Part shown: positions 1 through 64,000 of the stretch, piece by piece
How positions within the stretch are numbered: the stretch's first letter is position 1
How the letters are laid out: each line of letters begins with the position of its first letter
From: a virus
Direction: 5' to 3' (one strand)
Length of the DNA: 64,000 bases
Virus record (IMG/VR): IMGVR_UViG_3300029928_000198
Position numbers and translations under genes: made by a program
The notes under the pieces: generated by a model
What the model was told of the DNA's origin: nothing
Database searches by the model: none
The model's input: only the letters and a program-made list of their open reading frames with translations

Positions 1-1009
1 AGGTTCCCTTGGCCGAAATCTTCACGGTGAAGCTCTTGACGGCATCCGCCCCGGTCTCGTTGCCGGTGAATCCCGCTTTGGACGGGTCGATGGTAATCTT
101 ACCATCTGCGTATTTCGCGAATCCGTCCACCGCCTTGCTGCTTCCATCCACCGCTGAAACGGTGATGGTCTCGCCGGTGACATCCCCGATGACTGAGGCA
201 TTGGTGGATGCGGAGAACGAATTGTCCCTGACCTCGCCCGCTCCCAGTTCTCCCGCGAAGGTCTCGAAGTAGGAGGGCGCGATGATGGCGTATCCCTCGA
301 CGATCTTCAGGGAAAGGCTGACGGTCTTGGTGCTGGCATCCAGAGCGTTGCTCTTGCCGTCGCTTCCTGCGGGAAGGCCCTTGTCGGAAACGGTGATCTT
401 GACGGTGTAGGGCGTCTCGGAGGATGCGGAGTCGGGTACGGTGCCGGTGACCTTCAGACAGTTGTTCGTGGAATCCCATCCGATGAAGGAGGAGATTGCC
501 TGAGGGATCTCCGCGCTCATGGTGTAGGGCGTGATTCCTCCTGTGACGGCCGGAGTGTAGAGGACAGCACCTGCGACGGTCTTGACCATGGTGCTGGCCG
601 ACTGGGAAAGTCCTCCTGTGACCTCGATGTTGGAAAACACTTGGAAGTTGATGGTCTGGTATGCGTTCTGGACAAGGGAACCCTTGGTCCAAGTGGCCTT
701 GAACTTCACGACCTTGCTGGCCGTGTCTTCGGGGGTGAAGGAGAAGGTTCCGTTCTTGAGGCAAGCATCCATCCCGGATGTCGATGCGGATTTGTCCACT
801 TCGATTGCGACGGTCGCACCGTCCGAGGAGGACAGGTTGACCTGAGGCGCGTAGGTGAACGTGTCGCCGACACGCATGTTGATGGTGTAGGTCTCGTTGT
901 TGTTGCTGGCTGCGTCCAGATCCGACATTATGACGGATGCGGAGCAAAGGGCCAGCATCATAACGAGCGCGTAAGCCATCGCTTTGTTCCTTTTCTGATG
1001 TTCGAACAT
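1..1009 (-). CDS. Secreted/surface protein with Ig-like beta domains; runs off the left edge of the window
   Basis: Absent from the ORF track. Translated by hand from ATG at 1009 (GGTGGGAGG upstream): MFEHQKRNKAMAYALVMMLALCSASVIMSDLDAASNNETYTINMRVGDTFTYAPQVNL..., signal peptide then Thr/Ser/Val-rich strands, open to position 1. Confidence 0.8.
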   Translation of the reverse strand, partial: MFEHQKRNKAMAYALVMMLALCSASVIMSDLDAASNNNETYTINMRVGDTFTYAPQVNLSSSDGATVAIEVDKSASTSGMDACLKNGTFSFTPEDTASKVVKFKATWTKGSLVQNAYQTINFQVFSNIEVTGGLSQSASTMVKTVAGAVLYTPAVTGGITPYTMSAEIPQAISSFIGWDSTNNCLKVTGTVPDSASSETPYTVKITVSDKGLPAGSDGKSNALDASTKTVSLSLKIVEGYAIIAPSYFETFAGELGAGEVRDNSFSASTNASVIGDVTGETITVSAVDGSSKAVDGFAKYADGKITIDPSKAGFTGNETGADAVKSFTVKISAKGT

Positions 1010-1119
1010 AGATGTTCCTCCCACCGATACCGAACGGTACGTTGGGCGATGGGAAACCAATCGGTTCGCTATTGAATGAGGGCTATTCCGATTTCCAGAG
1101 CAGTCTGGTTGCCTTCCAG

Positions 1120-1149
1120 TACAAGGAATCGAAACCGCTTAAATACCGA
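1120..1149. promoter_or_regulatory. Conserved ACAAGGAA-BRE-TATA promoter motif, copy 1
   Basis: TACAAGGAATCGAAACCGCTTAAATACCGA, 29/30 identical to 38151-38180. Confidence 0.65.
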
Positions 1150-1530
1150 AATGAAGGGGATTATCCCCGATCGGTTCCGAGAAGGGATGGAAACAGGGCA
1201 TCGGATGTCCGATAATCTCCGATTCCCGACGGATTCTCTTGGATTCAAGGCATTCTAGGCATCATTCCGATACGTCGGTTCGATTCGAGGGGCGTATGGG
1301 TTTTAGCGATGCAATCCGAGGGCTAGAAAAAGGAATCGACAATCTGGAATGAAATGCGGAAAATCGTCGAAAAACAGTAGAATCGACAAAAACAATGAGA
1401 AACAAGGGAAAAACGAGGAAAAAGTTTGAAAATCAATCACGCGGAACGAAGGGGGTCACCACGGAATTGCATGCGTAGAATCCGTCACTGGCGAAAGGTT
1501 GTTCAGATTGCCCGAAGCCTTCGCCATCCC

Positions 1531-1743
1531 TCACTCCCACCTTATCAGTCCCAAGGACTCGGACATGTAGTACACGGGTTCCCCCACATACTCGTCCTTG
1601 GGCTTCCTGTTCAGCATCATGAAGATGGTTGCCCCGAGGGTGGCGACCGATGCCGCAAGCGATGCGGCCTGAAGGCCCACCGCAAGATCGTCCCTGCGGT
1701 CGTTGCGCTCCGTACGAGTCATCTTGCGGTCCTTTCCGAACAT
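1531..1743 (-). CDS. Small membrane protein with basic N-terminus
   Basis: MFGKDRKMTRTERNDRR then hydrophobic LAVGLQAASLAASVATLGATIFMML; GAGG RBS. Confidence 0.65.
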   Translation of the reverse strand: MFGKDRKMTRTERNDRRDDLAVGLQAASLAASVATLGATIFMMLNRKPKDEYVGEPVYYMSESLGLIRWE

Positions 1744-1747
1744 CCCC

Positions 1748-2026
1748 TCACCTCTTGGCCATGTCAGCCTTTACAAGGGCCTCCGCATCCTCCTGCGAAT
1801 AGGCCTTGCGCTGGAGTCTGGAGCCGTCGGGCCTCTGGATGGTGTAGGTGTACCCCCTTCTGACAGAGTACCCTTCGGAGCTGGGACGCTTCATGGGGAT
1901 GACCGACTTCCTCTTGTCGCGGGTTATGACGTATCCTTCGTGGCCCCATGCCGTGGGAACGGGGTTGGAAGCCCTTCCGGGAATCTTGGCGTTCGTCTTC
2001 TTCTTGGCTTTGATCTGCTTGACCAT
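1748..2026 (-). CDS. Small basic hypothetical protein
   Basis: Start moved to MVKQIKAKKK after GGAGG; the ORF-track start MDTHDG lies inside the repeated junction motif. Confidence 0.7.
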   Translation of the reverse strand: MVKQIKAKKKTNAKIPGRASNPVPTAWGHEGYVITRDKRKSVIPMKRPSSEGYSVRRGYTYTIQRPDGSRLQRKAYSQEDAEALVKADMAKR

Positions 2027-2030
2027 CGTA

Positions 2031-2070
2031 TATCCTCCCGATATGCCGTCGTGCGTGTCCATGGAGGATA
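2031..2070 (-). promoter_or_regulatory. Anti-SD/SD stem with junction motif copy 1 in the loop
   Basis: mRNA UAUCCUCC-(AUGGACACGCACGACGGCAUAUCG)-GGAGGAUA: 8-bp perfect stem covering the RBS of the 2026 gene. Confidence 0.6.
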
Positions 2071-2077
2071 ACAGGTT

Positions 2078-2317
2078 TCACGCCCAGCGTCCCATGAACT
2101 TCCCATGGGTGATGCCGAACATGGGCTTCAGGTCCTCGCGCCTGATGTAGTCCTGACCGCCGGCCATCCTGTACTCGGAAACGCCGATGATGTTCTCGTT
2201 GCAGTCCAAGCAGCGTGCGCGGCGGAATTCGAAGTAGACGGAGTCCTTGACCATGGTTCTGAAGACGGAGCCGTCCTTTATGGAGTCGGAGCCGCAGAAC
2301 GGACATATGCCCGACAT
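2078..2317 (-). CDS. Zn-finger hypothetical protein
   Basis: CPFC...CLDC. Confidence 0.7.
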   Translation of the reverse strand: MSGICPFCGSDSIKDGSVFRTMVKDSVYFEFRRARCLDCNENIIGVSEYRMAGGQDYIRREDLKPMFGITHGKFMGRWA

Positions 2318-2565
2318 GATCGGCCCTCCATGATTATCCCGAATCTGTCCCTGAGGACCTGAGGGTCCTCCGCGATGGATTCGCAGATGTAGCCGTGGTA
2401 CATGTCGTTCAGCTCCGATGCGGTCAGGTCGGCGTAGTCCTCGGGGCGGTTGTACCTCTTCACCACCTCGTCGAAGAACATGCCCTTGGTGTAGCGGGCC
2501 TCTACGTACCCGATGCAGTCGTAGACGCTTCCGACCCTTCCGTCGGGGAAGCGGTATACGGTCAT
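2278..2565 (-). CDS. Hypothetical protein
   Basis: GGAGG RBS, operon-coupled. Confidence 0.65.
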   Translation of the reverse strand: MTVYRFPDGRVGSVYDCIGYVEARYTKGMFFDEVVKRYNRPEDYADLTASELNDMYHGYICESIAEDPQVLRDRFGIIMEGRSCRAYVRSAAPTP

Positions 2566-2566
2566 G

Positions 2567-2839
2567 TCAATCGAGCCTCCCGAGGTCGGACGAGCCTTCG
2601 GAGATGGTGCTGGCGAACCAGTCGATGTCCTCGGAGGTCAGTTCCGCCGTCTCCTTCGCTCCGCAGTAGGGGCAATGAGCACCAGTTCTGGATACCCTCG
2701 TATGCCTGTCGTTGTAGATCTTCCCGCATTTCATGCAGATGACTATCGGGACTCCCTTGGAATCCACGATGAAGTCGTTCCCGTCGATGGAGAAGCCCTT
2801 CCTGAGAAGGAAGTTCTTCAGCGTCTTCGTGTCGGTCAT
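2567..2839 (-). CDS. Zn-ribbon hypothetical protein
   Basis: CMKC...CPYC; GGAGG RBS. Confidence 0.75.
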   Translation of the reverse strand: MTDTKTLKNFLLRKGFSIDGNDFIVDSKGVPIVICMKCGKIYNDRHTRVSRTGAHCPYCGAKETAELTSEDIDWFASTISEGSSDLGRLD

Positions 2840-2844
2840 CTATC

Positions 2845-2887
2845 GATACCTCCTGAATCGTCAGTCGTGCGTGTCCATGGAGGTTTC
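2845..2887 (-). promoter_or_regulatory. Anti-SD/SD stem with junction motif copy 2 in the loop
   Basis: mRNA GAAACCUCC-(AUGGACACGCACGACUGACGAUUCA)-GGAGGUAUC; 8 of 9 bp pair over the RBS of the 2839 gene. Confidence 0.55.
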
Positions 2888-3331
2888 AATCAGCGTTCGG
2901 AGGCTCCGAACCTCTTCAACGGCCGGGATGCATCCCGCATGTCTGGTCCTTCTGGCGAACCAGCGTCCCGCCTCGGCCGAGGCTTCGGAGAAGACGTTCT
3001 CCGGGAAGATGCCCGCATCGCCTGAAGCTATCGGTTCTCCCGTCTCGGAGCGATGGAACGCCGCCGAAAGACCGCCTCCTTCGAGGCGGAGGAACGGACC
3101 TTCCGGTGAATCCACCCTTATCAGACCGTAAAGCCCGTCGGAGAAGGTCGCCACGAGGGAAGGGTCGCCCATCGTCGTGTAGACCGCGCCATCGCATCCC
3201 TCGTCGGGACAGGCCAGCATCATCTCGCATCTTCCGGGGAAGACGTAGGTGATGCCCACCGGGGCCATGTCGGACCTTCCGCACACGGGGCATCTGATCA
3301 GGATCTGGTCAGGAAGGTTCAGGAATGTCAT
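2861..3331 (-). CDS. Zn-finger hypothetical protein
   Basis: CPVC...C; C-terminus MDTHD is encoded by the junction motif. Confidence 0.7.
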   Translation of the reverse strand: MTFLNLPDQILIRCPVCGRSDMAPVGITYVFPGRCEMMLACPDEGCDGAVYTTMGDPSLVATFSDGLYGLIRVDSPEGPFLRLEGGGLSAAFHRSETGEPIASGDAGIFPENVFSEASAEAGRWFARRTRHAGCIPAVEEVRSLRTLIETSMDTHD

Positions 3332-3804
3332 CTGCCAAGCCTCTTTCTTTCAGCATCCATGAGCTTGAAAACGGCATCCTCGACGTATTCTGGCGTGTTA
3401 TCATTGTCCTTCAGATAGGTTCCGTCGGAATACAGGGAATAGCGATTGTCAAACATGCCTTCGCATTGGACGATAAAATTGGGACCGAAGTTCCCCTCCT
3501 CCCTCACGATGGACCATCTACCGTTGGGCGATACCCATAGGACATCGGAGTCGGGAATCTTCACGAAGACCTTTCCTCCGCAGCTTCCTCTGTATGTGTC
3601 CCCGAAGCATTTCCAGACATCGTATCTCATGCCGGCTTCGTAGATGATGTCGATGAAGTACATGTCACGGGATCTACCGCATATGGGACAGATCGGCGTA
3701 AACTCCCGTTCGTCGTCGCCTTCTAGCACGACCGCGCCCTCCGGGATCGTCCTGTTGGCGGGACGCCTGTTCTCTGATGAGGAGCGCATCCTTCCGAACA
3801 TCAT
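3328..3804 (-). CDS. Zn-finger acidic protein with basic N-terminal tag
   Basis: N-terminus MMFGRMRSSSENRRPANR; CPIC...C..C. Confidence 0.75.
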   Translation of the reverse strand: MMFGRMRSSSENRRPANRTIPEGAVVLEGDDEREFTPICPICGRSRDMYFIDIIYEAGMRYDVWKCFGDTYRGSCGGKVFVKIPDSDVLWVSPNGRWSIVREEGNFGPNFIVQCEGMFDNRYSLYSDGTYLKDNDNTPEYVEDAVFKLMDAERKRLGR

Positions 3805-4262
3805 CTTCTGGGCCTCCCTCTTCCCAGACCGAGCCTCTGGATCAGGTCCTCCAGCATCGCCTTCTTCTCATCGGGTTCGAGGCTGTCGTCGAAGAATATC
3901 TCATCGAACTTGTCGTAGCCTTTCTCGCCCGGGGCGACGACGCACTCCTCCAGACCTGTTATGAAGCCACTTTCGTGGAAGTCCCTCAGGGTCTCGTCCC
4001 CGGTATAGATCTTGAGTCCGCCCTCGTCGTACAGATCTTCCCAGTAGACGCCTCCGACGATGGGGTTATCTGGTTCCTCGTCCCCGTAATAGTCGTAGTT
4101 CTCCATGTCGTAGTCGAAATCCATGTAGTCATGGGCCTCGATGAAATCGCCGTCGGCGGTGCGGTAGAACCCGTCCCAGTCGCCCTCGTACAGATTGACG
4201 TTCAGATCGAACGGGCGCATGTTCTTGGAGGAGATGATGCGCTTCATGTTGAAGACGGTCAT
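3801..4262 (-). CDS. Very acidic protein with basic termini (possible DNA mimic)
   Basis: D/E-rich core; N-terminus KRIISSKNMRP; C-terminus RGRPRR. Confidence 0.75.
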   Translation of the reverse strand: MTVFNMKRIISSKNMRPFDLNVNLYEGDWDGFYRTADGDFIEAHDYMDFDYDMENYDYYGDEEPDNPIVGGVYWEDLYDEGGLKIYTGDETLRDFHESGFITGLEECVVAPGEKGYDKFDEIFFDDSLEPDEKKAMLEDLIQRLGLGRGRPRR

Positions 4263-4699
4263 CTGCGCATCCTCCTAGCGTTCTTGGTACGAATGACTCT
4301 GTAGGCATCGTTCTCGTAAGTGTCACCGACATCCATCTCCAGAGCGTCCTCGTAGTAGTTCACGACATCGAGTCCATAGACGTTCCAAGGCTTCTCGATC
4401 ATCTCGATCTTGTAGGACCGCTCGTCCAGAGGTACCGTCGCAACTTGGTCGATTCCGAGGTTTCCGAGCTGGTAGGCATTGCTCATGACGACGTTGTCCA
4501 CCCACCACTCCATCTCGTCTGCGTAGTAGCCGCATCTGATGAGGAGGTCCGATGGATCGAAAGCGCATGTATGGAAGCGCACCTCCGGATACTCGTTGTC
4601 CACCCATTCGTTGAATGCGTCGGTGCAGTGCTCCATGATCCAGCTCTTCAGCTGTTCCTCGTCTTCGGCGATGACCGAGCCGTTGAAAGTGTAGGTCAT
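4259..4699 (-). CDS. Acidic paralog A with C-terminal RTKN tag
   Basis: Start MTYTFNG at ATGA overlap; aligns with the 5193 gene; ends RVIRTKNARRMRR. Confidence 0.75.
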   Translation of the reverse strand: MTYTFNGSVIAEDEEQLKSWIMEHCTDAFNEWVDNEYPEVRFHTCAFDPSDLLIRCGYYADEMEWWVDNVVMSNAYQLGNLGIDQVATVPLDERSYKIEMIEKPWNVYGLDVVNYYEDALEMDVGDTYENDAYRVIRTKNARRMRR

Positions 4700-5193
4700 C
4701 TGAAAACACCTCTGAAAGGTCTCTTGTTCTTGGTACGGGTTATCCGGTACCCTTCGTTCTCTGTGGTTTCGCCAACTTCCAAAAATTTCACATTTTCGCC
4801 GTACCAGTCGTAATCCATATCCGAACCTTTGACTTCCCAAGGCTCGCAGATAGGCTCGATCCTGTAGACCCTTTCCTCAGGGGGAAGGATCTCGACGACG
4901 TCGATGCCGAGTTCCTTGAGTTCCGATGCATCGTGGATGACGATGTTCTCTATCCAGTACTCCATCTCCTCTTGGTAGGCGAACGTTCCGAGATTGCCCA
5001 GAACCTCGGCGGGATCCATATCGACGGTGTTCAGCTCGAAGTTGGCGAAGTTGTGGCTGATGTAGTCCTCGAACTGCTCCTCGCAGTTGTCCTCGATCCA
5101 GTTCCTCAGCTCGTCCATCGAGGATGCTATGACCGTTCCGTCGTAGACGAACTGGTAGTGTCCGTCCAAGTCGAATTCTTTGTCTGCAAACAT
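4696..5193 (-). CDS. Acidic paralog B with C-terminal RTKN tag
   Basis: Shares YxFxGxVIA...L..WI.. and YxIE.I.(E/K)PW.V.G with paralog A; ends RITRTKNKRPFRGVFR. Confidence 0.8.
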   Translation of the reverse strand: MFADKEFDLDGHYQFVYDGTVIASSMDELRNWIEDNCEEQFEDYISHNFANFELNTVDMDPAEVLGNLGTFAYQEEMEYWIENIVIHDASELKELGIDVVEILPPEERVYRIEPICEPWEVKGSDMDYDWYGENVKFLEVGETTENEGYRITRTKNKRPFRGVFR

Positions 5194-5222
5194 TTCCGTT
5201 ACCCTTCCTTTCTTCTAGGGCC

Positions 5223-5241
5223 GCCGTCGTGCGTGTCCATG
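5223..5241 (-). repeat. Junction motif copy 3
   Basis: GCCGTCGTGCGTGTCCATG, identical to 2045-2063; intergenic. Confidence 0.75.
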
Positions 5242-5292
5242 TCTGCTTTCTTTTCAGGTGAGCGATTCTCCGGGATCTCCCCGTTCGATGGT

Positions 5293-5871
5293 TCAACGGA
5301 GGCTCTTGCCGCGCCTTGTCTTGCGGTTCTTGGTCCTCTTGATGGCAAGCGTGGTTCCGGGGATGTTCAGGCGTTCACCTACGCGGATCGAATCTGCCAA
5401 GCCTCCATCAACGGCGTATTGCAGCTCGATATAGGGGATGTCAGTGTCCAGCCTGTTCCTGTACTCGACGGATGCAGGGTCCAGAGCGGCCTCGTCCGTC
5501 TCCAGCTCGGTGTAGATGGGGCCATAGTAGTCTCTGGCATTGTTGTAGTAGGTGTCGCCCAGATCCATCTCGTTCAACATGGCTCCCCAAGCTCTATCCT
5601 TCAGCTCTGTTCTGGGTACGCTTTCATGGACGATGCCTCCGTTGTCGTACACATCGTACTCCGCGTCGTAATTGATGTCGTGAGCGATGAGGAAGTGCTT
5701 CCCGCATCTCCTGCAAGTGTATCCGTTCTCCTCGGGTCCGTTCCAGATGTCGGTTCCGCCGCAGCGCGGACAGAACATATCGCAAATCCCTTGTCCGTAA
5801 GTGGGATTGGACCCTCTGACGGGTCCTCTGTACCACTTGGTCTGTGGTCTGATATATGGGTCGTTAATCAT
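5293..5871 (-). CDS. Zn-finger acidic protein with C-terminal RTKN tag
   Basis: Start MINDP at ATGA overlap; CPRC..CRRC; ends AIKRTKNRKTRRGKSLR. Confidence 0.75.
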   Translation of the reverse strand: MINDPYIRPQTKWYRGPVRGSNPTYGQGICDMFCPRCGGTDIWNGPEENGYTCRRCGKHFLIAHDINYDAEYDVYDNGGIVHESVPRTELKDRAWGAMLNEMDLGDTYYNNARDYYGPIYTELETDEAALDPASVEYRNRLDTDIPYIELQYAVDGGLADSIRVGERLNIPGTTLAIKRTKNRKTRRGKSLR

Positions 5872-6209
5872 GCTATCACTGCTCCAACCATAGCCGCCGC
5901 CATGAAGACGACGAATGTTATCACCAGAGAGAGAAGCCATCCGAGAACGGCCTGCCCTCCCGTGTACACATCGCCTTTTATCGCGAAGATGACGAGGGCC
6001 GCTATCGCTACGGCCAGTCCCCATGCGGGACCGATGAGCAGCGAAATCAGGGCCATCCCGCAAATCATCGCGGCGGGCATCATCCCCGACATGGCGGATT
6101 TGACCGTCATGACGAAGAGGATCAGTCCTATCACGATGGCAAGCGCACCGAACGAGCCGACGAATCCGGCCGCGAATGCGTCACTCAGCGTGAGTTCCGT
6201 TACAGTCAT
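5868..6209 (-). CDS. Small polytopic membrane protein (about 4 TM)
   Basis: Almost entirely hydrophobic; AGGAGG RBS. Confidence 0.8.
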   Translation of the reverse strand: MTVTELTLSDAFAAGFVGSFGALAIVIGLILFVMTVKSAMSGMMPAAMICGMALISLLIGPAWGLAVAIAALVIFAIKGDVYTGGQAVLGWLLSLVITFVVFMAAAMVGAVIA

Positions 6210-6226
6210 TGAAGACCTCCTTCCGT

Positions 6227-6248
6227 GCTGTCGTGCATGCGTCCATGG
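6227..6248 (-). repeat. Junction motif copy 4 (2-nt longer variant)
   Basis: GCTGTCGTGCATGCGTCCATGG, just upstream of the AGGAGG RBS of the 6209 gene. Confidence 0.6.
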
Positions 6249-6299
6249 CTGTAGCTAAACGGTTTCCTCACGGGCATGCCGCCCTTGAGCGTGAATGAG

Positions 6300-6899
6300 C
6301 TAATATGCGCGGTATGCGCATCGATGGAGGGCATCTCGCATCCCTCCGTATCTGAGGATCGCGGCGCGGTCGTTCATGAGCATCGCCGTATCCGCATCCC
6401 AGCTCCCGGGATCGGAGCCTTTCGTTATCGAGTACTCCATGTCGTCGGTGGGGATGGATTCCAGTAGCTGGCCGTAGTCCCCCTCGGGTATCCCGTACCT
6501 CATGCAGTACTCCTCCAGAAAGCTCTGGGCCTGTCTTGAGTCCAGTATGTGGTGGCCTCCCCCGCAGACCCAGTTCAGGCGCATCGTGTCCAGCTCTTCG
6601 CGGACCGCCTCGGCCATCTCCTCGATGCCGCCGTCATCCCCGACCTGCACCAGACCGAGGTAGTAGCATCTTCCGAGGCCGTCCCTTCCGAATGCGTGGT
6701 GGAGGCGATGCCCGTCTATCGAGATCGCTCCGCAATGGGGAAGAACGAATCCCTCCGCCATATCATCGGCTTCGAGAAGGCCATCGGGCGGAGCGATGGA
6801 ACCTGCCGACAGGTTCAGGTAGTCGGGTTCGGGGATCTCCGCTCCGGGGAAAGGCATCGCATTGTCGAATGCGCCCAGCTTGCTTTCGGTCATTTCCAT
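6300..6899 (-). CDS. Acidic hypothetical protein
   Basis: Start MEMTES overlaps the upstream TGA. Confidence 0.7.
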   Translation of the reverse strand: MEMTESKLGAFDNAMPFPGAEIPEPDYLNLSAGSIAPPDGLLEADDMAEGFVLPHCGAISIDGHRLHHAFGRDGLGRCYYLGLVQVGDDGGIEEMAEAVREELDTMRLNWVCGGGHHILDSRQAQSFLEEYCMRYGIPEGDYGQLLESIPTDDMEYSITKGSDPGSWDADTAMLMNDRAAILRYGGMRDALHRCAYRAY

Positions 6900-7639
6900 C
6901 ACTTGCACCTGATCCTAGGCTGTCCGCATCCGGGCGGGGATGCATTCCTGACATCTTCTAACAGACGCCCTTCCTCATCCATCGCCTTCCTTGCAAGACG
7001 GGCCGCACGCTTCCCCTTGGCCCGCTCCCTTCCGGTACCGGAACGGATTCTGGCCTCCTCCATCGCGCATCTTCCATCGACCTCCTGTCCTTCGACGATG
7101 CCGAGATGGTCCAGCAGCACGCGGACCAGCATCGAATCGGAGAATCCCCTTGGCAAGCGTGCTATCGGGGAACCGACATCATAATCGGAAACGAGCATCG
7201 GGGCGGAATCGGAGACCTCTATCACCAGCCCTCCTCTGGCCATGTCCTCAAGCTCACCTCTGGTGAAGGAATCCGCCATGACCCCGATTATGCGCTCCTG
7301 CTCCTGAGCCGAGGCTATGATTGCTATGCGCGAGAAGACGGACCTCAGCCTGCCATCCATCCACGGGAAGGTGCGGAACACGTAGGAAGTTCCGTCATCC
7401 ACTCCGATCAGGTCGCTGCCGTTGACCGCATCCCACCATCCGCTGGCCTCAAGCTCCTCGGCGGTGAACGCCTCCCCTTCGGGGACGTGGATCTTCGGAC
7501 CTGCCTTGTAGCGGTCCGAGGAAACCGACCTGTGCTTCCCGGTGGAAGACCAATGGTCGGAATCCAGAAGGTGGGCGTACAGGGCGGATTCCTCCACGAA
7601 TCCCCTGCCGTCCGCCGGGATCCTACTGTTCCGATTCAT
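6899..7639 (-). CDS. Degenerate paralog of the zincin at 17601 (HExxH not retained)
   Basis: Start MNRNSRIP; GWW....SDLIGVDD...RIAIIASAQEQERIIGVMADSFTRGELEDMARGGLVI aligns with the 17601 protein. Confidence 0.7.
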   Translation of the reverse strand: MNRNSRIPADGRGFVEESALYAHLLDSDHWSSTGKHRSVSSDRYKAGPKIHVPEGEAFTAEELEASGWWDAVNGSDLIGVDDGTSYVFRTFPWMDGRLRSVFSRIAIIASAQEQERIIGVMADSFTRGELEDMARGGLVIEVSDSAPMLVSDYDVGSPIARLPRGFSDSMLVRVLLDHLGIVEGQEVDGRCAMEEARIRSGTGRERAKGKRAARLARKAMDEEGRLLEDVRNASPPGCGQPRIRCK

Positions 7640-9111
7640 CTGCGCATCCTCCTTGCATATGAGCGGGCCAGAGTACCCTCCTGCCCCATGTCCACCTCGT
7701 CGTACACGCGCATCCCACGGAACCCCGGGTCGGAAAGGACCTGCTTGGGGGTCCTTCCGGAGAAGCGGGAAAGCTTGGCGACGACGGTTCCGACGTCCGT
7801 TTCGGTTCCGTCCACGGTGTATCTGCGGTCGTCCCACGGCCTTCCGTCGCCGTCGTAGCGTTCGGACATCCTCTTCCTGAACATCGCATCCTGCTCGGTG
7901 ACGGGTTCGTCCAGCATGGCCATGTACGTTCTGGGGACGTCCATGTTCGGGGAACCGGTATCGGACTGGTCCAAGACGACGGAGAACGTCCTGTCCCCGT
8001 TGTCCACGACCCTTCCGGAAACCAGAATGCGTCTGGCGTCGCCTATCTCGGGCGCATCGACCTCCAGAACGCCGTAGTACACGCCCTTGCGGACGGTTGC
8101 CTTCAGCGGTCTGGTCCTCCCCTCGGTCATCTCGATGATGGATGCCCCGATGGCGTCGGCCTTGCTGCTGGGGGTGAGCCTTCCGGCTATGGGTGCGGTG
8201 ACGACTTGGACCCCGTACGTCTGGGTGGAGTAGGTGTCCACGGGATCGGAAGAGATCTCCTCGACCCTCCTGCGGACGCTTGCATCCGAACGTCTGAGCC
8301 TGTCGGCGGTCACGAACTCTTCGCTCATCGGGGGCAAGTCGCCCACATAGGGTTCGTCGGCGATCTTTTTCCGAACAGGCTCCGCGTACTCCACCTCGAA
8401 CACGTAATCGGGGTGCGTGCGGCCCAGCTCCTCTAGCTTCCTCCTGACGGTCTCGGCCTCGTTCGGATCGTAATACTGGACGGTGGATTCTGATGCCCTC
8501 AGGACGGAACCCGTGTAGTACCACTTCCGGGAATCTCCGGGAATGAGGGCCACTATCTCCATGCGACGGCCTTCTGGACGGATGGGCGACCTCATCCACG
8601 GTTCGTAGAGCGGGTCGTCCATCGGGTCGTACGGATTGTCCAGCGGTTCATCGTCGCTGGGGAACGGGGGCCATTCGGGATGATTGGGAACGACTCTAGG
8701 CGCGAAGGAGCCTATGTCGGTCTGGCCGTCCATCCTTCTGGTCTTGGGTGCGCGGAAGTCGAATCCCTTCAGATCGGGACGGTACGAGCCTTCGTATTCC
8801 CTGTAATCGAATTCCTCGTAGGCGGTATCGTCGTCGTAGCGGACGTCGAAATCGTATCCGGGATTGCCCTCGGCCATGGACTGGGCTATCGCCTTCACGT
8901 GCTGGCGGTGGAAGAACGGCCAGCGGAGGGGTTCGTTACCGATGCCATTCCCGTCGAACGGACGGAAGGAATCGTCCTCCGGGGCGCGGACGTATATCTC
9001 CAGATCGCCCGTTCTGGGAAGAGGGGCCTTCACGGTCTGGTCGATGGTCTTTCCGTCGGCGCGTATGGCGTCGTTCCTGACGAAACGCCTTCTGAACGAG
9101 AATCCCTTCAT
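7636..9111 (-). CDS. Large acidic multi-module protein with basic termini
   Basis: Two related modules ending NPGYDFDVRY and HPDYVFEVEY; N-terminus FRRRFVRNDAIR; C-terminus RSYARRMRR. Confidence 0.75.
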   Translation of the reverse strand: MKGFSFRRRFVRNDAIRADGKTIDQTVKAPLPRTGDLEIYVRAPEDDSFRPFDGNGIGNEPLRWPFFHRQHVKAIAQSMAEGNPGYDFDVRYDDDTAYEEFDYREYEGSYRPDLKGFDFRAPKTRRMDGQTDIGSFAPRVVPNHPEWPPFPSDDEPLDNPYDPMDDPLYEPWMRSPIRPEGRRMEIVALIPGDSRKWYYTGSVLRASESTVQYYDPNEAETVRRKLEELGRTHPDYVFEVEYAEPVRKKIADEPYVGDLPPMSEEFVTADRLRRSDASVRRRVEEISSDPVDTYSTQTYGVQVVTAPIAGRLTPSSKADAIGASIIEMTEGRTRPLKATVRKGVYYGVLEVDAPEIGDARRILVSGRVVDNGDRTFSVVLDQSDTGSPNMDVPRTYMAMLDEPVTEQDAMFRKRMSERYDGDGRPWDDRRYTVDGTETDVGTVVAKLSRFSGRTPKQVLSDPGFRGMRVYDEVDMGQEGTLARSYARRMRR

Positions 9112-11396
9112 CGGTTCCCACCTTCATAGTCGTCCAGTCTGGGCTGGCGTCTCTTCTTGGGTAGCCTTCCCTCCTGACGCGCTATATCGTACCGGTCGAT
9201 GGTTCCCATCAGCTCGCCCATCACTGGTACGGCAATGGAGTTGCCCGACTGGTGGTAGAGCTGGGAATCGGAGATTCCTGCATCCCTTGCGCGGTCGAAG
9301 GCCCAGTCCGGGAATCCCTGAAGCCTCCAAGTCTCGCGGGGGGTGAGCTTGCGTATGCGCATCCCGTCGTCCGAGATCTTGGTTATCGAGTTGCCCGAGG
9401 TCCCCGTTGTGCAGGTGGGGGCCAGACCGTCGGGGGAATAGACGCGCTTGATGGATTCGAAGCCCTTCATCCCATCGACTGTTCCGATCTGGCGGCATCT
9501 GTCGTAGACGAAGTTGTCCGTCTTCCTTGAGCCTGCTCTGGTGGTGACGGTGTTGGCGACCTCGTCGCGCTGCTTGGGCTTGAAGCGGAACCCGTTGCCG
9601 GACTCCTCCTCCTTCCTGTTGGATTCGTCCAGACCCTTCAGGCGTGCGTCGGATAGGAAGTACTTCTCCGGGACGTCGTTCTCCAGAATGTCCCCTAGGA
9701 CGGTGTTGGAGCCTGTTCCTACGGGAAGATCGGGGCAATCGTCGCCCAGATGCGAAATCATGTAGGCGCGTTTGCGGTTCTGGGGGGTTCCGAAGTCCTT
9801 GGCGTTGAGGGTCCCCCAGCGCGATGTGTATCCGAGGGAATCCAGATAGTCCACCCATGCCCCGAAGTCCTCCGCGTTCTGCTTCGAGAACACGGCGGGG
9901 ACGTTCTCCATGATGAGCCATTCGGGAAGGGTCCCTCTTGCTCTGGCATCGTCCAGCAGCCTTTCGACCTCCCATAGGAGGGACGAACGGCTGTCGGCCC
10001 CCTTGGCCATGCCCCTCTTCTTGGGATTGGCCCCGCTGAGGTCGGTGCAGTTGTGGACGATTATGCCTGCGGCCATGAAGGACGATGAGCCTTCGACCGT
10101 CAGGTCGTAGACGTCCTCCTCGTCCCCTTCGTCCTCGAATCTGAAAGGCGTCCATATCCATCCGTCCTCGTAGAACGGGCCGACCTTGGGCCTCCCGTCC
10201 TTCCTGAACTTGACGATGTACTGGACGTCGCCGTCCGTGCGGACACCGCCCACCGTCGATATTGACGCCGGGCAATGGTGGACGTACGCTATGAGCCTGA
10301 CCAGATCGTAGGCAAGCTCCCTGCTGGACGCCATCATCGTGACGCGCCCCTTCTCCATGCGGACCCCGTCGCCGTCTATGCATCCGTCCAGCAGGGCCTC
10401 GGCCAGATCGTGCGGAAGTCCCATGTACTTCTCTGGGATGCGCTTCTTCTTCGGCTTCGTCCCGAATTGGGAACAGAAGGCCTCCAGCTCCCTGCTCGAA
10501 ATGTAGACCTCTATGGCGGAGCCGTCCTTCTTCGCGGTGAATCTGGTATCGTAGAGCTTGGCGATGTCGCCCGCTTTGCCTTTTCCGAAGTGGAGCGATA
10601 CCCCTGCCGCTCCGCGTTTCTTCTCCGTACGGCCTCCGGCGATGTAGCGTCCGATGGTCCACCAGAACGACGGGTCGGTCATGCGCTCCGACAGATCGTT
10701 CCTGTGGCATGGGCGGATGGAATCGGCCCACGTGATGTCGATGCCGCCCCATTCGGGCATCGGCTTCTCCTCGGTCACTGGGAATCCGACGTAGCAGCTG
10801 TCGGCCGCCTTCTTCGCGCTTATCCACTCGGGCTTCCCGAATGCGCCCCTGAAATCATCGCCGTCCCAGTCCAGCGACCAGCGGCGGGCATAGACCTTGT
10901 GCTCGGGGGTGCATCTGAACACCTCCCCGCATCCGGCCTTGTACGAGCAAACCTGCTTCGTCCCCGTCCTGCGGGAAAGCAGGACCTTGTGCCATCTCCC
11001 GTCGTGGGAAAGGACGAAATCCCCGACCTCGACCTCGGATATGTTGACCAGACCCTTGGATGTGAGGACGGGCGTATCGGCGGCGAAGCACGGGAAGCTG
11101 TAGGTGAGGATGTCGGATTCGGGGACGCTTTCGATCTTTGTTATGTCGCCCAGATTCGGATTGTCCCCGTAGATGGCCTCGTACGATTTCGTGGCATACT
11201 TGTCTATCTCGGACGTGGCCACCACGTCGTGGGGTATCCCCTTCTCGATGAGGGACATCCTCTGCGCCCCGATTCCGGAGAAAAGCTCCGTGACTCTGAA
11301 CGGTTTGCCGTCCTTCGAATTCTTATTTGCGACCAGTCCGCGCGTGCGGCGTCTGGCCTCGGATGCACGAAGTGCTCTGTTCTTACTGGAGAACAA
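9108..11396 (-). CDS. C5-cytosine DNA methyltransferase interrupted by an intein
   Basis: ELFSGIG (motif I), YSFP|C (motif IV), IMENV (VI), QNRKR (VIII), RKLTPRETWRLQGFP (IX), SGNSI (X). Confidence 0.93.
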   Translation of the reverse strand: MFSSKNRALRASEARRRTRGLVANKNSKDGKPFRVTELFSGIGAQRMSLIEKGIPHDVVATSEIDKYATKSYEAIYGDNPNLGDITKIESVPESDILTYSFPCFAADTPVLTSKGLVNISEVEVGDFVLSHDGRWHKVLLSRRTGTKQVCSYKAGCGEVFRCTPEHKVYARRWSLDWDGDDFRGAFGKPEWISAKKAADSCYVGFPVTEEKPMPEWGGIDITWADSIRPCHRNDLSERMTDPSFWWTIGRYIAGGRTEKKRGAAGVSLHFGKGKAGDIAKLYDTRFTAKKDGSAIEVYISSRELEAFCSQFGTKPKKKRIPEKYMGLPHDLAEALLDGCIDGDGVRMEKGRVTMMASSRELAYDLVRLIAYVHHCPASISTVGGVRTDGDVQYIVKFRKDGRPKVGPFYEDGWIWTPFRFEDEGDEEDVYDLTVEGSSSFMAAGIIVHNCTDLSGANPKKRGMAKGADSRSSLLWEVERLLDDARARGTLPEWLIMENVPAVFSKQNAEDFGAWVDYLDSLGYTSRWGTLNAKDFGTPQNRKRAYMISHLGDDCPDLPVGTGSNTVLGDILENDVPEKYFLSDARLKGLDESNRKEEESGNGFRFKPKQRDEVANTVTTRAGSRKTDNFVYDRCRQIGTVDGMKGFESIKRVYSPDGLAPTCTTGTSGNSITKISDDGMRIRKLTPRETWRLQGFPDWAFDRARDAGISDSQLYHQSGNSIAVPVMGELMGTIDRYDIARQEGRLPKKRRQPRLDDYEGGNR
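10050..11090 (-). mobile_element. Intein (347 aa) with LAGLIDADG-type homing endonuclease
   Basis: Starts CFAADTPVLT, contains LLDGCIDGDG, ends VYDLTVEG..SF.A.GIIVHN; the +1 residue is the catalytic Cys (CTDLS). Confidence 0.92.
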
Positions 11397-11612
11397 GGGC
11401 GCACCTTCCGGCTGCAGGACCGGAAGATCTCAACCCGTTCGCACTCTCACGCTGTACTGGTATCAATGCAATTCCTTGCCTAGATAGCACGGTATGGCCC
11501 CCGTGCTCGGGCCAGCGGTCAAGTCCAAGCGTTTCCATGCGCTCTGCCGCATGGTTGTGTTTCGTGCTTCTGTCGGAAGTTCCCGACGGTTCCATTCCAT
11601 GGTTCTCGGGCG

Positions 11613-12002
11613 TCATTCCATGTAGCCCCAGCATCCTGGGACAAGCTCCTCCGTCCCGGGCGTGAACCATGTGTAGTTGGCAAGCAGCTCCCCCGCCCTC
11701 TGGGAAGCCAGAAGGACGGCCTCGGTGCGTCCTATCTCCGATCTGACGGTCTCGCTGTAGAGGCCGTACTGGCGCGAACGCGCGTCGGGGCATACCGTGT
11801 AGTCGAAGTAGTCCAGCACCGCGTAGACCCCGTGACAGTACATCGATTCGGGGTAGCGGAGCGCGACAACGGACCTTATGGCGCGTGTTCCGGGATCCTC
11901 ACCGATGACGTGGATCTCAAGAGGGATGCATCTGTCCGACTCTATCTCCTCGCGGATCCTGTCCGCAGGGTCGTAACGCCTCAGCTGCACCATTCCCATC
12001 AT
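11613..12002 (-). CDS. Hypothetical protein
   Basis: GGAG RBS, operon-coupled. Confidence 0.65.
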   Translation of the reverse strand: MMGMVQLRRYDPADRIREEIESDRCIPLEIHVIGEDPGTRAIRSVVALRYPESMYCHGVYAVLDYFDYTVCPDARSRQYGLYSETVRSEIGRTEAVLLASQRAGELLANYTWFTPGTEELVPGCWGYME

Positions 12003-12003
12003 A

Positions 12004-12744
12004 TCATCTCCTTGTCTGACGGACTCTGGACCAGAACGATGCCTTGACCGGCTGGCGGGCCTTCCTGTGACGCCCGCCCTCGTTCGTGACGCTGCATCCG
12101 CGGCCGTTCAGCCTGTCGCATACGGTGCACATGTACTGCTCATGGCATCTGGGGCATCTCCAAGCATAGCGCACCGGACTGTCCACTCTGGCATCGTCTG
12201 CCTCCACGTCGTACAGGTACTCGTTGCGGTCGCCGTCCCACGTGTCCTTCAGGTCGTCGAACTTCGAAACCGTCCAATCGACCGGCTCGTAGACGGCCAG
12301 CTGGTCGTCCATGTGCTGATGCGTCTTCCTCCAGCCCTGAAAGTTCTTCAGTTCGAGTTCCGACGCTATCTCGTCCATCATCGGCTCTATCTCGGAGGTT
12401 ATGTCCGACGGGTCGTCCACGTGGTACAGCGTATCGGCGGTCCCCGCATACGGCCCCGTATGGATGTCCAGATCGGTGACGCGGTACAGGCGGATGCCGT
12501 TGTCCCTGCACGAGGCGTACTTCCTCATCTCCTGCTCCGCATCCCCTCCGTGGAACCTGCTTCCGTCGTACTCGATGCCTATCCTCGAAGCGGGAAGGTA
12601 GACGTCCATCTCCATCCTGCTGTCCCCGAACGGTCTGGCGTCACGAACTATGGGCTGGCCCCGAAGCATCGAATCGGGCTTTCCGTCCATCATGTCCAGA
12701 TAGTACATGATCTGCTTCTGGGGACGGGTGTTCGCGGAGGCCAT
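12004..12744 (-). CDS. Vsr/DUF559-like PD-(D/E)xK nuclease domain plus C-terminal Zn-ribbon
   Basis: EMDVYLPASRIGIEYDGSRFH...RKY..C...GIRLYRV; WRCPRCH...DRLNGRGC; basic tail. Confidence 0.65.
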   Translation of the reverse strand: MASANTRPQKQIMYYLDMMDGKPDSMLRGQPIVRDARPFGDSRMEMDVYLPASRIGIEYDGSRFHGGDAEQEMRKYASCRDNGIRLYRVTDLDIHTGPYAGTADTLYHVDDPSDITSEIEPMMDEIASELELKNFQGWRKTHQHMDDQLAVYEPVDWTVSKFDDLKDTWDGDRNEYLYDVEADDARVDSPVRYAWRCPRCHEQYMCTVCDRLNGRGCSVTNEGGRHRKARQPVKASFWSRVRQTRR

Positions 12745-12748
12745 GACA

Positions 12749-13243
12749 TCACCAGTACCTGCTGCATATGGCTTCGAGGCGGGAAGCCAGCTCGTCGGCC
12801 CTCGGGTCCGATGCTTCGGCCAGAGCCTTCAGCTCCTGCGAACCTCCGAACGAGGTTATGTCGCTGACGAGGTCCCCGTAGAATTCCACCAGCTCCGAGC
12901 TGAACGGGCCGTTCCCGCGATTCAGCCATTTCATGTAGCGCATGTAGTCGTCCAACCAGCCGCATAGCTCCGGGTCGCCTGCGGTCCATCTCAGCTCGGG
13001 ATAGAGGAATCTGGCCATGACGCCGATGTTCTCCACCGGCATGCCGGAGTAGTCCACCAGCTCGTAGGGGCCGTTGGTCACGTCGTCCGCGTAATCCGCC
13101 GGGCTTATTCCGTCGGCAATCCTGAACTTGGTGCCGCATCTGGTGCATATCGTGTTGTAGACCCTGTCCTTGTAGGGCGCGATGTCGGTGCTTCCGCAGC
13201 ACGGACAGAAGAATCCGGACCTGATCGCTCTGGAACGCATCAT
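12749..13243 (-). CDS. Zn-finger acidic hypothetical protein
   Basis: MMRSRAIRSG then CPCC..CTRC. Confidence 0.7.
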   Translation of the reverse strand: MMRSRAIRSGFFCPCCGSTDIAPYKDRVYNTICTRCGTKFRIADGISPADYADDVTNGPYELVDYSGMPVENIGVMARFLYPELRWTAGDPELCGWLDDYMRYMKWLNRGNGPFSSELVEFYGDLVSDITSFGGSQELKALAEASDPRADELASRLEAICSRYW

Positions 13244-13743
13244 GATCTGGCCTTCCTGTTCCTCTGGCCCCTCTTCGGTACATCCACTATGAATCCGTAC
13301 TTGGGCGGCTCGTCCTGCAACCACGTCAGCACATAGACCGCCTCGGACCACACCTGCTCGAAAAGGCCTTTGTCGGACAGTCCATCGACCATGTAGGGGT
13401 CCAGATACTCTCTGGCCTGTCTTCTGACCGATTGAGCATCGACGCGATAATCGTTGATTCCGCAGGGCTTGCCTTCCATGTCAACGACTTCCAGATCGAT
13501 CCATTCGCAACCATAGGCCCTACGTTCGCGTACGTCGATGTGATGGAATGCAAGCTGTTTGTTGAACCATTCCAGCTCGATCATGAACGGTTCGAGGTGC
13601 TCCCGCTTCATCAACAGAAGGTCTTCTTGAACCTGAAATATATCCGGGTCGGGACCGTAGTAATCCTCGTTCTGGAAAGCGTACTCCTCAGCTTCGAGGT
13701 ATCCCAACAGATCGAACCTGCATGTTGGAAAATCGCTGGGCAT
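13240..13743 (-). CDS. Acidic hypothetical protein with basic C-terminal tag
   Basis: Ends PKRGQRNRKARS. Confidence 0.7.
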   Translation of the reverse strand: MPSDFPTCRFDLLGYLEAEEYAFQNEDYYGPDPDIFQVQEDLLLMKREHLEPFMIELEWFNKQLAFHHIDVRERRAYGCEWIDLEVVDMEGKPCGINDYRVDAQSVRRQAREYLDPYMVDGLSDKGLFEQVWSEAVYVLTWLQDEPPKYGFIVDVPKRGQRNRKARS

Positions 13744-14161
13744 GCCATCGCCTCCTGCGACCGGCCTTCCTTCCCCTGCTGGCCACCGGTCCCTTCAGGG
13801 CCTTGATGTCGCCTACGCCCGCGTTGTCCAGAACCAGAGGTCCGGCGACGTGCTTGGCCAGAGCCGTGAGCGAAGGCTCGTAGGTGCCGCCCACCCAGAG
13901 TCCGATGGCGGGGTTGTATCCGCGCCCGTAGACGTACTCCCCGTATCCGTTGACGGCCACGACGCTGACTCCGTAGGTCGGGTCGTCGTAGACCTGTAGG
14001 ATGTGGGAACCGTCGGAGGCCGTTTCGGCGTAACGCTGGGCCGAGTACAGGTCCATCGGGGTGTCGAACTTCCCTCCGCACGAGCTGCACTGCATGCGTC
14101 CGGGTCCGAAGCTGCACGACCTTATCCCGGCCCTGCAATAGACGCACTTGTCGGTCACCAT
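13688..14161 (-). CDS. Zn-finger hypothetical protein
   Basis: CVYC..CSSC; YVYGRGYN...GLWVGGTY; basic C-terminus. Confidence 0.65.
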   Translation of the reverse strand: MVTDKCVYCRAGIRSCSFGPGRMQCSSCGGKFDTPMDLYSAQRYAETASDGSHILQVYDDPTYGVSVVAVNGYGEYVYGRGYNPAIGLWVGGTYEPSLTALAKHVAGPLVLDNAGVGDIKALKGPVASRGRKAGRRRRWHAQRFSNMQVRSVGIPRS

Positions 14162-14601
14162 CGGAAATCAGACCTCCCAATGATCTTGGATATGCCCCTG
14201 TTCTGATTGGCCTTGGCCTTCCTTCCGAGGGACACCAGCACGTTCCTCCTCTGAGCGTAGGTGTCGGGGTTGCCGTACCTCCATTCGCCGTTCGGAAGCT
14301 GGACGATGTAGCCCAGATCCTGAAGGTACTGATACGCCGCTCCCATCGCCCTGTCGGCCACGATCGGGTTGCTCTGAACCTCAAGCAGGTATCTGTCATC
14401 TCTGTCGCGGTCGTTGAAGATGTACTGGTTCCAGTCAATCTCCACATCGCCTGCTTTCAGCCAGACATCCACCCAGAGGTTGGGAAGACCTCCGCTCTGG
14501 TCAACCACCAGCACGGAGAATCCGTCACCGGGTTCTCCATCCATTTTCACTCCAGCAGGATTGTAACGCTGGACATCGTTCTCATCTAACATTTCGATCA
14601 T
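14155..14601 (-). CDS. Acidic hypothetical protein with basic C-terminal tag
   Basis: DVEIDWNQYIF motif; ends LGRKAKANQNRG. Confidence 0.7.
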   Translation of the reverse strand: MIEMLDENDVQRYNPAGVKMDGEPGDGFSVLVVDQSGGLPNLWVDVWLKAGDVEIDWNQYIFNDRDRDDRYLLEVQSNPIVADRAMGAAYQYLQDLGYIVQLPNGEWRYGNPDTYAQRRNVLVSLGRKAKANQNRGISKIIGRSDFRW

Positions 14602-14652
14602 CCTTTATGATAAGGGGGCCAGCAGGCCCCCGTTCGGTCAAGTTCCGCTCTA

Positions 14653-15024
14653 TCACCTGTAGAGGATGAAGTCGGTGTCCGGCATCACCCAGTCGCCAGC
14701 CCTGCGCTCCTTCTGGACGCGCATCTCGAACTGTCTTCTGGCCTCGTTGTTGGGAATCTGGTAGTCGCCCCTGCTGAGGGTCGCACCCCTTCCGGATTCG
14801 CCCGGGTGGTGGCTCCAATCCATCAGTATCCAAGTGGCGTACTGGTTCTGGTCCCATACGGAGTATGGATTGACTCCGAGGACGACGTACTCGACGCCGT
14901 ACATCTCGGGGTCCTGTCCGATCATCTCCATGGCGACCAGATCGTAGTTGGACTTGGCCAGCAGCCTTTTGGCCATCATCTCGGGGGACGCGCCGGACCT
15001 GACGTTGCGACTGAACATCGACAT
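14653..15024 (-). CDS. Hypothetical protein with N-terminal SRNVR tag
   Basis: GAGGAGGTG RBS; MSMFSRNVRSG. Confidence 0.75.
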   Translation of the reverse strand: MSMFSRNVRSGASPEMMAKRLLAKSNYDLVAMEMIGQDPEMYGVEYVVLGVNPYSVWDQNQYATWILMDWSHHPGESGRGATLSRGDYQIPNNEARRQFEMRVQKERRAGDWVMPDTDFILYR

Positions 15025-15025
15025 C

Positions 15026-15466
15026 TCAGCACCTCCTCTTGGCGGTCTGCTTGGTGCAGGCCTTCCTGCCGGCGGTCTGCTTCCTGTTGTTCTGCCTGCT
15101 GGGCGCGGATGCGGGCTTCGGCTTGGCTCTGGCCTGCGACTCCTTGATGGACAGATAGAGGTCCATCCCGTCTCTGGCCATGATGCGACAGTACTTGTCG
15201 AAATAGTCGGGGTCGTTGACGATGCCCTGCGTCTCCTTCAGGTACTTCTGGATGTCCTCATTGTAGACCAGAACGCCTCCTCCGCGCACCCAGTCGTAGA
15301 TCGCATCGTAGGGGGTGCGGATGCTGCCCCCCATCATGCAGTCGATCTGATCGACGAACGCATCCTCAGGCGTCATGCCCTTTCCGTAGTCGGCGAACTC
15401 CGCCAGAATGGCGGACCTGTTGGCCTTCTTGGCGTCGGCCAAGGAAACCTTCCTCATCGCTGGCAT
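15026..15466 (-). CDS. Hypothetical protein with basic tails
   Basis: Start moved to MPAMRKV after AGGAGG; ends SRQNNRKQTAGRKACTKQTAKRRC. Confidence 0.7.
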   Translation of the reverse strand: MPAMRKVSLADAKKANRSAILAEFADYGKGMTPEDAFVDQIDCMMGGSIRTPYDAIYDWVRGGGVLVYNEDIQKYLKETQGIVNDPDYFDKYCRIMARDGMDLYLSIKESQARAKPKPASAPSRQNNRKQTAGRKACTKQTAKRRC

Positions 15467-16161
15467 CGGTAAGGCCTCCTTCCGGTGAGCTTGTCCCAAC
15501 CCACTCTGGAGTTGGACTTGGCCTTCTTGGCCATGTTCTTCAGCTTCGCGCGACGGATGGAATAGACGTCCACCTTGGGATGGTCGATGGTCTGCTCCAG
15601 CTCGATTCCGGCCTTCGGAAGATCGTACCTGTAGGTGGACATCCCGATTCCCCTCTCGAAATGAGGGGGTGTTCCAGCCCCGTTGCGCTGGATGACGGAG
15701 AATTGCCTTCCATCCTCCATCTGGTCGTACATGGCCTTCCTGAACTCGGGGGACCTGTCCAGTGCAGTGGCAACAGCGGTGGACTGCTTGTCGTAGCCGC
15801 ACCCCGTAGTCCTCGGACCCTCCACGCGACGGTAGCATCTGTTGCCGTTGGAATCCCTGTAGCGGTAGTCGAATGTGGCCTGCGCCTGATCGCCCATATT
15901 GCTTTTTTCCCAATCTACAACGATGGTCCCGTCCTCGAAGTCGCCTGCCTCCTCAACGGAACGGAGGTCATCGAGCCTGCGCTCGTATTCCCTTCCGGCC
16001 GCGTCGATGTATCCGCGCTGGGTGGCATACCTCTTCCCCTCGACGTAGCGGTCTTCGCTGTAGGGGACGCCCACGGTGTTCCTGTAGGCGTCGTCGCGCA
16101 TGCGCTCGTAGCGTCTGGTGTTCCGATTATAGACGAGATATTCCCTTCTCACGGGAATCAC
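15454..16161 (-). CDS. Hypothetical protein
   Basis: GTG start at overlap; GCGYDKQSTAVA motif; basic C-terminus KAKSNSR. Confidence 0.7.
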   Translation of the reverse strand: MIPVRREYLVYNRNTRRYERMRDDAYRNTVGVPYSEDRYVEGKRYATQRGYIDAAGREYERRLDDLRSVEEAGDFEDGTIVVDWEKSNMGDQAQATFDYRYRDSNGNRCYRRVEGPRTTGCGYDKQSTAVATALDRSPEFRKAMYDQMEDGRQFSVIQRNGAGTPPHFERGIGMSTYRYDLPKAGIELEQTIDHPKVDVYSIRRAKLKNMAKKAKSNSRVGWDKLTGRRPYRCQR

Positions 16162-17498
16162 CTCTTGGAACCCTTCTTGGCTGAGGATTTGCCCTTCCTG
16201 TTGGACGATACCTGAAGCGTGGACTGCTTCGTGGTCTTGGGCGCGGCCTTCTTGGGTGCAGCCTTCGGCTGAGCATTCTTGGCGGGGGCCTTGGAACTGG
16301 TCTTCTTGGGCGCGGATTTGGCCTTGGGGGCGTTCTTAGCCTGAGCCTTGGGCTTGGAATTGGACTTGGACTTGGGCTTGGATGCGCTCTGGCCGTTCGT
16401 CTTCTTCTTGGGCCTAGACTTTGCCTTGATCTTCTCGACTTCATCCCTGCGGTAGGTGACAGGGGTGTTATCGGGCGCGTCGATGCCCTGAATGTCGTAC
16501 TGGTGCGGAGCCTCTATCCAAGGCTTGGCCTGATAGGGCGTGGGCGATGCGGGGATGACCCTCATTGCCACCCTGTGCTCGTCCGCGATCCTAGCTCTCG
16601 GATGCCTTGCGTCGTTGATCTGCTGGAGGTAGGTCTTGGAAACGAATCCGTTGGGGGTCGTCTTGACGAGATACGCCCTTCCCTGACTGTCCTTCATGGT
16701 GACATGCTGGGCAATTTCCGCCTTCGACGGAGGACGCGCGGGGCGGTAGTTCAGATAGACGGGTTCCTCCGGAGCGACGTTCCTGCTCCTGTAGACGGTG
16801 GGAACGGCGGTCTTGGGCGCGTCGATGCCTACGATGTCTCCGCATCCGGGATTCTTTATCCATGCGCCGGCCTGCTTGGGTGTGAGCCTTGCGGGATAGA
16901 CCCTCTTGGAGGTACCTCTGGCATCGATGGCGATCGCTCCGGGAGGCCTTCCATTCTGAACAGCCACGAGGTAGTCCTTCTTGACGTAGCCGTTCTTGGT
17001 GGTGGGTACGGGCATGGACCTGCTCCCCTGAGGGTAGTAGCCGTATCTGGTCTTGGCCGACATGGATCTTGCCGGACCCATGTTGAGGGACCTTCCAGCG
17101 GGCATGGCGGCGGGCCTGTTCATGGATGCCTGTCTGGCCTTCAGCTCCTCGGACTTCATCTTGCGGTTGGCGGATGCCACCTTCGCCTCGTAGGTCTGGG
17201 GTCCGCAGGCGGGACCGCTGCACGCAGGCGCAAGGTTCTTCAGAGATACCCTGACGTCCTTGTAGTCGGCCCTGTCCAGAATGTCTCTGGCCTCCTTGAG
17301 CCTCTTCTGCTGCTTGGCCTCGGCCTCGTATCTAGCGGCCTGCTCAGCAGCCTTGGCGGCCTTCTGGGCCTCCTTCCTTCTCCTTTTCTCTTCCTTCGCA
17401 CGCATCTTGTTGATCTGAGCTTCGCTCAGACCTGCTGTTCCGCCGTAGACCTGAGCGTTGTTCAGCACGGGGATGTCGTTGTAGTTCTGATACACCAT
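16158..17498 (-). CDS. Very basic protein with two internal repeats and a histone-H1-like Lys/Ala/Pro tail (candidate nucleoprotein)
   Basis: Two NG(Y/F)V.K.YL...PA..TP.QA..WI..P...DI.GIDAP repeats; tail PKAKSAPKKTSSKAPAKNAQPKAAPKKAAPK. Confidence 0.75.
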   Translation of the reverse strand: MVYQNYNDIPVLNNAQVYGGTAGLSEAQINKMRAKEEKRRRKEAQKAAKAAEQAARYEAEAKQQKRLKEARDILDRADYKDVRVSLKNLAPACSGPACGPQTYEAKVASANRKMKSEELKARQASMNRPAAMPAGRSLNMGPARSMSAKTRYGYYPQGSRSMPVPTTKNGYVKKDYLVAVQNGRPPGAIAIDARGTSKRVYPARLTPKQAGAWIKNPGCGDIVGIDAPKTAVPTVYRSRNVAPEEPVYLNYRPARPPSKAEIAQHVTMKDSQGRAYLVKTTPNGFVSKTYLQQINDARHPRARIADEHRVAMRVIPASPTPYQAKPWIEAPHQYDIQGIDAPDNTPVTYRRDEVEKIKAKSRPKKKTNGQSASKPKSKSNSKPKAQAKNAPKAKSAPKKTSSKAPAKNAQPKAAPKKAAPKTTKQSTLQVSSNRKGKSSAKKGSKR

Positions 17499-17600
17499 AT
17501 CTCTCAACTACCTGTTCCGTCACAATCTGGCCCTTGTGACCGGGCATGTAGTCAAGTCCGAACGAGGCCGGAACGGAGGAATCGATGCAATGTCTCGAAA

Positions 17601-18629
17601 TCATCTCTTCCTCACGTTCCTAGACAGTATCTGCGACTCCGCTATGTTCGAATAGGCGTAGTTGCGCACGATGGCCTGTCTGGCCTGCTTCCCTCTGAGC
17701 CTCGGTATCGCCTGATCGGGAATCTCAGGCGGCGTGTCGGTGAGAATGTGTCTGTCCTCACGATATGCGTCGCGGGGATTCTTCCCCCTGACGCCATCGT
17801 AATAGCCGGACTGGCTCGGGTCCAGCTTCGTACGGACATCCGTCTCGGCGACTGTCAATTTCTCCTCCATCTCCAAGATGGAATCGAGTTCTTCGGGGGA
17901 AAGGCATCTGATGTACTCGTCATCGAGCCTTCCCTCCTCGTCCATGGGGTACGGCGTCCTCAGGATGCCTTCTCTTGAGTCGTCCACCGCCCTGAGGTGA
18001 TGGACCATCTCGTGGACCACCCCGTCGGCGGTGCATCCCGATTCGAGTGCTATGACGGGAATCTCGACCCCGTCCTGCTTGCGCCAGTAGCACCCCGTGG
18101 CTTCCCCGCCGTCCGGTATCGTATGTATCACGAACGACCCGTGACGGCTCATCTTCTCTATCTCTGAAAGCGTGAACGAGCTGGCCAGAACCTGTCTTAT
18201 GCGGTCGGCCTCCTCCTTGGGGGCAATGACCGCTATGCGCCTCTGGACCATCTGCTGCTCCTTCGGTAGGGACGATACGTCGTAGATCGACGAATCCTCG
18301 TCGTCCAGCCCCGCGATGTCGCATACGGACGGATCAATCCACCAGTCCACGATGTCGTCGGGCGTGAAGGGTCCATACCTCACCGGCACGCCTCCATGCC
18401 CCACATCCGCGTCGAAGGCCCCCACCTGCTGGAAACGCTGGGCCAATGCCCACATGGGGACGTGTCCTTCCCTGTCGTAGGGTATCGATACCTCTCCGTA
18501 GTCGGTATCGTATACCATGTACCTCATGGAATCGTAGTCCGAAAGGGGGTCCTCGGGCTTCTCGTCCCTGCTAGCGATCTTCCTCTTCCCCTTGCGGATG
18601 CCCCTCAGTTTCTCCTTCAATCCGAGCAT
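17601..18629 (-). CDS. Zincin-like metallopeptidase-domain protein
   Basis: VVHEMVHHLR (HExxH) preceded by ATGCYW...PVIAL; N-terminal basic run; ends SRNVRKR. Confidence 0.65.
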   Translation of the reverse strand: MLGLKEKLRGIRKGKRKIASRDEKPEDPLSDYDSMRYMVYDTDYGEVSIPYDREGHVPMWALAQRFQQVGAFDADVGHGGVPVRYGPFTPDDIVDWWIDPSVCDIAGLDDEDSSIYDVSSLPKEQQMVQRRIAVIAPKEEADRIRQVLASSFTLSEIEKMSRHGSFVIHTIPDGGEATGCYWRKQDGVEIPVIALESGCTADGVVHEMVHHLRAVDDSREGILRTPYPMDEEGRLDDEYIRCLSPEELDSILEMEEKLTVAETDVRTKLDPSQSGYYDGVRGKNPRDAYREDRHILTDTPPEIPDQAIPRLRGKQARQAIVRNYAYSNIAESQILSRNVRKR

Positions 18630-19915
18630 CGTCTCGCCTCCTCCGTTGAGCATCTAAGGGGGACGGAACGCATCGGAATCCCGACGTCGTCGGAGCCGCA
18701 TCCGTCGGTCTCCTCGTTGACGGAAACGGAGCTTCCGCTACCTTCGATTCCCGCCTTCCGCTTAGAAATATATATAGGGGGTTCGAAACGCCCCCTTTTC
18801 CGTCCGTCGTCATCGATGCTGGGTGCATCCTCGTTTTGACGGACTCCGTCATCGTCTTCCGACGTGTTTTCGGGGTCGGAAACGGGCGTTTTCGCAGGGT
18901 TCCTCCTGCTATCCTTCCCCCATTCGTCGTTCCATCTTCCCGTGGACTTCAAACGGTCCGTCAAAGTGTTCCTCGGCATGCCGACGATGTACGCGATCGT
19001 CTTCCACGGAAGCCCCGTCTCGTCCTTCATGCGCGTCGCGATGTCAAGCACGTTCTCGGACGGGTCGTCCGACTCCTCCTCGGATTCCTCCTTGACCTTC
19101 ATCACGCCGTAGTAGCGTTCTATCGCCGGAAGCAGGTCGATCGATGCCGTTCCGCCGATGTATCTGTTGAAGTCCTCCCAGTCGAAGCCGTCTCCGACAT
19201 GGAATGTGGCGGAAGCCTCGTGGTCGTAGCAGTACTCCCCGGGCCTGATGGCCTCCTTCGTCTTCGTCCACTCGGTTATGGGGACCTTCACCAGTACAGG
19301 CTTGGTCCAGTTGTAGTTCTTCGCGAAAATGAACGCCTTCGGCGAATCCGACAGATTGGCCTTCTTGATGTACTTGGCATTCCAGCCGAGGTCCTTCTTC
19401 CACTCGGCGGTAAGGTTCCCGGGGTACTTCGGGTCGTTTATCCAGTTGCGGAATGCAGGTCCGATGGACTGCTTGCTGGGGCATAGGAACCATACCGCCA
19501 GACGGAACTTGCGTATCGTACCTAGGAACTCCTTCATCATCGCGGACGAGTTGCTGGAGTTGCCGTCTCCGGCTATGAAGTTCTGAGCCTCGTCCAGAAT
19601 CAGCAGGATCGTCACGTCCTTGCCGTTGTCCCGCAGTATCTCGTAGATCTTCCAGAAGGTGTCCCTCATGGTCTCCACGTGGTAGACGCCGTTGGGGCAT
19701 TCCACGACGAGCTTCCCGTTGCCCAGCTTGTGGAAGAAGATGATGTTCGTGAGGACGAACACCTTCCCCACGGCGGGATACATGCCCTTGACCAGCTGCT
19801 CGGAAACGGCGATGGCCGTATGGGTCTTACCTCCGCCGCGGAATCCGGATGTCAGCCATACGGCTCCGGGGAAGAGCATGTCGCCGTAGATCCCCTCGGC
19901 CTGCGACCTGCCCAT
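18617..19915 (-). CDS. P-loop ATPase of FtsK/HerA-related extrusion type (pleolipovirus NTPase / Zot-like) with C-terminal HTH
   Basis: Walker A GFRGGGKT, VLTNI, Walker B LLILDEAQ, TIRKF (Arg finger), LPWKTIAYIVGMPRNTLTDRL (HTH). Confidence 0.75.
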   Translation of the reverse strand: MGRSQAEGIYGDMLFPGAVWLTSGFRGGGKTHTAIAVSEQLVKGMYPAVGKVFVLTNIIFFHKLGNGKLVVECPNGVYHVETMRDTFWKIYEILRDNGKDVTILLILDEAQNFIAGDGNSSNSSAMMKEFLGTIRKFRLAVWFLCPSKQSIGPAFRNWINDPKYPGNLTAEWKKDLGWNAKYIKKANLSDSPKAFIFAKNYNWTKPVLVKVPITEWTKTKEAIRPGEYCYDHEASATFHVGDGFDWEDFNRYIGGTASIDLLPAIERYYGVMKVKEESEEESDDPSENVLDIATRMKDETGLPWKTIAYIVGMPRNTLTDRLKSTGRWNDEWGKDSRRNPAKTPVSDPENTSEDDDGVRQNEDAPSIDDDGRKRGRFEPPIYISKRKAGIEGSGSSVSVNEETDGCGSDDVGIPMRSVPLRCSTEEARRCSD

Positions 19916-20277
19916 CGGAATCCCCCCAGATCGACGAGCTGGATGTCATCGTCCTCTTTCGCCAGCTCCAGCGGGGCCTTGTCTATCAGGCCCACGGTGC
20001 GCATTATCTGCTCGTAGACCATGATGTAGTGGCGGTAGACCCTTCCGGAAACCCTCAGGTTGTCATCGTCGTCGGGTAGAGGCTCCATCCGCTGCAGCGC
20101 CTCGTACTCCTCGAACTTCCATAGCATCTGATCGGGACAGCATGGAGAAAGGCATAGCTCGAACGTGCGGAGGTAGGATACGCAGTAGTCGCCCAGCGAA
20201 TATCTCTGGACCATCGTGCGCCATGCGGAGTTCAGGTCCGTGGTCAGGTCCTTGTAGAGCGACGTCTGGGTGGTCAT
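19852..20277 (-). CDS. Hypothetical protein of the ATPase operon
   Basis: ATGA coupling to the upstream gene. Confidence 0.7.
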   Translation of the reverse strand: MTTQTSLYKDLTTDLNSAWRTMVQRYSLGDYCVSYLRTFELCLSPCCPDQMLWKFEEYEALQRMEPLPDDDDNLRVSGRVYRHYIMVYEQIMRTVGLIDKAPLELAKEDDDIQLVDLGGFRWAGRRPRGSTATCSSPEPYG

Positions 20278-21215
20278 GCGCAAGCCTCCATCAGGAACCA
20301 GTCCATGTCGTCCAGATAGAATCCGTCCAGATCGCGGCGGACGCGGTCGTGGACGGGTCCGGTGACCCAGTCCCTCATCCTTTCAGGCTCATGGTCCTCG
20401 GATTCTCCGGGGGCCTCGGACTTCCAGTACTCCTCGGATGTCGGGTCCTCGGAATCGCTCTCCTCCTTGGCCTCCTCCTTGGCTTCGGCCTCCATCTTCC
20501 CGAAGGCTTCCTCGGCCTCCTTGTAGATCGGTAGCTTCGTTATGTCGAACGGCTCATCCTCGTGCTCGGCCTCGTCCTGACGCTCCATCGCCCTGTTGGG
20601 GTCCATCTCGTCGTCCTTGGCCTTCTTCCAAGCCTCGTACTCCTTGGCGAACTTCTCCTTGGCCTCGTTGTACTCCTTGATGGACATCTCCATCTGCTCG
20701 GCGTCCTGCTCGGCCTTGAGCTTGTCATCGTCCAGAAGCTCCCTCAGCATCTCGTAGTCGATGCGCTCGTTCTTCCCGGAGGTGGCCGCCATCCACATGG
20801 TCTCGGAGATCGTGCTCTTCTCGCGGACCTCCTTCACGTGCTTGTCCACGCCCTTCAGGCGTGCGTACATCTCGTTCTTGGCCCTGCGGACGCTCAGGTC
20901 CCTAAGCGCGGTTCCGCGCTTGATGACCTCTCTGAGCTGGAGCAGGTCCTTCTGCTTTTCAGGCTCGTTGACCAGCGGTCTTCTCGACCATATCATGCTG
21001 GGGCGGTGGTTCACCACGTAGCTGCAGAACTCGACGTCGCGTATCTTGGACATCTCCTCCTTGAGCTGACGGTTGAGTTCGTCCTCCAGCGCATCCCACC
21101 ACCACGTGGCGGATTTTATGAAGGTGTACTCGTCGCCGTAGGTGATGGCCTCGGCGGTGTTGGAATCGGGACGGGTTATCATCACCGACTGCTCGAACGG
21201 CTGGTTCTCAAACAT
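20274..21215 (-). CDS. Acidic coiled-coil protein of the ATPase operon
   Basis: Long E/K-rich helical heptads. Confidence 0.8.
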   Translation of the reverse strand: MFENQPFEQSVMITRPDSNTAEAITYGDEYTFIKSATWWWDALEDELNRQLKEEMSKIRDVEFCSYVVNHRPSMIWSRRPLVNEPEKQKDLLQLREVIKRGTALRDLSVRRAKNEMYARLKGVDKHVKEVREKSTISETMWMAATSGKNERIDYEMLRELLDDDKLKAEQDAEQMEMSIKEYNEAKEKFAKEYEAWKKAKDDEMDPNRAMERQDEAEHEDEPFDITKLPIYKEAEEAFGKMEAEAKEEAKEESDSEDPTSEEYWKSEAPGESEDHEPERMRDWVTGPVHDRVRRDLDGFYLDDMDWFLMEACA

Positions 21216-22101
21216 TCTGAGCAGCCTCCGATTCCTGGGCCTCCTTCGTGGCCCTCTTCATCTCCTTGGACTTCTTCTTGCGGTCCACCAGCTCCTCCAT
21301 CTGGACGCCCAGCTCGTCCATGAAGATGGAGCTGGGGTCCTTCGACGCAAGGGCGTTGAGGACCATCGCACCGCCCTTGACCTGAGCGGTCTGGAGGGCG
21401 GTGTGAAGCTCGGCGTTGGCCACCTGAAGCTCCGCGTACTGGGTGAACATCGACTCGTACTCGTTGGAGCGAACGAGGAAATCGTACGGGGAATCGGTGC
21501 AGTTGGGGGACGGGATGTACTTCCTTCCCTGAACATGGAACTTGAACTTCCACTTCTGCACCTCGAAGTCGTTGATCTCCATCCCCGCAAGGTCTATCGT
21601 ATCCGCCTCAAGCTTGAGGAAGACGGACTTCAGGACCACGTGGCGGGTCCTCGATACGGCTGAAAGCTGGAGGGGGTTGTCGATGCCGAAGAAGACTGTC
21701 TTGCAGATCTCCTTGAAGCCCTGAGGCTGCCAGCAGAGCCTCCCCTCCTTGTTGTAATAGCGGACGATCGGCTCGATGTCCTGCCTCATCTCAACGATCT
21801 GGTGGACGCCCACGTAGATGACGTCCTGAGGGTTCATGATGTAGCCCACGAGGTATCCGGACCAGAAGGCCAGCAGCATGAGGATCATCCAGAGCTGGTA
21901 GAACACGTCGGGCGTCGTTCCGGGCCATATCATGTCCCCGATGTACGGACCGAGGGTCAGCAGGAGGACGATGTAGGACAGAGGCTCGTTGAAGGCCACC
22001 ATGGCATGCGTCCTGTTGCGGAACGAGGCTCCGACGATGTGGCCCACGAAGACCAGCAGAACGGCCGGGAAACCCATCACGACCGAGTCAAGAACGCTCA
22101 T
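21208..22101 (-). CDS. Membrane protein (about 3 N-terminal TM) with C-terminal coiled coil
   Basis: Hydrophobic N-terminal segments; YAELQVANAELHTALQ coiled coil. Confidence 0.8.
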   Translation of the reverse strand: MSVLDSVVMGFPAVLLVFVGHIVGASFRNRTHAMVAFNEPLSYIVLLLTLGPYIGDMIWPGTTPDVFYQLWMILMLLAFWSGYLVGYIMNPQDVIYVGVHQIVEMRQDIEPIVRYYNKEGRLCWQPQGFKEICKTVFFGIDNPLQLSAVSRTRHVVLKSVFLKLEADTIDLAGMEINDFEVQKWKFKFHVQGRKYIPSPNCTDSPYDFLVRSNEYESMFTQYAELQVANAELHTALQTAQVKGGAMVLNALASKDPSSIFMDELGVQMEELVDRKKKSKEMKRATKEAQESEAAQNV

Positions 22102-22337
22102 ACCAGCACCCCCATGACGGTAAGGACCGTCGTGAACAGGAGGATGCCGCTGGCGATGTAGCGTCTGAGTACGGCCGTGACGAACAGGGCGATTATCTGG
22201 CCTGCAAGGAGGACGGTCTCCCAGTTCTCGGTCACGTATTCGAATGCGGCGTCCACGGACTGGCCCTTGGCTATCCAGATCATCAGAAGAAGCCCTCCCA
22301 CCGCCGCACCCACGTAAAGGCCGGTCAGCTTGGACAT
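22098..22337 (-). CDS. Small 2-3 TM membrane protein (candidate matrix protein)
   Basis: GGAGG RBS; MSKLTGLYVGAAVGGLLLMIWIA...; first gene of the operon. Confidence 0.75.
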   Translation of the reverse strand: MSKLTGLYVGAAVGGLLLMIWIAKGQSVDAAFEYVTENWETVLLAGQIIALFVTAVLRRYIASGILLFTTVLTVMGVLV

Positions 22338-22533
22338 TGCGCCGCCTCCATCATTCCGCATCTGGGGAACCCGGGTCCGTCACCGCGTATAGCCGTCATT
22401 CGATTCTTCCTCCCGGCCATCGAGCGGTCGGGCGATGGTGAGTGATTCGCGAAATAGCATTTAACCGAGCGATTTTCGATGGGATGCGGTCAGAAGGAAC
22501 GGAGGTGTCATGCGCTGCACGAGTGCAAGGGAA

Positions 22534-22558
22534 CCAAGAAAACGCAACCCCTTAAATA
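22534..22558. promoter_or_regulatory. Conserved BRE-TATA motif, divergent copy
   Basis: CCAAGAAAACGCAACCCCTTAAATA followed by CGGAGTCC, like CTTAAATAGAGTCC in the sRNA promoters. Confidence 0.5.
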
Positions 22559-22580
22559 CGGAGTCCAGAAGGCCGCATTC

Positions 22581-22810
22581 CGAGGCTGGAAGGAATCGGG
22601 AATCGGTGCGGTCCAGCATCAACTTTGAACTTTGCATCCGAATGCAAAGTTGTGCAAAGCTGCACATCCCGAGGTCACGAGAAGACGAGGCGGACTGCGA
22701 TTCCCGATCAGAGGGCATCGGAGGTCAAGGAGAATCGCGCTCCGCTTGATTTGCAGGCATACGTCGAATAACGAATTCGTCAATCGACGTCAGAAATCGA
22801 TGCCGGAAGG
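22581..22810 (+). ncRNA. Candidate structured non-coding RNA (or ssDNA structural element)
   Basis: 10-bp IR 22596-22605/22698-22707 encloses a 10-bp hairpin (22628-22651) and GTGCA/TGCAC; second domain GGCATCG/CGATGCC encloses ACGTCGA/TCGACGT; starts about 23 nt after the TATA box. Confidence 0.45.
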
Positions 22811-22870
22811 CCATGCAGAAACGGAAGCGGAGAAGTAAGGGGTTTCCCGGCTTGCGCCGGTAAGAGGCGA

Positions 22871-25597
22871 TCAGCCGATTACAGCCCTGAACACGAATAC
22901 GATGACGATCAGGGCGACGATGATGATCATCAGGACCTTGAGGATGTCCTTCATATCGAGTTCCTTGTCCTCGGATTCCTTGTCGGGGTCGGCATGGGTG
23001 GCGATCACGTTGATGATGAAGCTCTCCTCCACCGGCTCCCTGTCGCCGTCGGTGACGATCAGGGTCACGTTGAAGCAGCCGTTTACGGCCGCCGTTCCGA
23101 CGATGTGTCCGTCATCGGAGATGGAAAGCCACGAGGGGGATTTGCCGTAGTCGATAGCGACCTTCGCGCCTGCGGGGTCCACCGTCACGGGGATGTCCAG
23201 CTTGTCTCCGACCCTGACGTACTGCGTCTGGATGCTCTTGACGATGATCGAGTCGTACTTGACCTCGCCGTCTCCGGTGACCTTGGTTCCGTCGATGGTT
23301 CCAGTGCGTCCGACCTGAACCTTGGAGCCTGCATCGTTGGCCATTGCGGTCTCGATGACTCCCTGAACCTTCACGGTCCCTGCGTTCCTGATGGTTCCCT
23401 CTCCGAGGATCTTGCCCTCCGCCTCGACCGTGAGGATGGAGGAGGCGGGAACCACGAGGGATGCGCCGTTCAGATTCAGTTCGCCATCGACTTTCGCGAT
23501 TCCGGTGACGGTGATGGTTCCGTCGGAGGATTCCTCGAAGTCTCCGCTGATGACGACGGAGCCTCTTGCGAAGGCAAGGCCCTTCTCTCCTGCGGTCACA
23601 TCGACGAACTCGACGCCGTTGGCCATGTTGGTGTCGAACCAGACCTTCCCATCGACGGAGCCTCCGGCGGGGACCTTCATGAGCCTGTTGACTGCGACGG
23701 TCTTTCCGGCATCCACGGTTCCGGTGATCTCGGCCTCCTCGACCTTGATGACGATGATCCCGACGGTCTTCTCGCCGGTTGCATCGATGGCCGTGTTGGT
23801 GATCAGATCGAATCCGTTGGCAAGCCTGATGCCGAGCATCTTCTCGGTCCCGTCCACGGCCGCACCGTGGAAGCGGACCTCGGTTTCTCCGGAGGAGATG
23901 ATCTCGGCGTCGAAGGACTGAGCGTAGGTCCTGATGGTTCCGTCGGCGTTGGGTGCGCATCCGAAGACGACTGCGGCATCGGTGAACCTGTTGCCGCTCA
24001 TCGTGAGCTTCTTGATGGACCCGGATGCCTCGGACTCGATGTCGTCGGCAACATCATCGGTAAGGCCTGCACCGCCGCGCTGGGCGATGGCGATGTCGGC
24101 GGAGAACTCGGAATCCACGATCTCGATCTTCGCGTTGTCCACTCCGATGATGTTGATGTCCAATGCGGAGCCGAAAACGGACTTCTCGACGAGAAGCGAC
24201 TTGACGTTGGTAAGGCTGAGTCCGAAGGAGCCGTAGCCCTTGATGTCGCAGGATTTGACGATGAGTTCGACGGGGCGAACGTCGCTGGCCAGATTCTTTC
24301 CGGAGATCGCGGATACGACGGTTCCGTCGCCTTCCATCACGAGGTTCCTCAGGACCACCTTGTAGCGTCCCTCCTCGGAACCGCTAGCATCCAGCTCAAA
24401 GGAGCCGGCGAACCTGTGGCCGTTTCCGTCGATGATGATGTCCTTGTCGATGAGGACGGCATCGGTTCCCTTGACATCGTTCAGGATGCCTACGGTGGAC
24501 TCCTTCTTCGCATCGGCGACTGCCGCTGCAAGGGTAGCGTAGTAGGTGCTGTCGATGACTGCCTCGGCGGAGTTCCTGACGATCTCGGGTGCGTCGCCGA
24601 CGAAGGTTGCCTTGTTGAAAACAAGAGTCTTGTCAACATCGATTATATTGCCGTCGAAGGTCCCCCCGTTGATGGTCAGCTTCGATACGATTGTTTTTGT
24701 GAATTCGTTGTAGTTGTAGACATCCCCGGTGAATGTTCCTCCGTTGATGGTGAGGGTTCCGAGGTCGTGGGATGCACCGCATCCGCAGTTGATGACGGAG
24801 TACTTGCTTTCGGCATCGAAGTTTCCGCCTTCGATGGTGCAGACATTATGGTTCTGGACAGCGGCCTGAGTATAGTTGGTGAATGTTCCGTCCTTGATGA
24901 GGATCTTCGCCCCATCGTCGTTCTTTATGGTGTTGATTCCTCCAGTGAATGTTCCTCCGTTGATGGTGAGGGTAGGCTCGGCATGGTTGACCCCCTCGAC
25001 ATACCCCTTCCTCTGGTTGGATTTCTCTCCGTAGCTGTAGTATCCGTTGTCCAGCAGGCTGGAGAAGTGGCCGTTCTGAGTGAACGTTCCGCCGTCGATG
25101 ATCATGATTCCGTGGTTCAGCACCGCATAGTAGGAATTGCCACCGGAATCGGTGTCGCTCTTGCCGTTCTCCTTGGAGCGGTCGAAGGTTCCGCTCATGA
25201 TATTGACAGTTCCGTTGTTGAACAGAGCAGCCTTCCCATGGGTTATGTTATCGACGGTTCCGTTCTCGCCGGAGTCCTTAACCGTAAGCTCGGCTCCGAA
25301 AAGGACCGTAATCGTATCGGATGATACGTTGGTCAGCTTGTGGCCGTTGAGGTCGATGGTTATCTTCTTGTCCGCAGGGATGGTGACATCCTCGGTCACA
25401 TCGCCTGCCAGCTTGAGCACGGCTCCCTCTCCGGCCGCGCTGATCGCGTCCTTCAGGGTGGGGTACCCTTTCTCATCCACGAAGACCACGTTCTCGGCGA
25501 CGCCTTCCTCCGCATCGGTACTGGGCATGCAGACCAGTACCGCAGAGCAGACCAGCATCGCGATTGCGATTATCGCGAAATTGTTCTTCAGTTCCAT
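22871..25597 (-). CDS. Surface adhesin: beta-helix-like repeats, C-terminal Ig domain and TM anchor
   Basis: Signal peptide MELKNNFAIIAIAMLVC; YPTLKDAI..A...ITIDLNG; INGGTF repeats; PSWLSISDDGHIVGT; C-terminal TM. Confidence 0.85.
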   Translation of the reverse strand: MELKNNFAIIAIAMLVCSAVLVCMPSTDAEEGVAENVVFVDEKGYPTLKDAISAAGEGAVLKLAGDVTEDVTIPADKKITIDLNGHKLTNVSSDTITVLFGAELTVKDSGENGTVDNITHGKAALFNNGTVNIMSGTFDRSKENGKSDTDSGGNSYYAVLNHGIMIIDGGTFTQNGHFSSLLDNGYYSYGEKSNQRKGYVEGVNHAEPTLTINGGTFTGGINTIKNDDGAKILIKDGTFTNYTQAAVQNHNVCTIEGGNFDAESKYSVINCGCGASHDLGTLTINGGTFTGDVYNYNEFTKTIVSKLTINGGTFDGNIIDVDKTLVFNKATFVGDAPEIVRNSAEAVIDSTYYATLAAAVADAKKESTVGILNDVKGTDAVLIDKDIIIDGNGHRFAGSFELDASGSEEGRYKVVLRNLVMEGDGTVVSAISGKNLASDVRPVELIVKSCDIKGYGSFGLSLTNVKSLLVEKSVFGSALDINIIGVDNAKIEIVDSEFSADIAIAQRGGAGLTDDVADDIESEASGSIKKLTMSGNRFTDAAVVFGCAPNADGTIRTYAQSFDAEIISSGETEVRFHGAAVDGTEKMLGIRLANGFDLITNTAIDATGEKTVGIIVIKVEEAEITGTVDAGKTVAVNRLMKVPAGGSVDGKVWFDTNMANGVEFVDVTAGEKGLAFARGSVVISGDFEESSDGTITVTGIAKVDGELNLNGASLVVPASSILTVEAEGKILGEGTIRNAGTVKVQGVIETAMANDAGSKVQVGRTGTIDGTKVTGDGEVKYDSIIVKSIQTQYVRVGDKLDIPVTVDPAGAKVAIDYGKSPSWLSISDDGHIVGTAAVNGCFNVTLIVTDGDREPVEESFIINVIATHADPDKESEDKELDMKDILKVLMIIIVALIVIVFVFRAVIG

Positions 25598-25720
25598 TCT
25601 ACCACCTAGGTTGGTGCGCCATACCATCGGCATGGCATGGGGTAGAGTGCGCCGAGCCTTGTTAAATCGGGGATAAACCGATTTTCAGTGCAATCCATCA
25701 AACCATGATTCCCTGCAAAC

Positions 25721-25745
25721 ACAAGGAACCGAAAACTCTTATAAA
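25721..25745. promoter_or_regulatory. Conserved ACAAGGAA-BRE-TATA motif copy
   Basis: ACAAGGAACCGAAAACTCTTATAAA between divergent genes. Confidence 0.55.
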
Positions 25746-25823
25746 GGAAACATAGTCGGAAAACCATCTGGCCATCGCACAACCATTAAATAGCGTCCGG
25801 GTGAGAATCTACCGTCGATAACC

Positions 25824-26039
25824 ATGATGGAGAAGATCGACATCAAGAAGGCCCAGACGATAGCGAAGAAGAAGGGACTCGTCCCCGGAAAGGTCAAGGG
25901 AACGAAGGCCATCCAGTTCACCAAGGGCGGCAACGCCAAGCTGGAAAGCATCACATGGGAAGAGTTCGAGCAGATCCTCAACGAGAAGGGGCTGGCGGTC
26001 TACGAGTCCGCCGGCTTCATGAGGCTCATGAAGGCTTGA
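25824..26039 (+). CDS. Small Lys-rich protein (candidate chromatin/nucleic-acid-binding protein)
   Basis: 71 aa, strongly basic, ITWEEFEQIL..KGLAVY; clean codon usage; TATA upstream. Confidence 0.75.
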   Translation: MMEKIDIKKAQTIAKKKGLVPGKVKGTKAIQFTKGGNAKLESITWEEFEQILNEKGLAVYESAGFMRLMKA

Positions 26040-26049
26040 ACACGGCAAC

Positions 26050-26113
26050 GCCGTCGCTGCTCGTCTTGGCATCCATCCCGCAAGAGATGGATTCCATCCG
26101 AGTCGGCGACGGC
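26050..26113 (+). terminator. Long hairpin downstream of the small basic protein gene
   Basis: GCCGTCGC/GCGACGGC outer stem and ATCCATC/GATGGAT inner stem, then CCCTTT. Confidence 0.45.
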
Positions 26114-26608
26114 CCCTTTAACCGCGCGTATTATTACACGCGCGTGCATATACCTACGTGGTCGCGGCCGGAGCACCGCTGCATCTCATTCCTCAATTCC
26201 GGCCCCGAACCTCTACTGTTTTTCGGGACCTCGGACGCGACCTAGAATCCCCGCTAGCGTGGTTTCCTTTGGATTTGACGAACGAACGGGCATATTCCCG
26301 ATACGGAGTTCATACCTGCATTCTGTCGGGGTTTTAGCGATACATTCCGCCGATTCATCAACAAGGAATCGTGTATAATTCATGCTAAAGCATGAATTAA
26401 AACGAGATTTAGGATTGCACAACATGCGATGATGATCATCGAATCAACAATATGTGCGGAAATGAAGAGAAATGGTCCAAAAACCACCGTTTAACCATCA
26501 TGCGGTGGAATCAGAATGATGCATTCCCACCACATCGGGAAAGTTCCAAAAAAAAGCGTCGTGCCGATGGTTGCTCCCCATCGGACACTACTGTGTTTTC
26601 CAACTGGT

Positions 26609-26848
26609 TCAGCAATATGCGAACGAACCGGTTCTATAAATCCAATCGTGAATGAAATCCACCATGTACGGATACATCCGCGTCATGTACAGGTCCCGTT
26701 CCTCGTCCAATAGATTGTAGACGCCTTTGTCAACGAACAGATCTATAGCATCGTTCAACGAGATTCCATACGTGTTGGCATACTCCATGGTAATGTTCGC
26801 TTTCATGATTTGATATTCCCGTTCTGGGAACTTGACGAATTCAACCAC
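26609..26848 (-). CDS. DUF3791-like small helical protein
   Basis: EYANTYGISLNDAIDLF...GVYNLL; follows the DUF3990-like gene. Confidence 0.65.
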   Translation of the reverse strand: MVEFVKFPEREYQIMKANITMEYANTYGISLNDAIDLFVDKGVYNLLDEERDLYMTRMYPYMVDFIHDWIYRTGSFAYC

Positions 26849-27614
26849 GGAAGTTCATCTCCTGAAGGTACATTTCCATGATGGCATCAGGACCCAATCT
26901 GCACAAAGACTCATCTAGCCTTATTCTCCGGAATGTATCGGAGCGCATGAATTGAGTCAAAGCGTCGTTCTGTGAGATTCCGAATCTTTCGACCAACATC
27001 AATGATATATCTGCTGCAATGTCACCGGGGTCTGGTTCGAATACTACCATGTGATCGCTTGCCTCCACGCTATCGATGAATTCAACGAATCTTAAACTTT
27101 CGCTATTCCCAAACGCAATCTGCAAGCCAATCTTCTTCGGATTTAATTTGTAAATCATTTCCATTTTGATGTCGTCTGGAAGTTCCGACATGGGAATGCC
27201 CATATTTTCGGCCAACTTCTGGTAATCACTAATGATTTTTCCAGTATTGCCATCCATTATATCGCCGATGATCATGTCGTACGGGTTGACCCCGCCGTTC
27301 TCATAAATCTGCAAAATCATGTTCAACCATTCAAGGGGGCTGTCCAATTCTATCATTTGAATATCTGGATCACGTCTGGCGTCACCTGCATGAAAGATGT
27401 ATGAATTGACATATCCTCCACGCTTATGGGACCAAACATCAGATAAACCGTGGCTGAAACTGAAATAAGCCGATTTACCGAAATCTGATTCTCTACGTGC
27501 TAATGAAAATTTGAACTTTTTCGGCCTGACATTCTTCGGTCCACCATGGAATATCGGAATATCATCCAGTTCATGCCTGAATCTACCACGATAATTCCTT
27601 GATAGCCATTTCAT
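26841..27614 (-). CDS. DUF3990-like (ADP-ribosyltransferase-fold) protein with C-terminal DUF3791-like region
   Basis: FHGG...DFGKSAY...W....G.VNSY.F...EWL..I...YDMIIGDIMD; AT-rich segment. Confidence 0.75.
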   Translation of the reverse strand: MKWLSRNYRGRFRHELDDIPIFHGGPKNVRPKKFKFSLARRESDFGKSAYFSFSHGLSDVWSHKRGGYVNSYIFHAGDARRDPDIQMIELDSPLEWLNMILQIYENGGVNPYDMIIGDIMDGNTGKIISDYQKLAENMGIPMSELPDDIKMEMIYKLNPKKIGLQIAFGNSESLRFVEFIDSVEASDHMVVFEPDPGDIAADISLMLVERFGISQNDALTQFMRSDTFRRIRLDESLCRLGPDAIMEMYLQEMNFRG

Positions 27615-27665
27615 TTAAATCGGATTACTTATCGTCATTCGGCTATTTCTATCCGGTTATAGCAA

Positions 27666-27694
27666 AAATGAAGGAAAAAGGGGCTATCGACCCC
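27666..27694 (-). terminator. Hairpin plus T-tract terminator
   Basis: Minus strand GGGGTCGATAGCCCC then TTTTTCCTTCATTTTTG. Confidence 0.6.
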
Positions 27695-27702
27695 ATTTGG
27701 TT

Positions 27703-28017
27703 TTAAGCGGAATCCTGCTCGAACCAGCGATCGAGCGGGGTTATCTTCATGTCGCAGGAAATGGCGTCCTTGACCTGCTCGTATCCGTATCCGGACATCT
27801 TCTGCTGCATGAACTGGAACGATTCGATCATGCCCATCTTCTGCTCCTCGCGGAGGTCCTTGATGCTGGTTGCCAGCCAGAAGACGGCGACGTTCATGAG
27901 TTCGGTCTTGGTGTATCCGGGGGTGACGATGGAGATCTGATCGAGGATGGCCCTAGACCTCTCGGACATCGGATACGTGCGCTGGGTTAGACCCGTGTTG
28001 GTGTTGGAACGAGTCAT
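27703..28017 (-). CDS. Ribbon-helix-helix-like regulator
   Basis: RTYPMSERSRAILDQIS...GYTKTELMNVAV. Confidence 0.55.
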   Translation of the reverse strand: MTRSNTNTGLTQRTYPMSERSRAILDQISIVTPGYTKTELMNVAVFWLATSIKDLREEQKMGMIESFQFMQQKMSGYGYEQVKDAISCDMKITPLDRWFEQDSA

Positions 28018-28020
28018 CCC

Positions 28021-28452
28021 TCATCCACCTCCGAGAAATCCTCTATCGCAGCCACCGACTGGGGGCGTCCCATCGATGCCAGCATCTCCCTGAACCTCCT
28101 CTCCGATTCGCTCATCGCCGGTCACCATCCCTGCAAGGCGATAAACACGGAACTCAGGTCCGGATTCGTAGTTGACGATGCCTTTCGAATTCAGTCTGTT
28201 CAATGCCCCCACGAGCTGCTGGCGGGTTGCGCGGGGGAAAACGGCCCTCATCTCGGAAACCATGTGTCCAGAGCCGTCCTTCATGTATGAAACGATCGAG
28301 CTGTCCAGCTTTCTGTTGCGTGACGAAAGGCCGCGGCTGGCCCTTCTCGGTTCTTGGCTTACATCTGTCAAGTTCAGGTCGCTGTTGCATGTAGCGGAAA
28401 TCATCGTGACCCAGTCCGGGGCGGCGGCGCGGACAGTAGGGGACGCCACCAT
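28021..28452 (-). CDS. Winged-helix DNA-binding protein (start uncertain)
   Basis: TRQQLVGALNRLNSKGIV...RVYRL. Confidence 0.55.
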   Translation of the reverse strand: MVASPTVRAAAPDWVTMISATCNSDLNLTDVSQEPRRASRGLSSRNRKLDSSIVSYMKDGSGHMVSEMRAVFPRATRQQLVGALNRLNSKGIVNYESGPEFRVYRLAGMVTGDERIGEEVQGDAGIDGTPPVGGCDRGFLGGG

Positions 28453-28516
28453 CCCCGGAGTAAGTGATTTTTCCCGACCGTATTAATACAGTCGGGAAGA
28501 TGGAACAGGCTGGCAA

Positions 28517-28714
28517 TCAGAGGTCACGTCCCGTGGACTCCCTCGCGACGGAATTGTTCCAGCAAATCTTCGCTTCGTCCTCGGTGTTTCCAAGTGCAAG
28601 TATCCCCCTGCAATCCATGCAGGTGACCCCGAAGAGGCTGTGGGACGATTCCACCGCGTAGCATGTAGGGGCCTTGCGGCAATGGGGACAGAGGGTCAGG
28701 CGTATCGATGTCAT
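28517..28714 (-). CDS. Lar-like (restriction alleviation) Zn-ribbon protein
   Basis: LTLCPHC...VTCMDC...TEDEAKICWN. Confidence 0.6.
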   Translation of the reverse strand: MTSIRLTLCPHCRKAPTCYAVESSHSLFGVTCMDCRGILALGNTEDEAKICWNNSVARESTGRDL

Positions 28715-28757
28715 GAGGGGACCCCCGATGCGGCATCGGCCATATGAAGGGAACCGT

Positions 28758-29003
28758 TCATTCGGCGCACCCCCTGCCGATCACCTTGGCCGTGGTGTAC
28801 GGGGTGCGCTTCCTGAGGGTCGGATTCACTCCGGTAACGGTCGTCAGGACGACGTGCGCGCTGCTGACCGCTATGCCGTCGCATCCCCCGCTGACCATCT
28901 CTCCTGATGACTTGCGGGCATCCTCCGGCGTGGCGCAGTCCTTGACCACCAGAAGCCCGTTGTCCAGATACATGGTAAGACGGTAGAACTCCCAGTCGGT
29001 CAT
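28758..29003 (-). CDS. Hypothetical protein
   Basis: GAGGTGG RBS, ATGA coupling. Confidence 0.6.
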   Translation of the reverse strand: MTDWEFYRLTMYLDNGLLVVKDCATPEDARKSSGEMVSGGCDGIAVSSAHVVLTTVTGVNPTLRKRTPYTTAKVIGRGCAE

Positions 29004-30157
29004 AGGACCACCTCAACCGAGGACATGTCGGGCGCGAACTCCGCCTTCAGGTACGTCACGGATGTGAAGCGGCTCACGGATTCGAGCTTGGGGATGGTCA
29101 GCGTGTAGTTGCTGCATTCGACGCCCCCGTTCTCGTCCGGAGCTATCCTGATGCGCCTCATATCGCCCGACATCAGGACCCTGTAGCGGTCGGCCACGAA
29201 CCAGTCCGAGCTGATCGTGTGCTCGGAGTCCCTGCGGACGGTAACGCCGGGGCGGAAGACCTGCATGTATGCCGGCAATGACGCTTCTGGGTGGACGGCG
29301 GTCCTCCTGAACTCGGCCAGCTTCCTGCTCAGCGCGTCGATCAGACGCTCCTTCCCCTCCATCTCCTCCGCCTTGCTCTTCAACGCGGAATCCCTCTCCT
29401 CCAATGCAACGGCAAGGGACTTCCGCGATTCCTCCAGCTTCGCTTCCAGCTCCTTCTTCTCCGATTCGCCGGCCGAAGCCATGTCGGAGATCGTCCTGCC
29501 AAGCTCCGAAACCTGCTCCTCCATGCTCTTCCTGACGCCCTCCATCTCGGCGACCTTGGCTTCGGATTCCGTCAATGCCTTCCTCAGCACCTCGACCTCT
29601 TCCCTGTTGGGTTTGACGGACTTCTGGGCCAGCTTCTCCCTGAGCTTCGCTATGTCCGCATCCTTCTGGCGTATGGTGGCGTTGGCGTTGTCCAGCTTCT
29701 GCTTGTACATCGCGGCGACATTGTTCATCTCGCAGTTCATCTGCAAAAGCATCCCGCTCTTGGTCAGCGTCTCGCATAGCTCGGGGGAACACTTCATGAG
29801 GGCGTTGGCCAGCTCTATCGACGGCTTCCCGCCCTTCATGAAGATCCTCTTCAGGAACTCGAAGCGATCGGGAACCGACATCTCCAGAAAGAACTCCGCC
29901 CCGACCTTCTCTATCGGTATGGCGAAGTAGCAGTTCGATTCGATGCGCTTGTCCTTCAGGCGGACGAAGTAGGTCTCCCCGGGCTGGATGCTGACATCTG
30001 ACTGGCGGTCAACGTAGACCGTGACGCCCGAGTACGTGCTCTTCACGGAGCCGCTGCTGTCGCGGACGAAGGTGAGCGGGACGGCTGATGCCAGAGAAAC
30101 GACGGCGGGATCCCTCCTGTCGAATTCGACCTTGGGGCTTTCGGCCTTCGAGGTCAT
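29000..30157 (-). CDS. Coiled-coil protein with small beta domains at both ends
   Basis: Central E/K/L heptad region of about 150 aa. Confidence 0.75.
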   Translation of the reverse strand: MTSKAESPKVEFDRRDPAVVSLASAVPLTFVRDSSGSVKSTYSGVTVYVDRQSDVSIQPGETYFVRLKDKRIESNCYFAIPIEKVGAEFFLEMSVPDRFEFLKRIFMKGGKPSIELANALMKCSPELCETLTKSGMLLQMNCEMNNVAAMYKQKLDNANATIRQKDADIAKLREKLAQKSVKPNREEVEVLRKALTESEAKVAEMEGVRKSMEEQVSELGRTISDMASAGESEKKELEAKLEESRKSLAVALEERDSALKSKAEEMEGKERLIDALSRKLAEFRRTAVHPEASLPAYMQVFRPGVTVRRDSEHTISSDWFVADRYRVLMSGDMRRIRIAPDENGGVECSNYTLTIPKLESVSRFTSVTYLKAEFAPDMSSVEVVL

Positions 30158-30882
30158 GCAGCTGCCTCCGCCGCATCCTCGGATGTGATGGAAACGATGA
30201 ACGCATCATCGAGGATCGTCACCCTGTCGGCGACCCTGCGCATCTGGACGGCCAGCGAACGCTCGTAGGACATGATCTCGATCCTCTTTCCCAGAGCGCG
30301 GACGTACTCGATGGCCGGGATGAAGTCCCTGTCGCCCGAGATGATGACCGCCGTATCGTAGGAATCGTCCACGGCTCCGGCCATGAGCCGTGCGGCCAAG
30401 GCGACATCCACCTCCTTCTGATGCTCGGTATCGAAGATTTCCCTCAAATCCAGCCCCCAGCCGCTGTGCATCAACACATCGTGGAACGGCTTGGTGGTAT
30501 CCCGCTCTGCCGTGTATATGCGCCCGTCGAAGGCGGTGGCCTCCACCAGATGGCGTCCTGAAACGGCGACGTTCTTCAGCTCCGCGTAGTCGATGAGGAA
30601 TCCGCGCCTGCGGACCTCTTCGAGAACGTTGCGGACATCCAAGAACACGGAAACACGCTCCATATGCGTCCTTCCGGCCATCTCCAGCTCGGCCTTCAGG
30701 GACTCGTTCTCCTCGCGGAGCCTCACGATCTCCTCGGATTCCCCTCCGTCCAGAAACGTTCCGACGATCTCCCTCAGCGCGGCCGCTCTGGACGAGAACC
30801 TTCCGCTCCTGACCATCTCATCTATGGCTTGGGACTGGGCGGAGGTTATGCCGCTCGAAAGGATGCTGGTGCTCTGGTCCAT
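30154..30882 (-). CDS. RHH-coiled coil-NYN (LabA/DUF88, PIN-fold) fusion
   Basis: Start MDQSTS after GGAGG; AIDEMVRSGRFSSRAAALREIV (RHH); VFLDVRN...QKEVDVALA..L...YDTAVIISGDRDFIPAI (NYN). Confidence 0.85.
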   Translation of the reverse strand: MDQSTSILSSGITSAQSQAIDEMVRSGRFSSRAAALREIVGTFLDGGESEEIVRLREENESLKAELEMAGRTHMERVSVFLDVRNVLEEVRRRGFLIDYAELKNVAVSGRHLVEATAFDGRIYTAERDTTKPFHDVLMHSGWGLDLREIFDTEHQKEVDVALAARLMAGAVDDSYDTAVIISGDRDFIPAIEYVRALGKRIEIMSYERSLAVQMRRVADRVTILDDAFIVSITSEDAAEAAA

Positions 30883-31106
30883 GCTCGGTCCTCCGACGGC
30901 GCGTCGGAATCTGGCAATGTGATCCTGATGTCCACATCGTCGCCCTCCTTCAGATCCATCTTCGCCAAGTACTGTCCGGGAACCGTCACATAATACGACG
31001 ATCCGTTCTTGCGGATGGTACCGGGGAACTGTATCCTCGTGCGCAAGCACTCACCTCCGTTGATCTCGGCGTTATCCGCCGATTTCTCGCTTCTTTCGTT
31101 CTTCAT
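30846..31106 (-). CDS. AbrB/MazE/SpoVT-type DNA-binding protein
   Basis: IRKNGSSYYVTVP...KMDLKEGDDVDI. Confidence 0.8.
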   Translation of the reverse strand: MKNERSEKSADNAEINGGECLRTRIQFPGTIRKNGSSYYVTVPGQYLAKMDLKEGDDVDIRITLPDSDAPSEDRAWTRAPASFRAA

Positions 31107-31594
31107 CTGTGTGCCTCCCATTTTGGGATATGTGGTGTTCAGACCCGATGGGTCAGACGAAGAACGTACATCCTAATATTTAACGAATACCAAAATTCAA
31201 CTTTAGTTGAATAGTATTGAATCGTTCAAAGATTCAACAAACTGGGATTTTTATACGTTCCTAAAGATAGTCAAAAGCCCTGCCAGATTGCTGTGTGAAT
31301 GTGGTGTTCGTCGAATCTGGCGGGGTTCCGGTCAACAGAGGACCTTATCGACCCAAGGGCATCTGTCGCCTATGCTGAAGAACGCCACCGGGTCGGATTC
31401 CACCGACAGCACGGAGCCGTCGCACATGGAAAGGGAAAGACAATGCTCCGAAAGTGTAAGGCCCATGACGGAATCCATGCGATACGAGCGATCGCCGCAA
31501 TGGATCCTGTTACCGACTATTGCCGCTTTCTGCATGATTGTACAGTTTGGTGCGGTTTTATAAATGTTTTCCTATAAAGGACAATTTATCACAA

Positions 31595-31699
31595 AAAGGA
31601 AAAGACGGAAGCAACGAAGATAATGGGGTCCCCGTGCGGAACACGGGGTCTTGCCGGCTCGACACGGCAAGATAGGTTAGGACCATTGGATTGCTTCCG
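31595..31699 (-). ncRNA. Candidate small RNA C (about 100 nt): paired ends, two apical hairpins, U-tail
   Basis: CGGAAGCAA/UUGCUUCCG closing stem (31691-99/31606-14); 8-bp and 7-bp hairpins; 5' end about 23 nt from TATA at 31722-29; UUUUCCUUUUU tail. Confidence 0.6.
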
Positions 31700-31715
31700 G
31701 AAGGCTATTGCCTCC

Positions 31716-31741
31716 GGACTCTATTTAAGAACCGTGGCGAT
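31716..31741 (-). promoter_or_regulatory. sRNA promoter, direct repeat copy 1
   Basis: GGACTCTATTTAAGAACCGTGGCGAT, 24/26 identical to 31986-32011. Confidence 0.65.
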
Positions 31742-31742
31742 T

Positions 31743-31796
31743 GACCGCGCGGCCATTCAATAAGGGACGACCGCGCGGAATGACAAACATCGTCCC
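31743..31796 (-). ncRNA. Candidate small RNA B (about 35-55 nt)
   Basis: Starts GGGACGA 23 nt after TATA at 31819-26 and pairs with UCGUCCC; two CCGCGCGG palindromes give an alternative fold. Confidence 0.45.
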
Positions 31797-31836
31797 GATT
31801 TACAATCGGGCATCGGATTATTTAAGGATTCTATCA

Positions 31837-31968
31837 AAATTGTGATTCGTGGCCGGACAGCGTCCCATCCTCGTGATGCCGGCCACTGCGATCCGCGATT
31901 GGACAAGAAGGTGCTGCGCACGCACGACAGGTGGTCCAATGCGCAGCGTGTGTCCATGGACACGGACC
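31837..31968 (-). ncRNA. Candidate small RNA A (about 130 nt), pseudoknot-capable, complementary to the junction motif
   Basis: 5' end about 24 nt after TATA at 31992-99; GUGUCCAUGGACAC palindrome; crossing stems GCUGCGCA/UGCGCAGC and AUUGGAC/GUCCAAU; GUGGCCGG/CCGGCCAC hairpin then UUUU. Confidence 0.6.
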
Positions 31969-31985
31969 GAATCCTCAGTTCCCGA

Positions 31986-32011
31986 GGACTCTATTTAAGC
32001 ACCATGGCGAT
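31986..32011 (-). promoter_or_regulatory. sRNA promoter, direct repeat copy 2
   Basis: GGACTCTATTTAAGCACCATGGCGAT. Confidence 0.65.
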
Positions 32012-32034
32012 GGGCCTGCTGGACTTCCCGCTCG

Positions 32035-32127
32035 TCACTTGTTCCTCCTCTCATGGTAGATCGTGTAGACGAAAACCCCGAACGTCAATACCGTCATGAA
32101 CACGGTCAGCATGACCATCAGATACAT
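32035..32127 (-). CDS. 30-aa single-TM peptide
   Basis: Below the ORF-track cutoff: MYLMVMLTVFMTVLTFGVFVYTIYHERRNK; GGAGGTGG RBS. Confidence 0.6.
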   Translation of the reverse strand: MYLMVMLTVFMTVLTFGVFVYTIYHERRNK

Positions 32128-32624
32128 CGGACCACCTCCACTTCCCAGAAAGGATGCGACCTCGGCGACTCACCGGCGACCCAGCAGACATCGCGGTTCT
32201 CCCCGAACGTCGGTTCCAGATCGACCTTCACCGCCTTCAGATTCGACCTGCTCACCGATTGGTCCGACGCATACCGCGATTTGGCCGACTCCTCGGAGAA
32301 GAGCTTCGCATCGAAGTAGAACACCGAATCCCCCTCGCTGCTGTACATGATGGGATTCGCAGTGCTGATCGGCTTCCACCCCACGGTCAGAGCGGAACCC
32401 GGGGTGAAGAAGTCGGAACCCGGCGGGATGCCGCGCGTCCACATCCCGTCGTCGTTGACGAATCCCACGGAATCGGTTCTGGTCCTTCCCAGACGGTACA
32501 GCTTCGCGCTGAATCCGCAGCGTTTCTCCTGAAGCAGATTGAACGCCCGAACCCTAGCGTCCCTTATCAGGTCGCATTCGGCCAGCGCATGGGTCCCGTC
32601 GGGGAATTCCACGAAGTAAGGCAT
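32118..32624 (-). CDS. Hypothetical protein
   Basis: Start moved to MPYFVEF. Confidence 0.65.
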   Translation of the reverse strand: MPYFVEFPDGTHALAECDLIRDARVRAFNLLQEKRCGFSAKLYRLGRTRTDSVGFVNDDGMWTRGIPPGSDFFTPGSALTVGWKPISTANPIMYSSEGDSVFYFDAKLFSEESAKSRYASDQSVSRSNLKAVKVDLEPTFGENRDVCWVAGESPRSHPFWEVEVVRCI

Positions 32625-32983
32625 CGGTCTTCGCCTCCGGAGGACATCTCGTCCCTCCAAGCCAGCATGGCTTCGAAGGGCGTATCTCCGATCTTCGAGG
32701 ACGCCTTGCACTTCGGACAGATGAAGCAGTACCCCTTGCCGCTGGGAATCCTTTCGGTTCCGAGTACGGGTGAAACCTTGCACCTCCTGCATTCGGCCAT
32801 CGGCCAAGGTATTTCCTTCGGGTCCTCCGCCCACAATCCGGCCGCCTTGCGGAGATTCTGGGCCGATACGGTCCGATGGCATCTCGTGCAGGTCATCCTG
32901 CATCCCGATGCGACATCCAGAGTCATGCGCGACGACCCGCAGTACCTGCAGCACGAGATCTCCGTCATCGGAGGGTCCCCCAT
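32567..32983 (-). CDS. Protein with two Lar-like Zn ribbons
   Basis: CRYC..CTRC..AAGLW and CRRC..CPKC..EAMLAW. Confidence 0.6.
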   Translation of the reverse strand: MGDPPMTEISCCRYCGSSRMTLDVASGCRMTCTRCHRTVSAQNLRKAAGLWAEDPKEIPWPMAECRRCKVSPVLGTERIPSGKGYCFICPKCKASSKIGDTPFEAMLAWRDEMSSGGEDRCLTSWNSPTGPMRWPNAT

Positions 32984-33324
32984 CTTCTCTCCAAGGCATC
33001 GGCCAGAACCTCGACATGCTCCTTCGGGACATCCATCTTAACCATGGAGCCGTCCGACGATATGCTGGCCACGACCATCCCGTAATCCGACGGGGAAACG
33101 GTCCACGACCGGGTTCCGTTTCCGAACTCGTGGACCCCTTCGCCGTCCTCGATGACGCGCATCATTCCCACGATGTCGGAGATCTGGAGCGATGAGGACG
33201 CATTGATGCAGATTCCGTTGTACAAGCTGCTCAGGTGTATCGCGGCCGAATCGAACTGATCGTCGTAGACAATCCTCAGGTCATCGTCCGTTCCCGCGTA
33301 ATGCCATACATCGACCGTCGCCAT
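32965..33324 (-). CDS. Hypothetical protein
   Basis: AGGAGG RBS; first gene of the operon. Confidence 0.7.
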   Translation of the reverse strand: MATVDVWHYAGTDDDLRIVYDDQFDSAAIHLSSLYNGICINASSSLQISDIVGMMRVIEDGEGVHEFGNGTRSWTVSPSDYGMVVASISSDGSMVKMDVPKEHVEVLADALERRWGTLR

Positions 33325-33424
33325 GCGACCGCCCTCCTGATCCGATTCCGTATTCCATTCAGAACCTCCTTCAAGGATGTTCTGACGACGCGGACGGTTG
33401 ATAAGCGATTCAAAAACCAGAGAT

Positions 33425-33452
33425 GCAAGGAATAGTTGAGCTTAAATATCGA
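33425..33452. promoter_or_regulatory. Variant of the CAAGGAAT-TATA motif
   Basis: GCAAGGAATAGTTGAGCTTAAATATCGA (spacer 1 nt shorter). Confidence 0.4.
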
Positions 33453-33507
33453 ATCCGTACGGATTTTGAGTTGATAGCCGCCCCCATTCGGGGGCGTAAG
33501 GTGTTTA

Positions 33508-36500
33508 TCAGAACAGACCGAGCAGGCGGGCCGCCAAGATGAGAACTATCGCGATCACGGCAATCGCGGCAATCGCCTTGATGATGCCCGACATGTCCGA
33601 GGACTCCTCCGATTCCTCGATCGTCACCGAAACCGTATCGGAATGAACCCTGTCGTTCGCGCTGTAGACGGTCAGCTTGACCACGTAGGTTCCGGATTCG
33701 GAGTAGGTGTGCTCGCCCTTGACGTCCCAAGACGATGTGCCGTCTCCGAACGTCCAGAGGACCTTCGCATAACCTCCCGACTCCGAGGCGTCGTAGCTTA
33801 TGGTCTTCCCTTTCACATCGACCTCGGGAACGGCCTTCAGGGTCCCCTCCTTCTCCCAGTAGGCGTACAGGGTGTACTTGCCGTCATCGCCGTAGTACAC
33901 CGTTACGATCTCGCCCGGCTGATGGAGAACCGGCTTGACAAGGCTCTCCGTCCATCCGACGAACGTGTATCCTTCGCGGACCGGCTTTCCCTCAGGAAGC
34001 AGGAAATTGACCGAGCCTTCGGACGATGCCTGCGGCTCCACGGTCGGCGCATCCTTCCCGCCGTTGGGGTCCAGAATCAAGGTGAAGACTCTGGAGTTCT
34101 CTCCCTCCGCCCAAACCGCATATATCGTCCTGACGCCATCCACGCTGTTCTTCGCGGTCACGAAGACGTACGATCCAGCAGTATAGTTCACACCGTCGCC
34201 ATCTTTATGGTCGGACCATCCTAGGAAGGTGAATCCCTTGCGGGTGGGCTTCTCCGTCGGAACCTCGAACTTCGCCGAGTCCCCATAGGTCTTCACCGGA
34301 TTGGCAACGGGGCCGCCCTCCCCTCCGTTGGGGTCGTAGATCAGTCTGAATGTCAGTTCGATGTGAAGCCTCTCCCATACGGCGTAAAGATATGTGGTTC
34401 CGGGTCTCTCTGCCTTGAACTTCGAACCGGGCTGATAATCGGCTGCTCCATCCTCAGCGGTCGCCCAACCCTTGAACCCGTATCCCTCCTTCACGGGAAT
34501 GTCCGCAGGTATCGTGAACTCGTGACCGTCCAATCCGCCGTTCTCGACGAGATCGGACGGCCCGTCGGTACCGTCTATCAGCTTGAATGAAAGCCTGTAC
34601 TCGGTATCGCCCTGCCATACGGCATAGAGCGTCGTTTTCTGAAGGGATGCCTTGTATGAATCCCCGGGCTGATAGGTTGCATCTCCGCCCTTCTCGTCAG
34701 CCCATCCAGCGAAGGAGTATCCCTCCTTCACGGGTATGTCCGCAGGGATCGTGAAGGTGTACTGGCCCCTAGACTTTCCGCTCTGAGGGGTGGGTCCGTT
34801 GGAACCGCCCATGAGGTCGAAGTTCAGCGTGTATGTCACTTCTGGATCGTTCGACCATTTGGCGTAGAGCGTGGTCGTACCGGGCTTCAGGACGATGGAA
34901 TCGCCCGGCTGGTAGGCGACCTTGCCGTTCGGCTCGGTTGCCCACCCTTGGAAGAGTCCTTCTTCGCTCTTCGGGATGCCTGCCGGAACGGTCGTCTTGT
35001 ACTCTCCGCGTCCATAGAACGGACCGATGGCGGAAGGTCCGTCGGTGCCGCCCATGAGGTTGAAGTTCAGGAAGAAGGAATCCTTCGGAGTCTCCTTCCA
35101 TACTGCATGGAGCGTGCTCGTGGGGGACGAGGTCGTGAACTCGCCGCCTGCTGCGATGGATGCTTCGGTCGCGCTCTTGCTCGTGGACCATCCGAGGAAC
35201 ACATGGTCCTCCCAGACGGGTGCATCGTCGGGTATGGCGAACGTATGCGAATATCCGGGGGCCTCCTCGGTGATGGAAGAAGGCTCTCCGGTACCGCCGT
35301 TGGCGTCGAAGTTCAGCGTCCAAGTCTTCTTGTCATCTACCCAGACGGCATAGATGATCGGATTCCTCTCTGAGGTCACGATCGTGGAACCGCCCTTGTA
35401 CTCGGCAATGCCGGACGCATCGGGGTTCTTCGACCAGCCTACGAACAGGCATCCCTCTCTGACCGGAATCTGCGTAGAAACGATGAACGTGCAGGTCTCA
35501 TAGCCCTGCTTGGTGACCGGCTCGGGAACATTCGTCGCATCGGACGCATTACCGTTGTAGGTCAGCATGTACGTAACGGACCTCATGCTCCATACGGCGA
35601 AGAGTTCGGTGGTCGTGGATTTCAGCACGACGTTTGCTTCGCCCTTGGAATAAAGTGGCTGGCTGCTGTCGCTCCTGTCCGACCAGCCGAGGAAGTCGTA
35701 TCCGTCCCTGACGGGTTCCTTGGTGCTCAGGGTGACAGAGGCCTCCTTGCCCTCATCGACGGTGACCGTCTGCTTCTCGGGCGCGTCCTTGCCGCCGTTG
35801 GCGTTGTAGATCAGGGTGTAGGTGATCTTGGCGACATTCTTGGTCCATACGGCGTACAGCGTCGCGCTGTCGCATGTGAACTTACCTCCGGGGCTGTACT
35901 CGACATCCCCGTTGTAGGATGTGGACCATCCCGCGAACGTGTATCCGTCCTTCGTCGGGATGAAATCGGACGGTATGGTGAACGTGTAGCCTCCCGAAGA
36001 GCCGTAGCCTGTCAGCGTCCTGTTCTCCCCGTTCCCGCCGTTGACGTTCAGGATGAGCACGTAGCTCACCTGCTTCCAGACGGCGTAGAGGGTCTTGGTT
36101 CCGGGGGAAAGGGTGATCTTGTCACCTGCGAAGTACCTGACGGTGTCGGTTCCTGCGGATTCGCCCCATCCTCTGAAGTCGAATCCGGCCTTCTTGGGTG
36201 CTCCCTCGGGTATCTCCGTCTCGTAGCTGCGCTTCTCGCTCTTGAAATGTATGTCGCCCGGACCGTCGGTTCCGCCGTCCAGATCGAATTCGAGATTGAA
36301 CTCGTACTCGGTGACGGTCTCCTTCCATACGGCGTAGAGCGTGGTGGGCGTCGAATAGATCGTTATGGAGCCTCCGGGCTGGAACGAGGCCGTAGAGGAC
36401 CCGGACGTCTTGGTCCATCCGAGGAATTCGTATCCCTCCCTGACAGGCTTCGTGCTGCTGATCGTGAAGGTCGCCGAAGCCGCTCCCGAGGTCACCAGCT

Positions 36501-37995
36501 TCTTCTGGGCTGCAGGTGCGTCGGAGCCTTCTCCGGCATCGTAGTACAGGTACCAGTATTCGGTCTGGGCCTTCCAGACCGCGTAGAGCTTGGTGGTTCC
36601 GGGGTACAGCCTTATCGTATCGCCCGGCTTGTAGTCCGCCGACGTGTCAGACGAGCTGGTTGACCACCCGAGGAAGTCATATCCGGACTTGGAGGGCTTG
36701 ACGGTGGATACGGTTGTGTCGTAGTAGCTGTCCGTGGACGAATCCGAGAACGATGTCGGTGCACCGGAGCCTCCGTTGGCGTAGTACTGCAAGGTGAAGC
36801 TGTTGTAGACCACGTCCGTCTTGACGGTTACCGTGAAGGTCTTGGTGACGCCGGAGCCGTCTCTGGCGGTTGCCTTGACGACTGCTGTACCGACTGAAAG
36901 CCCTTTGATCGTGACGGTTCCGCCCGATGTCGTATCGCCGGTGCTGGTTAAGGATATGTGCGAATCCCCGGACGAGATCGTCCAATTGACCCAGCGGTTG
37001 CTTGCCGATGTGGGGGACGATACCGCAGTCAGGACCATCGTGTCGCCGACCTTGACGGAGGAGGAACCGGTGATGGAGATCGATGTCACGGGTTCGTCCT
37101 TCTGCTGCCAGTGGGCGTAAAGCGTGGTATCACGAGTCGGAACATAACTATCGTTCGTAGTACCGACGTAAGTTCCGCCCGAAGCTTGAGTGTACCATCC
37201 GAGGAAGTTCTGGTCTGTGCGTGTCGCTGCGGGAAGGGTGAGATCGTTTCCGCCTTCCTTCCAAACGGCTGATGAAACATTGCACGAACCGCCATTGGCG
37301 TTGTATGTAACGGTGTATGCAGGAAGCACTTCTATCGTAAGTATACAGCGTATTTCGCCATAAGAGACTGCGACATTTGTAAATGTCAATGTTGAGTCGT
37401 AAGTTCCTGTTCTTGTAGGTGTACCGCTCAATGTAACAGTTTCAGAGTTTTTACTGAATGATGCAGAAACTCCCGGCGGCAAATTATCTGAACTGCCCTT
37501 TGAACCATATTTGTATGTCAAACTAACATCTTGCGAAAAATACTGATTCAGATAGACAGTTATCTTGGACGGACTGGTTTCTCCGTCCTGCAATATGCCG
37601 TAAATCGGAAGATCGTATCCGACCCCGGGAACCATCACCAGCGTGATCGTCTTCCCGTCGATCGTCATCTCCGTTGTCTTCTCCAGCACCCCGTATACCT
37701 CCGAGGTCCTGAAGTTCACGATCAGCCCCGAGCCTGCAAGCATGACCTCCAAGCCCTTGCCGTCATGGCCTTGGAAGTCTATCGAGACCGCTCCTTTCTC
37801 TATGACGTAGTAGTACGCGCCGTCCTCAAGGGCATCCCACGGTACTGTCACCCCTCCGTACGGAAGGGTGGCGGAGCCGTAGGACACAGGTTCCGCGTCC
37901 GCCTCGGCGACGGAATCCGCTATGAGGATTCCTGCCACGGACAGGACGGAGAACAGGGCCAGCGCGAACGCCAAGCGTCTTCTCTCTTTCTCCAT
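33508..37995 (-). CDS. Giant surface adhesin: shared N-domain, Ig domains, about 13 InlB B-repeats (Flg_new), PKD, TM anchor
   Basis: Start moved to MEKERR; repeated Y.L.Y.ANGG...P.(R/K).GY.F.GW...Y.PG...LYAVW; WTFGDG; C-terminal TM. Confidence 0.92.
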   Translation of the reverse strand: MEKERRRLAFALALFSVLSVAGILIADSVAEADAEPVSYGSATLPYGGVTVPWDALEDGAYYYVIEKGAVSIDFQGHDGKGLEVMLAGSGLIVNFRTSEVYGVLEKTTEMTIDGKTITLVMVPGVGYDLPIYGILQDGETSPSKITVYLNQYFSQDVSLTYKYGSKGSSDNLPPGVSASFSKNSETVTLSGTPTRTGTYDSTLTFTNVAVSYGEIRCILTIEVLPAYTVTYNANGGSCNVSSAVWKEGGNDLTLPAATRTDQNFLGWYTQASGGTYVGTTNDSYVPTRDTTLYAHWQQKDEPVTSISITGSSSVKVGDTMVLTAVSSPTSASNRWVNWTISSGDSHISLTSTGDTTSGGTVTIKGLSVGTAVVKATARDGSGVTKTFTVTVKTDVVYNSFTLQYYANGGSGAPTSFSDSSTDSYYDTTVSTVKPSKSGYDFLGWSTSSSDTSADYKPGDTIRLYPGTTKLYAVWKAQTEYWYLYYDAGEGSDAPAAQKKLVTSGAASATFTISSTKPVREGYEFLGWTKTSGSSTASFQPGGSITIYSTPTTLYAVWKETVTEYEFNLEFDLDGGTDGPGDIHFKSEKRSYETEIPEGAPKKAGFDFRGWGESAGTDTVRYFAGDKITLSPGTKTLYAVWKQVSYVLILNVNGGNGENRTLTGYGSSGGYTFTIPSDFIPTKDGYTFAGWSTSYNGDVEYSPGGKFTCDSATLYAVWTKNVAKITYTLIYNANGGKDAPEKQTVTVDEGKEASVTLSTKEPVRDGYDFLGWSDRSDSSQPLYSKGEANVVLKSTTTELFAVWSMRSVTYMLTYNGNASDATNVPEPVTKQGYETCTFIVSTQIPVREGCLFVGWSKNPDASGIAEYKGGSTIVTSERNPIIYAVWVDDKKTWTLNFDANGGTGEPSSITEEAPGYSHTFAIPDDAPVWEDHVFLGWSTSKSATEASIAAGGEFTTSSPTSTLHAVWKETPKDSFFLNFNLMGGTDGPSAIGPFYGRGEYKTTVPAGIPKSEEGLFQGWATEPNGKVAYQPGDSIVLKPGTTTLYAKWSNDPEVTYTLNFDLMGGSNGPTPQSGKSRGQYTFTIPADIPVKEGYSFAGWADEKGGDATYQPGDSYKASLQKTTLYAVWQGDTEYRLSFKLIDGTDGPSDLVENGGLDGHEFTIPADIPVKEGYGFKGWATAEDGAADYQPGSKFKAERPGTTYLYAVWERLHIELTFRLIYDPNGGEGGPVANPVKTYGDSAKFEVPTEKPTRKGFTFLGWSDHKDGDGVNYTAGSYVFVTAKNSVDGVRTIYAVWAEGENSRVFTLILDPNGGKDAPTVEPQASSEGSVNFLLPEGKPVREGYTFVGWTESLVKPVLHQPGEIVTVYYGDDGKYTLYAYWEKEGTLKAVPEVDVKGKTISYDASESGGYAKVLWTFGDGTSSWDVKGEHTYSESGTYVVKLTVYSANDRVHSDTVSVTIEESEESSDMSGIIKAIAAIAVIAIVLILAARLLGLF

Positions 37996-38150
37996 TTCAA
38001 TCTTCTCCGAAGGAGCGTCGGGTCCCTTCGGAGATGGGATCCCGCGCCCCCGATTCGATGTCCGCATGTGAGCGGACGCGGAGTGAATCGATGGAACGGC
38101 CACTTAACTTGGAGAAAACCTTGGGAAGCATCGGAGATTGGGATTGGAGA

Positions 38151-38180
38151 TACAAGGAATCGAAACCGCTTAAATATCGA
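38151..38180. promoter_or_regulatory. Conserved ACAAGGAA-BRE-TATA motif copy
   Basis: TACAAGGAATCGAAACCGCTTAAATATCGA. Confidence 0.65.
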
Positions 38181-38317
38181 TACATGAAGTGGATGGAATA
38201 TGGCGATGCGTTCATCTGACGGGATCGGAATGAGTGTTGCATAATCCGTCGTTTCCGATTCATGGATTTCGCCAGCATGGGCTAAGGTTTGATAACCTTT
38301 GAAATGATTCCATCAGC

Positions 38318-40399
38318 GTGGACATGAACGAGACGGCGGTACGAAACGGTGCTTCGCAGATGGCCGATCTGACATTATTCATCGAACGGGATGCCGGGAT
38401 GCCCGAACGGGGCCTAATAGACCTAACATCCGAGCACGTACGGAACGTGCTTCCTTCGCTGCTGAAGGACAGGACCACCAAGGGCAATATCGTCTGGGGG
38501 ACGGATGCGTACGCGGACCTCGGGTACGGGTGCTCCGACTTCATCTCACCCGAGGCCTTCAGAACAGGAATCCCCGTCCGCCTCAAGGCCAGAACGGAGA
38601 AGACCGACTCCGAGCAGCTTTCCAGAACCCGCGGGAAGGCCGAGGTCTTCACGCCCGGATGGATCTGCAACAGGATGAACAACCACTGCGATTCCGAATG
38701 GTTCGGACGCGAAGACGTCTTCAATGTCGATAACGGCGACGGGACTTGGACCGCCACCGAGGGGAAGATCGCATTCCCGGAGGGGAAGACATGGAAGGAA
38801 TACGTCGATTCCCGCCGCTTGGAGATCACCTGCGGGGAAGCACCGTTCCTCGTTTCAAGGTACGACGCATCCACCGGCGAACCCATCCTTCTAGGCATGC
38901 GCATCGGGATGTTCGACAGGAAGATGAGGGTGGTTGACGAGAACGCGACCTCCGAGGAGGAGTGGATGGAGTGGGCCGTCAGAGCACTCCAGTCCTGCTA
39001 CGGCTACGAGTTCCAAGGAGACAGCCTGCTGATCGCCAGAGTGAACCTTCTGGAATCATTCGTCGATTACTGCATGGACCGCCTCGGGCATGCGCCCGAC
39101 GAGAAGACGGTTTCGCATATTGCCAACATAATCTCGTGGAACCTCTGGCAGATGGACGGGCTTAGGTATTGCCCGCCGTATGCGGTCATGCCCGCGGTTC
39201 AGTTCGACCTTTCGATGTTCGGTCCGGATTCGGGAACGGCCTCGAACGAGAAGGTCCCGTTCCATTCTAAGATATACGATTGGAGACGCGACAATTCGGT
39301 CGCTTTCATCAAATGCAGAAAGAGGGGGAAAATGGACAGGAAGCTATTCGACTATGTGATTGGAAATCCGCCGTATCAGGAGACTCAAAAGGATACTAGC
39401 GATATACCGATTTACAATTTCTTTATGGACGCAGCCTATGATGTAGGAGATCATGTAATTCTAATCACGCCGGGACGCTTCCTTTTTGGTGCTGGAAAAA
39501 CCCCGAAAAGCTGGAACCAAAAAATGCTATCAGACTCGCACTTGAAAGTACTAAAATATGCATCTGATTCAAAATCCGTATTTCCAGCGAATGATATTAA
39601 AGGGGGCGTCGCAATAACATACCGCGACTCACACAGAACTATTGGCCCCATAGGTATCTTCACGGCTTTTCCCGAACTCAACTCGATTTGTAAAAAAGTA
39701 ACTTCCAGCAATGGCTTCAAATCCTTTTCCGATTTGATTTATGCTCCTGAAAGTTACAAATTCTCAAATAAAATGCTGGAAGATTACCCCGAGATATTGT
39801 ACAAAGACGATGGCAACGGAAACAACTTGGGAATATTGAGCGAAGGACATGACAACGACCTTGTAACTAACATTTTTGATAAACTTGAGGGAATTGTTTT
39901 CTTTAGTTCTGTTATCGACTCGAATCATTCCTATGTTCGTATAATCGGAAGGAAAAACAATACAAGAACGAGTATGTTTATCGACAGGGACTATGTAATC
40001 GGTCCAAATAATTTTCCATCATACAAGGTCATCTTACCTAAATCCAATGGTTCTGGCGCAATCGGAGAAGTGCTTAGTACACCCCTGATCGGGGAACCCC
40101 TGATCGGACATACTCAAACATTCATAAGCATAGGTAATTTTGCTACCAGATTAGAAGCAGAAAATGCAATAAAGTATATCAAGTCAAAATTCGCAAGAGT
40201 GATGCTGGGAATAAAAAAAGTCACTCAGGACAATAAGAAAGATGTGTGGGTTTTTGTTCCCGTTCAGGACTTTACAAACAACTCCGACATAGATTGGTCC
40301 GACAGCATCCGTGGCATCGACCTCCAGCTCTACCGCAAGTACAACCTTACCCCGGATGAGGTAAAATTCATCGAATCCCACGTGAAGGAGATGGATTGA
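38318..40399 (+). CDS. N6-adenine DNA methyltransferase of a restriction-modification system (Eco57I-methylase-like domain)
   Basis: EVFTP, LEITCGEAPFL, NLWQMDGL, VIGNPPYQE; AT-rich C-terminal specificity region. Confidence 0.85.
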   Translation: MDMNETAVRNGASQMADLTLFIERDAGMPERGLIDLTSEHVRNVLPSLLKDRTTKGNIVWGTDAYADLGYGCSDFISPEAFRTGIPVRLKARTEKTDSEQLSRTRGKAEVFTPGWICNRMNNHCDSEWFGREDVFNVDNGDGTWTATEGKIAFPEGKTWKEYVDSRRLEITCGEAPFLVSRYDASTGEPILLGMRIGMFDRKMRVVDENATSEEEWMEWAVRALQSCYGYEFQGDSLLIARVNLLESFVDYCMDRLGHAPDEKTVSHIANIISWNLWQMDGLRYCPPYAVMPAVQFDLSMFGPDSGTASNEKVPFHSKIYDWRRDNSVAFIKCRKRGKMDRKLFDYVIGNPPYQETQKDTSDIPIYNFFMDAAYDVGDHVILITPGRFLFGAGKTPKSWNQKMLSDSHLKVLKYASDSKSVFPANDIKGGVAITYRDSHRTIGPIGIFTAFPELNSICKKVTSSNGFKSFSDLIYAPESYKFSNKMLEDYPEILYKDDGNGNNLGILSEGHDNDLVTNIFDKLEGIVFFSSVIDSNHSYVRIIGRKNNTRTSMFIDRDYVIGPNNFPSYKVILPKSNGSGAIGEVLSTPLIGEPLIGHTQTFISIGNFATRLEAENAIKYIKSKFARVMLGIKKVTQDNKKDVWVFVPVQDFTNNSDIDWSDSIRGIDLQLYRKYNLTPDEVKFIESHVKEMD

Positions 40400-40400
40400 C

Positions 40401-43400
40401 ATGCCCGCGATCCCCATCGATCCTGTATGCGTACGCCATCCGATGATCTACGCCTATACGACGCCCGGAGTCGCCAACAACGACGGATGGGTCAAGATAG
40501 GCTACACCGACCGCGACCCCGACCAGCGCATCAGAGAGCAGACGCACACCGCAGGCATCGTCGCCAAGAGGGAATGGTCCAGCACAGCCATCTACGATTC
40601 CCAATGGAAGCCTTTCAGGGACACCGACTTCCACAGATACCTCCGCTGCAAGGGCGTGGAGCAGCGCGCGGGGACCGAATGGTTCAGGATGGCTCCAGAT
40701 GTCGCCAAATAGTGTCTGAGACACTTCAAGGACAAGGACGGATGCGCCACGGGCGACGGCCCCGCGCCGTACACGCTACGCAAGGAGCAGCAGGCGGCGG
40801 TGGATGCCGCCGAGAGGTACTTCGAATCCAACGAGCATGGCCAGTTCCTCTGGAATGCCAAGCCCCGCTTCGGGAAGACCTTGGCATCCTACGACCTATG
40901 CAAGACCCTCGATGCCAAGAAGGTCCTCATAGTCACCAACCGTCCGGCGATAGCCGATTCATGGTACAGCGACTACGAGAAGTTCCTCGGCCCGTCATCC
41001 GGATACACGTTCGTATCCACCATCAACGGAATCAGAGGCTGCAGATATGTCAGGGACACGGCCGATTTTCCGAACCCCGATTCCAAGATCATCAACTTCG
41101 TCAGCCTTCAGGACCTCAAAGGTTCGCTCCACTTCGGCGGGAATTACGACAAGCTCCGGTACATCAAGGATACGGCATGGGACCTCCTAATCATCGACGA
41201 GGCCCACGAGGGCGTGGACACGTTCAAGACCGACGTCGCCTTCGATCGGATAGACCGCAGATGGACCCTACATCTTTCCGGTACGCCCTTCAAGGCCATC
41301 GCCAGCGACAAGTTCGGTAAGGACGCGGTCTTCAACTGGACCTACGCGGACGAGCAGGAGGCGAAGAGGGAATGGGAAGAGAACTCCGAGAGCTGCAACC
41401 CGTACGGGAATCTTCCGGAACTAACCATGTTCACCTACCGCATGTCGGACATGATAGCCGACAAGGTCGGAGCCGGCATACCGATCGACGGAGAGAACAC
41501 GGACTACGCCTTCGACCTCAACGAGTTCTTCGCCACCGACGGGAAGGGAAGCTTCATCCACGATTCCGATGTGGACAGATTCCTCGATGCGCTGACGACT
41601 CAGGACAGATACCCCTATTCCACGGAGGAACTCAGGGACAAGATGGCCCATACGCTATGGCTGATGGACCGCGTGGATGGGGCTAAGAGGCTGGCCTCGA
41701 AGCTTAGGAACCACCCCGTGTTCGGACAATATACGATCGTCGAAGCGGTCGGCGACTTCAACGACGACGGAAGCAGGGCCAAGAGCGCACTGGAGAAGGT
41801 CCGCAAGGCTATCAGGAACAGCAACAGGACCATAACCCTCACCGTGGGCCAGCTCACCACCGGAGTCACCGTCCCCGAATGGACGGGCGTTCTGATGCTT
41901 TCCAACGTGAAGAGCGCATCCCTGTACATGCAGACCGCATTCAGGGCGCAGACGCCTTGGGAATTCCAAACGAAGGACGGCGTATGCAGGAAGGAGAACG
42001 CCTATGTCTTCGACTTCGACCCGGCAAGGACGCTGGACATCTACGAGCAGTTCGCAAACGACCTGTACAGCGACACCTCCGCAGGAAGAGGGGATTCCGG
42101 CAAGAGGAAGGAGAACGTCCGCAAGCTGCTGAACTTCTTCCCCGTCATAGGAGAGGACGAGGACGGGGCGATGATCGAGCTGGATGCCGAGAAGGTCCTT
42201 TCCATCCCCCGTGCGCTCCGCTCCAAGCAGGTGGTCCGCAGGGGATTCATATGCGACTTCCTCTTCCAGAACGTCACCAACGTCTTCCATGCGTCTCCGA
42301 AGGTATGGGACATCATCGGGATGATGCCCGCAGTGAGCAGGGACGAGGCCCTTAACCTAGATCGCACGGATGCCATGTCGGTCGATCTGGACGAGAACGG
42401 GGAAGTCGTCGTCGATAAGGCGGGCGTGATAGGCCTTTCCAAGGAGCTTTTCGGCGACAAGATATACGAGACCGATGCCGACGACCTTTTCCGGATACTC
42501 GAAGAGAAGGCCGACGGCCCCAAGTCCGCCGAAGACGTCAGGCTTGAGAAGATAATGGATTGCTTCCATCGGGACGTCACCGCCCCGATGATCGACATAG
42601 CCTCGGAGAAGTTCGAGAAGGATCTGAACAGGAGGACCAAGGGCCATCTGGAGAAATACATCGACCTGCAAGCCGAGAACCGCTTCCGCAAGGCCCTGAA
42701 GGAGCATTCCATCAACGAGCGCACGCTCAATTCAGAGATGGAGAAGGAGATCGACTCCGCCCGCGGCGATTCCGCCAAGGAGGAGGTCCGGCGCAGATAC
42801 GACGAACTCATCAAGGAGAACAATCGCAACTTCACCGATGCCGCCAACGAGATATGGAACTCGGCGGCGGAGGATGCCGGGAACTGCATCGTGGAGAAGG
42901 TGGAGACCGACAGGAAGGAGAAGACCAAGAAGGAGGTCAGCGAAGGCATCAGGAACCACCTCAGGGGCTTCAGCAGGACGATACCGTCCTTCCTGATGGC
43001 CTACGGCTCCGAAGCGGACATAACGCTGGCCAACATCGATACGATCGTCCCTCCGGATGTCTTCAAGGAGGTGGCATCCATCTCGGTGGAGGACTTCCGC
43101 CTGCTGCGCGACGGAGGAGAGATGATCGGGGATGACGGGATGTCGGAGCATTTCGACGGGCATCTCTTCGACGAAACGGTGTTCAACGACTCCGTGAAGG
43201 AGTTCATGGCCCTCAGGATACGTCTGGCCGATTACTTCGCCAACGATGCGGAGGACATCTTCGACTACATCCCTCCGCAGAGGAACAACCAGATATTCAC
43301 CCCCAAGCACGTGGTGAAGCAGATGGTCGATATGCTGGAGAAGGAGAATCCCGGGTGCTTCGACGACGATTCCGCCACATTCGCGGACCTGTACATGAAA

Positions 43401-43685
43401 TCGGGCCTGTATGTGGCGGAGATAGTCCGCAGGCTGTACAACAGCCCCGGGATCGCAAGGAAGCACCCTGACAGAGAGGAAAGGCTGAGGCATATATTCG
43501 CCCATCAGGTGTTCGGTCTGGCTCCTTCGGAGATCATCCATAGGATCGTGCTGTCGTATGTTCTAGGGTTCGCGGAGAACGGGAAGAGGATGGAGCACAA
43601 CCTCCGGCGGGGGGACCTGCTGGCCATGGGATCGGGGGAAGAACTCAGGAAGAATCTGATCGAGATGTTCCCCGCATTGAAGTAA
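40401..43685 (+). CDS. GIY-YIG nuclease-SF2 helicase-methylase-like restriction subunit with an in-frame TAG at 40710-40712
   Basis: IYAY...VKIGYT...EWF (GIY-YIG/T5orf172-like); frame stays open after the TAG (CLRHFKDK...YTLRKEQQAAV) into AKPRFGKT, IIDEAH, QIFTP. Confidence 0.8.
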
Positions 43686-43787
43686 GGAGCAGCCTATCCG
43701 CTGCGCCCGGCCGTGCTGGATGGGGCGTGGCGGTCTTTTGTAAACATGGTGCAGAAGAGCCATCCCCAGAAGGGGATGCAAAAGGTT

Positions 43788-44627
43788 TCAACTGCGGTAA
43801 TCGAAGACGGTCAAGACATCATACCCGTTGTACTTCTGCATATAGCCTGCAAGCGTTCCATCCTTGAGGAGGTAGTAGACGTTCCCGTTCGAATCCTCGA
43901 AACCATAGCCTTGAACCTGTCCGCTGGAGAGCTTGATGTACATGTCGTTACAGTCCTTCATGCTCTGCAAGAAAGGATTGTGGGCGGCCATGCTTTCCTT
44001 GACGCTCATGTAGCCCGGCATCGGTACTGGATCGGGTACTACGATCTCTTCTCCGCCGTTAATGTGTATCGTCGGACGCTTGATCGTCACTCCTGAACCC
44101 CAGTCCTCATTCGGTTCCTTGACCGTGGTGTTCGAGTTCTTGTTCACCAGCCTTCCGTCGTCGAATGTTATCTGGGCTTCAGTCCAGTACTCTGTTCCGT
44201 CATCGAGCTTGATGCCGCCGGAGAGATGATAGATTCCATCGAGGGCTTTGGCGTTGACCTTGTCTATCTTGCCGTTATCGCTCCTCCCATCATCTCTATC
44301 GCCATAGTCGGTGAGCACTCCCGAATAGCATACCAGCACTATGACGAGAGCAAGTACGACGCAAACGGCGAATCCCTTCTTCATCGTCGCAGTCAATTCA
44401 TTCATCGGTACGGAGTTGCTGGTCGCGACCTCAGGAGCCGGCTTCAGTGAAGCGGCGGCTCCGAACTTCCTTCCGCATTTATCGCAGAATTTGGCGTCGG
44501 AAAGATTCTCGGTACCGCAGATGGGACAGGTTATCTTCTCCTCGACGGGATCTAGACGCGCACCGCATTCGCGACACATCGTGGCATCGTCGCGGTTGTC
44601 CCTCCCGCATTTCGGACAATTCTTCAT
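43788..44627 (-). CDS. Double-Zn-ribbon membrane protein, paralog 2
   Basis: CPKC..CREC..CPIC..CDKC, one TM, extracellular domain. Confidence 0.85.
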   Translation of the reverse strand: MKNCPKCGRDNRDDATMCRECGARLDPVEEKITCPICGTENLSDAKFCDKCGRKFGAAASLKPAPEVATSNSVPMNELTATMKKGFAVCVVLALVIVLVCYSGVLTDYGDRDDGRSDNGKIDKVNAKALDGIYHLSGGIKLDDGTEYWTEAQITFDDGRLVNKNSNTTVKEPNEDWGSGVTIKRPTIHINGGEEIVVPDPVPMPGYMSVKESMAAHNPFLQSMKDCNDMYIKLSSGQVQGYGFEDSNGNVYYLLKDGTLAGYMQKYNGYDVLTVFDYRS

Positions 44628-44676
44628 TTATCCACCTTATTCTAAGGATGTTGAACTTTCGATTTAAGCGCTGCGA
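44614..44676. repeat. 63-bp exact repeat (promoter, RBS and start of the DZR paralogs)
   Basis: Identical to 45593-45655. Confidence 0.85.
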
Positions 44677-44700
44677 CATGAATGCTGGTCATTAAGTAAA

Positions 44701-44737
44701 ACAAAAAACGAAAGGAAAACATCCCTGATGGGATGTA
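44701..44737 (-). terminator. Hairpin plus T-tract terminator
   Basis: ACATCCC-ATCA-GGGATGT followed on the minus strand by TTTCCTTTCGTTTTTTGT. Confidence 0.6.
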
Positions 44738-44754
44738 AGGTGTTTTAGAAGCAA

Positions 44755-45606
44755 TCAGCCCTTGCGGTCATAAATTGTTGTGATTTTCACGTTCTCGTAA
44801 CTGAATGTGTAAGCCAGAAGCCTTCCGTCCTTGTTTACATAGTACTTGTTTCCATCCGAATCCTGGAATCCATACGCTTCCAGAGTGGAATAGTCATTGA
44901 TCTTGACCAGCTTGTCACCGCAGTGACTCATTCTGGAAAGGAACGGATTGTGATCGATGATGCTATCCATTGTAGAAACATGACCGGGATTCGGAGGCTC
45001 GGAGATCACATATTCCGTCCCATCGTGCATCGTGACGATGGGACGTGTGATGTCTATTCCGGATTCCCATTGTCCGTTAGGCTCCTTCACAGATGTGCTT
45101 ATATTCTTCTCTACGAGCTTGCCGTTGTCGAACTCGATTATTGCATTGGACCAGTATTCTGTTCCATCCTCAGCTCTGACACCGCCTGAAAGATAAAATG
45201 ATCCATCCAATGGCTTTGCATTCACGGTATCAATCAGACCAGAGCCGCCCCCATTCGAATCATCATCAGACCCGTTGGACAACATGCCTGAACCGAGTAT
45301 GGCTGCCAAGGCCAGAATAACAACCGCCACGACAGCAATCGCAACCCCGTTTTTACTTTCCTTACCGGCGTTGGGGGCCGAATCACGCTTCTGTTGTTGA
45401 GTTTCGTTCTTTTCCGTGACTGCGACATTCGGAGTGTTGAACGATTTACCGCATTTATCACAGAACTTCGATCCAGCGACATTTTCAGTTCCGCAAGATG
45501 AACAGATTAGCCGCTTCTCCGATGGAGATTCAAATTTGATTCCGCATTCGCGACACATGATTGCATCGTCGCGGTTCTCCCCTCCACATTTGGGACAATT
45601 CTTCAT
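44755..45606 (-). CDS. Double-Zn-ribbon membrane protein, paralog 1
   Basis: Same architecture; shares IDxVNAK.LDG..LSGG...DGTEYW with paralog 2. Confidence 0.85.
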   Translation of the reverse strand: MKNCPKCGGENRDDAIMCRECGIKFESPSEKRLICSSCGTENVAGSKFCDKCGKSFNTPNVAVTEKNETQQQKRDSAPNAGKESKNGVAIAVVAVVILALAAILGSGMLSNGSDDDSNGGGSGLIDTVNAKPLDGSFYLSGGVRAEDGTEYWSNAIIEFDNGKLVEKNISTSVKEPNGQWESGIDITRPIVTMHDGTEYVISEPPNPGHVSTMDSIIDHNPFLSRMSHCGDKLVKINDYSTLEAYGFQDSDGNKYYVNKDGRLLAYTFSYENVKITTIYDRKG

Positions 45607-45687
45607 TTATCCACCTTATTCTAAGGATGTTGAACTTTCGATTTAAGCGCTGCGATATAAGAGGTTTGGAAGAAGTTTGTCGAACGG

Positions 45688-47610
45688 TCACAGCCAGCCG
45701 AACGGCTTCAGATCGCTCCAAGTGAAGGTTCCCAGTATCAGCGACGATACGGCTTGAGGGATGATTATTCCGATCAAGAGAACAATCACGCCAGCAGATA
45801 ACAAAATGGAGGCCCCAGTAATTCTTCCTAGGAGGATGAGGATTATTCCGGCCTCTATGAGGATGATGGCCCAGAGATAAGACGCATTGAATACCTTCGG
45901 CATTTGAGGGGGCGTCGGATCATCATCCTCGGTCCCATCGTGCATCTTTATCGTCTGACGAGTGATGTCAATCGATTGGACTTCTTTTCCATCGGAAATC
46001 ATTTTCTTCAGTTCCAAGGAATAGTTCGCATCCAGTGGATAGTGCTTAGCAGCTGCGGTCATGGAACCATCCCAATCAGAAAATGAATCCACAGAATCCC
46101 ATATCACAATCGATCCCTTTCCACTGACATTATTGGTACCGATTTCCAGATGCTGATCCGTCGTGTAAAGATAGGGCGTGAAGACAGCATTCTCTATCCA
46201 TAGATTTCCGTTCAGATACAGGTCTCCATAACATATCAGCCCCTGCCCCTCTTCGTTGTAATTAAACTGGATGTTCTCAAGATCAGATTGATTGTTGACA
46301 TAGTAGTCTTTGAGCTGAGCCATCATGTTGATTGTCTGATTCACCTTCTCCACTGTTGACAATGTCTGACCAATCTTATTCACAGGAAGAGCTGAAGGAT
46401 GAACGTATGGAGATGATTCCTCTACCTCATCGAATATATTCCATGTTGCTTTCCCAGTACTGTAGGTATTGTCAGCGATTCTGTTGAATGACTGAACCAT
46501 GTCATCCCAGAAATATGTCAGATTATGAGCTTCTGACAACAGAGCAATCTTTTTCGTCTGAGATCCAGCAGTAACCACTACATCCAGCGAATTGCTTGTC
46601 CATTCCTTACCATCTGATGATTCTATACGAACCGAAGAATTGGATTCCGAAGATACTATATAAAAATCAGAATCTTTTTTCAGGACTAGCACTCCGTTTA
46701 CATGCTCAGACGAATCGCCTATCACCGAAATGATGGGTCCAACGTATGATGCTCCTGCTGGTAATTTGTAAATGCCCTTGGGCAATGAGGAAACATTATT
46801 TTCACCCACATTCAAGGTAAAATTAGCACCAGTGTCCATATTTTGTATCGTCTTCGATGCAGAGGTATCGCAGAGATAGATGACTTTCGAAATGGAAGAG
46901 TAATTGTCTCCCTCATTGGAGGGGTCAATATACACTAGAACATCACGGGTTGCAGTAATCTTTTGAGCCAATGCAAAAGCCAACATATCTGTTGAACTTC
47001 CATTTGTTGCCGTGATTGTCTTTCCATTCCATTCGTACGACATCGACAATTTGTCCGCATAACTCAGGTCAGAATCCCAATAATTGGATTGCTCCAAAAC
47101 ATGGGACATTGCATAGCCTAGAGCATTTGCCCATGTTGTCAGATAATTGTTCTCTGCTGCAAGGAAACCTGTTCCAGCCAGCATCTCCTTACAGTATTCG
47201 TCATACTTGCCGATATTCTCCTTGGTCCACATATCGTAGACCTGATACTCCATAGCCTGATCCCAATAGTTCTGGGTGAAGAATATCATGTCCGCATCGG
47301 AAGGCATTACTGTACATGCCAAGTTCATGATGGAGTTGGTGGCTAGCTCAACCTTGCTTATCTCCGCTTCTGCTAAAGCCTGTTTCAAACTGTCAACCAT
47401 TACAGCACTATCATCATCCGACGGAGCATCTATCACATAATGCGTGAACAGCGCACCTATGGCAAAACCGAGAGCCAATCCGACGATGAAGCCTCCCATG
47501 GGGGTCACGCCTTCGGACTCGTCGTCCTCGTCCAGAACCACCACGGGCGCGAATGCCATGGCCAGCACCAGCATTGAGCAGGCGATGGCCGCAATCTGCG
47601 TCTTCCTCAT
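45688..47610 (-). CDS. Putative pleolipovirus VP4/VP5-like membrane-fusion spike (640 aa)
   Basis: Start MRKTQ at ATGA overlap; signal peptide, then Gly-rich hydrophobic GGFIVGLALGFAIGALF, helical region, beta-rich region, C-terminal TM. Confidence 0.6.
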   Translation of the reverse strand: MRKTQIAAIACSMLVLAMAFAPVVVLDEDDESEGVTPMGGFIVGLALGFAIGALFTHYVIDAPSDDDSAVMVDSLKQALAEAEISKVELATNSIMNLACTVMPSDADMIFFTQNYWDQAMEYQVYDMWTKENIGKYDEYCKEMLAGTGFLAAENNYLTTWANALGYAMSHVLEQSNYWDSDLSYADKLSMSYEWNGKTITATNGSSTDMLAFALAQKITATRDVLVYIDPSNEGDNYSSISKVIYLCDTSASKTIQNMDTGANFTLNVGENNVSSLPKGIYKLPAGASYVGPIISVIGDSSEHVNGVLVLKKDSDFYIVSSESNSSVRIESSDGKEWTSNSLDVVVTAGSQTKKIALLSEAHNLTYFWDDMVQSFNRIADNTYSTGKATWNIFDEVEESSPYVHPSALPVNKIGQTLSTVEKVNQTINMMAQLKDYYVNNQSDLENIQFNYNEEGQGLICYGDLYLNGNLWIENAVFTPYLYTTDQHLEIGTNNVSGKGSIVIWDSVDSFSDWDGSMTAAAKHYPLDANYSLELKKMISDGKEVQSIDITRQTIKMHDGTEDDDPTPPQMPKVFNASYLWAIILIEAGIILILLGRITGASILLSAGVIVLLIGIIIPQAVSSLILGTFTWSDLKPFGWL

Positions 47611-50600
47611 AGCACGTACCTCCTTATCAGGATAAGAGCGGCGATTCCGATGAGCAGCGCGCACGCCGCGTACCTTATGACATCGTTGGAATCCTCGGAT
47701 TCCTCCGGAACCCATACCGCGTACAGATCGAGCTTGCCCTCGGGCGAAACCTCGTCGCCGGCCTTGTAGGTGGTTCCCTTGAGGTCGGGGGACGTGTTCC
47801 AATACTTGCAGGTCATGCCCTCCCTGACGAACTTGCACTCTTGGATGGTGTACTTCTTGGAACCCGTCTGGGCATCCATCGTCCCCTGACCGCCGTTGGC
47901 GTGATAGACGATGGAGGGTCCTTCGGACGAGGACAGATCGACGTTCACGGTGAACTCCCTCTGAGAAGGAGTCCCGTCGGTGGAGGTCCATGTCCAGACC
48001 ATCGAAACCGAATACTTGCCCTTCGAGGAGTACTCGTGAGTGAACTCGGCCGATGCGGCGTCCCTGCTGAGGTTGCTGCCGTCGCCCCAATCTACCATCA
48101 GGCGCATGGACGACTTGTTGGGTACGATGTCCGTAAGCGTGACCACAAGCCCGTTCGCCTTGTATTTGGCGGATGCCTCGATCTTCACGTCGTCCGGGTC
48201 TGACTGGGCGTAGACGGTGGCCTTCCACGTCTCCACGGGGGTGGAGCCGTTGCTAAGGAGGAACGTGACCTCCTTCCCGACGAGTCCGATCTCGTTGCAG
48301 GTTCCGGTGACGACGTAGATGTACGTCTTGTCGTCCGTAAGGGTGCTCTTGTTCAGCTTGAAGCAGTCCAGAGTCCTTCCGTCGCATGTCGCCTTCAGCG
48401 TCAGGTTGCTGTATAAGGATTTGATGGCCTTGGACTGATACATGGAGCCGATGTTGATGATGTCCGAGGCATCGACCGAGGGTTCGTCCAGAGTCTCCAG
48501 AATCACGAATGCCTCGGCGGTTCCGACATTGTTCTTGGCCGTGCACTTGACGGTGTATGCGCCGATGACCTTGAAGGTGTGAACCACCTCCACTTTGGTT
48601 GTCGGCTCCGTCTCCCCGTCTCCGAAATCCCATATCAGGGTATCGTAGTTCGCTACTCCGAAGGCGGAGAAGTAGTAGGTGTTGGGTTCGGCGGGGTTGT
48701 CGTCGGATGCCCCCGCATATCTGGTCGCCTTGATGGAAGAGATGGTGGGCTTCTCCTTGTACTCCCCGGGTGGTTCTGCGCGGAGCGTTATTGTCTTGAT
48801 TGCAGAGGATGTAATGGTTGAATCGACAACCAGATCTATCGTGTATATCCCCTCCTCCTTGCAGACTATGTAGAATCCCTTGTTGCCCGACTTTCCGGCA
48901 TCGTACTGGTTCGGCTTGGCGGTCTCATTGTTGAACTTGACCGTGTAGGACACGATGTACGCATCGTTGGGCCTCAGAGTGAGATTGACAGTCCACTTCT
49001 CGCCGATGATGGCTTTCGCATCTATGGGTTCAAGCACCACCGTGGACATCTCGATGATGAAATCCTGCGTTGCGGAATTGTAGCCGTTCTTCGTGACCTT
49101 TATCTGGACAGTGTAGGTCGCCGGGATCAGGTCTTTCAATGTTCCATTGATATTGTTCCCGATTCCACGGAGGCATTCCGTCGGGTCTTTGACTATCTCG
49201 ACCTTGAAGTCGGTAATATTCTCAAGAGTGATCGAATCCCTGACATACGGCGTGTAGTTTATCGTCAGACCGTTCACAGCAGCGCGCCACGTGTATTCTG
49301 GATCCAACACCAGCGACGGAACGTCCCAATGCGCGTAGAGCGTGATGTCTCCGCTGGGGGCGTATTCGGCTCCTGCGCTGCCGATGAAGTTTCCGCCTTC
49401 CTTGGCGTCGTACCATCCGGAGAACTTGGAGCTGTCCTTGATTGCAACAGGCAAACGGATGGTGCCAGTGGTAGTCTCCGTCTTGGTGCTCTGACCGTCT
49501 ACCGAACCTCCGTTGGCGTCGAAGGTGATAGTGGATTCCCTGACGAGGGTGAGGGTTCCGCTATCTGTACCATATGCGCCATAACTGTCCACCCACTGCA
49601 ATTCCGTTTCTCCCGCCTTGGGAATCAGAACGTAGTTGTGGTCGGTGGTCTTGCCGGCAATCGTACCAACACCATCGGGCATGTTTACCAGATAGGTTTC
49701 TATGTTCGGGTTGCCAGTGATGAAGCGACCTTTCAGAATCAACAGATTCACGTCAGAGTCCAGACTCAATGACTCGTTTCCATTGATGTGATCCTTCAGC
49801 TCTATTGTTTTGACGTTGATGTCGGCATCGGATACCGAGATGGTTTTGGATGCAGACACGTTGGAGCCGTCCTTGGATTTGGCGGTGATTTCTATATCTC
49901 CTTCCGATACACCGATGATTACAAGATCCCCGTTCCCATCGACATAATATCCGCCATGACCTTGGCTGGAGATGGTCCAAGAAACTTCTTTGAAAGCAGC
50001 ATCTGATGGCGTCACATCCGCATGAACAGTAATCGTGGAACCCATCTTCACGGAATCTTCGCTGCGTATCGATATGCTTGATGCGAATTTTCCGCCATCC
50101 GTGCAAATCAGAGTGCCTGTCTTCTCGGTAACAACCTTTGTTGATTTGTTGTTGTACTGGATCTTAGCCGTTACCACTCCGGCCTTGTTCAGTTTCCCCG
50201 AGATGCTTCCATCATCGGTAATCGAAAGGCCGAAGCCTTCGGTGACGGATAGAGCGGTAATTTCCACACTGAGCATCGATGTGCTTTCAAAATTCACTTG
50301 AGAACCAGGTTTCACAAAAAATGTCTGATATGCCAAATTGCTTAATTGGGCATCTACGCTTGAAACAGGGTCTTCAATCGTACCGTAATTCACCTTCCCA
50401 TAGATCGGAAGATCGGATCCATAAATCGTCGTAGAGACCAGATTTACTGTCTTACCATCCAGAGTTATCGTGGAATTCGAGTGCAGATTGCCGTATATCG
50501 ACGAATCCTCGGGACTGACGGCGAAATCCGTTCCGCCAGCGAAGGCGATGCCGTTCATCGACTTCCCCTCGAACGTTATCAGGACCTCCCCGCCAGCCAC

Positions 50601-50813
50601 GACGTAGTAGTCCGCCCCGTCCGTCAGCTCGGACCAGTCGGCGTACAGGCCCCCGTAGGGTTCCGTACCCGATCCGTACGACGCGGCGTCGGAGTCGCAG
50701 TCCCCCGAGCCGACCAGAAGGAACGCAGATGCCAGCACGAAGGCGAACAGAGCCATCGCCGGGATCGCGACCCTCGGATGCGGATCGGAAGGACGTTTTC
50801 TTTCTCTTTCCAT
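47607..50813 (-). CDS. Surface adhesin: shared N-domain, Ig group-2 domain, B-repeats, PKD domains, TM anchor
   Basis: Start moved to MERERK; WDFGDG, VDWGDG, ITFDANGG..GWY; C-terminal TM. Confidence 0.9.
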   Translation of the reverse strand: MERERKRPSDPHPRVAIPAMALFAFVLASAFLLVGSGDCDSDAASYGSGTEPYGGLYADWSELTDGADYYVVAGGEVLITFEGKSMNGIAFAGGTDFAVSPEDSSIYGNLHSNSTITLDGKTVNLVSTTIYGSDLPIYGKVNYGTIEDPVSSVDAQLSNLAYQTFFVKPGSQVNFESTSMLSVEITALSVTEGFGLSITDDGSISGKLNKAGVVTAKIQYNNKSTKVVTEKTGTLICTDGGKFASSISIRSEDSVKMGSTITVHADVTPSDAAFKEVSWTISSQGHGGYYVDGNGDLVIIGVSEGDIEITAKSKDGSNVSASKTISVSDADINVKTIELKDHINGNESLSLDSDVNLLILKGRFITGNPNIETYLVNMPDGVGTIAGKTTDHNYVLIPKAGETELQWVDSYGAYGTDSGTLTLVRESTITFDANGGSVDGQSTKTETTTGTIRLPVAIKDSSKFSGWYDAKEGGNFIGSAGAEYAPSGDITLYAHWDVPSLVLDPEYTWRAAVNGLTINYTPYVRDSITLENITDFKVEIVKDPTECLRGIGNNINGTLKDLIPATYTVQIKVTKNGYNSATQDFIIEMSTVVLEPIDAKAIIGEKWTVNLTLRPNDAYIVSYTVKFNNETAKPNQYDAGKSGNKGFYIVCKEEGIYTIDLVVDSTITSSAIKTITLRAEPPGEYKEKPTISSIKATRYAGASDDNPAEPNTYYFSAFGVANYDTLIWDFGDGETEPTTKVEVVHTFKVIGAYTVKCTAKNNVGTAEAFVILETLDEPSVDASDIINIGSMYQSKAIKSLYSNLTLKATCDGRTLDCFKLNKSTLTDDKTYIYVVTGTCNEIGLVGKEVTFLLSNGSTPVETWKATVYAQSDPDDVKIEASAKYKANGLVVTLTDIVPNKSSMRLMVDWGDGSNLSRDAASAEFTHEYSSKGKYSVSMVWTWTSTDGTPSQREFTVNVDLSSSEGPSIVYHANGGQGTMDAQTGSKKYTIQECKFVREGMTCKYWNTSPDLKGTTYKAGDEVSPEGKLDLYAVWVPEESEDSNDVIRYAACALLIGIAALILIRRYVL

Positions 50814-50980
50814 TTTCTTTCCTCCGAATCGGGGCGGCGGAGCCTGATTCGGAGATTCGATTGGACTCCGCACCCCGTTCATCCGCCGATGATAGGTGGG
50901 CGGACGGTCGGGTAAATCGCATCAGGAACGACTTAATGGGGTCAAAATCTTGGAATCCGCCTGATATTCGGAAGAGGAAC

Positions 50981-51005
50981 ACAAGGAATCGAAATCCTTT
51001 AAATA
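50981..51005. promoter_or_regulatory. Conserved ACAAGGAA-BRE-TATA motif copy
   Basis: ACAAGGAATCGAAATCCTTTAAATA, upstream of the Panacea-like gene. Confidence 0.65.
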
Positions 51006-51058
51006 ATCCAAGACCGCCGATGCGACTGGTATTTGATGCGACAGCCGTTCGTGCGGCC

Positions 51059-51592
51059 ATGGGGAAGCTGAAGGCTCTGGATGCCGCCGACTTCATCGCG
51101 GAAGCTTGCATCCTTTCGGGGAAATCCGCCACACATCGGAGATTGCAGAACCTTCTATACCGCGCGTGGATCGGATACTATGAGGAGCATGGCGGAAGCC
51201 TGTTCGAGGAGGAGTTCCGCGCGGAAGCTACAGGCCCCCGTCTGGAAAGCGTCCGCAGAAGGTACGCGGCATTCGCCGGCGTGGAGGTCTTCTTCGTCCG
51301 GAAGCGCGAAGACCGCAAGCTCCCCGGCCGTGTGGAAGCGGCGTTCCTGAAGGATCTGGTCGATTCGCTGAAGGACACGTCCACATGTGAGCTTCATAGG
51401 ATGAACACGTCTTGCGGCGGGGCTTGGTCGCGCATATACGGAAGGGACGGCTCCGGGAACGGCGATTCCATCCCGTACGCGGAGGTCGTCCTGACGGAGT
51501 GCGTGCGGCTCCGACGATTGGGCGGACGGTCGGGAACCTATTATATCGCTGAGACAAATCATAAGAGTCGATGTCAGCAGCGGAAAGCATAA
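51059..51592 (+). CDS. Panacea/SocA (DUF4065) antitoxin-like protein
   Basis: RLQNLLYRAW.GY....G.SLFEEEFRA...GP..ESV...Y...ELHRM..S....W. Confidence 0.75.
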   Translation: MGKLKALDAADFIAEACILSGKSATHRRLQNLLYRAWIGYYEEHGGSLFEEEFRAEATGPRLESVRRRYAAFAGVEVFFVRKREDRKLPGRVEAAFLKDLVDSLKDTSTCELHRMNTSCGGAWSRIYGRDGSGNGDSIPYAEVVLTECVRLRRLGGRSGTYYIAETNHKSRCQQRKA

Positions 51593-51894
51593 GAGGCTAC
51601 TGCGTCGAATGGTTCTCCGAAGCCCACGGCATCACCACCGAAGAGACCGAGGAACTTTTCGCCAGATGCGATCTCAACGACTATATCAGACGGGACTTCC
51701 TCGTATTCGGCCACAAGGGAAGGAACACAAGCATCAGGGTTTGCAGGAACCATCTCAAGCGCAACGGCATAGACGTTCCCGATCTGATCGAGGATGTTTC
51801 GGACCCCGTTTACGAAAGGCTGAAGAAGGTCGCATCCGGATTCCGATCGGACCCTCTTCTTCCTTCCTGCATATTTTCCCGATCATCTGCCTGA
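51571..51894 (+). CDS. DUF3791-like protein
   Basis: CVEWFSEAHGITTEETEELF..CDL.DYI...F.VFGH.G. Confidence 0.6.
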   Translation: MSAAESIRGYCVEWFSEAHGITTEETEELFARCDLNDYIRRDFLVFGHKGRNTSIRVCRNHLKRNGIDVPDLIEDVSDPVYERLKKVASGFRSDPLLPSCIFSRSSA

Positions 51895-51966
51895 AAAAGG
51901 CCTGCGGACTGTTATAATTAGAGCGATTGCGATTACATCCCTAGCCTCAGGCTAGGAGAACGAACG

Positions 51967-52341
51967 ATGACGAACACCACCGCATCTTACGGAAGATCGG
52001 CCAGCAACGCCGAGCTGAAAGCGAAGAAGGTCGGTCTTTCTTGGATGATAGCCCGCTTCGTGGAGGATTACGACCCATACGGATTCATCAACGAGGTTGT
52101 GGACTGCGACATAGATGGGGATGAGCGCGAAGAGGTGGAGCAGGGCATCGCCAAGTACGCGGCGGAAATGCTCCAGCTGATGAACCGGCGCGAATACGAC
52201 TATCTCGAAGAGATCCTGCACGAGTTCGACGATGAAGACAACGATCCCAGAACAGCGGATAATCTCAGGCATATACTTGCCGAACTCGAAGAGATCAGGA
52301 TGCTGGACGAAGAGGGTAGAACCCTTTATGCCGACCCCTGA
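51967..52341 (+). CDS. Acidic helical protein with F..DYDPY motif
   Basis: IARFVEDYDPYGF; resembles helical domains of conjugative-element polyvalent proteins (from memory). Confidence 0.65.
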   Translation: MTNTTASYGRSASNAELKAKKVGLSWMIARFVEDYDPYGFINEVVDCDIDGDEREEVEQGIAKYAAEMLQLMNRREYDYLEEILHEFDDEDNDPRTADNLRHILAELEEIRMLDEEGRTLYADP

Positions 52342-52549
52342 TACCGTAAAGAGCGATTGCATCGCATTCTTCTCGGATGCCTATGCCGTACCCCGTAACG
52401 AGATGAAAGGACTATTCGACAGGACGGGGCTTTCATCCCTCATAGAAAGCTGCTATCTCGTCGTGATAAGGTATTCGCGCAAGGAATACGACGGAAGAGA
52501 ATCGAACTACATTTCTGTACAGACCGCGTGCGGACATAGGGATTGTTGA
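52328..52549 (+). CDS. Degenerate DUF3791-like protein
   Basis: CIAFFSDAYAVP..E...LFDRTGLSSLIESCY. Confidence 0.45.
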   Translation: MPTPDTVKSDCIAFFSDAYAVPRNEMKGLFDRTGLSSLIESCYLVVIRYSRKEYDGRESNYISVQTACGHRDC

Positions 52550-53246
52550 AATATCCGCATGCGGTCCCCGTCTTGCCGGACCTCGAAAGCATCCCCGACG
52601 GGTCTTTCTTGTCATGGGGTCTGGCTCGCCTGCGCCTTCTTATGACGACCTCGACGTCGTCGCCCACGGACAATCCCAGCCTGTCGCAAATCTGGCTTAT
52701 CCTGAGGACCGCGCTGTTCCCCGACTTGGCTATCCTCAGCGTTCCCGACCATGCGCCCTCGTTGAACATCTCGGGGTCGGAGACCCATAGGCATGACTCC
52801 CACTCGTGGGAAACGGGGAAGTCGTCCCTTATCTCGCACGCCATGACCGTGCATGCGGAACGCTCGTCGTCGGCCATGGAATCCCAGATGCGCATCGCTT
52901 CCTCCACCGCGCCGTCGGGATCGTCCGTGTAGCCCGTCGGGGGCATCAGCTCCGATTCGGCGGAGAAGACGGCCACGGCGTACCTGCGGATGCGCCACTC
53001 GGAGTCCGAAGGTACGGCGCAATCCGGGCGGACGGGAACCGGCCATAGGCCCTCGGGGGAATCCGTTGGACATATCCCCGCATCGAGGGACCTCTTGATC
53101 TCCGCGATCCTCTTGGTATCGTCAACGGGTACGGTCTGGACCGAATGCCCTCCGTCGTCGGAGAACATTATCCGGAAAACCCTCATGCGGGGCATCCAGA
53201 GGACCTTCAGGCCGTCGAAGGTCCACTGCATCCTTCTGGAGGACAT
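52440..53246 (-). CDS. Protein with C-terminal AbrB-like domain
   Basis: LRIAKSGNSAVLRISQICDRLGLSVGDDVEVVI. Confidence 0.65.
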   Translation of the reverse strand: MSSRRMQWTFDGLKVLWMPRMRVFRIMFSDDGGHSVQTVPVDDTKRIAEIKRSLDAGICPTDSPEGLWPVPVRPDCAVPSDSEWRIRRYAVAVFSAESELMPPTGYTDDPDGAVEEAMRIWDSMADDERSACTVMACEIRDDFPVSHEWESCLWVSDPEMFNEGAWSGTLRIAKSGNSAVLRISQICDRLGLSVGDDVEVVIRRRRRARPHDKKDPSGMLSRSGKTGTACGYFNNPYVRTRSVQKCSSILFRRIPCANTLSRRDSSFL

Positions 53247-53262
53247 CGTCGCTCCTTGCGCC

Positions 53263-53556
53263 CTACAGGCGCGAATCCGTGGCGATAAGGGTCCGCATCG
53301 GGAACGGGCATCGGAGGTACAGCTCCTTCATGCATTCCAGCATCTCCTTCTCCTCGCGGTTCACCTTCGCCCAGTCGATCGGCTCGAATCTGGGGCATTG
53401 CCCCGCGTTCATCAGATCGATCTCGTCATCGGACATCGATTCCCATTCGGGACAGTCGAAATCGTCTATTCCCCCGTACCCCGAATCGACCTTGACCGTT
53501 CCGACGCATACCTTCGCGCAGTTCTCGCAGCACCTGTCCCCAATCATCCTTGCCAT
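53263..53556 (-). CDS. Cys-rich hypothetical protein
   Basis: CCENC...DCPEW...CPRF...CPF. Confidence 0.65.
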   Translation of the reverse strand: MARMIGDRCCENCAKVCVGTVKVDSGYGGIDDFDCPEWESMSDDEIDLMNAGQCPRFEPIDWAKVNREEKEMLECMKELYLRCPFPMRTLIATDSRL

Positions 53557-53807
53557 CGGTCCTCACCCAGCTTGAAAATGTCGTCTACATCTTCGTAGAC
53601 ATTCACGAAATCGTTTCCGTGACAGCGGCCGCATCCCGAGCGCATGGCCGCGTCAATCGAACCCTCCTCGGGATACGTTGCTCCGCATCCGGTGCATACG
53701 ATGCCGCGGAACCTGCAAAGCCTCGATACGCTGCGGGCGGTCACGACCTCGTAGAGCCTTCCCTCGCGCATCACCGCGTATCTGCGCGGTTCGGTCGCCT
53801 TCATCAT
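53544..53807 (-). CDS. Zn-ribbon hypothetical protein
   Basis: Start MMKATE; CTGC..CGRC. Confidence 0.6.
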   Translation of the reverse strand: MMKATEPRRYAVMREGRLYEVVTARSVSRLCRFRGIVCTGCGATYPEEGSIDAAMRSGCGRCHGNDFVNVYEDVDDIFKLGEDRWQG

Positions 53808-54481
53808 CGGGCCTCCGTCGCGATCTCCTGAAGGACGGCGGATTCCGCCATTTCGGAGAAGACGGCCTTCAGCACCCATCCCTCCATCAGGGCATCGTCC
53901 AACGCCCTGTGCTTCTGTCCGCCGCGAAGCCCCATGGGGTCTTCGGGACAGAGCGCATCATAGGCGTCCTGACATCTCACCCATCTCCCGGGATCGGCAA
54001 GCTGCTGGGCCATGAGCCTTTCCTGTAGGCCCTTATCCGCTATGGAGCCTGACCTAGCCATCCTCATGGCCTTCTCGGTGGCCAGATCGATGATGTCGTA
54101 GGCGGACGCGGTTATCCAGCGGAGGCCCCAAGGCTCGTGGTAGAGGAATCTTCCGAAGTCGAATCCCGTGTTGTATGCGGTCACGGCCCTTCCGCGAACG
54201 ATGCTTCTGACCTCCTCGGCGACGGCTTCCAAGTCCTTCTCCGCGTTCAGGGTGTCCTCAACGGTCATATCGGTGTTCCGGTAGACCCATAGCCCCTTCG
54301 AGCCGTCGGGATTGAGGTACTTCGAATCGAACTCCGTGATGTCGTCGTAGCGGATGAGTTCGGAGTAGATCGGGGAAATCCTCCCCGACAGCTCGTCGAA
54401 CTCGGCTATCCCGACCTCCAGAACCCTGTCCATGGGGTATCCCTGCAAGCCGGACGTTTCCGTGTCGATTATCAGCACCAT
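53804..54481 (-). CDS. DEDDh 3'-5' exonuclease (DnaQ/epsilon-like)
   Basis: IIDTETSG, AYNTGFD, HRALDDA; AGGAGG RBS. Confidence 0.88.
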   Translation of the reverse strand: MVLIIDTETSGLQGYPMDRVLEVGIAEFDELSGRISPIYSELIRYDDITEFDSKYLNPDGSKGLWVYRNTDMTVEDTLNAEKDLEAVAEEVRSIVRGRAVTAYNTGFDFGRFLYHEPWGLRWITASAYDIIDLATEKAMRMARSGSIADKGLQERLMAQQLADPGRWVRCQDAYDALCPEDPMGLRGGQKHRALDDALMEGWVLKAVFSEMAESAVLQEIATEAR

Positions 54482-54650
54482 GCAGTTCTCCTCCTTCCGC
54501 CTCATAGGTTGTATGCCCATGATATGTGAATGAATGTATTCCATTTATAACTAGTTATCGGCTCATTTAATATAATACTAAAATTCGGCATCCATCGATA
54601 CGGAAGACCGAAAACGCCGGGATCGATGATGGGAAGGAATGGGAACGGGC

Positions 54651-55487
54651 CTAAGGCCCGCAGTATGTGGAAACAGAATGCAATGAGAACGGCCGTCGGG
54701 ATACTTCCTGACGAACGAATGGGTCGAACGACTCCAAGGACGACTTGAGGGGCCTAGCCTCGGAAACCCTCTTCAGGGCCGTTGCATGGTACCCGGGATC
54801 GACCTCGAAGCCGATGTAGTGCACGCCCAGCTGGACGCACGCCACGGCGGTGGTCCCCGTACCTATGAACGGGTCCAGAACCGTGAACCGCCCCCCCCCG
54901 TCGGGGCCTATGTGGTTCCCTATAAGGGTGCGGACGATGTCCAGAGGCTTCACCGTGGGGTGGCCGTAGAGTTCGCGGTCCGCGCGGTTCACCCCCGTGG
55001 CCCACCACTTCTTCTTGGTGGCGTAGCTCCCGTACAGCGTGACCCCCTTCCCGCGTATGAAGACGATGTACTCGGTGTCGGACAGGTACTTGTTGGAGCA
55101 GGTGGGGACGGGGTTGGTCTTATGCCACGCAAGGATGTCCCATGTGCATCCGTGGGATTCGGCGAAGCGGATGTACTGCAGGATCTGCGACTTGCTGCAG
55201 AACGCATACATGACGATGCGCTTCATTTTCGATGCGATCTTCTCCAACAGGGCGTCTGAAAGGCCGTCGGACATTTTCCCGAGCTCGTCGAAGTAGCGGC
55301 GGTTGGCGTTTCCGAAGGCTCCCGCCCCTTGGGTCCCCATCTTGTAGGGCGGGTCCATGAGGACCATGTCCACGGAGCCGTCGGGGACGAGATCGAGGCC
55401 TTCGGAGCAATCCATGTTGAGGATGGAATCCATCATGCCCGCGTCGTTGCAGGCTTCGAGCAGTCTTTCCAGCTCCGCCTCGCTCAT
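54651..55487 (-). CDS. N4-C/N6-A DNA methyltransferase (beta class)
   Basis: MDPPY, HPTVKP, VLDPFIGTGTT, YIGFE. Confidence 0.92.
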   Translation of the reverse strand: MSEAELERLLEACNDAGMMDSILNMDCSEGLDLVPDGSVDMVLMDPPYKMGTQGAGAFGNANRRYFDELGKMSDGLSDALLEKIASKMKRIVMYAFCSKSQILQYIRFAESHGCTWDILAWHKTNPVPTCSNKYLSDTEYIVFIRGKGVTLYGSYATKKKWWATGVNRADRELYGHPTVKPLDIVRTLIGNHIGPDGGGRFTVLDPFIGTGTTAVACVQLGVHYIGFEVDPGYHATALKRVSEARPLKSSLESFDPFVRQEVSRRPFSLHSVSTYCGP

Positions 55488-55698
55488 CGACGACGGCCTC
55501 CCAGACGGTGGCGACGTTCCCGGGGTTGACCATGACGGTCCCGATCGGGCGTATCATACCCCACTTCCTGAGCTGCTTTATCTTGCGGTATACGGCCAGA
55601 CGGTCCCTGTCCTCGTTCCCCGAAAGACCTGCGGCTATGTCGGTGGCCGTATGGGGGCCGTTGGCCTTCAGGTAGCCGAACACGTCGTCCTGATTCAT
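55120..55698 (-). CDS. Winged-helix protein (the real domain is the first ~70 aa; the frame runs on over the methyltransferase)
   Basis: MNQDDVFGYLK..GP.TATDIA...VYRKIKQLRKWGMI. Confidence 0.5.
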   Translation of the reverse strand: MNQDDVFGYLKANGPHTATDIAAGLSGNEDRDRLAVYRKIKQLRKWGMIRPIGTVMVNPGNVATVWEAVVDERGGAGKTARSLQRRGHDGFHPQHGLLRRPRSRPRRLRGHGPHGPALQDGDPRGGSLRKRQPPLLRRARENVRRPFRRPVGEDRIENEAHRHVCVLQQVADPAVHPLRRIPRMHMGHPCVA

Positions 55699-56489
55699 TC
55701 CGCTCCCCCCGTCGTCCATCTCTCTTCAGGAGATGACCGGAAGACTATGCCGTAGCAGTAGACTTCCGCACCTTCCATGATGCGGAACTCCGAATGGGGG
55801 ATGGCGGTCCTGTAGACCCATGAGGTCCCCTGCTCCTCGGGCGGGTTCCAGTCGGCCTTCACCGTCCATCCTCTGGTGCTGGTTGCGACGCATCCGCCGA
55901 ACGCTCCGAACTCCTCGGAGAAGACGCCACTGAACTCCATCATGTCGTTCGATGAGCCGTAGACGACCTCCAGCCCCTTCTTGGAAAGCTCGTCGATGTC
56001 CTTGCGGCCTATGAACAGAGGGTAGTTCGACCCATCGAGGAGCTTGGCCGCCCTGTCTATCTCGGGGTCGCCGCACATGACGGGTTCATGCCCTATCTCC
56101 ACCTTCTTCCAGAGCTTTCCCAAATCGATAGGATCGACGAAGCTGCGGACCCATTCGCCGTCTATCAGCGTCAGGAAGCCCTGAAGGCCGAAGCCCATCA
56201 GGGTCCCCGTCTCCGACTTGGCGAATCCTCCTGCGGCGACCACGCCCATGGCCTCCTCGTAAACCAAGTCGTAGTCGTCCTTGAGGATCCTGTAGCCCTC
56301 CTCCCCGTTGAGATCGAACATCCGCACCTTCGAGTAGCCTTCCCTTCTGGAATCGCTTTCGTACAGGTTCCCGTCGGCGAAGAATCTGAACCTTTCCAGA
56401 CGCGAATTCACCAGCGTCCTCCCATCGACGAGGGCCTTCATCCAGTGATACGGCGTGGAGGGCCTTCCTGCGTTGTTGCCGGAATCCAT
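55695..56489 (-). CDS. Phage-type hypothetical protein
   Basis: Start MDSGN; C-terminal VVYGSSNDMMEFSG...SWVYRTAIPH.EF.IME...YCYGIVF. Confidence 0.7.
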   Translation of the reverse strand: MDSGNNAGRPSTPYHWMKALVDGRTLVNSRLERFRFFADGNLYESDSRREGYSKVRMFDLNGEEGYRILKDDYDLVYEEAMGVVAAGGFAKSETGTLMGFGLQGFLTLIDGEWVRSFVDPIDLGKLWKKVEIGHEPVMCGDPEIDRAAKLLDGSNYPLFIGRKDIDELSKKGLEVVYGSSNDMMEFSGVFSEEFGAFGGCVATSTRGWTVKADWNPPEEQGTSWVYRTAIPHSEFRIMEGAEVYCYGIVFRSSPEERWTTGGAE

Positions 56490-56491
56490 GC

Positions 56492-56875
56492 TTAACCGCC
56501 TCCTATGATGAATGGTCTGATGCCGCGGAGGGATGACCCTCGCGGCGTGTTCAGGCCTCGGTATCTCCTCCAGTCCTTGGCGGTCAGGTCGTCCAAGCAA
56601 GGATTCCATGGGATGTGCACCTCGCCCTTGGAGATGTGGATCGGGAAGGAATCGTCGCGCTCGTAGCGTTTTATCCCCGATGCGGAGATGGACCAGCCCT
56701 CCTTCCAGACATCGCGGCGGAAGCTGGCATCGCGGTCTCCCAGCATCCCCCCGACGACCTGAGCGAAGGTGAGGCCGTCTTCTGAATCGGGGGTCCGGGG
56801 GGACCCTTCCAGCATCTCGGCGACCAGCGGATCGTCGGAGAAGGTGTCCAGAAGGGCATCTGCGATGGGGTCCAT
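56492..56875 (-). CDS. DUF2829/Tad2-like protein
   Basis: Start MDPIAD; LTFAQVV..M.....FRR..W...IPWNPCLDDLTAKDW. Confidence 0.5.
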   Translation of the reverse strand: MDPIADALLDTFSDDPLVAEMLEGSPRTPDSEDGLTFAQVVGGMLGDRDASFRRDVWKEGWSISASGIKRYERDDSFPIHISKGEVHIPWNPCLDDLTAKDWRRYRGLNTPRGSSLRGIRPFIIGGG

Positions 56876-57387
56876 CACTTCCCCTCCGCCATGAGCTTCG
56901 TAAGGATGTCCGTGCATCTGTTGATCGTATCCGCATCGATCCTCGCCACATCGGGTCCGAGCCTCCTGAACAGCTGCTCTATGGGATCGGGCTGGCTGTC
57001 GGGACGCTTCTGCTCCTTCTTCTCGGATGCAGGGTCCTCCCCGGTTGCGCCTTCCGCCTTCTTGGGCGCGTCCTCCGCCTTCTTCGGAGCCTCCTTCGGG
57101 GATTCCCCGGGATCGCGCCTGTCGGCCTTGGGGGCGGTGCTGACGGGATGCGCGGATATGGCGCAAACGGTAGGTCTGAGCAGGGACAGCTCCTTGTCCA
57201 GCCTTTCTCTGGCTTCGAGCAGCGCGGCGTACCTCTGCATCGGGTCCACGTTGACGGAGTCGCGGACGGACTCCAACGCCTTGCCCATGTTGTATGACAG
57301 ATGCCATGCATCGCACACATCGTCCACGCTCACGACGACGGCCCTTCCCGCCATGGGAAGGATCGGTCTGATGTTCACACGGCTCAT
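56875..57387 (-). CDS. Hypothetical protein, N-terminus weakly DUF3310-like
   Basis: DDVCDAWHLSYNMGKAL...LLEARERLDKEL; low-complexity C-terminus. Confidence 0.6.
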   Translation of the reverse strand: MSRVNIRPILPMAGRAVVVSVDDVCDAWHLSYNMGKALESVRDSVNVDPMQRYAALLEARERLDKELSLLRPTVCAISAHPVSTAPKADRRDPGESPKEAPKKAEDAPKKAEGATGEDPASEKKEQKRPDSQPDPIEQLFRRLGPDVARIDADTINRCTDILTKLMAEGK

Positions 57388-57848
57388 GCGGCCGCCTCCT
57401 CGGAACCGTTTCCGGCATCGGGCGATTCATCCGCGCCCTCAAGCCTCCTCATGACCGAAACGATCTTGTTCTGCGCCACGACGAGGTCGTCGTAGTCGGA
57501 GTCTTCGAGGGATGAGGAAAGCCACTTGTCCTGAAGAAGCTCGGTTATCTGCGCACCCATCTGATTCAGCGCGTAATCCACGATGCTGACGGCCACGATC
57601 CGGGAATCTGGGGCGGCCGAGCCTCCTTCGGAAGGGGCCTCCGCATGGGATTCGGACTCCTGACTCCCGTTGCCCGTCATCGAGAAGAGGAAGGTCTCGC
57701 CCTTGGCCATCATGCGGTTGAACGACCTGATGTACGAGGCAGCCTCGCCGAGGGTCTCGAAGTCCGAGGACATGATCTCGTTGGGGGTGGCGCGGGGTTT
57801 ACCCTCGTCCCCTATGGCCGTACGGTATCCGGTGACGTGGATCGTCAC
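57384..57848 (-). CDS. Hypothetical protein, first gene of a leftward operon
   Basis: GTG start after GGAGGTG. Confidence 0.65.
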   Translation of the reverse strand: MTIHVTGYRTAIGDEGKPRATPNEIMSSDFETLGEAASYIRSFNRMMAKGETFLFSMTGNGSQESESHAEAPSEGGSAAPDSRIVAVSIVDYALNQMGAQITELLQDKWLSSSLEDSDYDDLVVAQNKIVSVMRRLEGADESPDAGNGSEEAAA

Positions 57849-57939
57849 GATAGCACCTCCGTTGTTGCAAACTCCATTGGAATTCCTCCGAGGACCAAGG
57901 GTAGCGATAGGGTGATGCCAGAGGCGTAGGATAGAAGTT

Positions 57940-57960
57940 CTATGGTCCTATGGACCATAG
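57940..57960. promoter_or_regulatory. Perfect inverted repeat (operator candidate)
   Basis: CTATGGTCC-TAT-GGACCATAG next to TCTATATAAA in the divergent intergenic region. Confidence 0.5.
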
Positions 57961-58300
57961 AAGAGCGGCGTCTATATAAAGACCGTAGTTCGAAGGACCG
58001 GCCATCCGCGACAATGGCTGCGGAATGGATCGCAGGAACGGAACGCTCATTTCGGAAGCATACGAGGGAAAGCGACGGAAACACGTGCAGACGGGCCGTT
58101 TCGGAGAAAAAGGTATTCCGATACCATCCGAAGGCCGTTCGCCCGTCTACGGCCCGTCCAATGGAGCGGAATCGCCCGTCCGTTCACTTCGGAGATGCGG
58201 ATTCCTTCGAACCTATGCTCCGGACCCAGTTCGAATGTCGTTGGACCGTCGAACCTTAGACCCGACTGTATAAACTATGCCGAAGAAGAATCACGTACTC

Positions 58301-58576
58301 ATGAGCAACGAATCCAAGGTCTTCGAGGTTTTGGAAGAGAAGCACGTCATGAAGACCATCCTGTACCTTTACAGGAACGGCCCCTCGACGAAGATGGACA
58401 TCTACAACGGGGTATCCGCGAATCCGCGCATGCCCGATAAGCTGATGGCGATGAAGACCATCGGACTGGTGATGAGGGTCAAGCCCGACGGCAAGAGCAG
58501 GGCGCAGGTCCTAGCACTCACGGAGAAGGGCCAGCGCGTGGGTGAGGAGCTGGAGAAGCTGATTGGACTGATATGA
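58301..58576 (+). CDS. HxlR/MarR-like winged-helix regulator (probably leaderless)
   Basis: LEEKHVMKTILYLY..GP...DIY..V...LM.M...GLV...LTEKG; TATAAA about 27 nt before the ATG. Confidence 0.8.
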   Translation: MSNESKVFEVLEEKHVMKTILYLYRNGPSTKMDIYNGVSANPRMPDKLMAMKTIGLVMRVKPDGKSRAQVLALTEKGQRVGEELEKLIGLI

Positions 58577-58599
58577 TTCATCAGCCCGAAGATGCCGAG

Positions 58600-58926
58600 T
58601 CACCACACCTCGTATACCCCGTATCCCTGATCGAGATACGAAATATCCAGATTTCCGACCCAAACCCCTTCCACTGGTTCTCCGATGCGGGCGTAGAGCC
58701 TCGCGGCGTTCTCGTTATCCGGGGCGAAGTAGAGCTTCCAGAAATCCTGTTTGATGTCGGCTATCGCCGCGGTACCGATCCCCCGTCCGCGATAACCTTC
58801 ATCGACATCGATCCTCTCGACGTATCCGCAATCGTCATCGAGTTCGAGAACAACGGCGGTCACGTGATCGCCGTAGTATGTGCGGAAAGTCCCCTCATCC
58901 TCGTCCTCGTAAACCGTATACTCCAT
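58600..58926 (-). CDS. GNAT acetyltransferase
   Basis: VERIDVDEGYRGRGIGT...NENAARLY. Confidence 0.8.
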   Translation of the reverse strand: MEYTVYEDEDEGTFRTYYGDHVTAVVLELDDDCGYVERIDVDEGYRGRGIGTAAIADIKQDFWKLYFAPDNENAARLYARIGEPVEGVWVGNLDISYLDQGYGVYEVW

Positions 58927-59034
58927 CTGCGACAATCTGTGAACCCTCCGATAGATTGGTGATGATGTTCTAGGGATAAGGGATTGTTGTCCTAAACCTA
59001 TGGTTAAAATGTCTGCGGACGGGGTAGAATGAGG

Positions 59035-59061
59035 GTCGGACGGGCCGTCCACCCGTCCGTT
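59035..59061 (-). terminator. 27-bp hairpin repeat, copy 1
   Basis: GTCGGACGGGCCGTCCACCCGTCCGTT, identical to 60874-60900. Confidence 0.65.
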
Positions 59062-59082
59062 AAAGAAATTTTCAGCAATCTG

Positions 59083-59517
59083 TCATGAGTACTCGCATAG
59101 GCCCATCCTCAAGGATTCAGCATCCTCTTCGCCTTTCATGTAATTCGCATACCAAGTGAGGTATGAGGGGTACGGCTTCACGTCGAAAAGAGCTGCGATG
59201 GATGTCTTGATGGCCGTTATGAGCGAACAGCCCTCATTTTCCATGATTTTTCCTATCATGGTCAAGCAGATGTCCGCCCTGTCGCGCGGCATCCACGTTT
59301 TGAAGTCCAAGCCGTCGGACGTCCATAGATAGAGGTCCTTCTCATCCCTGTGGATCCAGATCCCCCTGCGGAATCCCTCGGGTCTAACTGCTTCCCTCAA
59401 CCCGTGGACCCTGTACTCCCCTATGTGGATAGTGGTTGCGAAAGGCCCGTGCACATCCGCATCCATGTCCGAGTAGCGGTCTTCGACCTTCAGGATCCTG
59501 TTGTCTTGGCATGTCAT
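59083..59517 (-). CDS. Hypothetical protein; N-terminus paralogous to the 60766 gene
   Basis: MTCQDNRILKVEDRYSDMDADVHGPFAT. Confidence 0.75.
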   Translation of the reverse strand: MTCQDNRILKVEDRYSDMDADVHGPFATTIHIGEYRVHGLREAVRPEGFRRGIWIHRDEKDLYLWTSDGLDFKTWMPRDRADICLTMIGKIMENEGCSLITAIKTSIAALFDVKPYPSYLTWYANYMKGEEDAESLRMGLCEYS

Positions 59518-59564
59518 ATTCTGTCCTCCTCTTGCAGATTATCCCTGCATTTACCATATGGTAG

Positions 59565-60017
59565 TTATTCATCGAGCTTGTCACGAGCCAAGGTCAGATA
59601 CTTGGCGACAGCCTGAACACTGATCCTGCGTCCTGTCTTGCAACTCATAATGTTTGCCGCCTCCGCATTGGATGAGGTGCGACGACGTACAACGTAAGCT
59701 AGGGCCTCCATCGGCGACAGCCCATCGTCAAGAATCTTGTGCGTCATATCTATTCGGATAACCGCATCTGTCTCGGCGTCCGTCCGGTCCACGGGTGCGA
59801 CGTCGAAGCTTCCGCGCTCCGCGATGCCCTCGATGCTGTCGATGATCTCGTCATCGCTCGGAAGGCGGTCGCCGAAGCTCCTGCCGAGGTGAAGGTCCAG
59901 CTTGGAACCGTCCTCGGCGGTCATCTGCACGATGTCGCCTTCCGGGTCGGTGATGCCGCCAGTCACATCTCCCGTTTCTAGGAGCCTTCTGATCTCATCA
60001 ATGGTCCTTATCAGCAT
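59565..60017 (-). CDS. Protein with C-terminal HTH (sigma-factor-region-4-like)
   Basis: LSPMEALAY...SNAEAANIM...ISVQAVAKYLTLARDKL. Confidence 0.6.
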   Translation of the reverse strand: MLIRTIDEIRRLLETGDVTGGITDPEGDIVQMTAEDGSKLDLHLGRSFGDRLPSDDEIIDSIEGIAERGSFDVAPVDRTDAETDAVIRIDMTHKILDDGLSPMEALAYVVRRRTSSNAEAANIMSCKTGRRISVQAVAKYLTLARDKLDE

Positions 60018-60019
60018 CG

Positions 60020-60418
60020 TCAGGCCTCCCATACTGCCGCGATCTCGACCGGCTCGCAGTAATCGCCGAAGAGAATGACCTCATCCTCGTCGTTGCCGTA
60101 CTCCGCATCATATGAGTGAAGCAATGCGAAACGACCTGAGTAAGATCTCGCCTCACTCATGGCGCGTGCGATGCTCTCGACGTCCTCGGGGTCGTCGATA
60201 CCAATGCTGCATATGCCTGCCTTGTAGCCACCTCTGTACTCCTGTCCCATGGTCAGACCGTCAGTATGGTACCGGGAACAGTCGTTCGCCATATCCCACT
60301 CGTAGGACTCGCGGATGTCCCCTCCGACGACGTACTGCTCGTCGTCGCATAGTCCACGGATGCCCCATGCGCCGTCCGTCCTGTCGCCTATGATGTCTCT
60401 TATCTGCCGCGCGTCCAT
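60020..60418 (-). CDS. Acidic hypothetical protein
   Basis: GGAG RBS, operon-coupled. Confidence 0.7.
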   Translation of the reverse strand: MDARQIRDIIGDRTDGAWGIRGLCDDEQYVVGGDIRESYEWDMANDCSRYHTDGLTMGQEYRGGYKAGICSIGIDDPEDVESIARAMSEARSYSGRFALLHSYDAEYGNDEDEVILFGDYCEPVEIAAVWEA

Positions 60419-60766
60419 TTACTCCCAGTCCTCCTCTTCATCCTCATCGTCGTCGCCGACCCATGCGCGGGACCTCTCGCGGCAACACTTCGCGGGAAGG
60501 CGTCCGCTCTCCTCGACGACATCGATGAGTTCGCCGATCAGGGGGTCGCCGCCCTCGTCGTCCTCGTCGGGGACGCGGTCGTATTCGCAGACGACGATCT
60601 GTCTTCCGCCTGTCCTGCGCATGAGGTCGGAGCGCGTGCATCTGTCTAGAATATCGAGCGCAGCAGCCTTCGCCTCGCCGAAGGTCGCGAACGGTCCGAT
60701 CACGTCCGTATCCATGTCCGAGTAGCGGTCTTCGACCATCAGTATCCTCTTGTCTTGGTATGCCAT
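60419..60766 (-). CDS. Acidic hypothetical protein; paralogous N-terminus
   Basis: MAYQDKRILMVEDRYSDMDTDVIGPFAT. Confidence 0.75.
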   Translation of the reverse strand: MAYQDKRILMVEDRYSDMDTDVIGPFATFGEAKAAALDILDRCTRSDLMRRTGGRQIVVCEYDRVPDEDDEGGDPLIGELIDVVEESGRLPAKCCRERSRAWVGDDDEDEEEDWE

Positions 60767-60802
60767 TAGTTATCCTCCTCTTGCAGGACTCATCCCCTGC
60801 AA

Positions 60803-60849
60803 TTACTACATGGTAAATTATTTATTTAAATGCTCTTACTATATGGTAA
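60803..60849 (-). promoter_or_regulatory. TATA box flanked by two operator-like palindromes
   Basis: TTACTACATGGTAA (60803-16) and TTACTATATGGTAA (60836-49) flank TTTAAATA; third copy TTACCATATGGTAG at 59551-64. Confidence 0.6.
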
Positions 60850-60873
60850 TAAGAATTAAAATCTGTTAAAAAT

Positions 60874-60900
60874 GTCGGACGGGCCGTCCACCCGTCCGTT
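60874..60900 (-). terminator. 27-bp hairpin repeat, copy 2
   Basis: CGGACGGG/CCCGTCCG stem followed by a T-rich tract on the minus strand. Confidence 0.65.
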
Positions 60901-60910
60901 CAAAATGTTT

Positions 60911-61174
60911 TCAGATTCCTTCGGATTCGACCGCATCCATCCGGGAAGAGAAGACCCCTCCCGGGATCGCATCGCTCAGCATGTATGAGCAGAGTCCGTT
61001 CGGATCCATCGGACGTATCACGACGACGATCCCCTTTCCACGGAGCCTTATCAAACTCCCCCTCACCTTCTGAGTGGAGTATCTGGGCAACGAGGAGCGG
61101 ACGTCCGATACCGTCCAGACGGGGGCCGTCTGCATCAGACGGACGATCTGGGAATCTATGAGCTGGCCCCTCAT
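60911..61174 (-). CDS. Winged-helix protein
   Basis: WTVSDVRSSL...QKVRGSLIRLRGKGIV. Confidence 0.7.
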   Translation of the reverse strand: MRGQLIDSQIVRLMQTAPVWTVSDVRSSLPRYSTQKVRGSLIRLRGKGIVVVIRPMDPNGLCSYMLSDAIPGGVFSSRMDAVESEGI

Positions 61175-61353
61175 CCCTTAGCCTCCTCATTCCTCAAGGG
61201 GCATCTCCGGTCTATGCGTCCGCTCGACGCGGCGGTGTAGATCTCCCTTCCGCCCTTGATGAGCGGGTGCTGACAGCGGTAGGCGTATCTCACTGGGCAA
61301 GTGCTGCATGAAGACACCTGAACGAGCGTCCCGTCAATCTCGATGACCCTCAT
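61171..61353 (-). CDS. Small Cys-rich protein
   Basis: Start MRVIE; CSTCP...C...CPL. Confidence 0.6.
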   Translation of the reverse strand: MRVIEIDGTLVQVSSCSTCPVRYAYRCQHPLIKGGREIYTAASSGRIDRRCPLRNEEAKG

Positions 61354-61523
61354 TCCTCCGCCCCCGTCTCCGTCAGGCAAGCCTGTTCCGGACGATCCAG
61401 AGCCTTCAGCAGCTCGGCGAACATCCTCTGCATCTCGGGGTCGAAGCCCTCCACGTTCCTCACGTGCAGGCGGACGGAGGCCCCCGTCTCCGGGTTCCTC
61501 TTCGCTACGCGGAGGTCGGTCAT
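61350..61523 (-). CDS. Small hypothetical protein
   Basis: Start MTDLRV at ATGA overlap. Confidence 0.55.
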   Translation of the reverse strand: MTDLRVAKRNPETGASVRLHVRNVEGFDPEMQRMFAELLKALDRPEQACLTETGAEE

Positions 61524-61798
61524 GCCGACCCCTCCGACCCGGAGCCTTCGTCTTCCACCGGCCTGAAGATGCTGTCGCACCCGGTGGCCTTCAGGAACGT
61601 CCTCATGGTGGAATCGGGGACCCCGTAGACCCTTGCGACCGATGCCACGGAAAGCCCCGTGCTCGACAGGATGACGAGGTTCGGACGCTGGATGACGATG
61701 GTGTATCCGGGACGGTAGTTGGGGACGGATTCCTCCTCCCCCTTCAGGACAAGACGCCTAGGGCGTCCCGGAGGCCTTCCCGTAGGGATGTATGGCAT
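61520..61798 (-). CDS. HTH protein
   Basis: GLSVASVARVYGVPDSTMRTFL. Confidence 0.65.
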   Translation of the reverse strand: MPYIPTGRPPGRPRRLVLKGEEESVPNYRPGYTIVIQRPNLVILSSTGLSVASVARVYGVPDSTMRTFLKATGCDSIFRPVEDEGSGSEGSA

Positions 61799-62082
61799 CG
61801 GTCCGCCTCCAGAAGCTCAGTCTGGACGCGCCAGAACACGGCTTTGCGCCCTGTCGCGGGATCGGTCTTCTTCCCTGCGCGGTAGATCATCCCCATCTCT
61901 GCAAGCTCGTTGGTGCGCGGGGTGATCGTGTTGATCTCTCTCCTGAGGTATCTCGCGATGTCCTTGTTGGAGGGGTCCACGAGGATGACGACCGCCCTCA
62001 GGACCTCGCCTTGCAGGCGCGATACGCCACCCTCGGCCTCGAAGTCTAGGAATGCTTCAACGGAAGTCTGGGCGACGGTCAT
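61744..62082 (-). CDS. Phage-type winged-helix protein
   Basis: SNKDIARYL..EINTITPRTNEL..MG.I..AGK..D..TGR.AV.W. Confidence 0.75.
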   Translation of the reverse strand: MTVAQTSVEAFLDFEAEGGVSRLQGEVLRAVVILVDPSNKDIARYLRREINTITPRTNELAEMGMIYRAGKKTDPATGRKAVFWRVQTELLEADRCHTSLREGLRDALGVLS

Positions 62083-62696
62083 TCCTGATGCCTCCTATTG
62101 GCTTCTTGGGCGAATCCCTTCAGCCACGAGGGATCCTTCAGGTCGAAGGTGTTGTCCAACCATAGCGTGTACCCGCATCCGCATTCGATGCCGATGCACC
62201 TGACGCTGGACAGCATCTCTTCGGGGTCCTGTCCGATGTCCGCGAAGACGTCCCTGTCGAAGGAGCCGTCGGATTTCAGGGTGTACCTCATATCCTCCAG
62301 CGTCGCCTCGCAGTCGCAGAAGGTGATGAACCTGTACGTGATCTGCTTCCCGCATACGGGGCAAGGCCTGAAAAGCCCGGAGGAATCGCTCGCCGCCGCC
62401 CTCCTGTTGGCCCCATCCGCGAATTCCCTCAGCCACGAGGGATCCTTCAGGTCGAAACTGTCGTTCGGCCAGTAGGCGTATCCGCACGGACAGAGCAGGC
62501 CGACGAAGTACACCCATGAAAGCAGGTCGTCAAGCTCCTCGCCGCGTCCTCTTATCGGGGCCTCGTCGAAGGAGCCGTCCTCCCTGAGGGCTTCGTCCAA
62601 GTCGTGGAACAGGTCCTCCTCGTCAGCGAACCTGATGCCCTTGTAGGACAATCCGCGCCCGCATATAGGGCAAGGCCTGAAGGTCACGGCGGTCAC
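62079..62696 (-). CDS. Tandem-duplicated Lar-like Zn-ribbon protein
   Basis: Two FRPCP.CG...C.CGY..W...FDLKDPSWL..FA..ANRR units. Confidence 0.7.
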   Translation of the reverse strand: MTAVTFRPCPICGRGLSYKGIRFADEEDLFHDLDEALREDGSFDEAPIRGRGEELDDLLSWVYFVGLLCPCGYAYWPNDSFDLKDPSWLREFADGANRRAAASDSSGLFRPCPVCGKQITYRFITFCDCEATLEDMRYTLKSDGSFDRDVFADIGQDPEEMLSSVRCIGIECGCGYTLWLDNTFDLKDPSWLKGFAQEANRRHQE

Positions 62697-63319
62697 CGTA
62701 CCACCTTCTTCCCCACATTGAGGATGGAGTCCGTGTCCAGCGAATAGTACGCCGTCCTCCTTCCGGGCTTCCCGTTCCTGTCCCCGTCTATCCATCCGGC
62801 CGCCTTGGTACCCTCCGGGATCAGGAACATCGCCTGAAGGTCCTTCAGAGGGATCTGCGAAAGCAGGTACAGCTGGCGTCCGGTCGCCCCTCTAGCCTTG
62901 GCTCCCTTGAGGATGTGCGACTTGGTCCAATGCCTCATGGAGTATGGGCCGAAGTACCCGGGATCGGGATCGACGCCGAACTCCCAAGACTCCACCGCTC
63001 CCGAGTAGTACTCCAGAGTGGGGTATTTCTCGCACCCTTTGACGACCTGCTCCCTGCAAACGTGCTCCAGACGCCCCTCCAGCGGGATCGTCGTGCGGAT
63101 GCCGACGTTCATGACGAACTCGTGGGTGGACCTGACGGAGGCGACGAACTCCTTGTCGCCTTCGAACCCGACCGACCCGACCGTCGGCCTGTACTCGTGG
63201 AGCGCGCATCCGACGATGTCCGGAAGGCTACCCTCCACGACCTCCTGAGGGAAGTTGTCGGGGTCCTTGTAGAGCAGCGTGGACGCGAAGACGACGGTGA
63301 CGCGCCTGAGGTCGGTCAT
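62693..63319 (-). CDS. Hypothetical protein
   Basis: Start MTDLRRV at ATGA overlap. Confidence 0.65.
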   Translation of the reverse strand: MTDLRRVTVVFASTLLYKDPDNFPQEVVEGSLPDIVGCALHEYRPTVGSVGFEGDKEFVASVRSTHEFVMNVGIRTTIPLEGRLEHVCREQVVKGCEKYPTLEYYSGAVESWEFGVDPDPGYFGPYSMRHWTKSHILKGAKARGATGRQLYLLSQIPLKDLQAMFLIPEGTKAAGWIDGDRNGKPGRRTAYYSLDTDSILNVGKKVVR

Positions 63320-63741
63320 GCGGATTCCCCCTCCAGAAGCCTGTCGTACACCCCGTCGCCGAGGATGGCGAAGGACTGGGGGGCGGTCCTGACCCCGACA
63401 TCGGCCAGCGCGTAGGGGCTGGCGAACCTGTGGACCCCTTCTATGACGATGCCGTAGGTCGGACTGCCGGCCGCATATCCTTCGAACTCCTCGGGTCCGA
63501 TGCAGGTGCCGGAAAGGTCCGGGTCGGAAGGGTCTATGACCCTGTATCCGTCCGAAAGGAAGCATCCCGTTATCCCCCTCTTCCCCGTCTCGTAGACGAG
63601 GACCCTCAGGGAAGTGCGCCCCGAGGTCCTGTACTGGTAGGGGATCCTCCTGCGGACCTCGACGGTCTTCTCCCCCGAGTAGATCATCTCGGCCCACTTG
63701 GGCTTCAGGGCAAGGATGATGTCGATGCTCCTGACGCTCAT
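63316..63741 (-). CDS. ASCH-domain protein
   Basis: ILALKPKWAEMIYSGEKTVEVRR...VLVYET...G...P..L...G...APQSF. Confidence 0.85.
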   Translation of the reverse strand: MSVRSIDIILALKPKWAEMIYSGEKTVEVRRRIPYQYRTSGRTSLRVLVYETGKRGITGCFLSDGYRVIDPSDPDLSGTCIGPEEFEGYAAGSPTYGIVIEGVHRFASPYALADVGVRTAPQSFAILGDGVYDRLLEGESA

Positions 63742-64000
63742 TGCATCACCTCCTCGGACGGCTCGCAGCCCGTCTGTTGGGGTTCGGACGGGTTTAGACG
63801 GACTTCGGCGGATGTTTGGTACTCGGATACGTCCGAAGCCCCTTCGTCGATTCTAGAGGGCTTCTCGACATTGTTCTCGGACTCCGCGCACTTCATGAGG
63901 TGCAGCGGATCGTAGGGCGAAGACTCGACGTAATCGAGGATCGCGCGGCGGACGAGGACCATGACGTCCCTTCCCTCGCACAACGCCCTTCCGCGAAGCT
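63738..64000 (-). CDS. RHH (CopG-like) protein; start lies beyond the right edge
   Basis: Frame open to the edge: LRGRALCEGRDVMVLVRRAILDYVE. Confidence 0.55.
   Translation of the reverse strand, partial: LRGRALCEGRDVMVLVRRAILDYVESSPYDPLHLMKCAESENNVEKPSRIDEGASDVSEYQTSAEVRLNPSEPQQTGCEPSEEVMQ

What the first reader, a model, noticed from the sequence alone, without database searches (positions are those of the whole stretch)
45688..47610. Candidate pleolipovirus-type membrane fusogen
Seen: signal peptide, then an acidic spacer and a Gly-rich hydrophobic segment at the mature N-terminus (TPMGGFIVGLALGFAIGALF), a helical region with NNYLTTWAN, a beta-rich half ending DGKEVQSIDIT, and a C-terminal TM; 640 aa. 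Known: haloarchaeal VP4/VP5 spikes have this order, with an N-terminal fusion peptide. The residue-level resemblance is from memory, not a search. The gene is translationally coupled behind a large adhesin.
Basis: partly seen in the sequence, partly recalled or inferred. Interest (0 to 1): 0.8.

Follow-up and report, generated by a model that had tools for sequence, protein, structure and literature searches.

The report
Pleolipovirus-type spike/fusogen gene, methanogen element

Summary
The gene lies on the minus strand at 45688-47610. It encodes 640 aa with the described order of parts, and its start overlaps the stop of a Flg_new/PKD adhesin gene (ATGA).

Pfam, PHROGs, PDB sequences and profile-profile comparison with haloarchaeal VP5 give nothing at sequence level. 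Fold-level evidence is consistent:
- The best BFVD hit is HRPV-11 VP4 (E 3e-6).

P0001 is also homologous (BLASTP 2e-27) to R9T7P5 of Methanomassiliicoccus intestinalis, which Baquero et al. 2024 list as a VP4-like fusogen. It is therefore a new member of a known kind. Fusion activity itself is untested.

Three features go beyond the published picture:
- The adhesin-then-fusogen pairing recurs in all six other gene contexts I fetched.
- The membrane anchor has 2-3 helices where VP5 has one.
- The gene sits in a dark element, at least 74 kb of it seen here (pleolipoviruses are 7-17 kb). A sister copy has a 98%-identical backbone, and that identity collapses inside the first ~160 codons of this gene.

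The parts
45688..47610 (-). VP4/VP5-like spike (putative fusogen) gene, 640 aa (P0001)
   Evidence: Translation. Homologues. AlphaFold model with pLDDT 75.9. VP5 is the top structural hit. BLASTP 2e-27 to the published VP4-like fusogen R9T7P5.
47533..47610 (-). Signal-peptide-like segment (residues 1-26)
   Evidence: The sequence has a basic N-terminus followed by a hydrophobic core. The first 40 residues are 100% identical in allele P0004. Cleavage was not tested.
47506..47532 (-). Acidic spacer (residues 27-35, DEDDESEGV), ending in small residues; candidate signal-peptidase site
   Evidence: The close family (A1) consensus is ExDESEA; in distant members the spacer stays acidic but varies in length, about 7-60 aa. 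The weak hhalign match places it against the residues just before the mature N-terminus of HRPV-2 VP5 (not significant).
47434..47505 (-). Gly-rich hydrophobic segment (residues 36-59), putative fusion peptide
   Evidence: Two or more N-terminal hydrophobic windows occur in 131 of 143 family members by a crude overlapping-window count, which overcounts. The sequence itself is poorly conserved (30% in A1, 19% in A2). Topology argument: a second membrane span here would put the VP5-like ectodomain in the cytoplasm, so the segment cannot span. In VP5 the first 20 mature residues are hydrophobic and shielded (PMC6381117).
46411..47409 (-). N-terminal ectodomain (residues 68-400): helix bundle with a 44-residue helix, an inserted beta subdomain (188-358) and a return helix (364-396)
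45946..46398 (-). C-terminal ectodomain (residues 405-555): helix plus beta-sandwich
45691..45945 (-). Pro-rich linker (556-575) and a membrane anchor of 2-3 helices (576-626) with a conserved C-terminal tail
   Evidence: Model and hydropathy. This is the best conserved block among close homologues (69% identity). VP5 has a single TM helix here.
47607..50882 (-). Upstream TM-anchored adhesin (Flg_new x2, PKD x2, Big_2); the start is at 50882 or, as gene callers chose on sister contigs, about 50813
   Evidence: Pfam hits. ATGA overlap. The same arrangement (an upstream protein with a hydrophobic C-terminus overlapping or abutting the spike start) occurs in L005, L006, L010, L011 and L015.
47619..47623 (-). 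GGAGG Shine-Dalgarno inside the adhesin's last codons
   Evidence: A GGAGG or GGGAGG sits at a similar distance in L005, L006 and L010.
43788..45606 (-). Two paralogous proteins (279 and 283 aa), each with a double zinc ribbon and one TM helix, directly downstream
   Evidence: Pfam DZR and Zn_Ribbon hits. The two are 44% identical with one TM each. The same pair follows the spike in L001, L002 and L014. Function unknown.
44600..47400 (.). Low-GC variable block whose upstream edge lies inside the spike gene
   Evidence: GC is 41-48% here (one 200-nt bin reaches 53%), against 58-59% at 47400-48400. Sister contig L014 is 98.4% identical from 57610 down to 47124. Beyond that it has no match or about 69% identity across the rest of the spike.

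Best explanation
The gene encodes the envelope spike of a pleolipovirus-like mobile element of Methanomassiliicoccales. It belongs to the family already described as 'VP4-like fusogens'.

Proposed working, with shown and inferred steps marked:
1. The signal peptide directs export. It is probably cut after the acidic spacer, which would leave the Gly-rich hydrophobic segment at the mature N-terminus. This is inferred by analogy with HRPV-2/-6 VP5 and from the topology argument.
2. The ectodomain adopts the two-domain VP5 architecture: a helix bundle with an inserted beta subdomain, then a beta-sandwich domain. This is shown at the level of predicted fold.
3. The protein is held in the membrane by 2-3 C-terminal helices (predicted).
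4. The co-translated upstream Flg_new/PKD adhesin, itself TM-anchored, supplies or extends host attachment. This is inferred from the conserved gene coupling only.
5. On contact with the host, the helix bundle extends and the hydrophobic N-terminus inserts into the target membrane, driving fusion. This is inferred from the VP5 model of El Omari et al. 2019 and was not tested.
6. Exchange of the ectodomain-coding part by recombination between otherwise 98%-identical elements changes specificity. The exchange is shown; its purpose is inferred.
For: Fold:
- VP5 of HRPV-2 and HRPV-6 fill ranks 1-3, colinear over both domains.
- HRPV-11 VP4 is the top BFVD hit (E 3.4e-6, prob 1.00).

Homology to the published family:
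- P0104 matches P0001 at E 5.5e-20.
- the 90% cluster of P0104 contains R9T7P5 / WP_020449497.1 of Ca. M. intestinalis Issoire-Mx1.
- direct BLASTP gives 2e-27, 27% identity over 365 aa.
- R9T7P5 and R9T8T5 are among the structural models deposited for VP4-like fusogens of Methanomassiliicoccales viruses in PMC10919331.
- the motifs of R9T8T5 (FT.SYW..QAE......W and VVFTPY) match the family consensus.

Context in relatives:
- L006: a rolling-circle Rep, adhesins, the spike, two ORFs, a P-loop ATPase and an integrase on an 18.8-kb contig.
- L010 and L015: integrase-bearing proviruses next to cellular genes. HRPV-2 has the same order of spike, two ORFs and an NTPase.

Architecture:
- VP5 has a signal peptide, a hydrophobic first 20 mature residues and a C-terminal TM. 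P0001 has the same order.
Against: - There is no detectable sequence similarity to haloarchaeal VP4/VP5. P0001 has no PF26255 hit at E<=1. Among 69 family members, PF26255 was not among the 25 families listed. The family profile does not find the VP5 chains in PDB sequences. hhalign against a VP5-family profile gives probability 11% and 3%.
- Plain Foldseek against PDB ranks VP5 only 9th, 28th and 39th, at E about 0.01-0.035.
- The hydrophobic 'fusion peptide' is the least conserved part of the protein, which is unlike many viral fusion peptides.
- The anchor has 2-3 helices, not one.
- In this window the spike is not followed by the genes that follow it in the small proviruses. No capsid-less virion has been seen for this element.
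- No fusion assay exists for any member of the methanogen family.
Confidence: 0.72

Rival explanations
1. The protein and its fusion role are the same, but the vehicle is not a virus. A large plasmid-like element of about 74 kb or more would bud or hijack membrane vesicles and use the adhesin-plus-fusogen pair to deliver its DNA, or to fuse cells. This would resemble the plasmid vesicles of the Halorubrum plasmid pR1SE, or fusexin-carrying integrated elements.
For: - The window has no housekeeping gene and no recognisable capsid, portal, terminase, Rep or integrase among 58 ORFs scanned.
- The same kind of content continues at least 10 kb beyond the window start.
- The longest contigs carrying close alleles are 84-111 kb for six of them, far above the 7-17 kb of pleolipoviruses.
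- The element carries several TM-anchored adhesins and defence cargo.
Against: - Pleolipovirus virions are themselves genome-filled vesicles without a capsid, so this distinction may be semantic.
- All relatives I examined that have readable ends are small integrase-bearing proviruses.
- Completeness, circularity and possible integration of the large element could not be checked.
- A possible counterpart of the gene that follows the spike in small proviruses exists at 21208-22101, but the match is weak (hhalign probability 39%).
Confidence: 0.18
2. The protein is a surface spike or scaffold that only presents or anchors the upstream adhesin. It would serve attachment or host-range functions without catalysing membrane fusion itself.
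For: - The tight, conserved coupling to TM-anchored adhesins.
- The weakly conserved hydrophobic N-terminal segment.
- A shared fold does not prove a shared function.
Against: - VP5 is shown to mediate fusion and is the only solved protein with this fold.
- The N-terminal hydrophobic segment, placed where it cannot span the membrane, is kept in most family members. An anchoring scaffold has no evident need for it.
Confidence: 0.08
3. It is an ordinary cellular membrane protein of the archaeon with a flagellin-like helix-bundle-plus-beta-insert shape, unrelated to mobile elements.
For: The top plain Foldseek rows are flagellins, FlgL and FliD, at E 1e-3 to 1e-2.
Against: - Every context with readable neighbours is a mobile element.
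- The gene's GC content (45%) is foreign to its surroundings (59%).
Confidence: 0.02

Closest known systems
VP4-like fusogens of Methanomassiliicoccales pleomorphic (pro)viruses (vir422-vir447 of Medvedeva et al. 2023 as used by Baquero et al. 2024, PMC10919331; e.g. UniProt R9T7P5 and R9T8T5 of Ca. Methanomassiliicoccus intestinalis Issoire-Mx1)
   Same: - Sequence homology: BLASTP 2e-27 to R9T7P5, with shared family motifs.
- Similar length, 610-641 aa.
- The same order of helical and beta regions and of signal peptide, ectodomain and multi-helix C-terminal anchor.
- An upstream Flg_new adhesin.
   Different: - Only about 20-27% identical.
- The published ones sit in small integrase-bearing proviruses: about 12 kb in L010 and about 21 kb in L015, by my reading. 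This one sits in a dark element of at least 74 kb, away from the ORFs and ATPase that normally follow the spike.
- I could not read Medvedeva et al. 2023 itself, so I do not know whether large elements or the adhesin coupling are described there.
HRPV-2 / HRPV-6 VP5 (HRPV-1 VP4) spike-fusion protein of haloarchaeal Pleolipoviridae, PDB 6QGI, 6QGL, 6J7V; Pfam PF26255
   Same: - Two-domain ectodomain: an N-domain helix bundle containing a helix of more than 40 residues plus a beta subdomain, and a beta-rich C-domain. Each domain is the best PDB match of the corresponding part of the model.
- A signal peptide followed by a hydrophobic mature N-terminus, and a C-terminal membrane anchor.
- In relatives, the spike is followed by two ORFs and a P-loop NTPase.
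   Different: - No detectable sequence similarity.
- About 100 residues longer, with a larger beta insert.
- 2-3 anchor helices instead of one.
- An acidic spacer between the signal peptide and the hydrophobic segment.
- A dedicated, translationally coupled adhesin upstream, whereas VP5 is thought to bind the host through its own N2 subdomain.
Two-spike pleomorphic viruses (His2; AvPV1 of Archaeoglobus, 'Thalassapleoviridae')
   Same: Two envelope protein genes in tandem in the morphogenetic module.
   Different: There the second gene is a divergent copy of the spike. Here the partner is an unrelated repeat adhesin (Flg_new/PKD/Big_2).
Plasmid vesicles of Halorubrum lacusprofundi pR1SE (about 50 kb), cited from my own knowledge of Erdmann et al. 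2017 and not checked here
   Same: A large capsid-less element that would need membrane-enclosed transfer and fusion with a recipient.
   Different: No homology was tested, and pR1SE is not known to me to carry a VP4-like protein. This is an analogy of lifestyle only.

Membership tests
VP4-like fusogens of Methanomassiliicoccales pleomorphic viruses (Medvedeva 2023 / Baquero 2024 set) | Significant sequence similarity to a listed member | tested here: met
   BLASTP of P0001 against P0307 (R9T7P5, supplementary file 54 of PMC10919331) gives E 2e-27, 27% identity over 365 aa. phmmer gives E 5.5e-20 to its cluster representative.
VP4-like fusogens of Methanomassiliicoccales pleomorphic viruses (Medvedeva 2023 / Baquero 2024 set) | Location in a small integrase-bearing pleomorphic provirus that has the conserved post-spike ORFs and ATPase | tested here: not met
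   In the window the spike is followed by two zinc-ribbon/TM genes and a restriction-modification system. No integrase or Rep was found among 58 ORFs. The possible counterpart at 18617-22101 is only weakly supported. Relatives L006, L010, L011 and L015 do meet this feature.
Pleolipoviridae VP4/VP5 spike-fusion protein (Pfam PF26255; PDB 6QGI/6QGL) | Match to the family's sequence model | tested here: not met
   P0001 has no PF26255 hit at E<=1. PF26255 is not among the 25 families listed for 69 members. hhalign of the family against a VP5 alignment gives probability 11% and 3%. The family profile against PDB sequences gives no VP5 hit.
Pleolipoviridae VP4/VP5 spike-fusion protein (Pfam PF26255; PDB 6QGI/6QGL) | N-terminal domain fold (four-helix bundle with one helix of more than 40 residues, plus a beta subdomain) | tested here: met
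Pleolipoviridae VP4/VP5 spike-fusion protein (Pfam PF26255; PDB 6QGI/6QGL) | C-terminal domain fold | tested here: met
Pleolipoviridae VP4/VP5 spike-fusion protein (Pfam PF26255; PDB 6QGI/6QGL) | Cleaved signal peptide exposing a hydrophobic mature N-terminus of about 20 residues | not testable with these tools
   The sequence shows the right order, and the family keeps it. The cleavage site needs N-terminal sequencing or mass spectrometry.
Pleolipoviridae VP4/VP5 spike-fusion protein (Pfam PF26255; PDB 6QGI/6QGL) | Single C-terminal TM anchor | tested here: not met
   The model and hydropathy show 2-3 hydrophobic helices. Multiple C-terminal hydrophobic segments also appear in R9T8T5.
Pleolipoviridae VP4/VP5 spike-fusion protein (Pfam PF26255; PDB 6QGI/6QGL) | Membrane fusion activity on virions | not testable with these tools
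   This needs lipid-mixing assays such as the R18 assay used for HRPV-6.
Archaeal fusexin Fsx1 / HAP2-type class II fusogens | Three-domain beta-rich class II fold | tested here: inconclusive
   No Fsx1 or HAP2 chain appeared in any of the structural searches. Flavivirus and alphavirus E proteins matched only weakly, and in the second look only through TM helices. The helix-bundle N-domain is unlike class II. I did not consider this family further.

The most novel reading that the evidence does not exclude
The spike belongs to a capsid-less, membrane-enveloped element about five- to tenfold larger than any described pleolipovirus. At least 74 kb of it was seen here, and contigs reach 111 kb.

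The element would enter cells with a modular two-gene cassette: a repeat adhesin translationally coupled to a VP5-fold fusogen. The fusogen's ectodomain, together with the downstream zinc-ribbon/TM genes and a defence island, would be exchanged between near-identical backbones by recombination inside the spike gene.

That would make it a 'giant pleomorphic virus' or a vesicle-transmitted megaplasmid of gut methanogens.
Probability: 0.3. Interest if true: 0.75.

Novelty: new member of a known kind. Interest (0 to 1): 0.45.

Why it matters
VP4/VP5 is the only structurally defined membrane fusion protein of prokaryotic viruses. The methanogen branch of the family is known only from sequence mining.

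This copy adds three testable points:
- **A conserved adhesin-fusogen gene pair.** It suggests that binding and fusion are split between two proteins in gut-methanogen elements.
- **A natural allele swap.** The breakpoint lies inside the spike gene, in a backbone that is otherwise 98% identical. This gives a ready-made comparison for mapping host-range determinants.
- **A very large, uncharacterised host element.** The same protein occurs in an element far larger than a pleolipovirus. If that element is transmitted in membrane vesicles, it would stretch the size range of capsid-less enveloped archaeal replicons.

Methanomassiliicoccales are methane producers in animal and human guts, so knowing how their mobile elements enter cells has practical interest.

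Tried and rejected
- **Sequence libraries.** Pfam, PHROGs and PDB sequence searches with the single protein gave nothing. The family profile against PDB sequences gave only a TM-like match to pilin.
- **Profile-profile comparison.** hhalign of the family against a 23-sequence haloarchaeal VP5 alignment gave probability 11% (N-terminal hydrophobic region) and 3% (end of the C-domain). Neither is significant, although both fall at structurally equivalent places.
- **Foldseek and Atlas.** Plain Foldseek against PDB gave no hit at E<=0.001. The flagellin-type rows were rejected after the second look. The ESM Atlas gave nothing usable by features or by shape.
- **Other collections.** The search for related loci in GTDB genomes and in IMG/VR with the close alignment gave pattern hits only, none confirmed. 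The broad alignment was too divergent for the tool.
- **Unavailable data.** No whole genome is held for the window and the metagenome records are not held.
- **Complex prediction.** The spike with the last 192 residues of the adhesin gave no verdict.
- **Search for the rest of the morphogenetic module.** I compared the post-spike ORFs and ATPase of small proviruses with window ORFs at 18617-22101. Only 21208-22101 gave a weak match (hhalign probability 39%, E 3e-4). The ATPase aligned only around Walker B. This is inconclusive.
- **Literature.** Medvedeva et al. 2023 could not be read.
Full report
**What is there.**
The finding's coordinates hold a 640-codon ORF on the minus strand (45688-47610). 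It begins with a basic and hydrophobic signal-like segment (residues 1-26). An acidic spacer (DEDDESEG) follows, and then a Gly-rich hydrophobic stretch (36-59).

The AlphaFold2 model was built on 17 homologues (mean pLDDT 75.9). Along the chain it predicts:
- long helices at 68-177, one of them 44 residues;
- a beta region at 188-358;
- a return helix at 364-396 and a further helix at 419-439;
- a beta-sandwich at 449-554;
- a Pro-rich linker;
- two to three hydrophobic helices at 576-626.

The start codon overlaps the stop of the upstream gene (ATGA), and a GGAGG lies 8 nt before it. The upstream protein (1068-1091 aa, depending on the start chosen) carries Flg_new, PKD and Big_2 domains and a C-terminal TM helix.

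**Is it a real, conserved gene?**
Yes. The word-indexed search found 17 proteins, 16 of them 40-100% identical over the full length. The exhaustive HMMER search found 178 clusters at 50% identity, 140 of them at E<=1e-10. Most are about 600-700 aa and match over nearly the whole length; a minority are fragments. No Pfam, PHROGs or PDB sequence match exists.

**The VP5 test.**
Plain Foldseek against PDB was not significant: VP5 entries ranked 9, 28 and 39 at E about 0.01-0.035, and the TM-scores were low because the two domains sit at a different angle.

The other structural searches pointed to VP5:
- Among predicted viral structures, the best match of the full model is VP4 of HRPV-11 (E 3.4e-6, probability 1.00).

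**Sequence level.**
Similarity to haloarchaeal VP4/VP5 is not detectable here. The haloarchaeal proteins all carry Pfam PF26255, and P0001 does not. hhalign between a 143- or 69-member family alignment and a 23-member VP5 alignment gave probabilities of 11% and 3%.

The two weak alignments do fall at equivalent places. One pairs the acidic spacer and hydrophobic segment with the mature N-terminus of VP5. The other pairs residues 518-553 with VP5 430-466, in register with the structural alignment. I count neither as evidence.

**Link to the literature.**
El Omari et al. 2019 (PMC6381117) describe VP5 as a V-shaped two-domain protein with these features:
- a four-helix N1 bundle, one helix longer than 40 residues;
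- a variable N2 beta subdomain;
- a hydrophobic first 20 residues of the mature protein, shielded by the C-domain;
- a C-terminal TM.
They show that it mediates fusion.

Baquero et al. 2024 (PMC10919331) state that proviruses encoding VP4-like fusogens were found in Methanomassiliicoccales (their reference 12, Medvedeva et al. 2023, which I could not read). They use 22 such proteins (vir422-447).

Their supplementary models include UniProt R9T8T5 and R9T7P5 of Ca. Methanomassiliicoccus intestinalis Issoire-Mx1. R9T7P5 is in the 90% cluster of P0104, one of my phmmer hits (E 5.5e-20). Direct BLASTP against P0001 gives E 2e-27, 27% identity over 365 residues. The window protein is thus a divergent member of a family already published as VP4-like fusogens.

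**Context in relatives.**
- In L006 (an 18.8-kb contig) a 23%-identical member lies in a small element with this gene order: a rolling-circle Rep (PF23343 above threshold), He_PIG and Flg_new adhesins, the spike, two ORFs, a 311-aa P-loop ATPase and a tyrosine integrase.
- L010 and L015 are integrase-bearing proviruses next to cellular genes.
- L011 shows the same post-spike ORFs.
- The order of spike, two ORFs and NTPase is the order in HRPV-2.
- In each of the six other contexts (L005, L006, L010, L011, L015 and the P0019 contig) the gene just upstream overlaps or abuts the spike start. Where its C-terminus could be read (L005, L006, L010, L011) it is hydrophobic, and where Pfam data exist (L006, L010, L015) it is a Flg_new adhesin. 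A GGAGG-type motif sits inside its last codons in L005, L006 and L010.

This conserved pairing suggests that attachment and fusion are shared between two co-made proteins. A complex prediction gave no verdict, so this rests on gene order alone.

**Context in the window.**
Here the surroundings differ. Downstream lie two paralogous zinc-ribbon/TM genes and, on the other strand, an Eco57I-type methylase with a ResIII helicase-nuclease. Another 1531-aa Flg_new adhesin follows.

Among 58 further ORFs only 14 Pfam families hit: DNA methylases (one with an intein), NYN, an RNase T-like exonuclease, GNAT and others. None is a housekeeping gene, a capsid, terminase, Rep or integrase.

The same kind of content, with more Flg_new/PKD adhesins, continues at least 10 kb beyond the window start. 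The longest contigs carrying close alleles are 84-111 kb for six of them. The spike therefore sits in a large dark element, at least 74 kb of which was seen here, not in a 7-17-kb pleolipovirus.

These are a TM protein, two further ORFs and a P-loop protein with a weak C-terminal HTH match. Only 21208-22101 shows a weak match to the gene that follows the spike in small proviruses (hhalign probability 39%). The rest is inconclusive.

**A swapped cassette.**
The spike gene has 45% GC, against about 59% for the element. The drop occurs about 200 nt into the gene.

A sister contig carrying allele P0004 (61% identical protein) is 98.4% identical in DNA to the window from 57610 down to 47124. That stretch runs through the adhesin gene and the first ~160 codons of the spike. 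Beyond it, the rest of the spike has no match or about 69% identity.

Identity of 97-99% resumes only in the zinc-ribbon segments and at 38177-37601, and the defence genes in between are different: a Dcm-type methylase with an EcoRII-C gene instead of Eco57I/ResIII. Recombination therefore exchanges the spike ectodomain within an otherwise near-identical backbone. That is expected of a surface protein that sets host range or is a target of host defence.

**Mechanism and its status.**
Shown:
- gene structure, coupling and family;
- predicted two-domain VP5-like fold;
- homology to the published methanogen VP4-like set;
- allele exchange.

Inferred:
- cleavage after the acidic spacer;
- a non-spanning hydrophobic N-terminus acting as fusion peptide;
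- extension of the helix bundle on triggering, following the VP5 model;
- cooperation with the adhesin.

The topology supports the fusion-peptide reading. A second true membrane span at 36-59 would place the VP5-like ectodomain in the cytoplasm, so the segment must be peripheral or shielded. Against it, this segment is the least conserved part of the protein.

**Verdict.**
The protein belongs to a known, recently described class, so it is a new member of a known kind. Interest comes from the setting: the conserved adhesin coupling, the intragenic recombination breakpoint and the unusually large element.

Noticed in passing
window 1-64000 and L012 (at least 10 kb beyond the window start): The whole window looks like one large dark mobile element. 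Among 58 scanned ORFs there are no housekeeping genes and no recognisable capsid, terminase, Rep or integrase. It carries many DNA methylases (one split by an intein at 9108-11396) and several TM-anchored Flg_new/PKD/He_PIG adhesins. Further adhesins and a transglutaminase-core protein lie beyond the window start. The longest contigs with close spike alleles reach 84-111 kb for six of them.
   Followed up: partly
window 47124-47400 (inside the spike gene), compared with L014: A sharp GC break (58-59% down to 41-46%) coincides with the end of 98.4% DNA identity to a sister contig. The spike ectodomain, the C-terminal parts of the two zinc-ribbon/TM genes and the defence island (38.2-43.7 kb) are replaced between otherwise near-identical backbones.
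   Followed up: yes
window 43788-44627 and 44755-45606 (minus strand): Two paralogous proteins (44% identical) each have an N-terminal double zinc ribbon, one TM helix and a variable C-terminal domain. They always follow this spike allele group. The gene after the spike in L005 also starts with a zinc ribbon. Their function is unknown; a superinfection or partner role is conceivable.
   Followed up: partly
BFVD entry A0A2H4RBS7 (Sulfolobus ellipsoid virus 1, '3 transmembrane domain protein', 641 aa): This is the second-best Foldseek hit of the full model (E 2.8e-5, prob 0.99, 526 columns), directly after HRPV-11 VP4. It hints that an enveloped crenarchaeal virus may carry a VP4/VP5-like protein with a similar multi-helix anchor. 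No paper in the library links SEV1 to pleolipovirus fusogens.
   Followed up: partly
window 18617-22718 (minus strand): A small 3-TM protein, a 297-aa TM protein, a 313-aa protein and a 432-aa P-loop protein with a weak C-terminal HTH match follow a 920-aa He_PIG adhesin (22871-25633). The 297-aa protein weakly resembles the gene that follows the spike in small proviruses (hhalign probability 39%). The ATPases of the small proviruses also carry a C-terminal HTH. This may be a displaced morphogenetic module.
   Followed up: partly
window 51952-52362 (minus strand): A 136-aa ORF with two predicted TM helices lies upstream of the adhesin-spike pair. By size and position it could be the counterpart of the small VP3-like membrane protein of pleolipoviruses. 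No similarity test was run on it.
   Followed up: no
window 38318-43685 (plus strand) against L014 13692-17669: The defence cargo between the conserved flanks differs between sister elements. The window has an Eco57I-type methylase, a T5orf172 gene and a ResIII helicase-nuclease. L014 has a 526-aa ORF, a Dcm-type methylase and an EcoRII-C endonuclease.
   Followed up: partly
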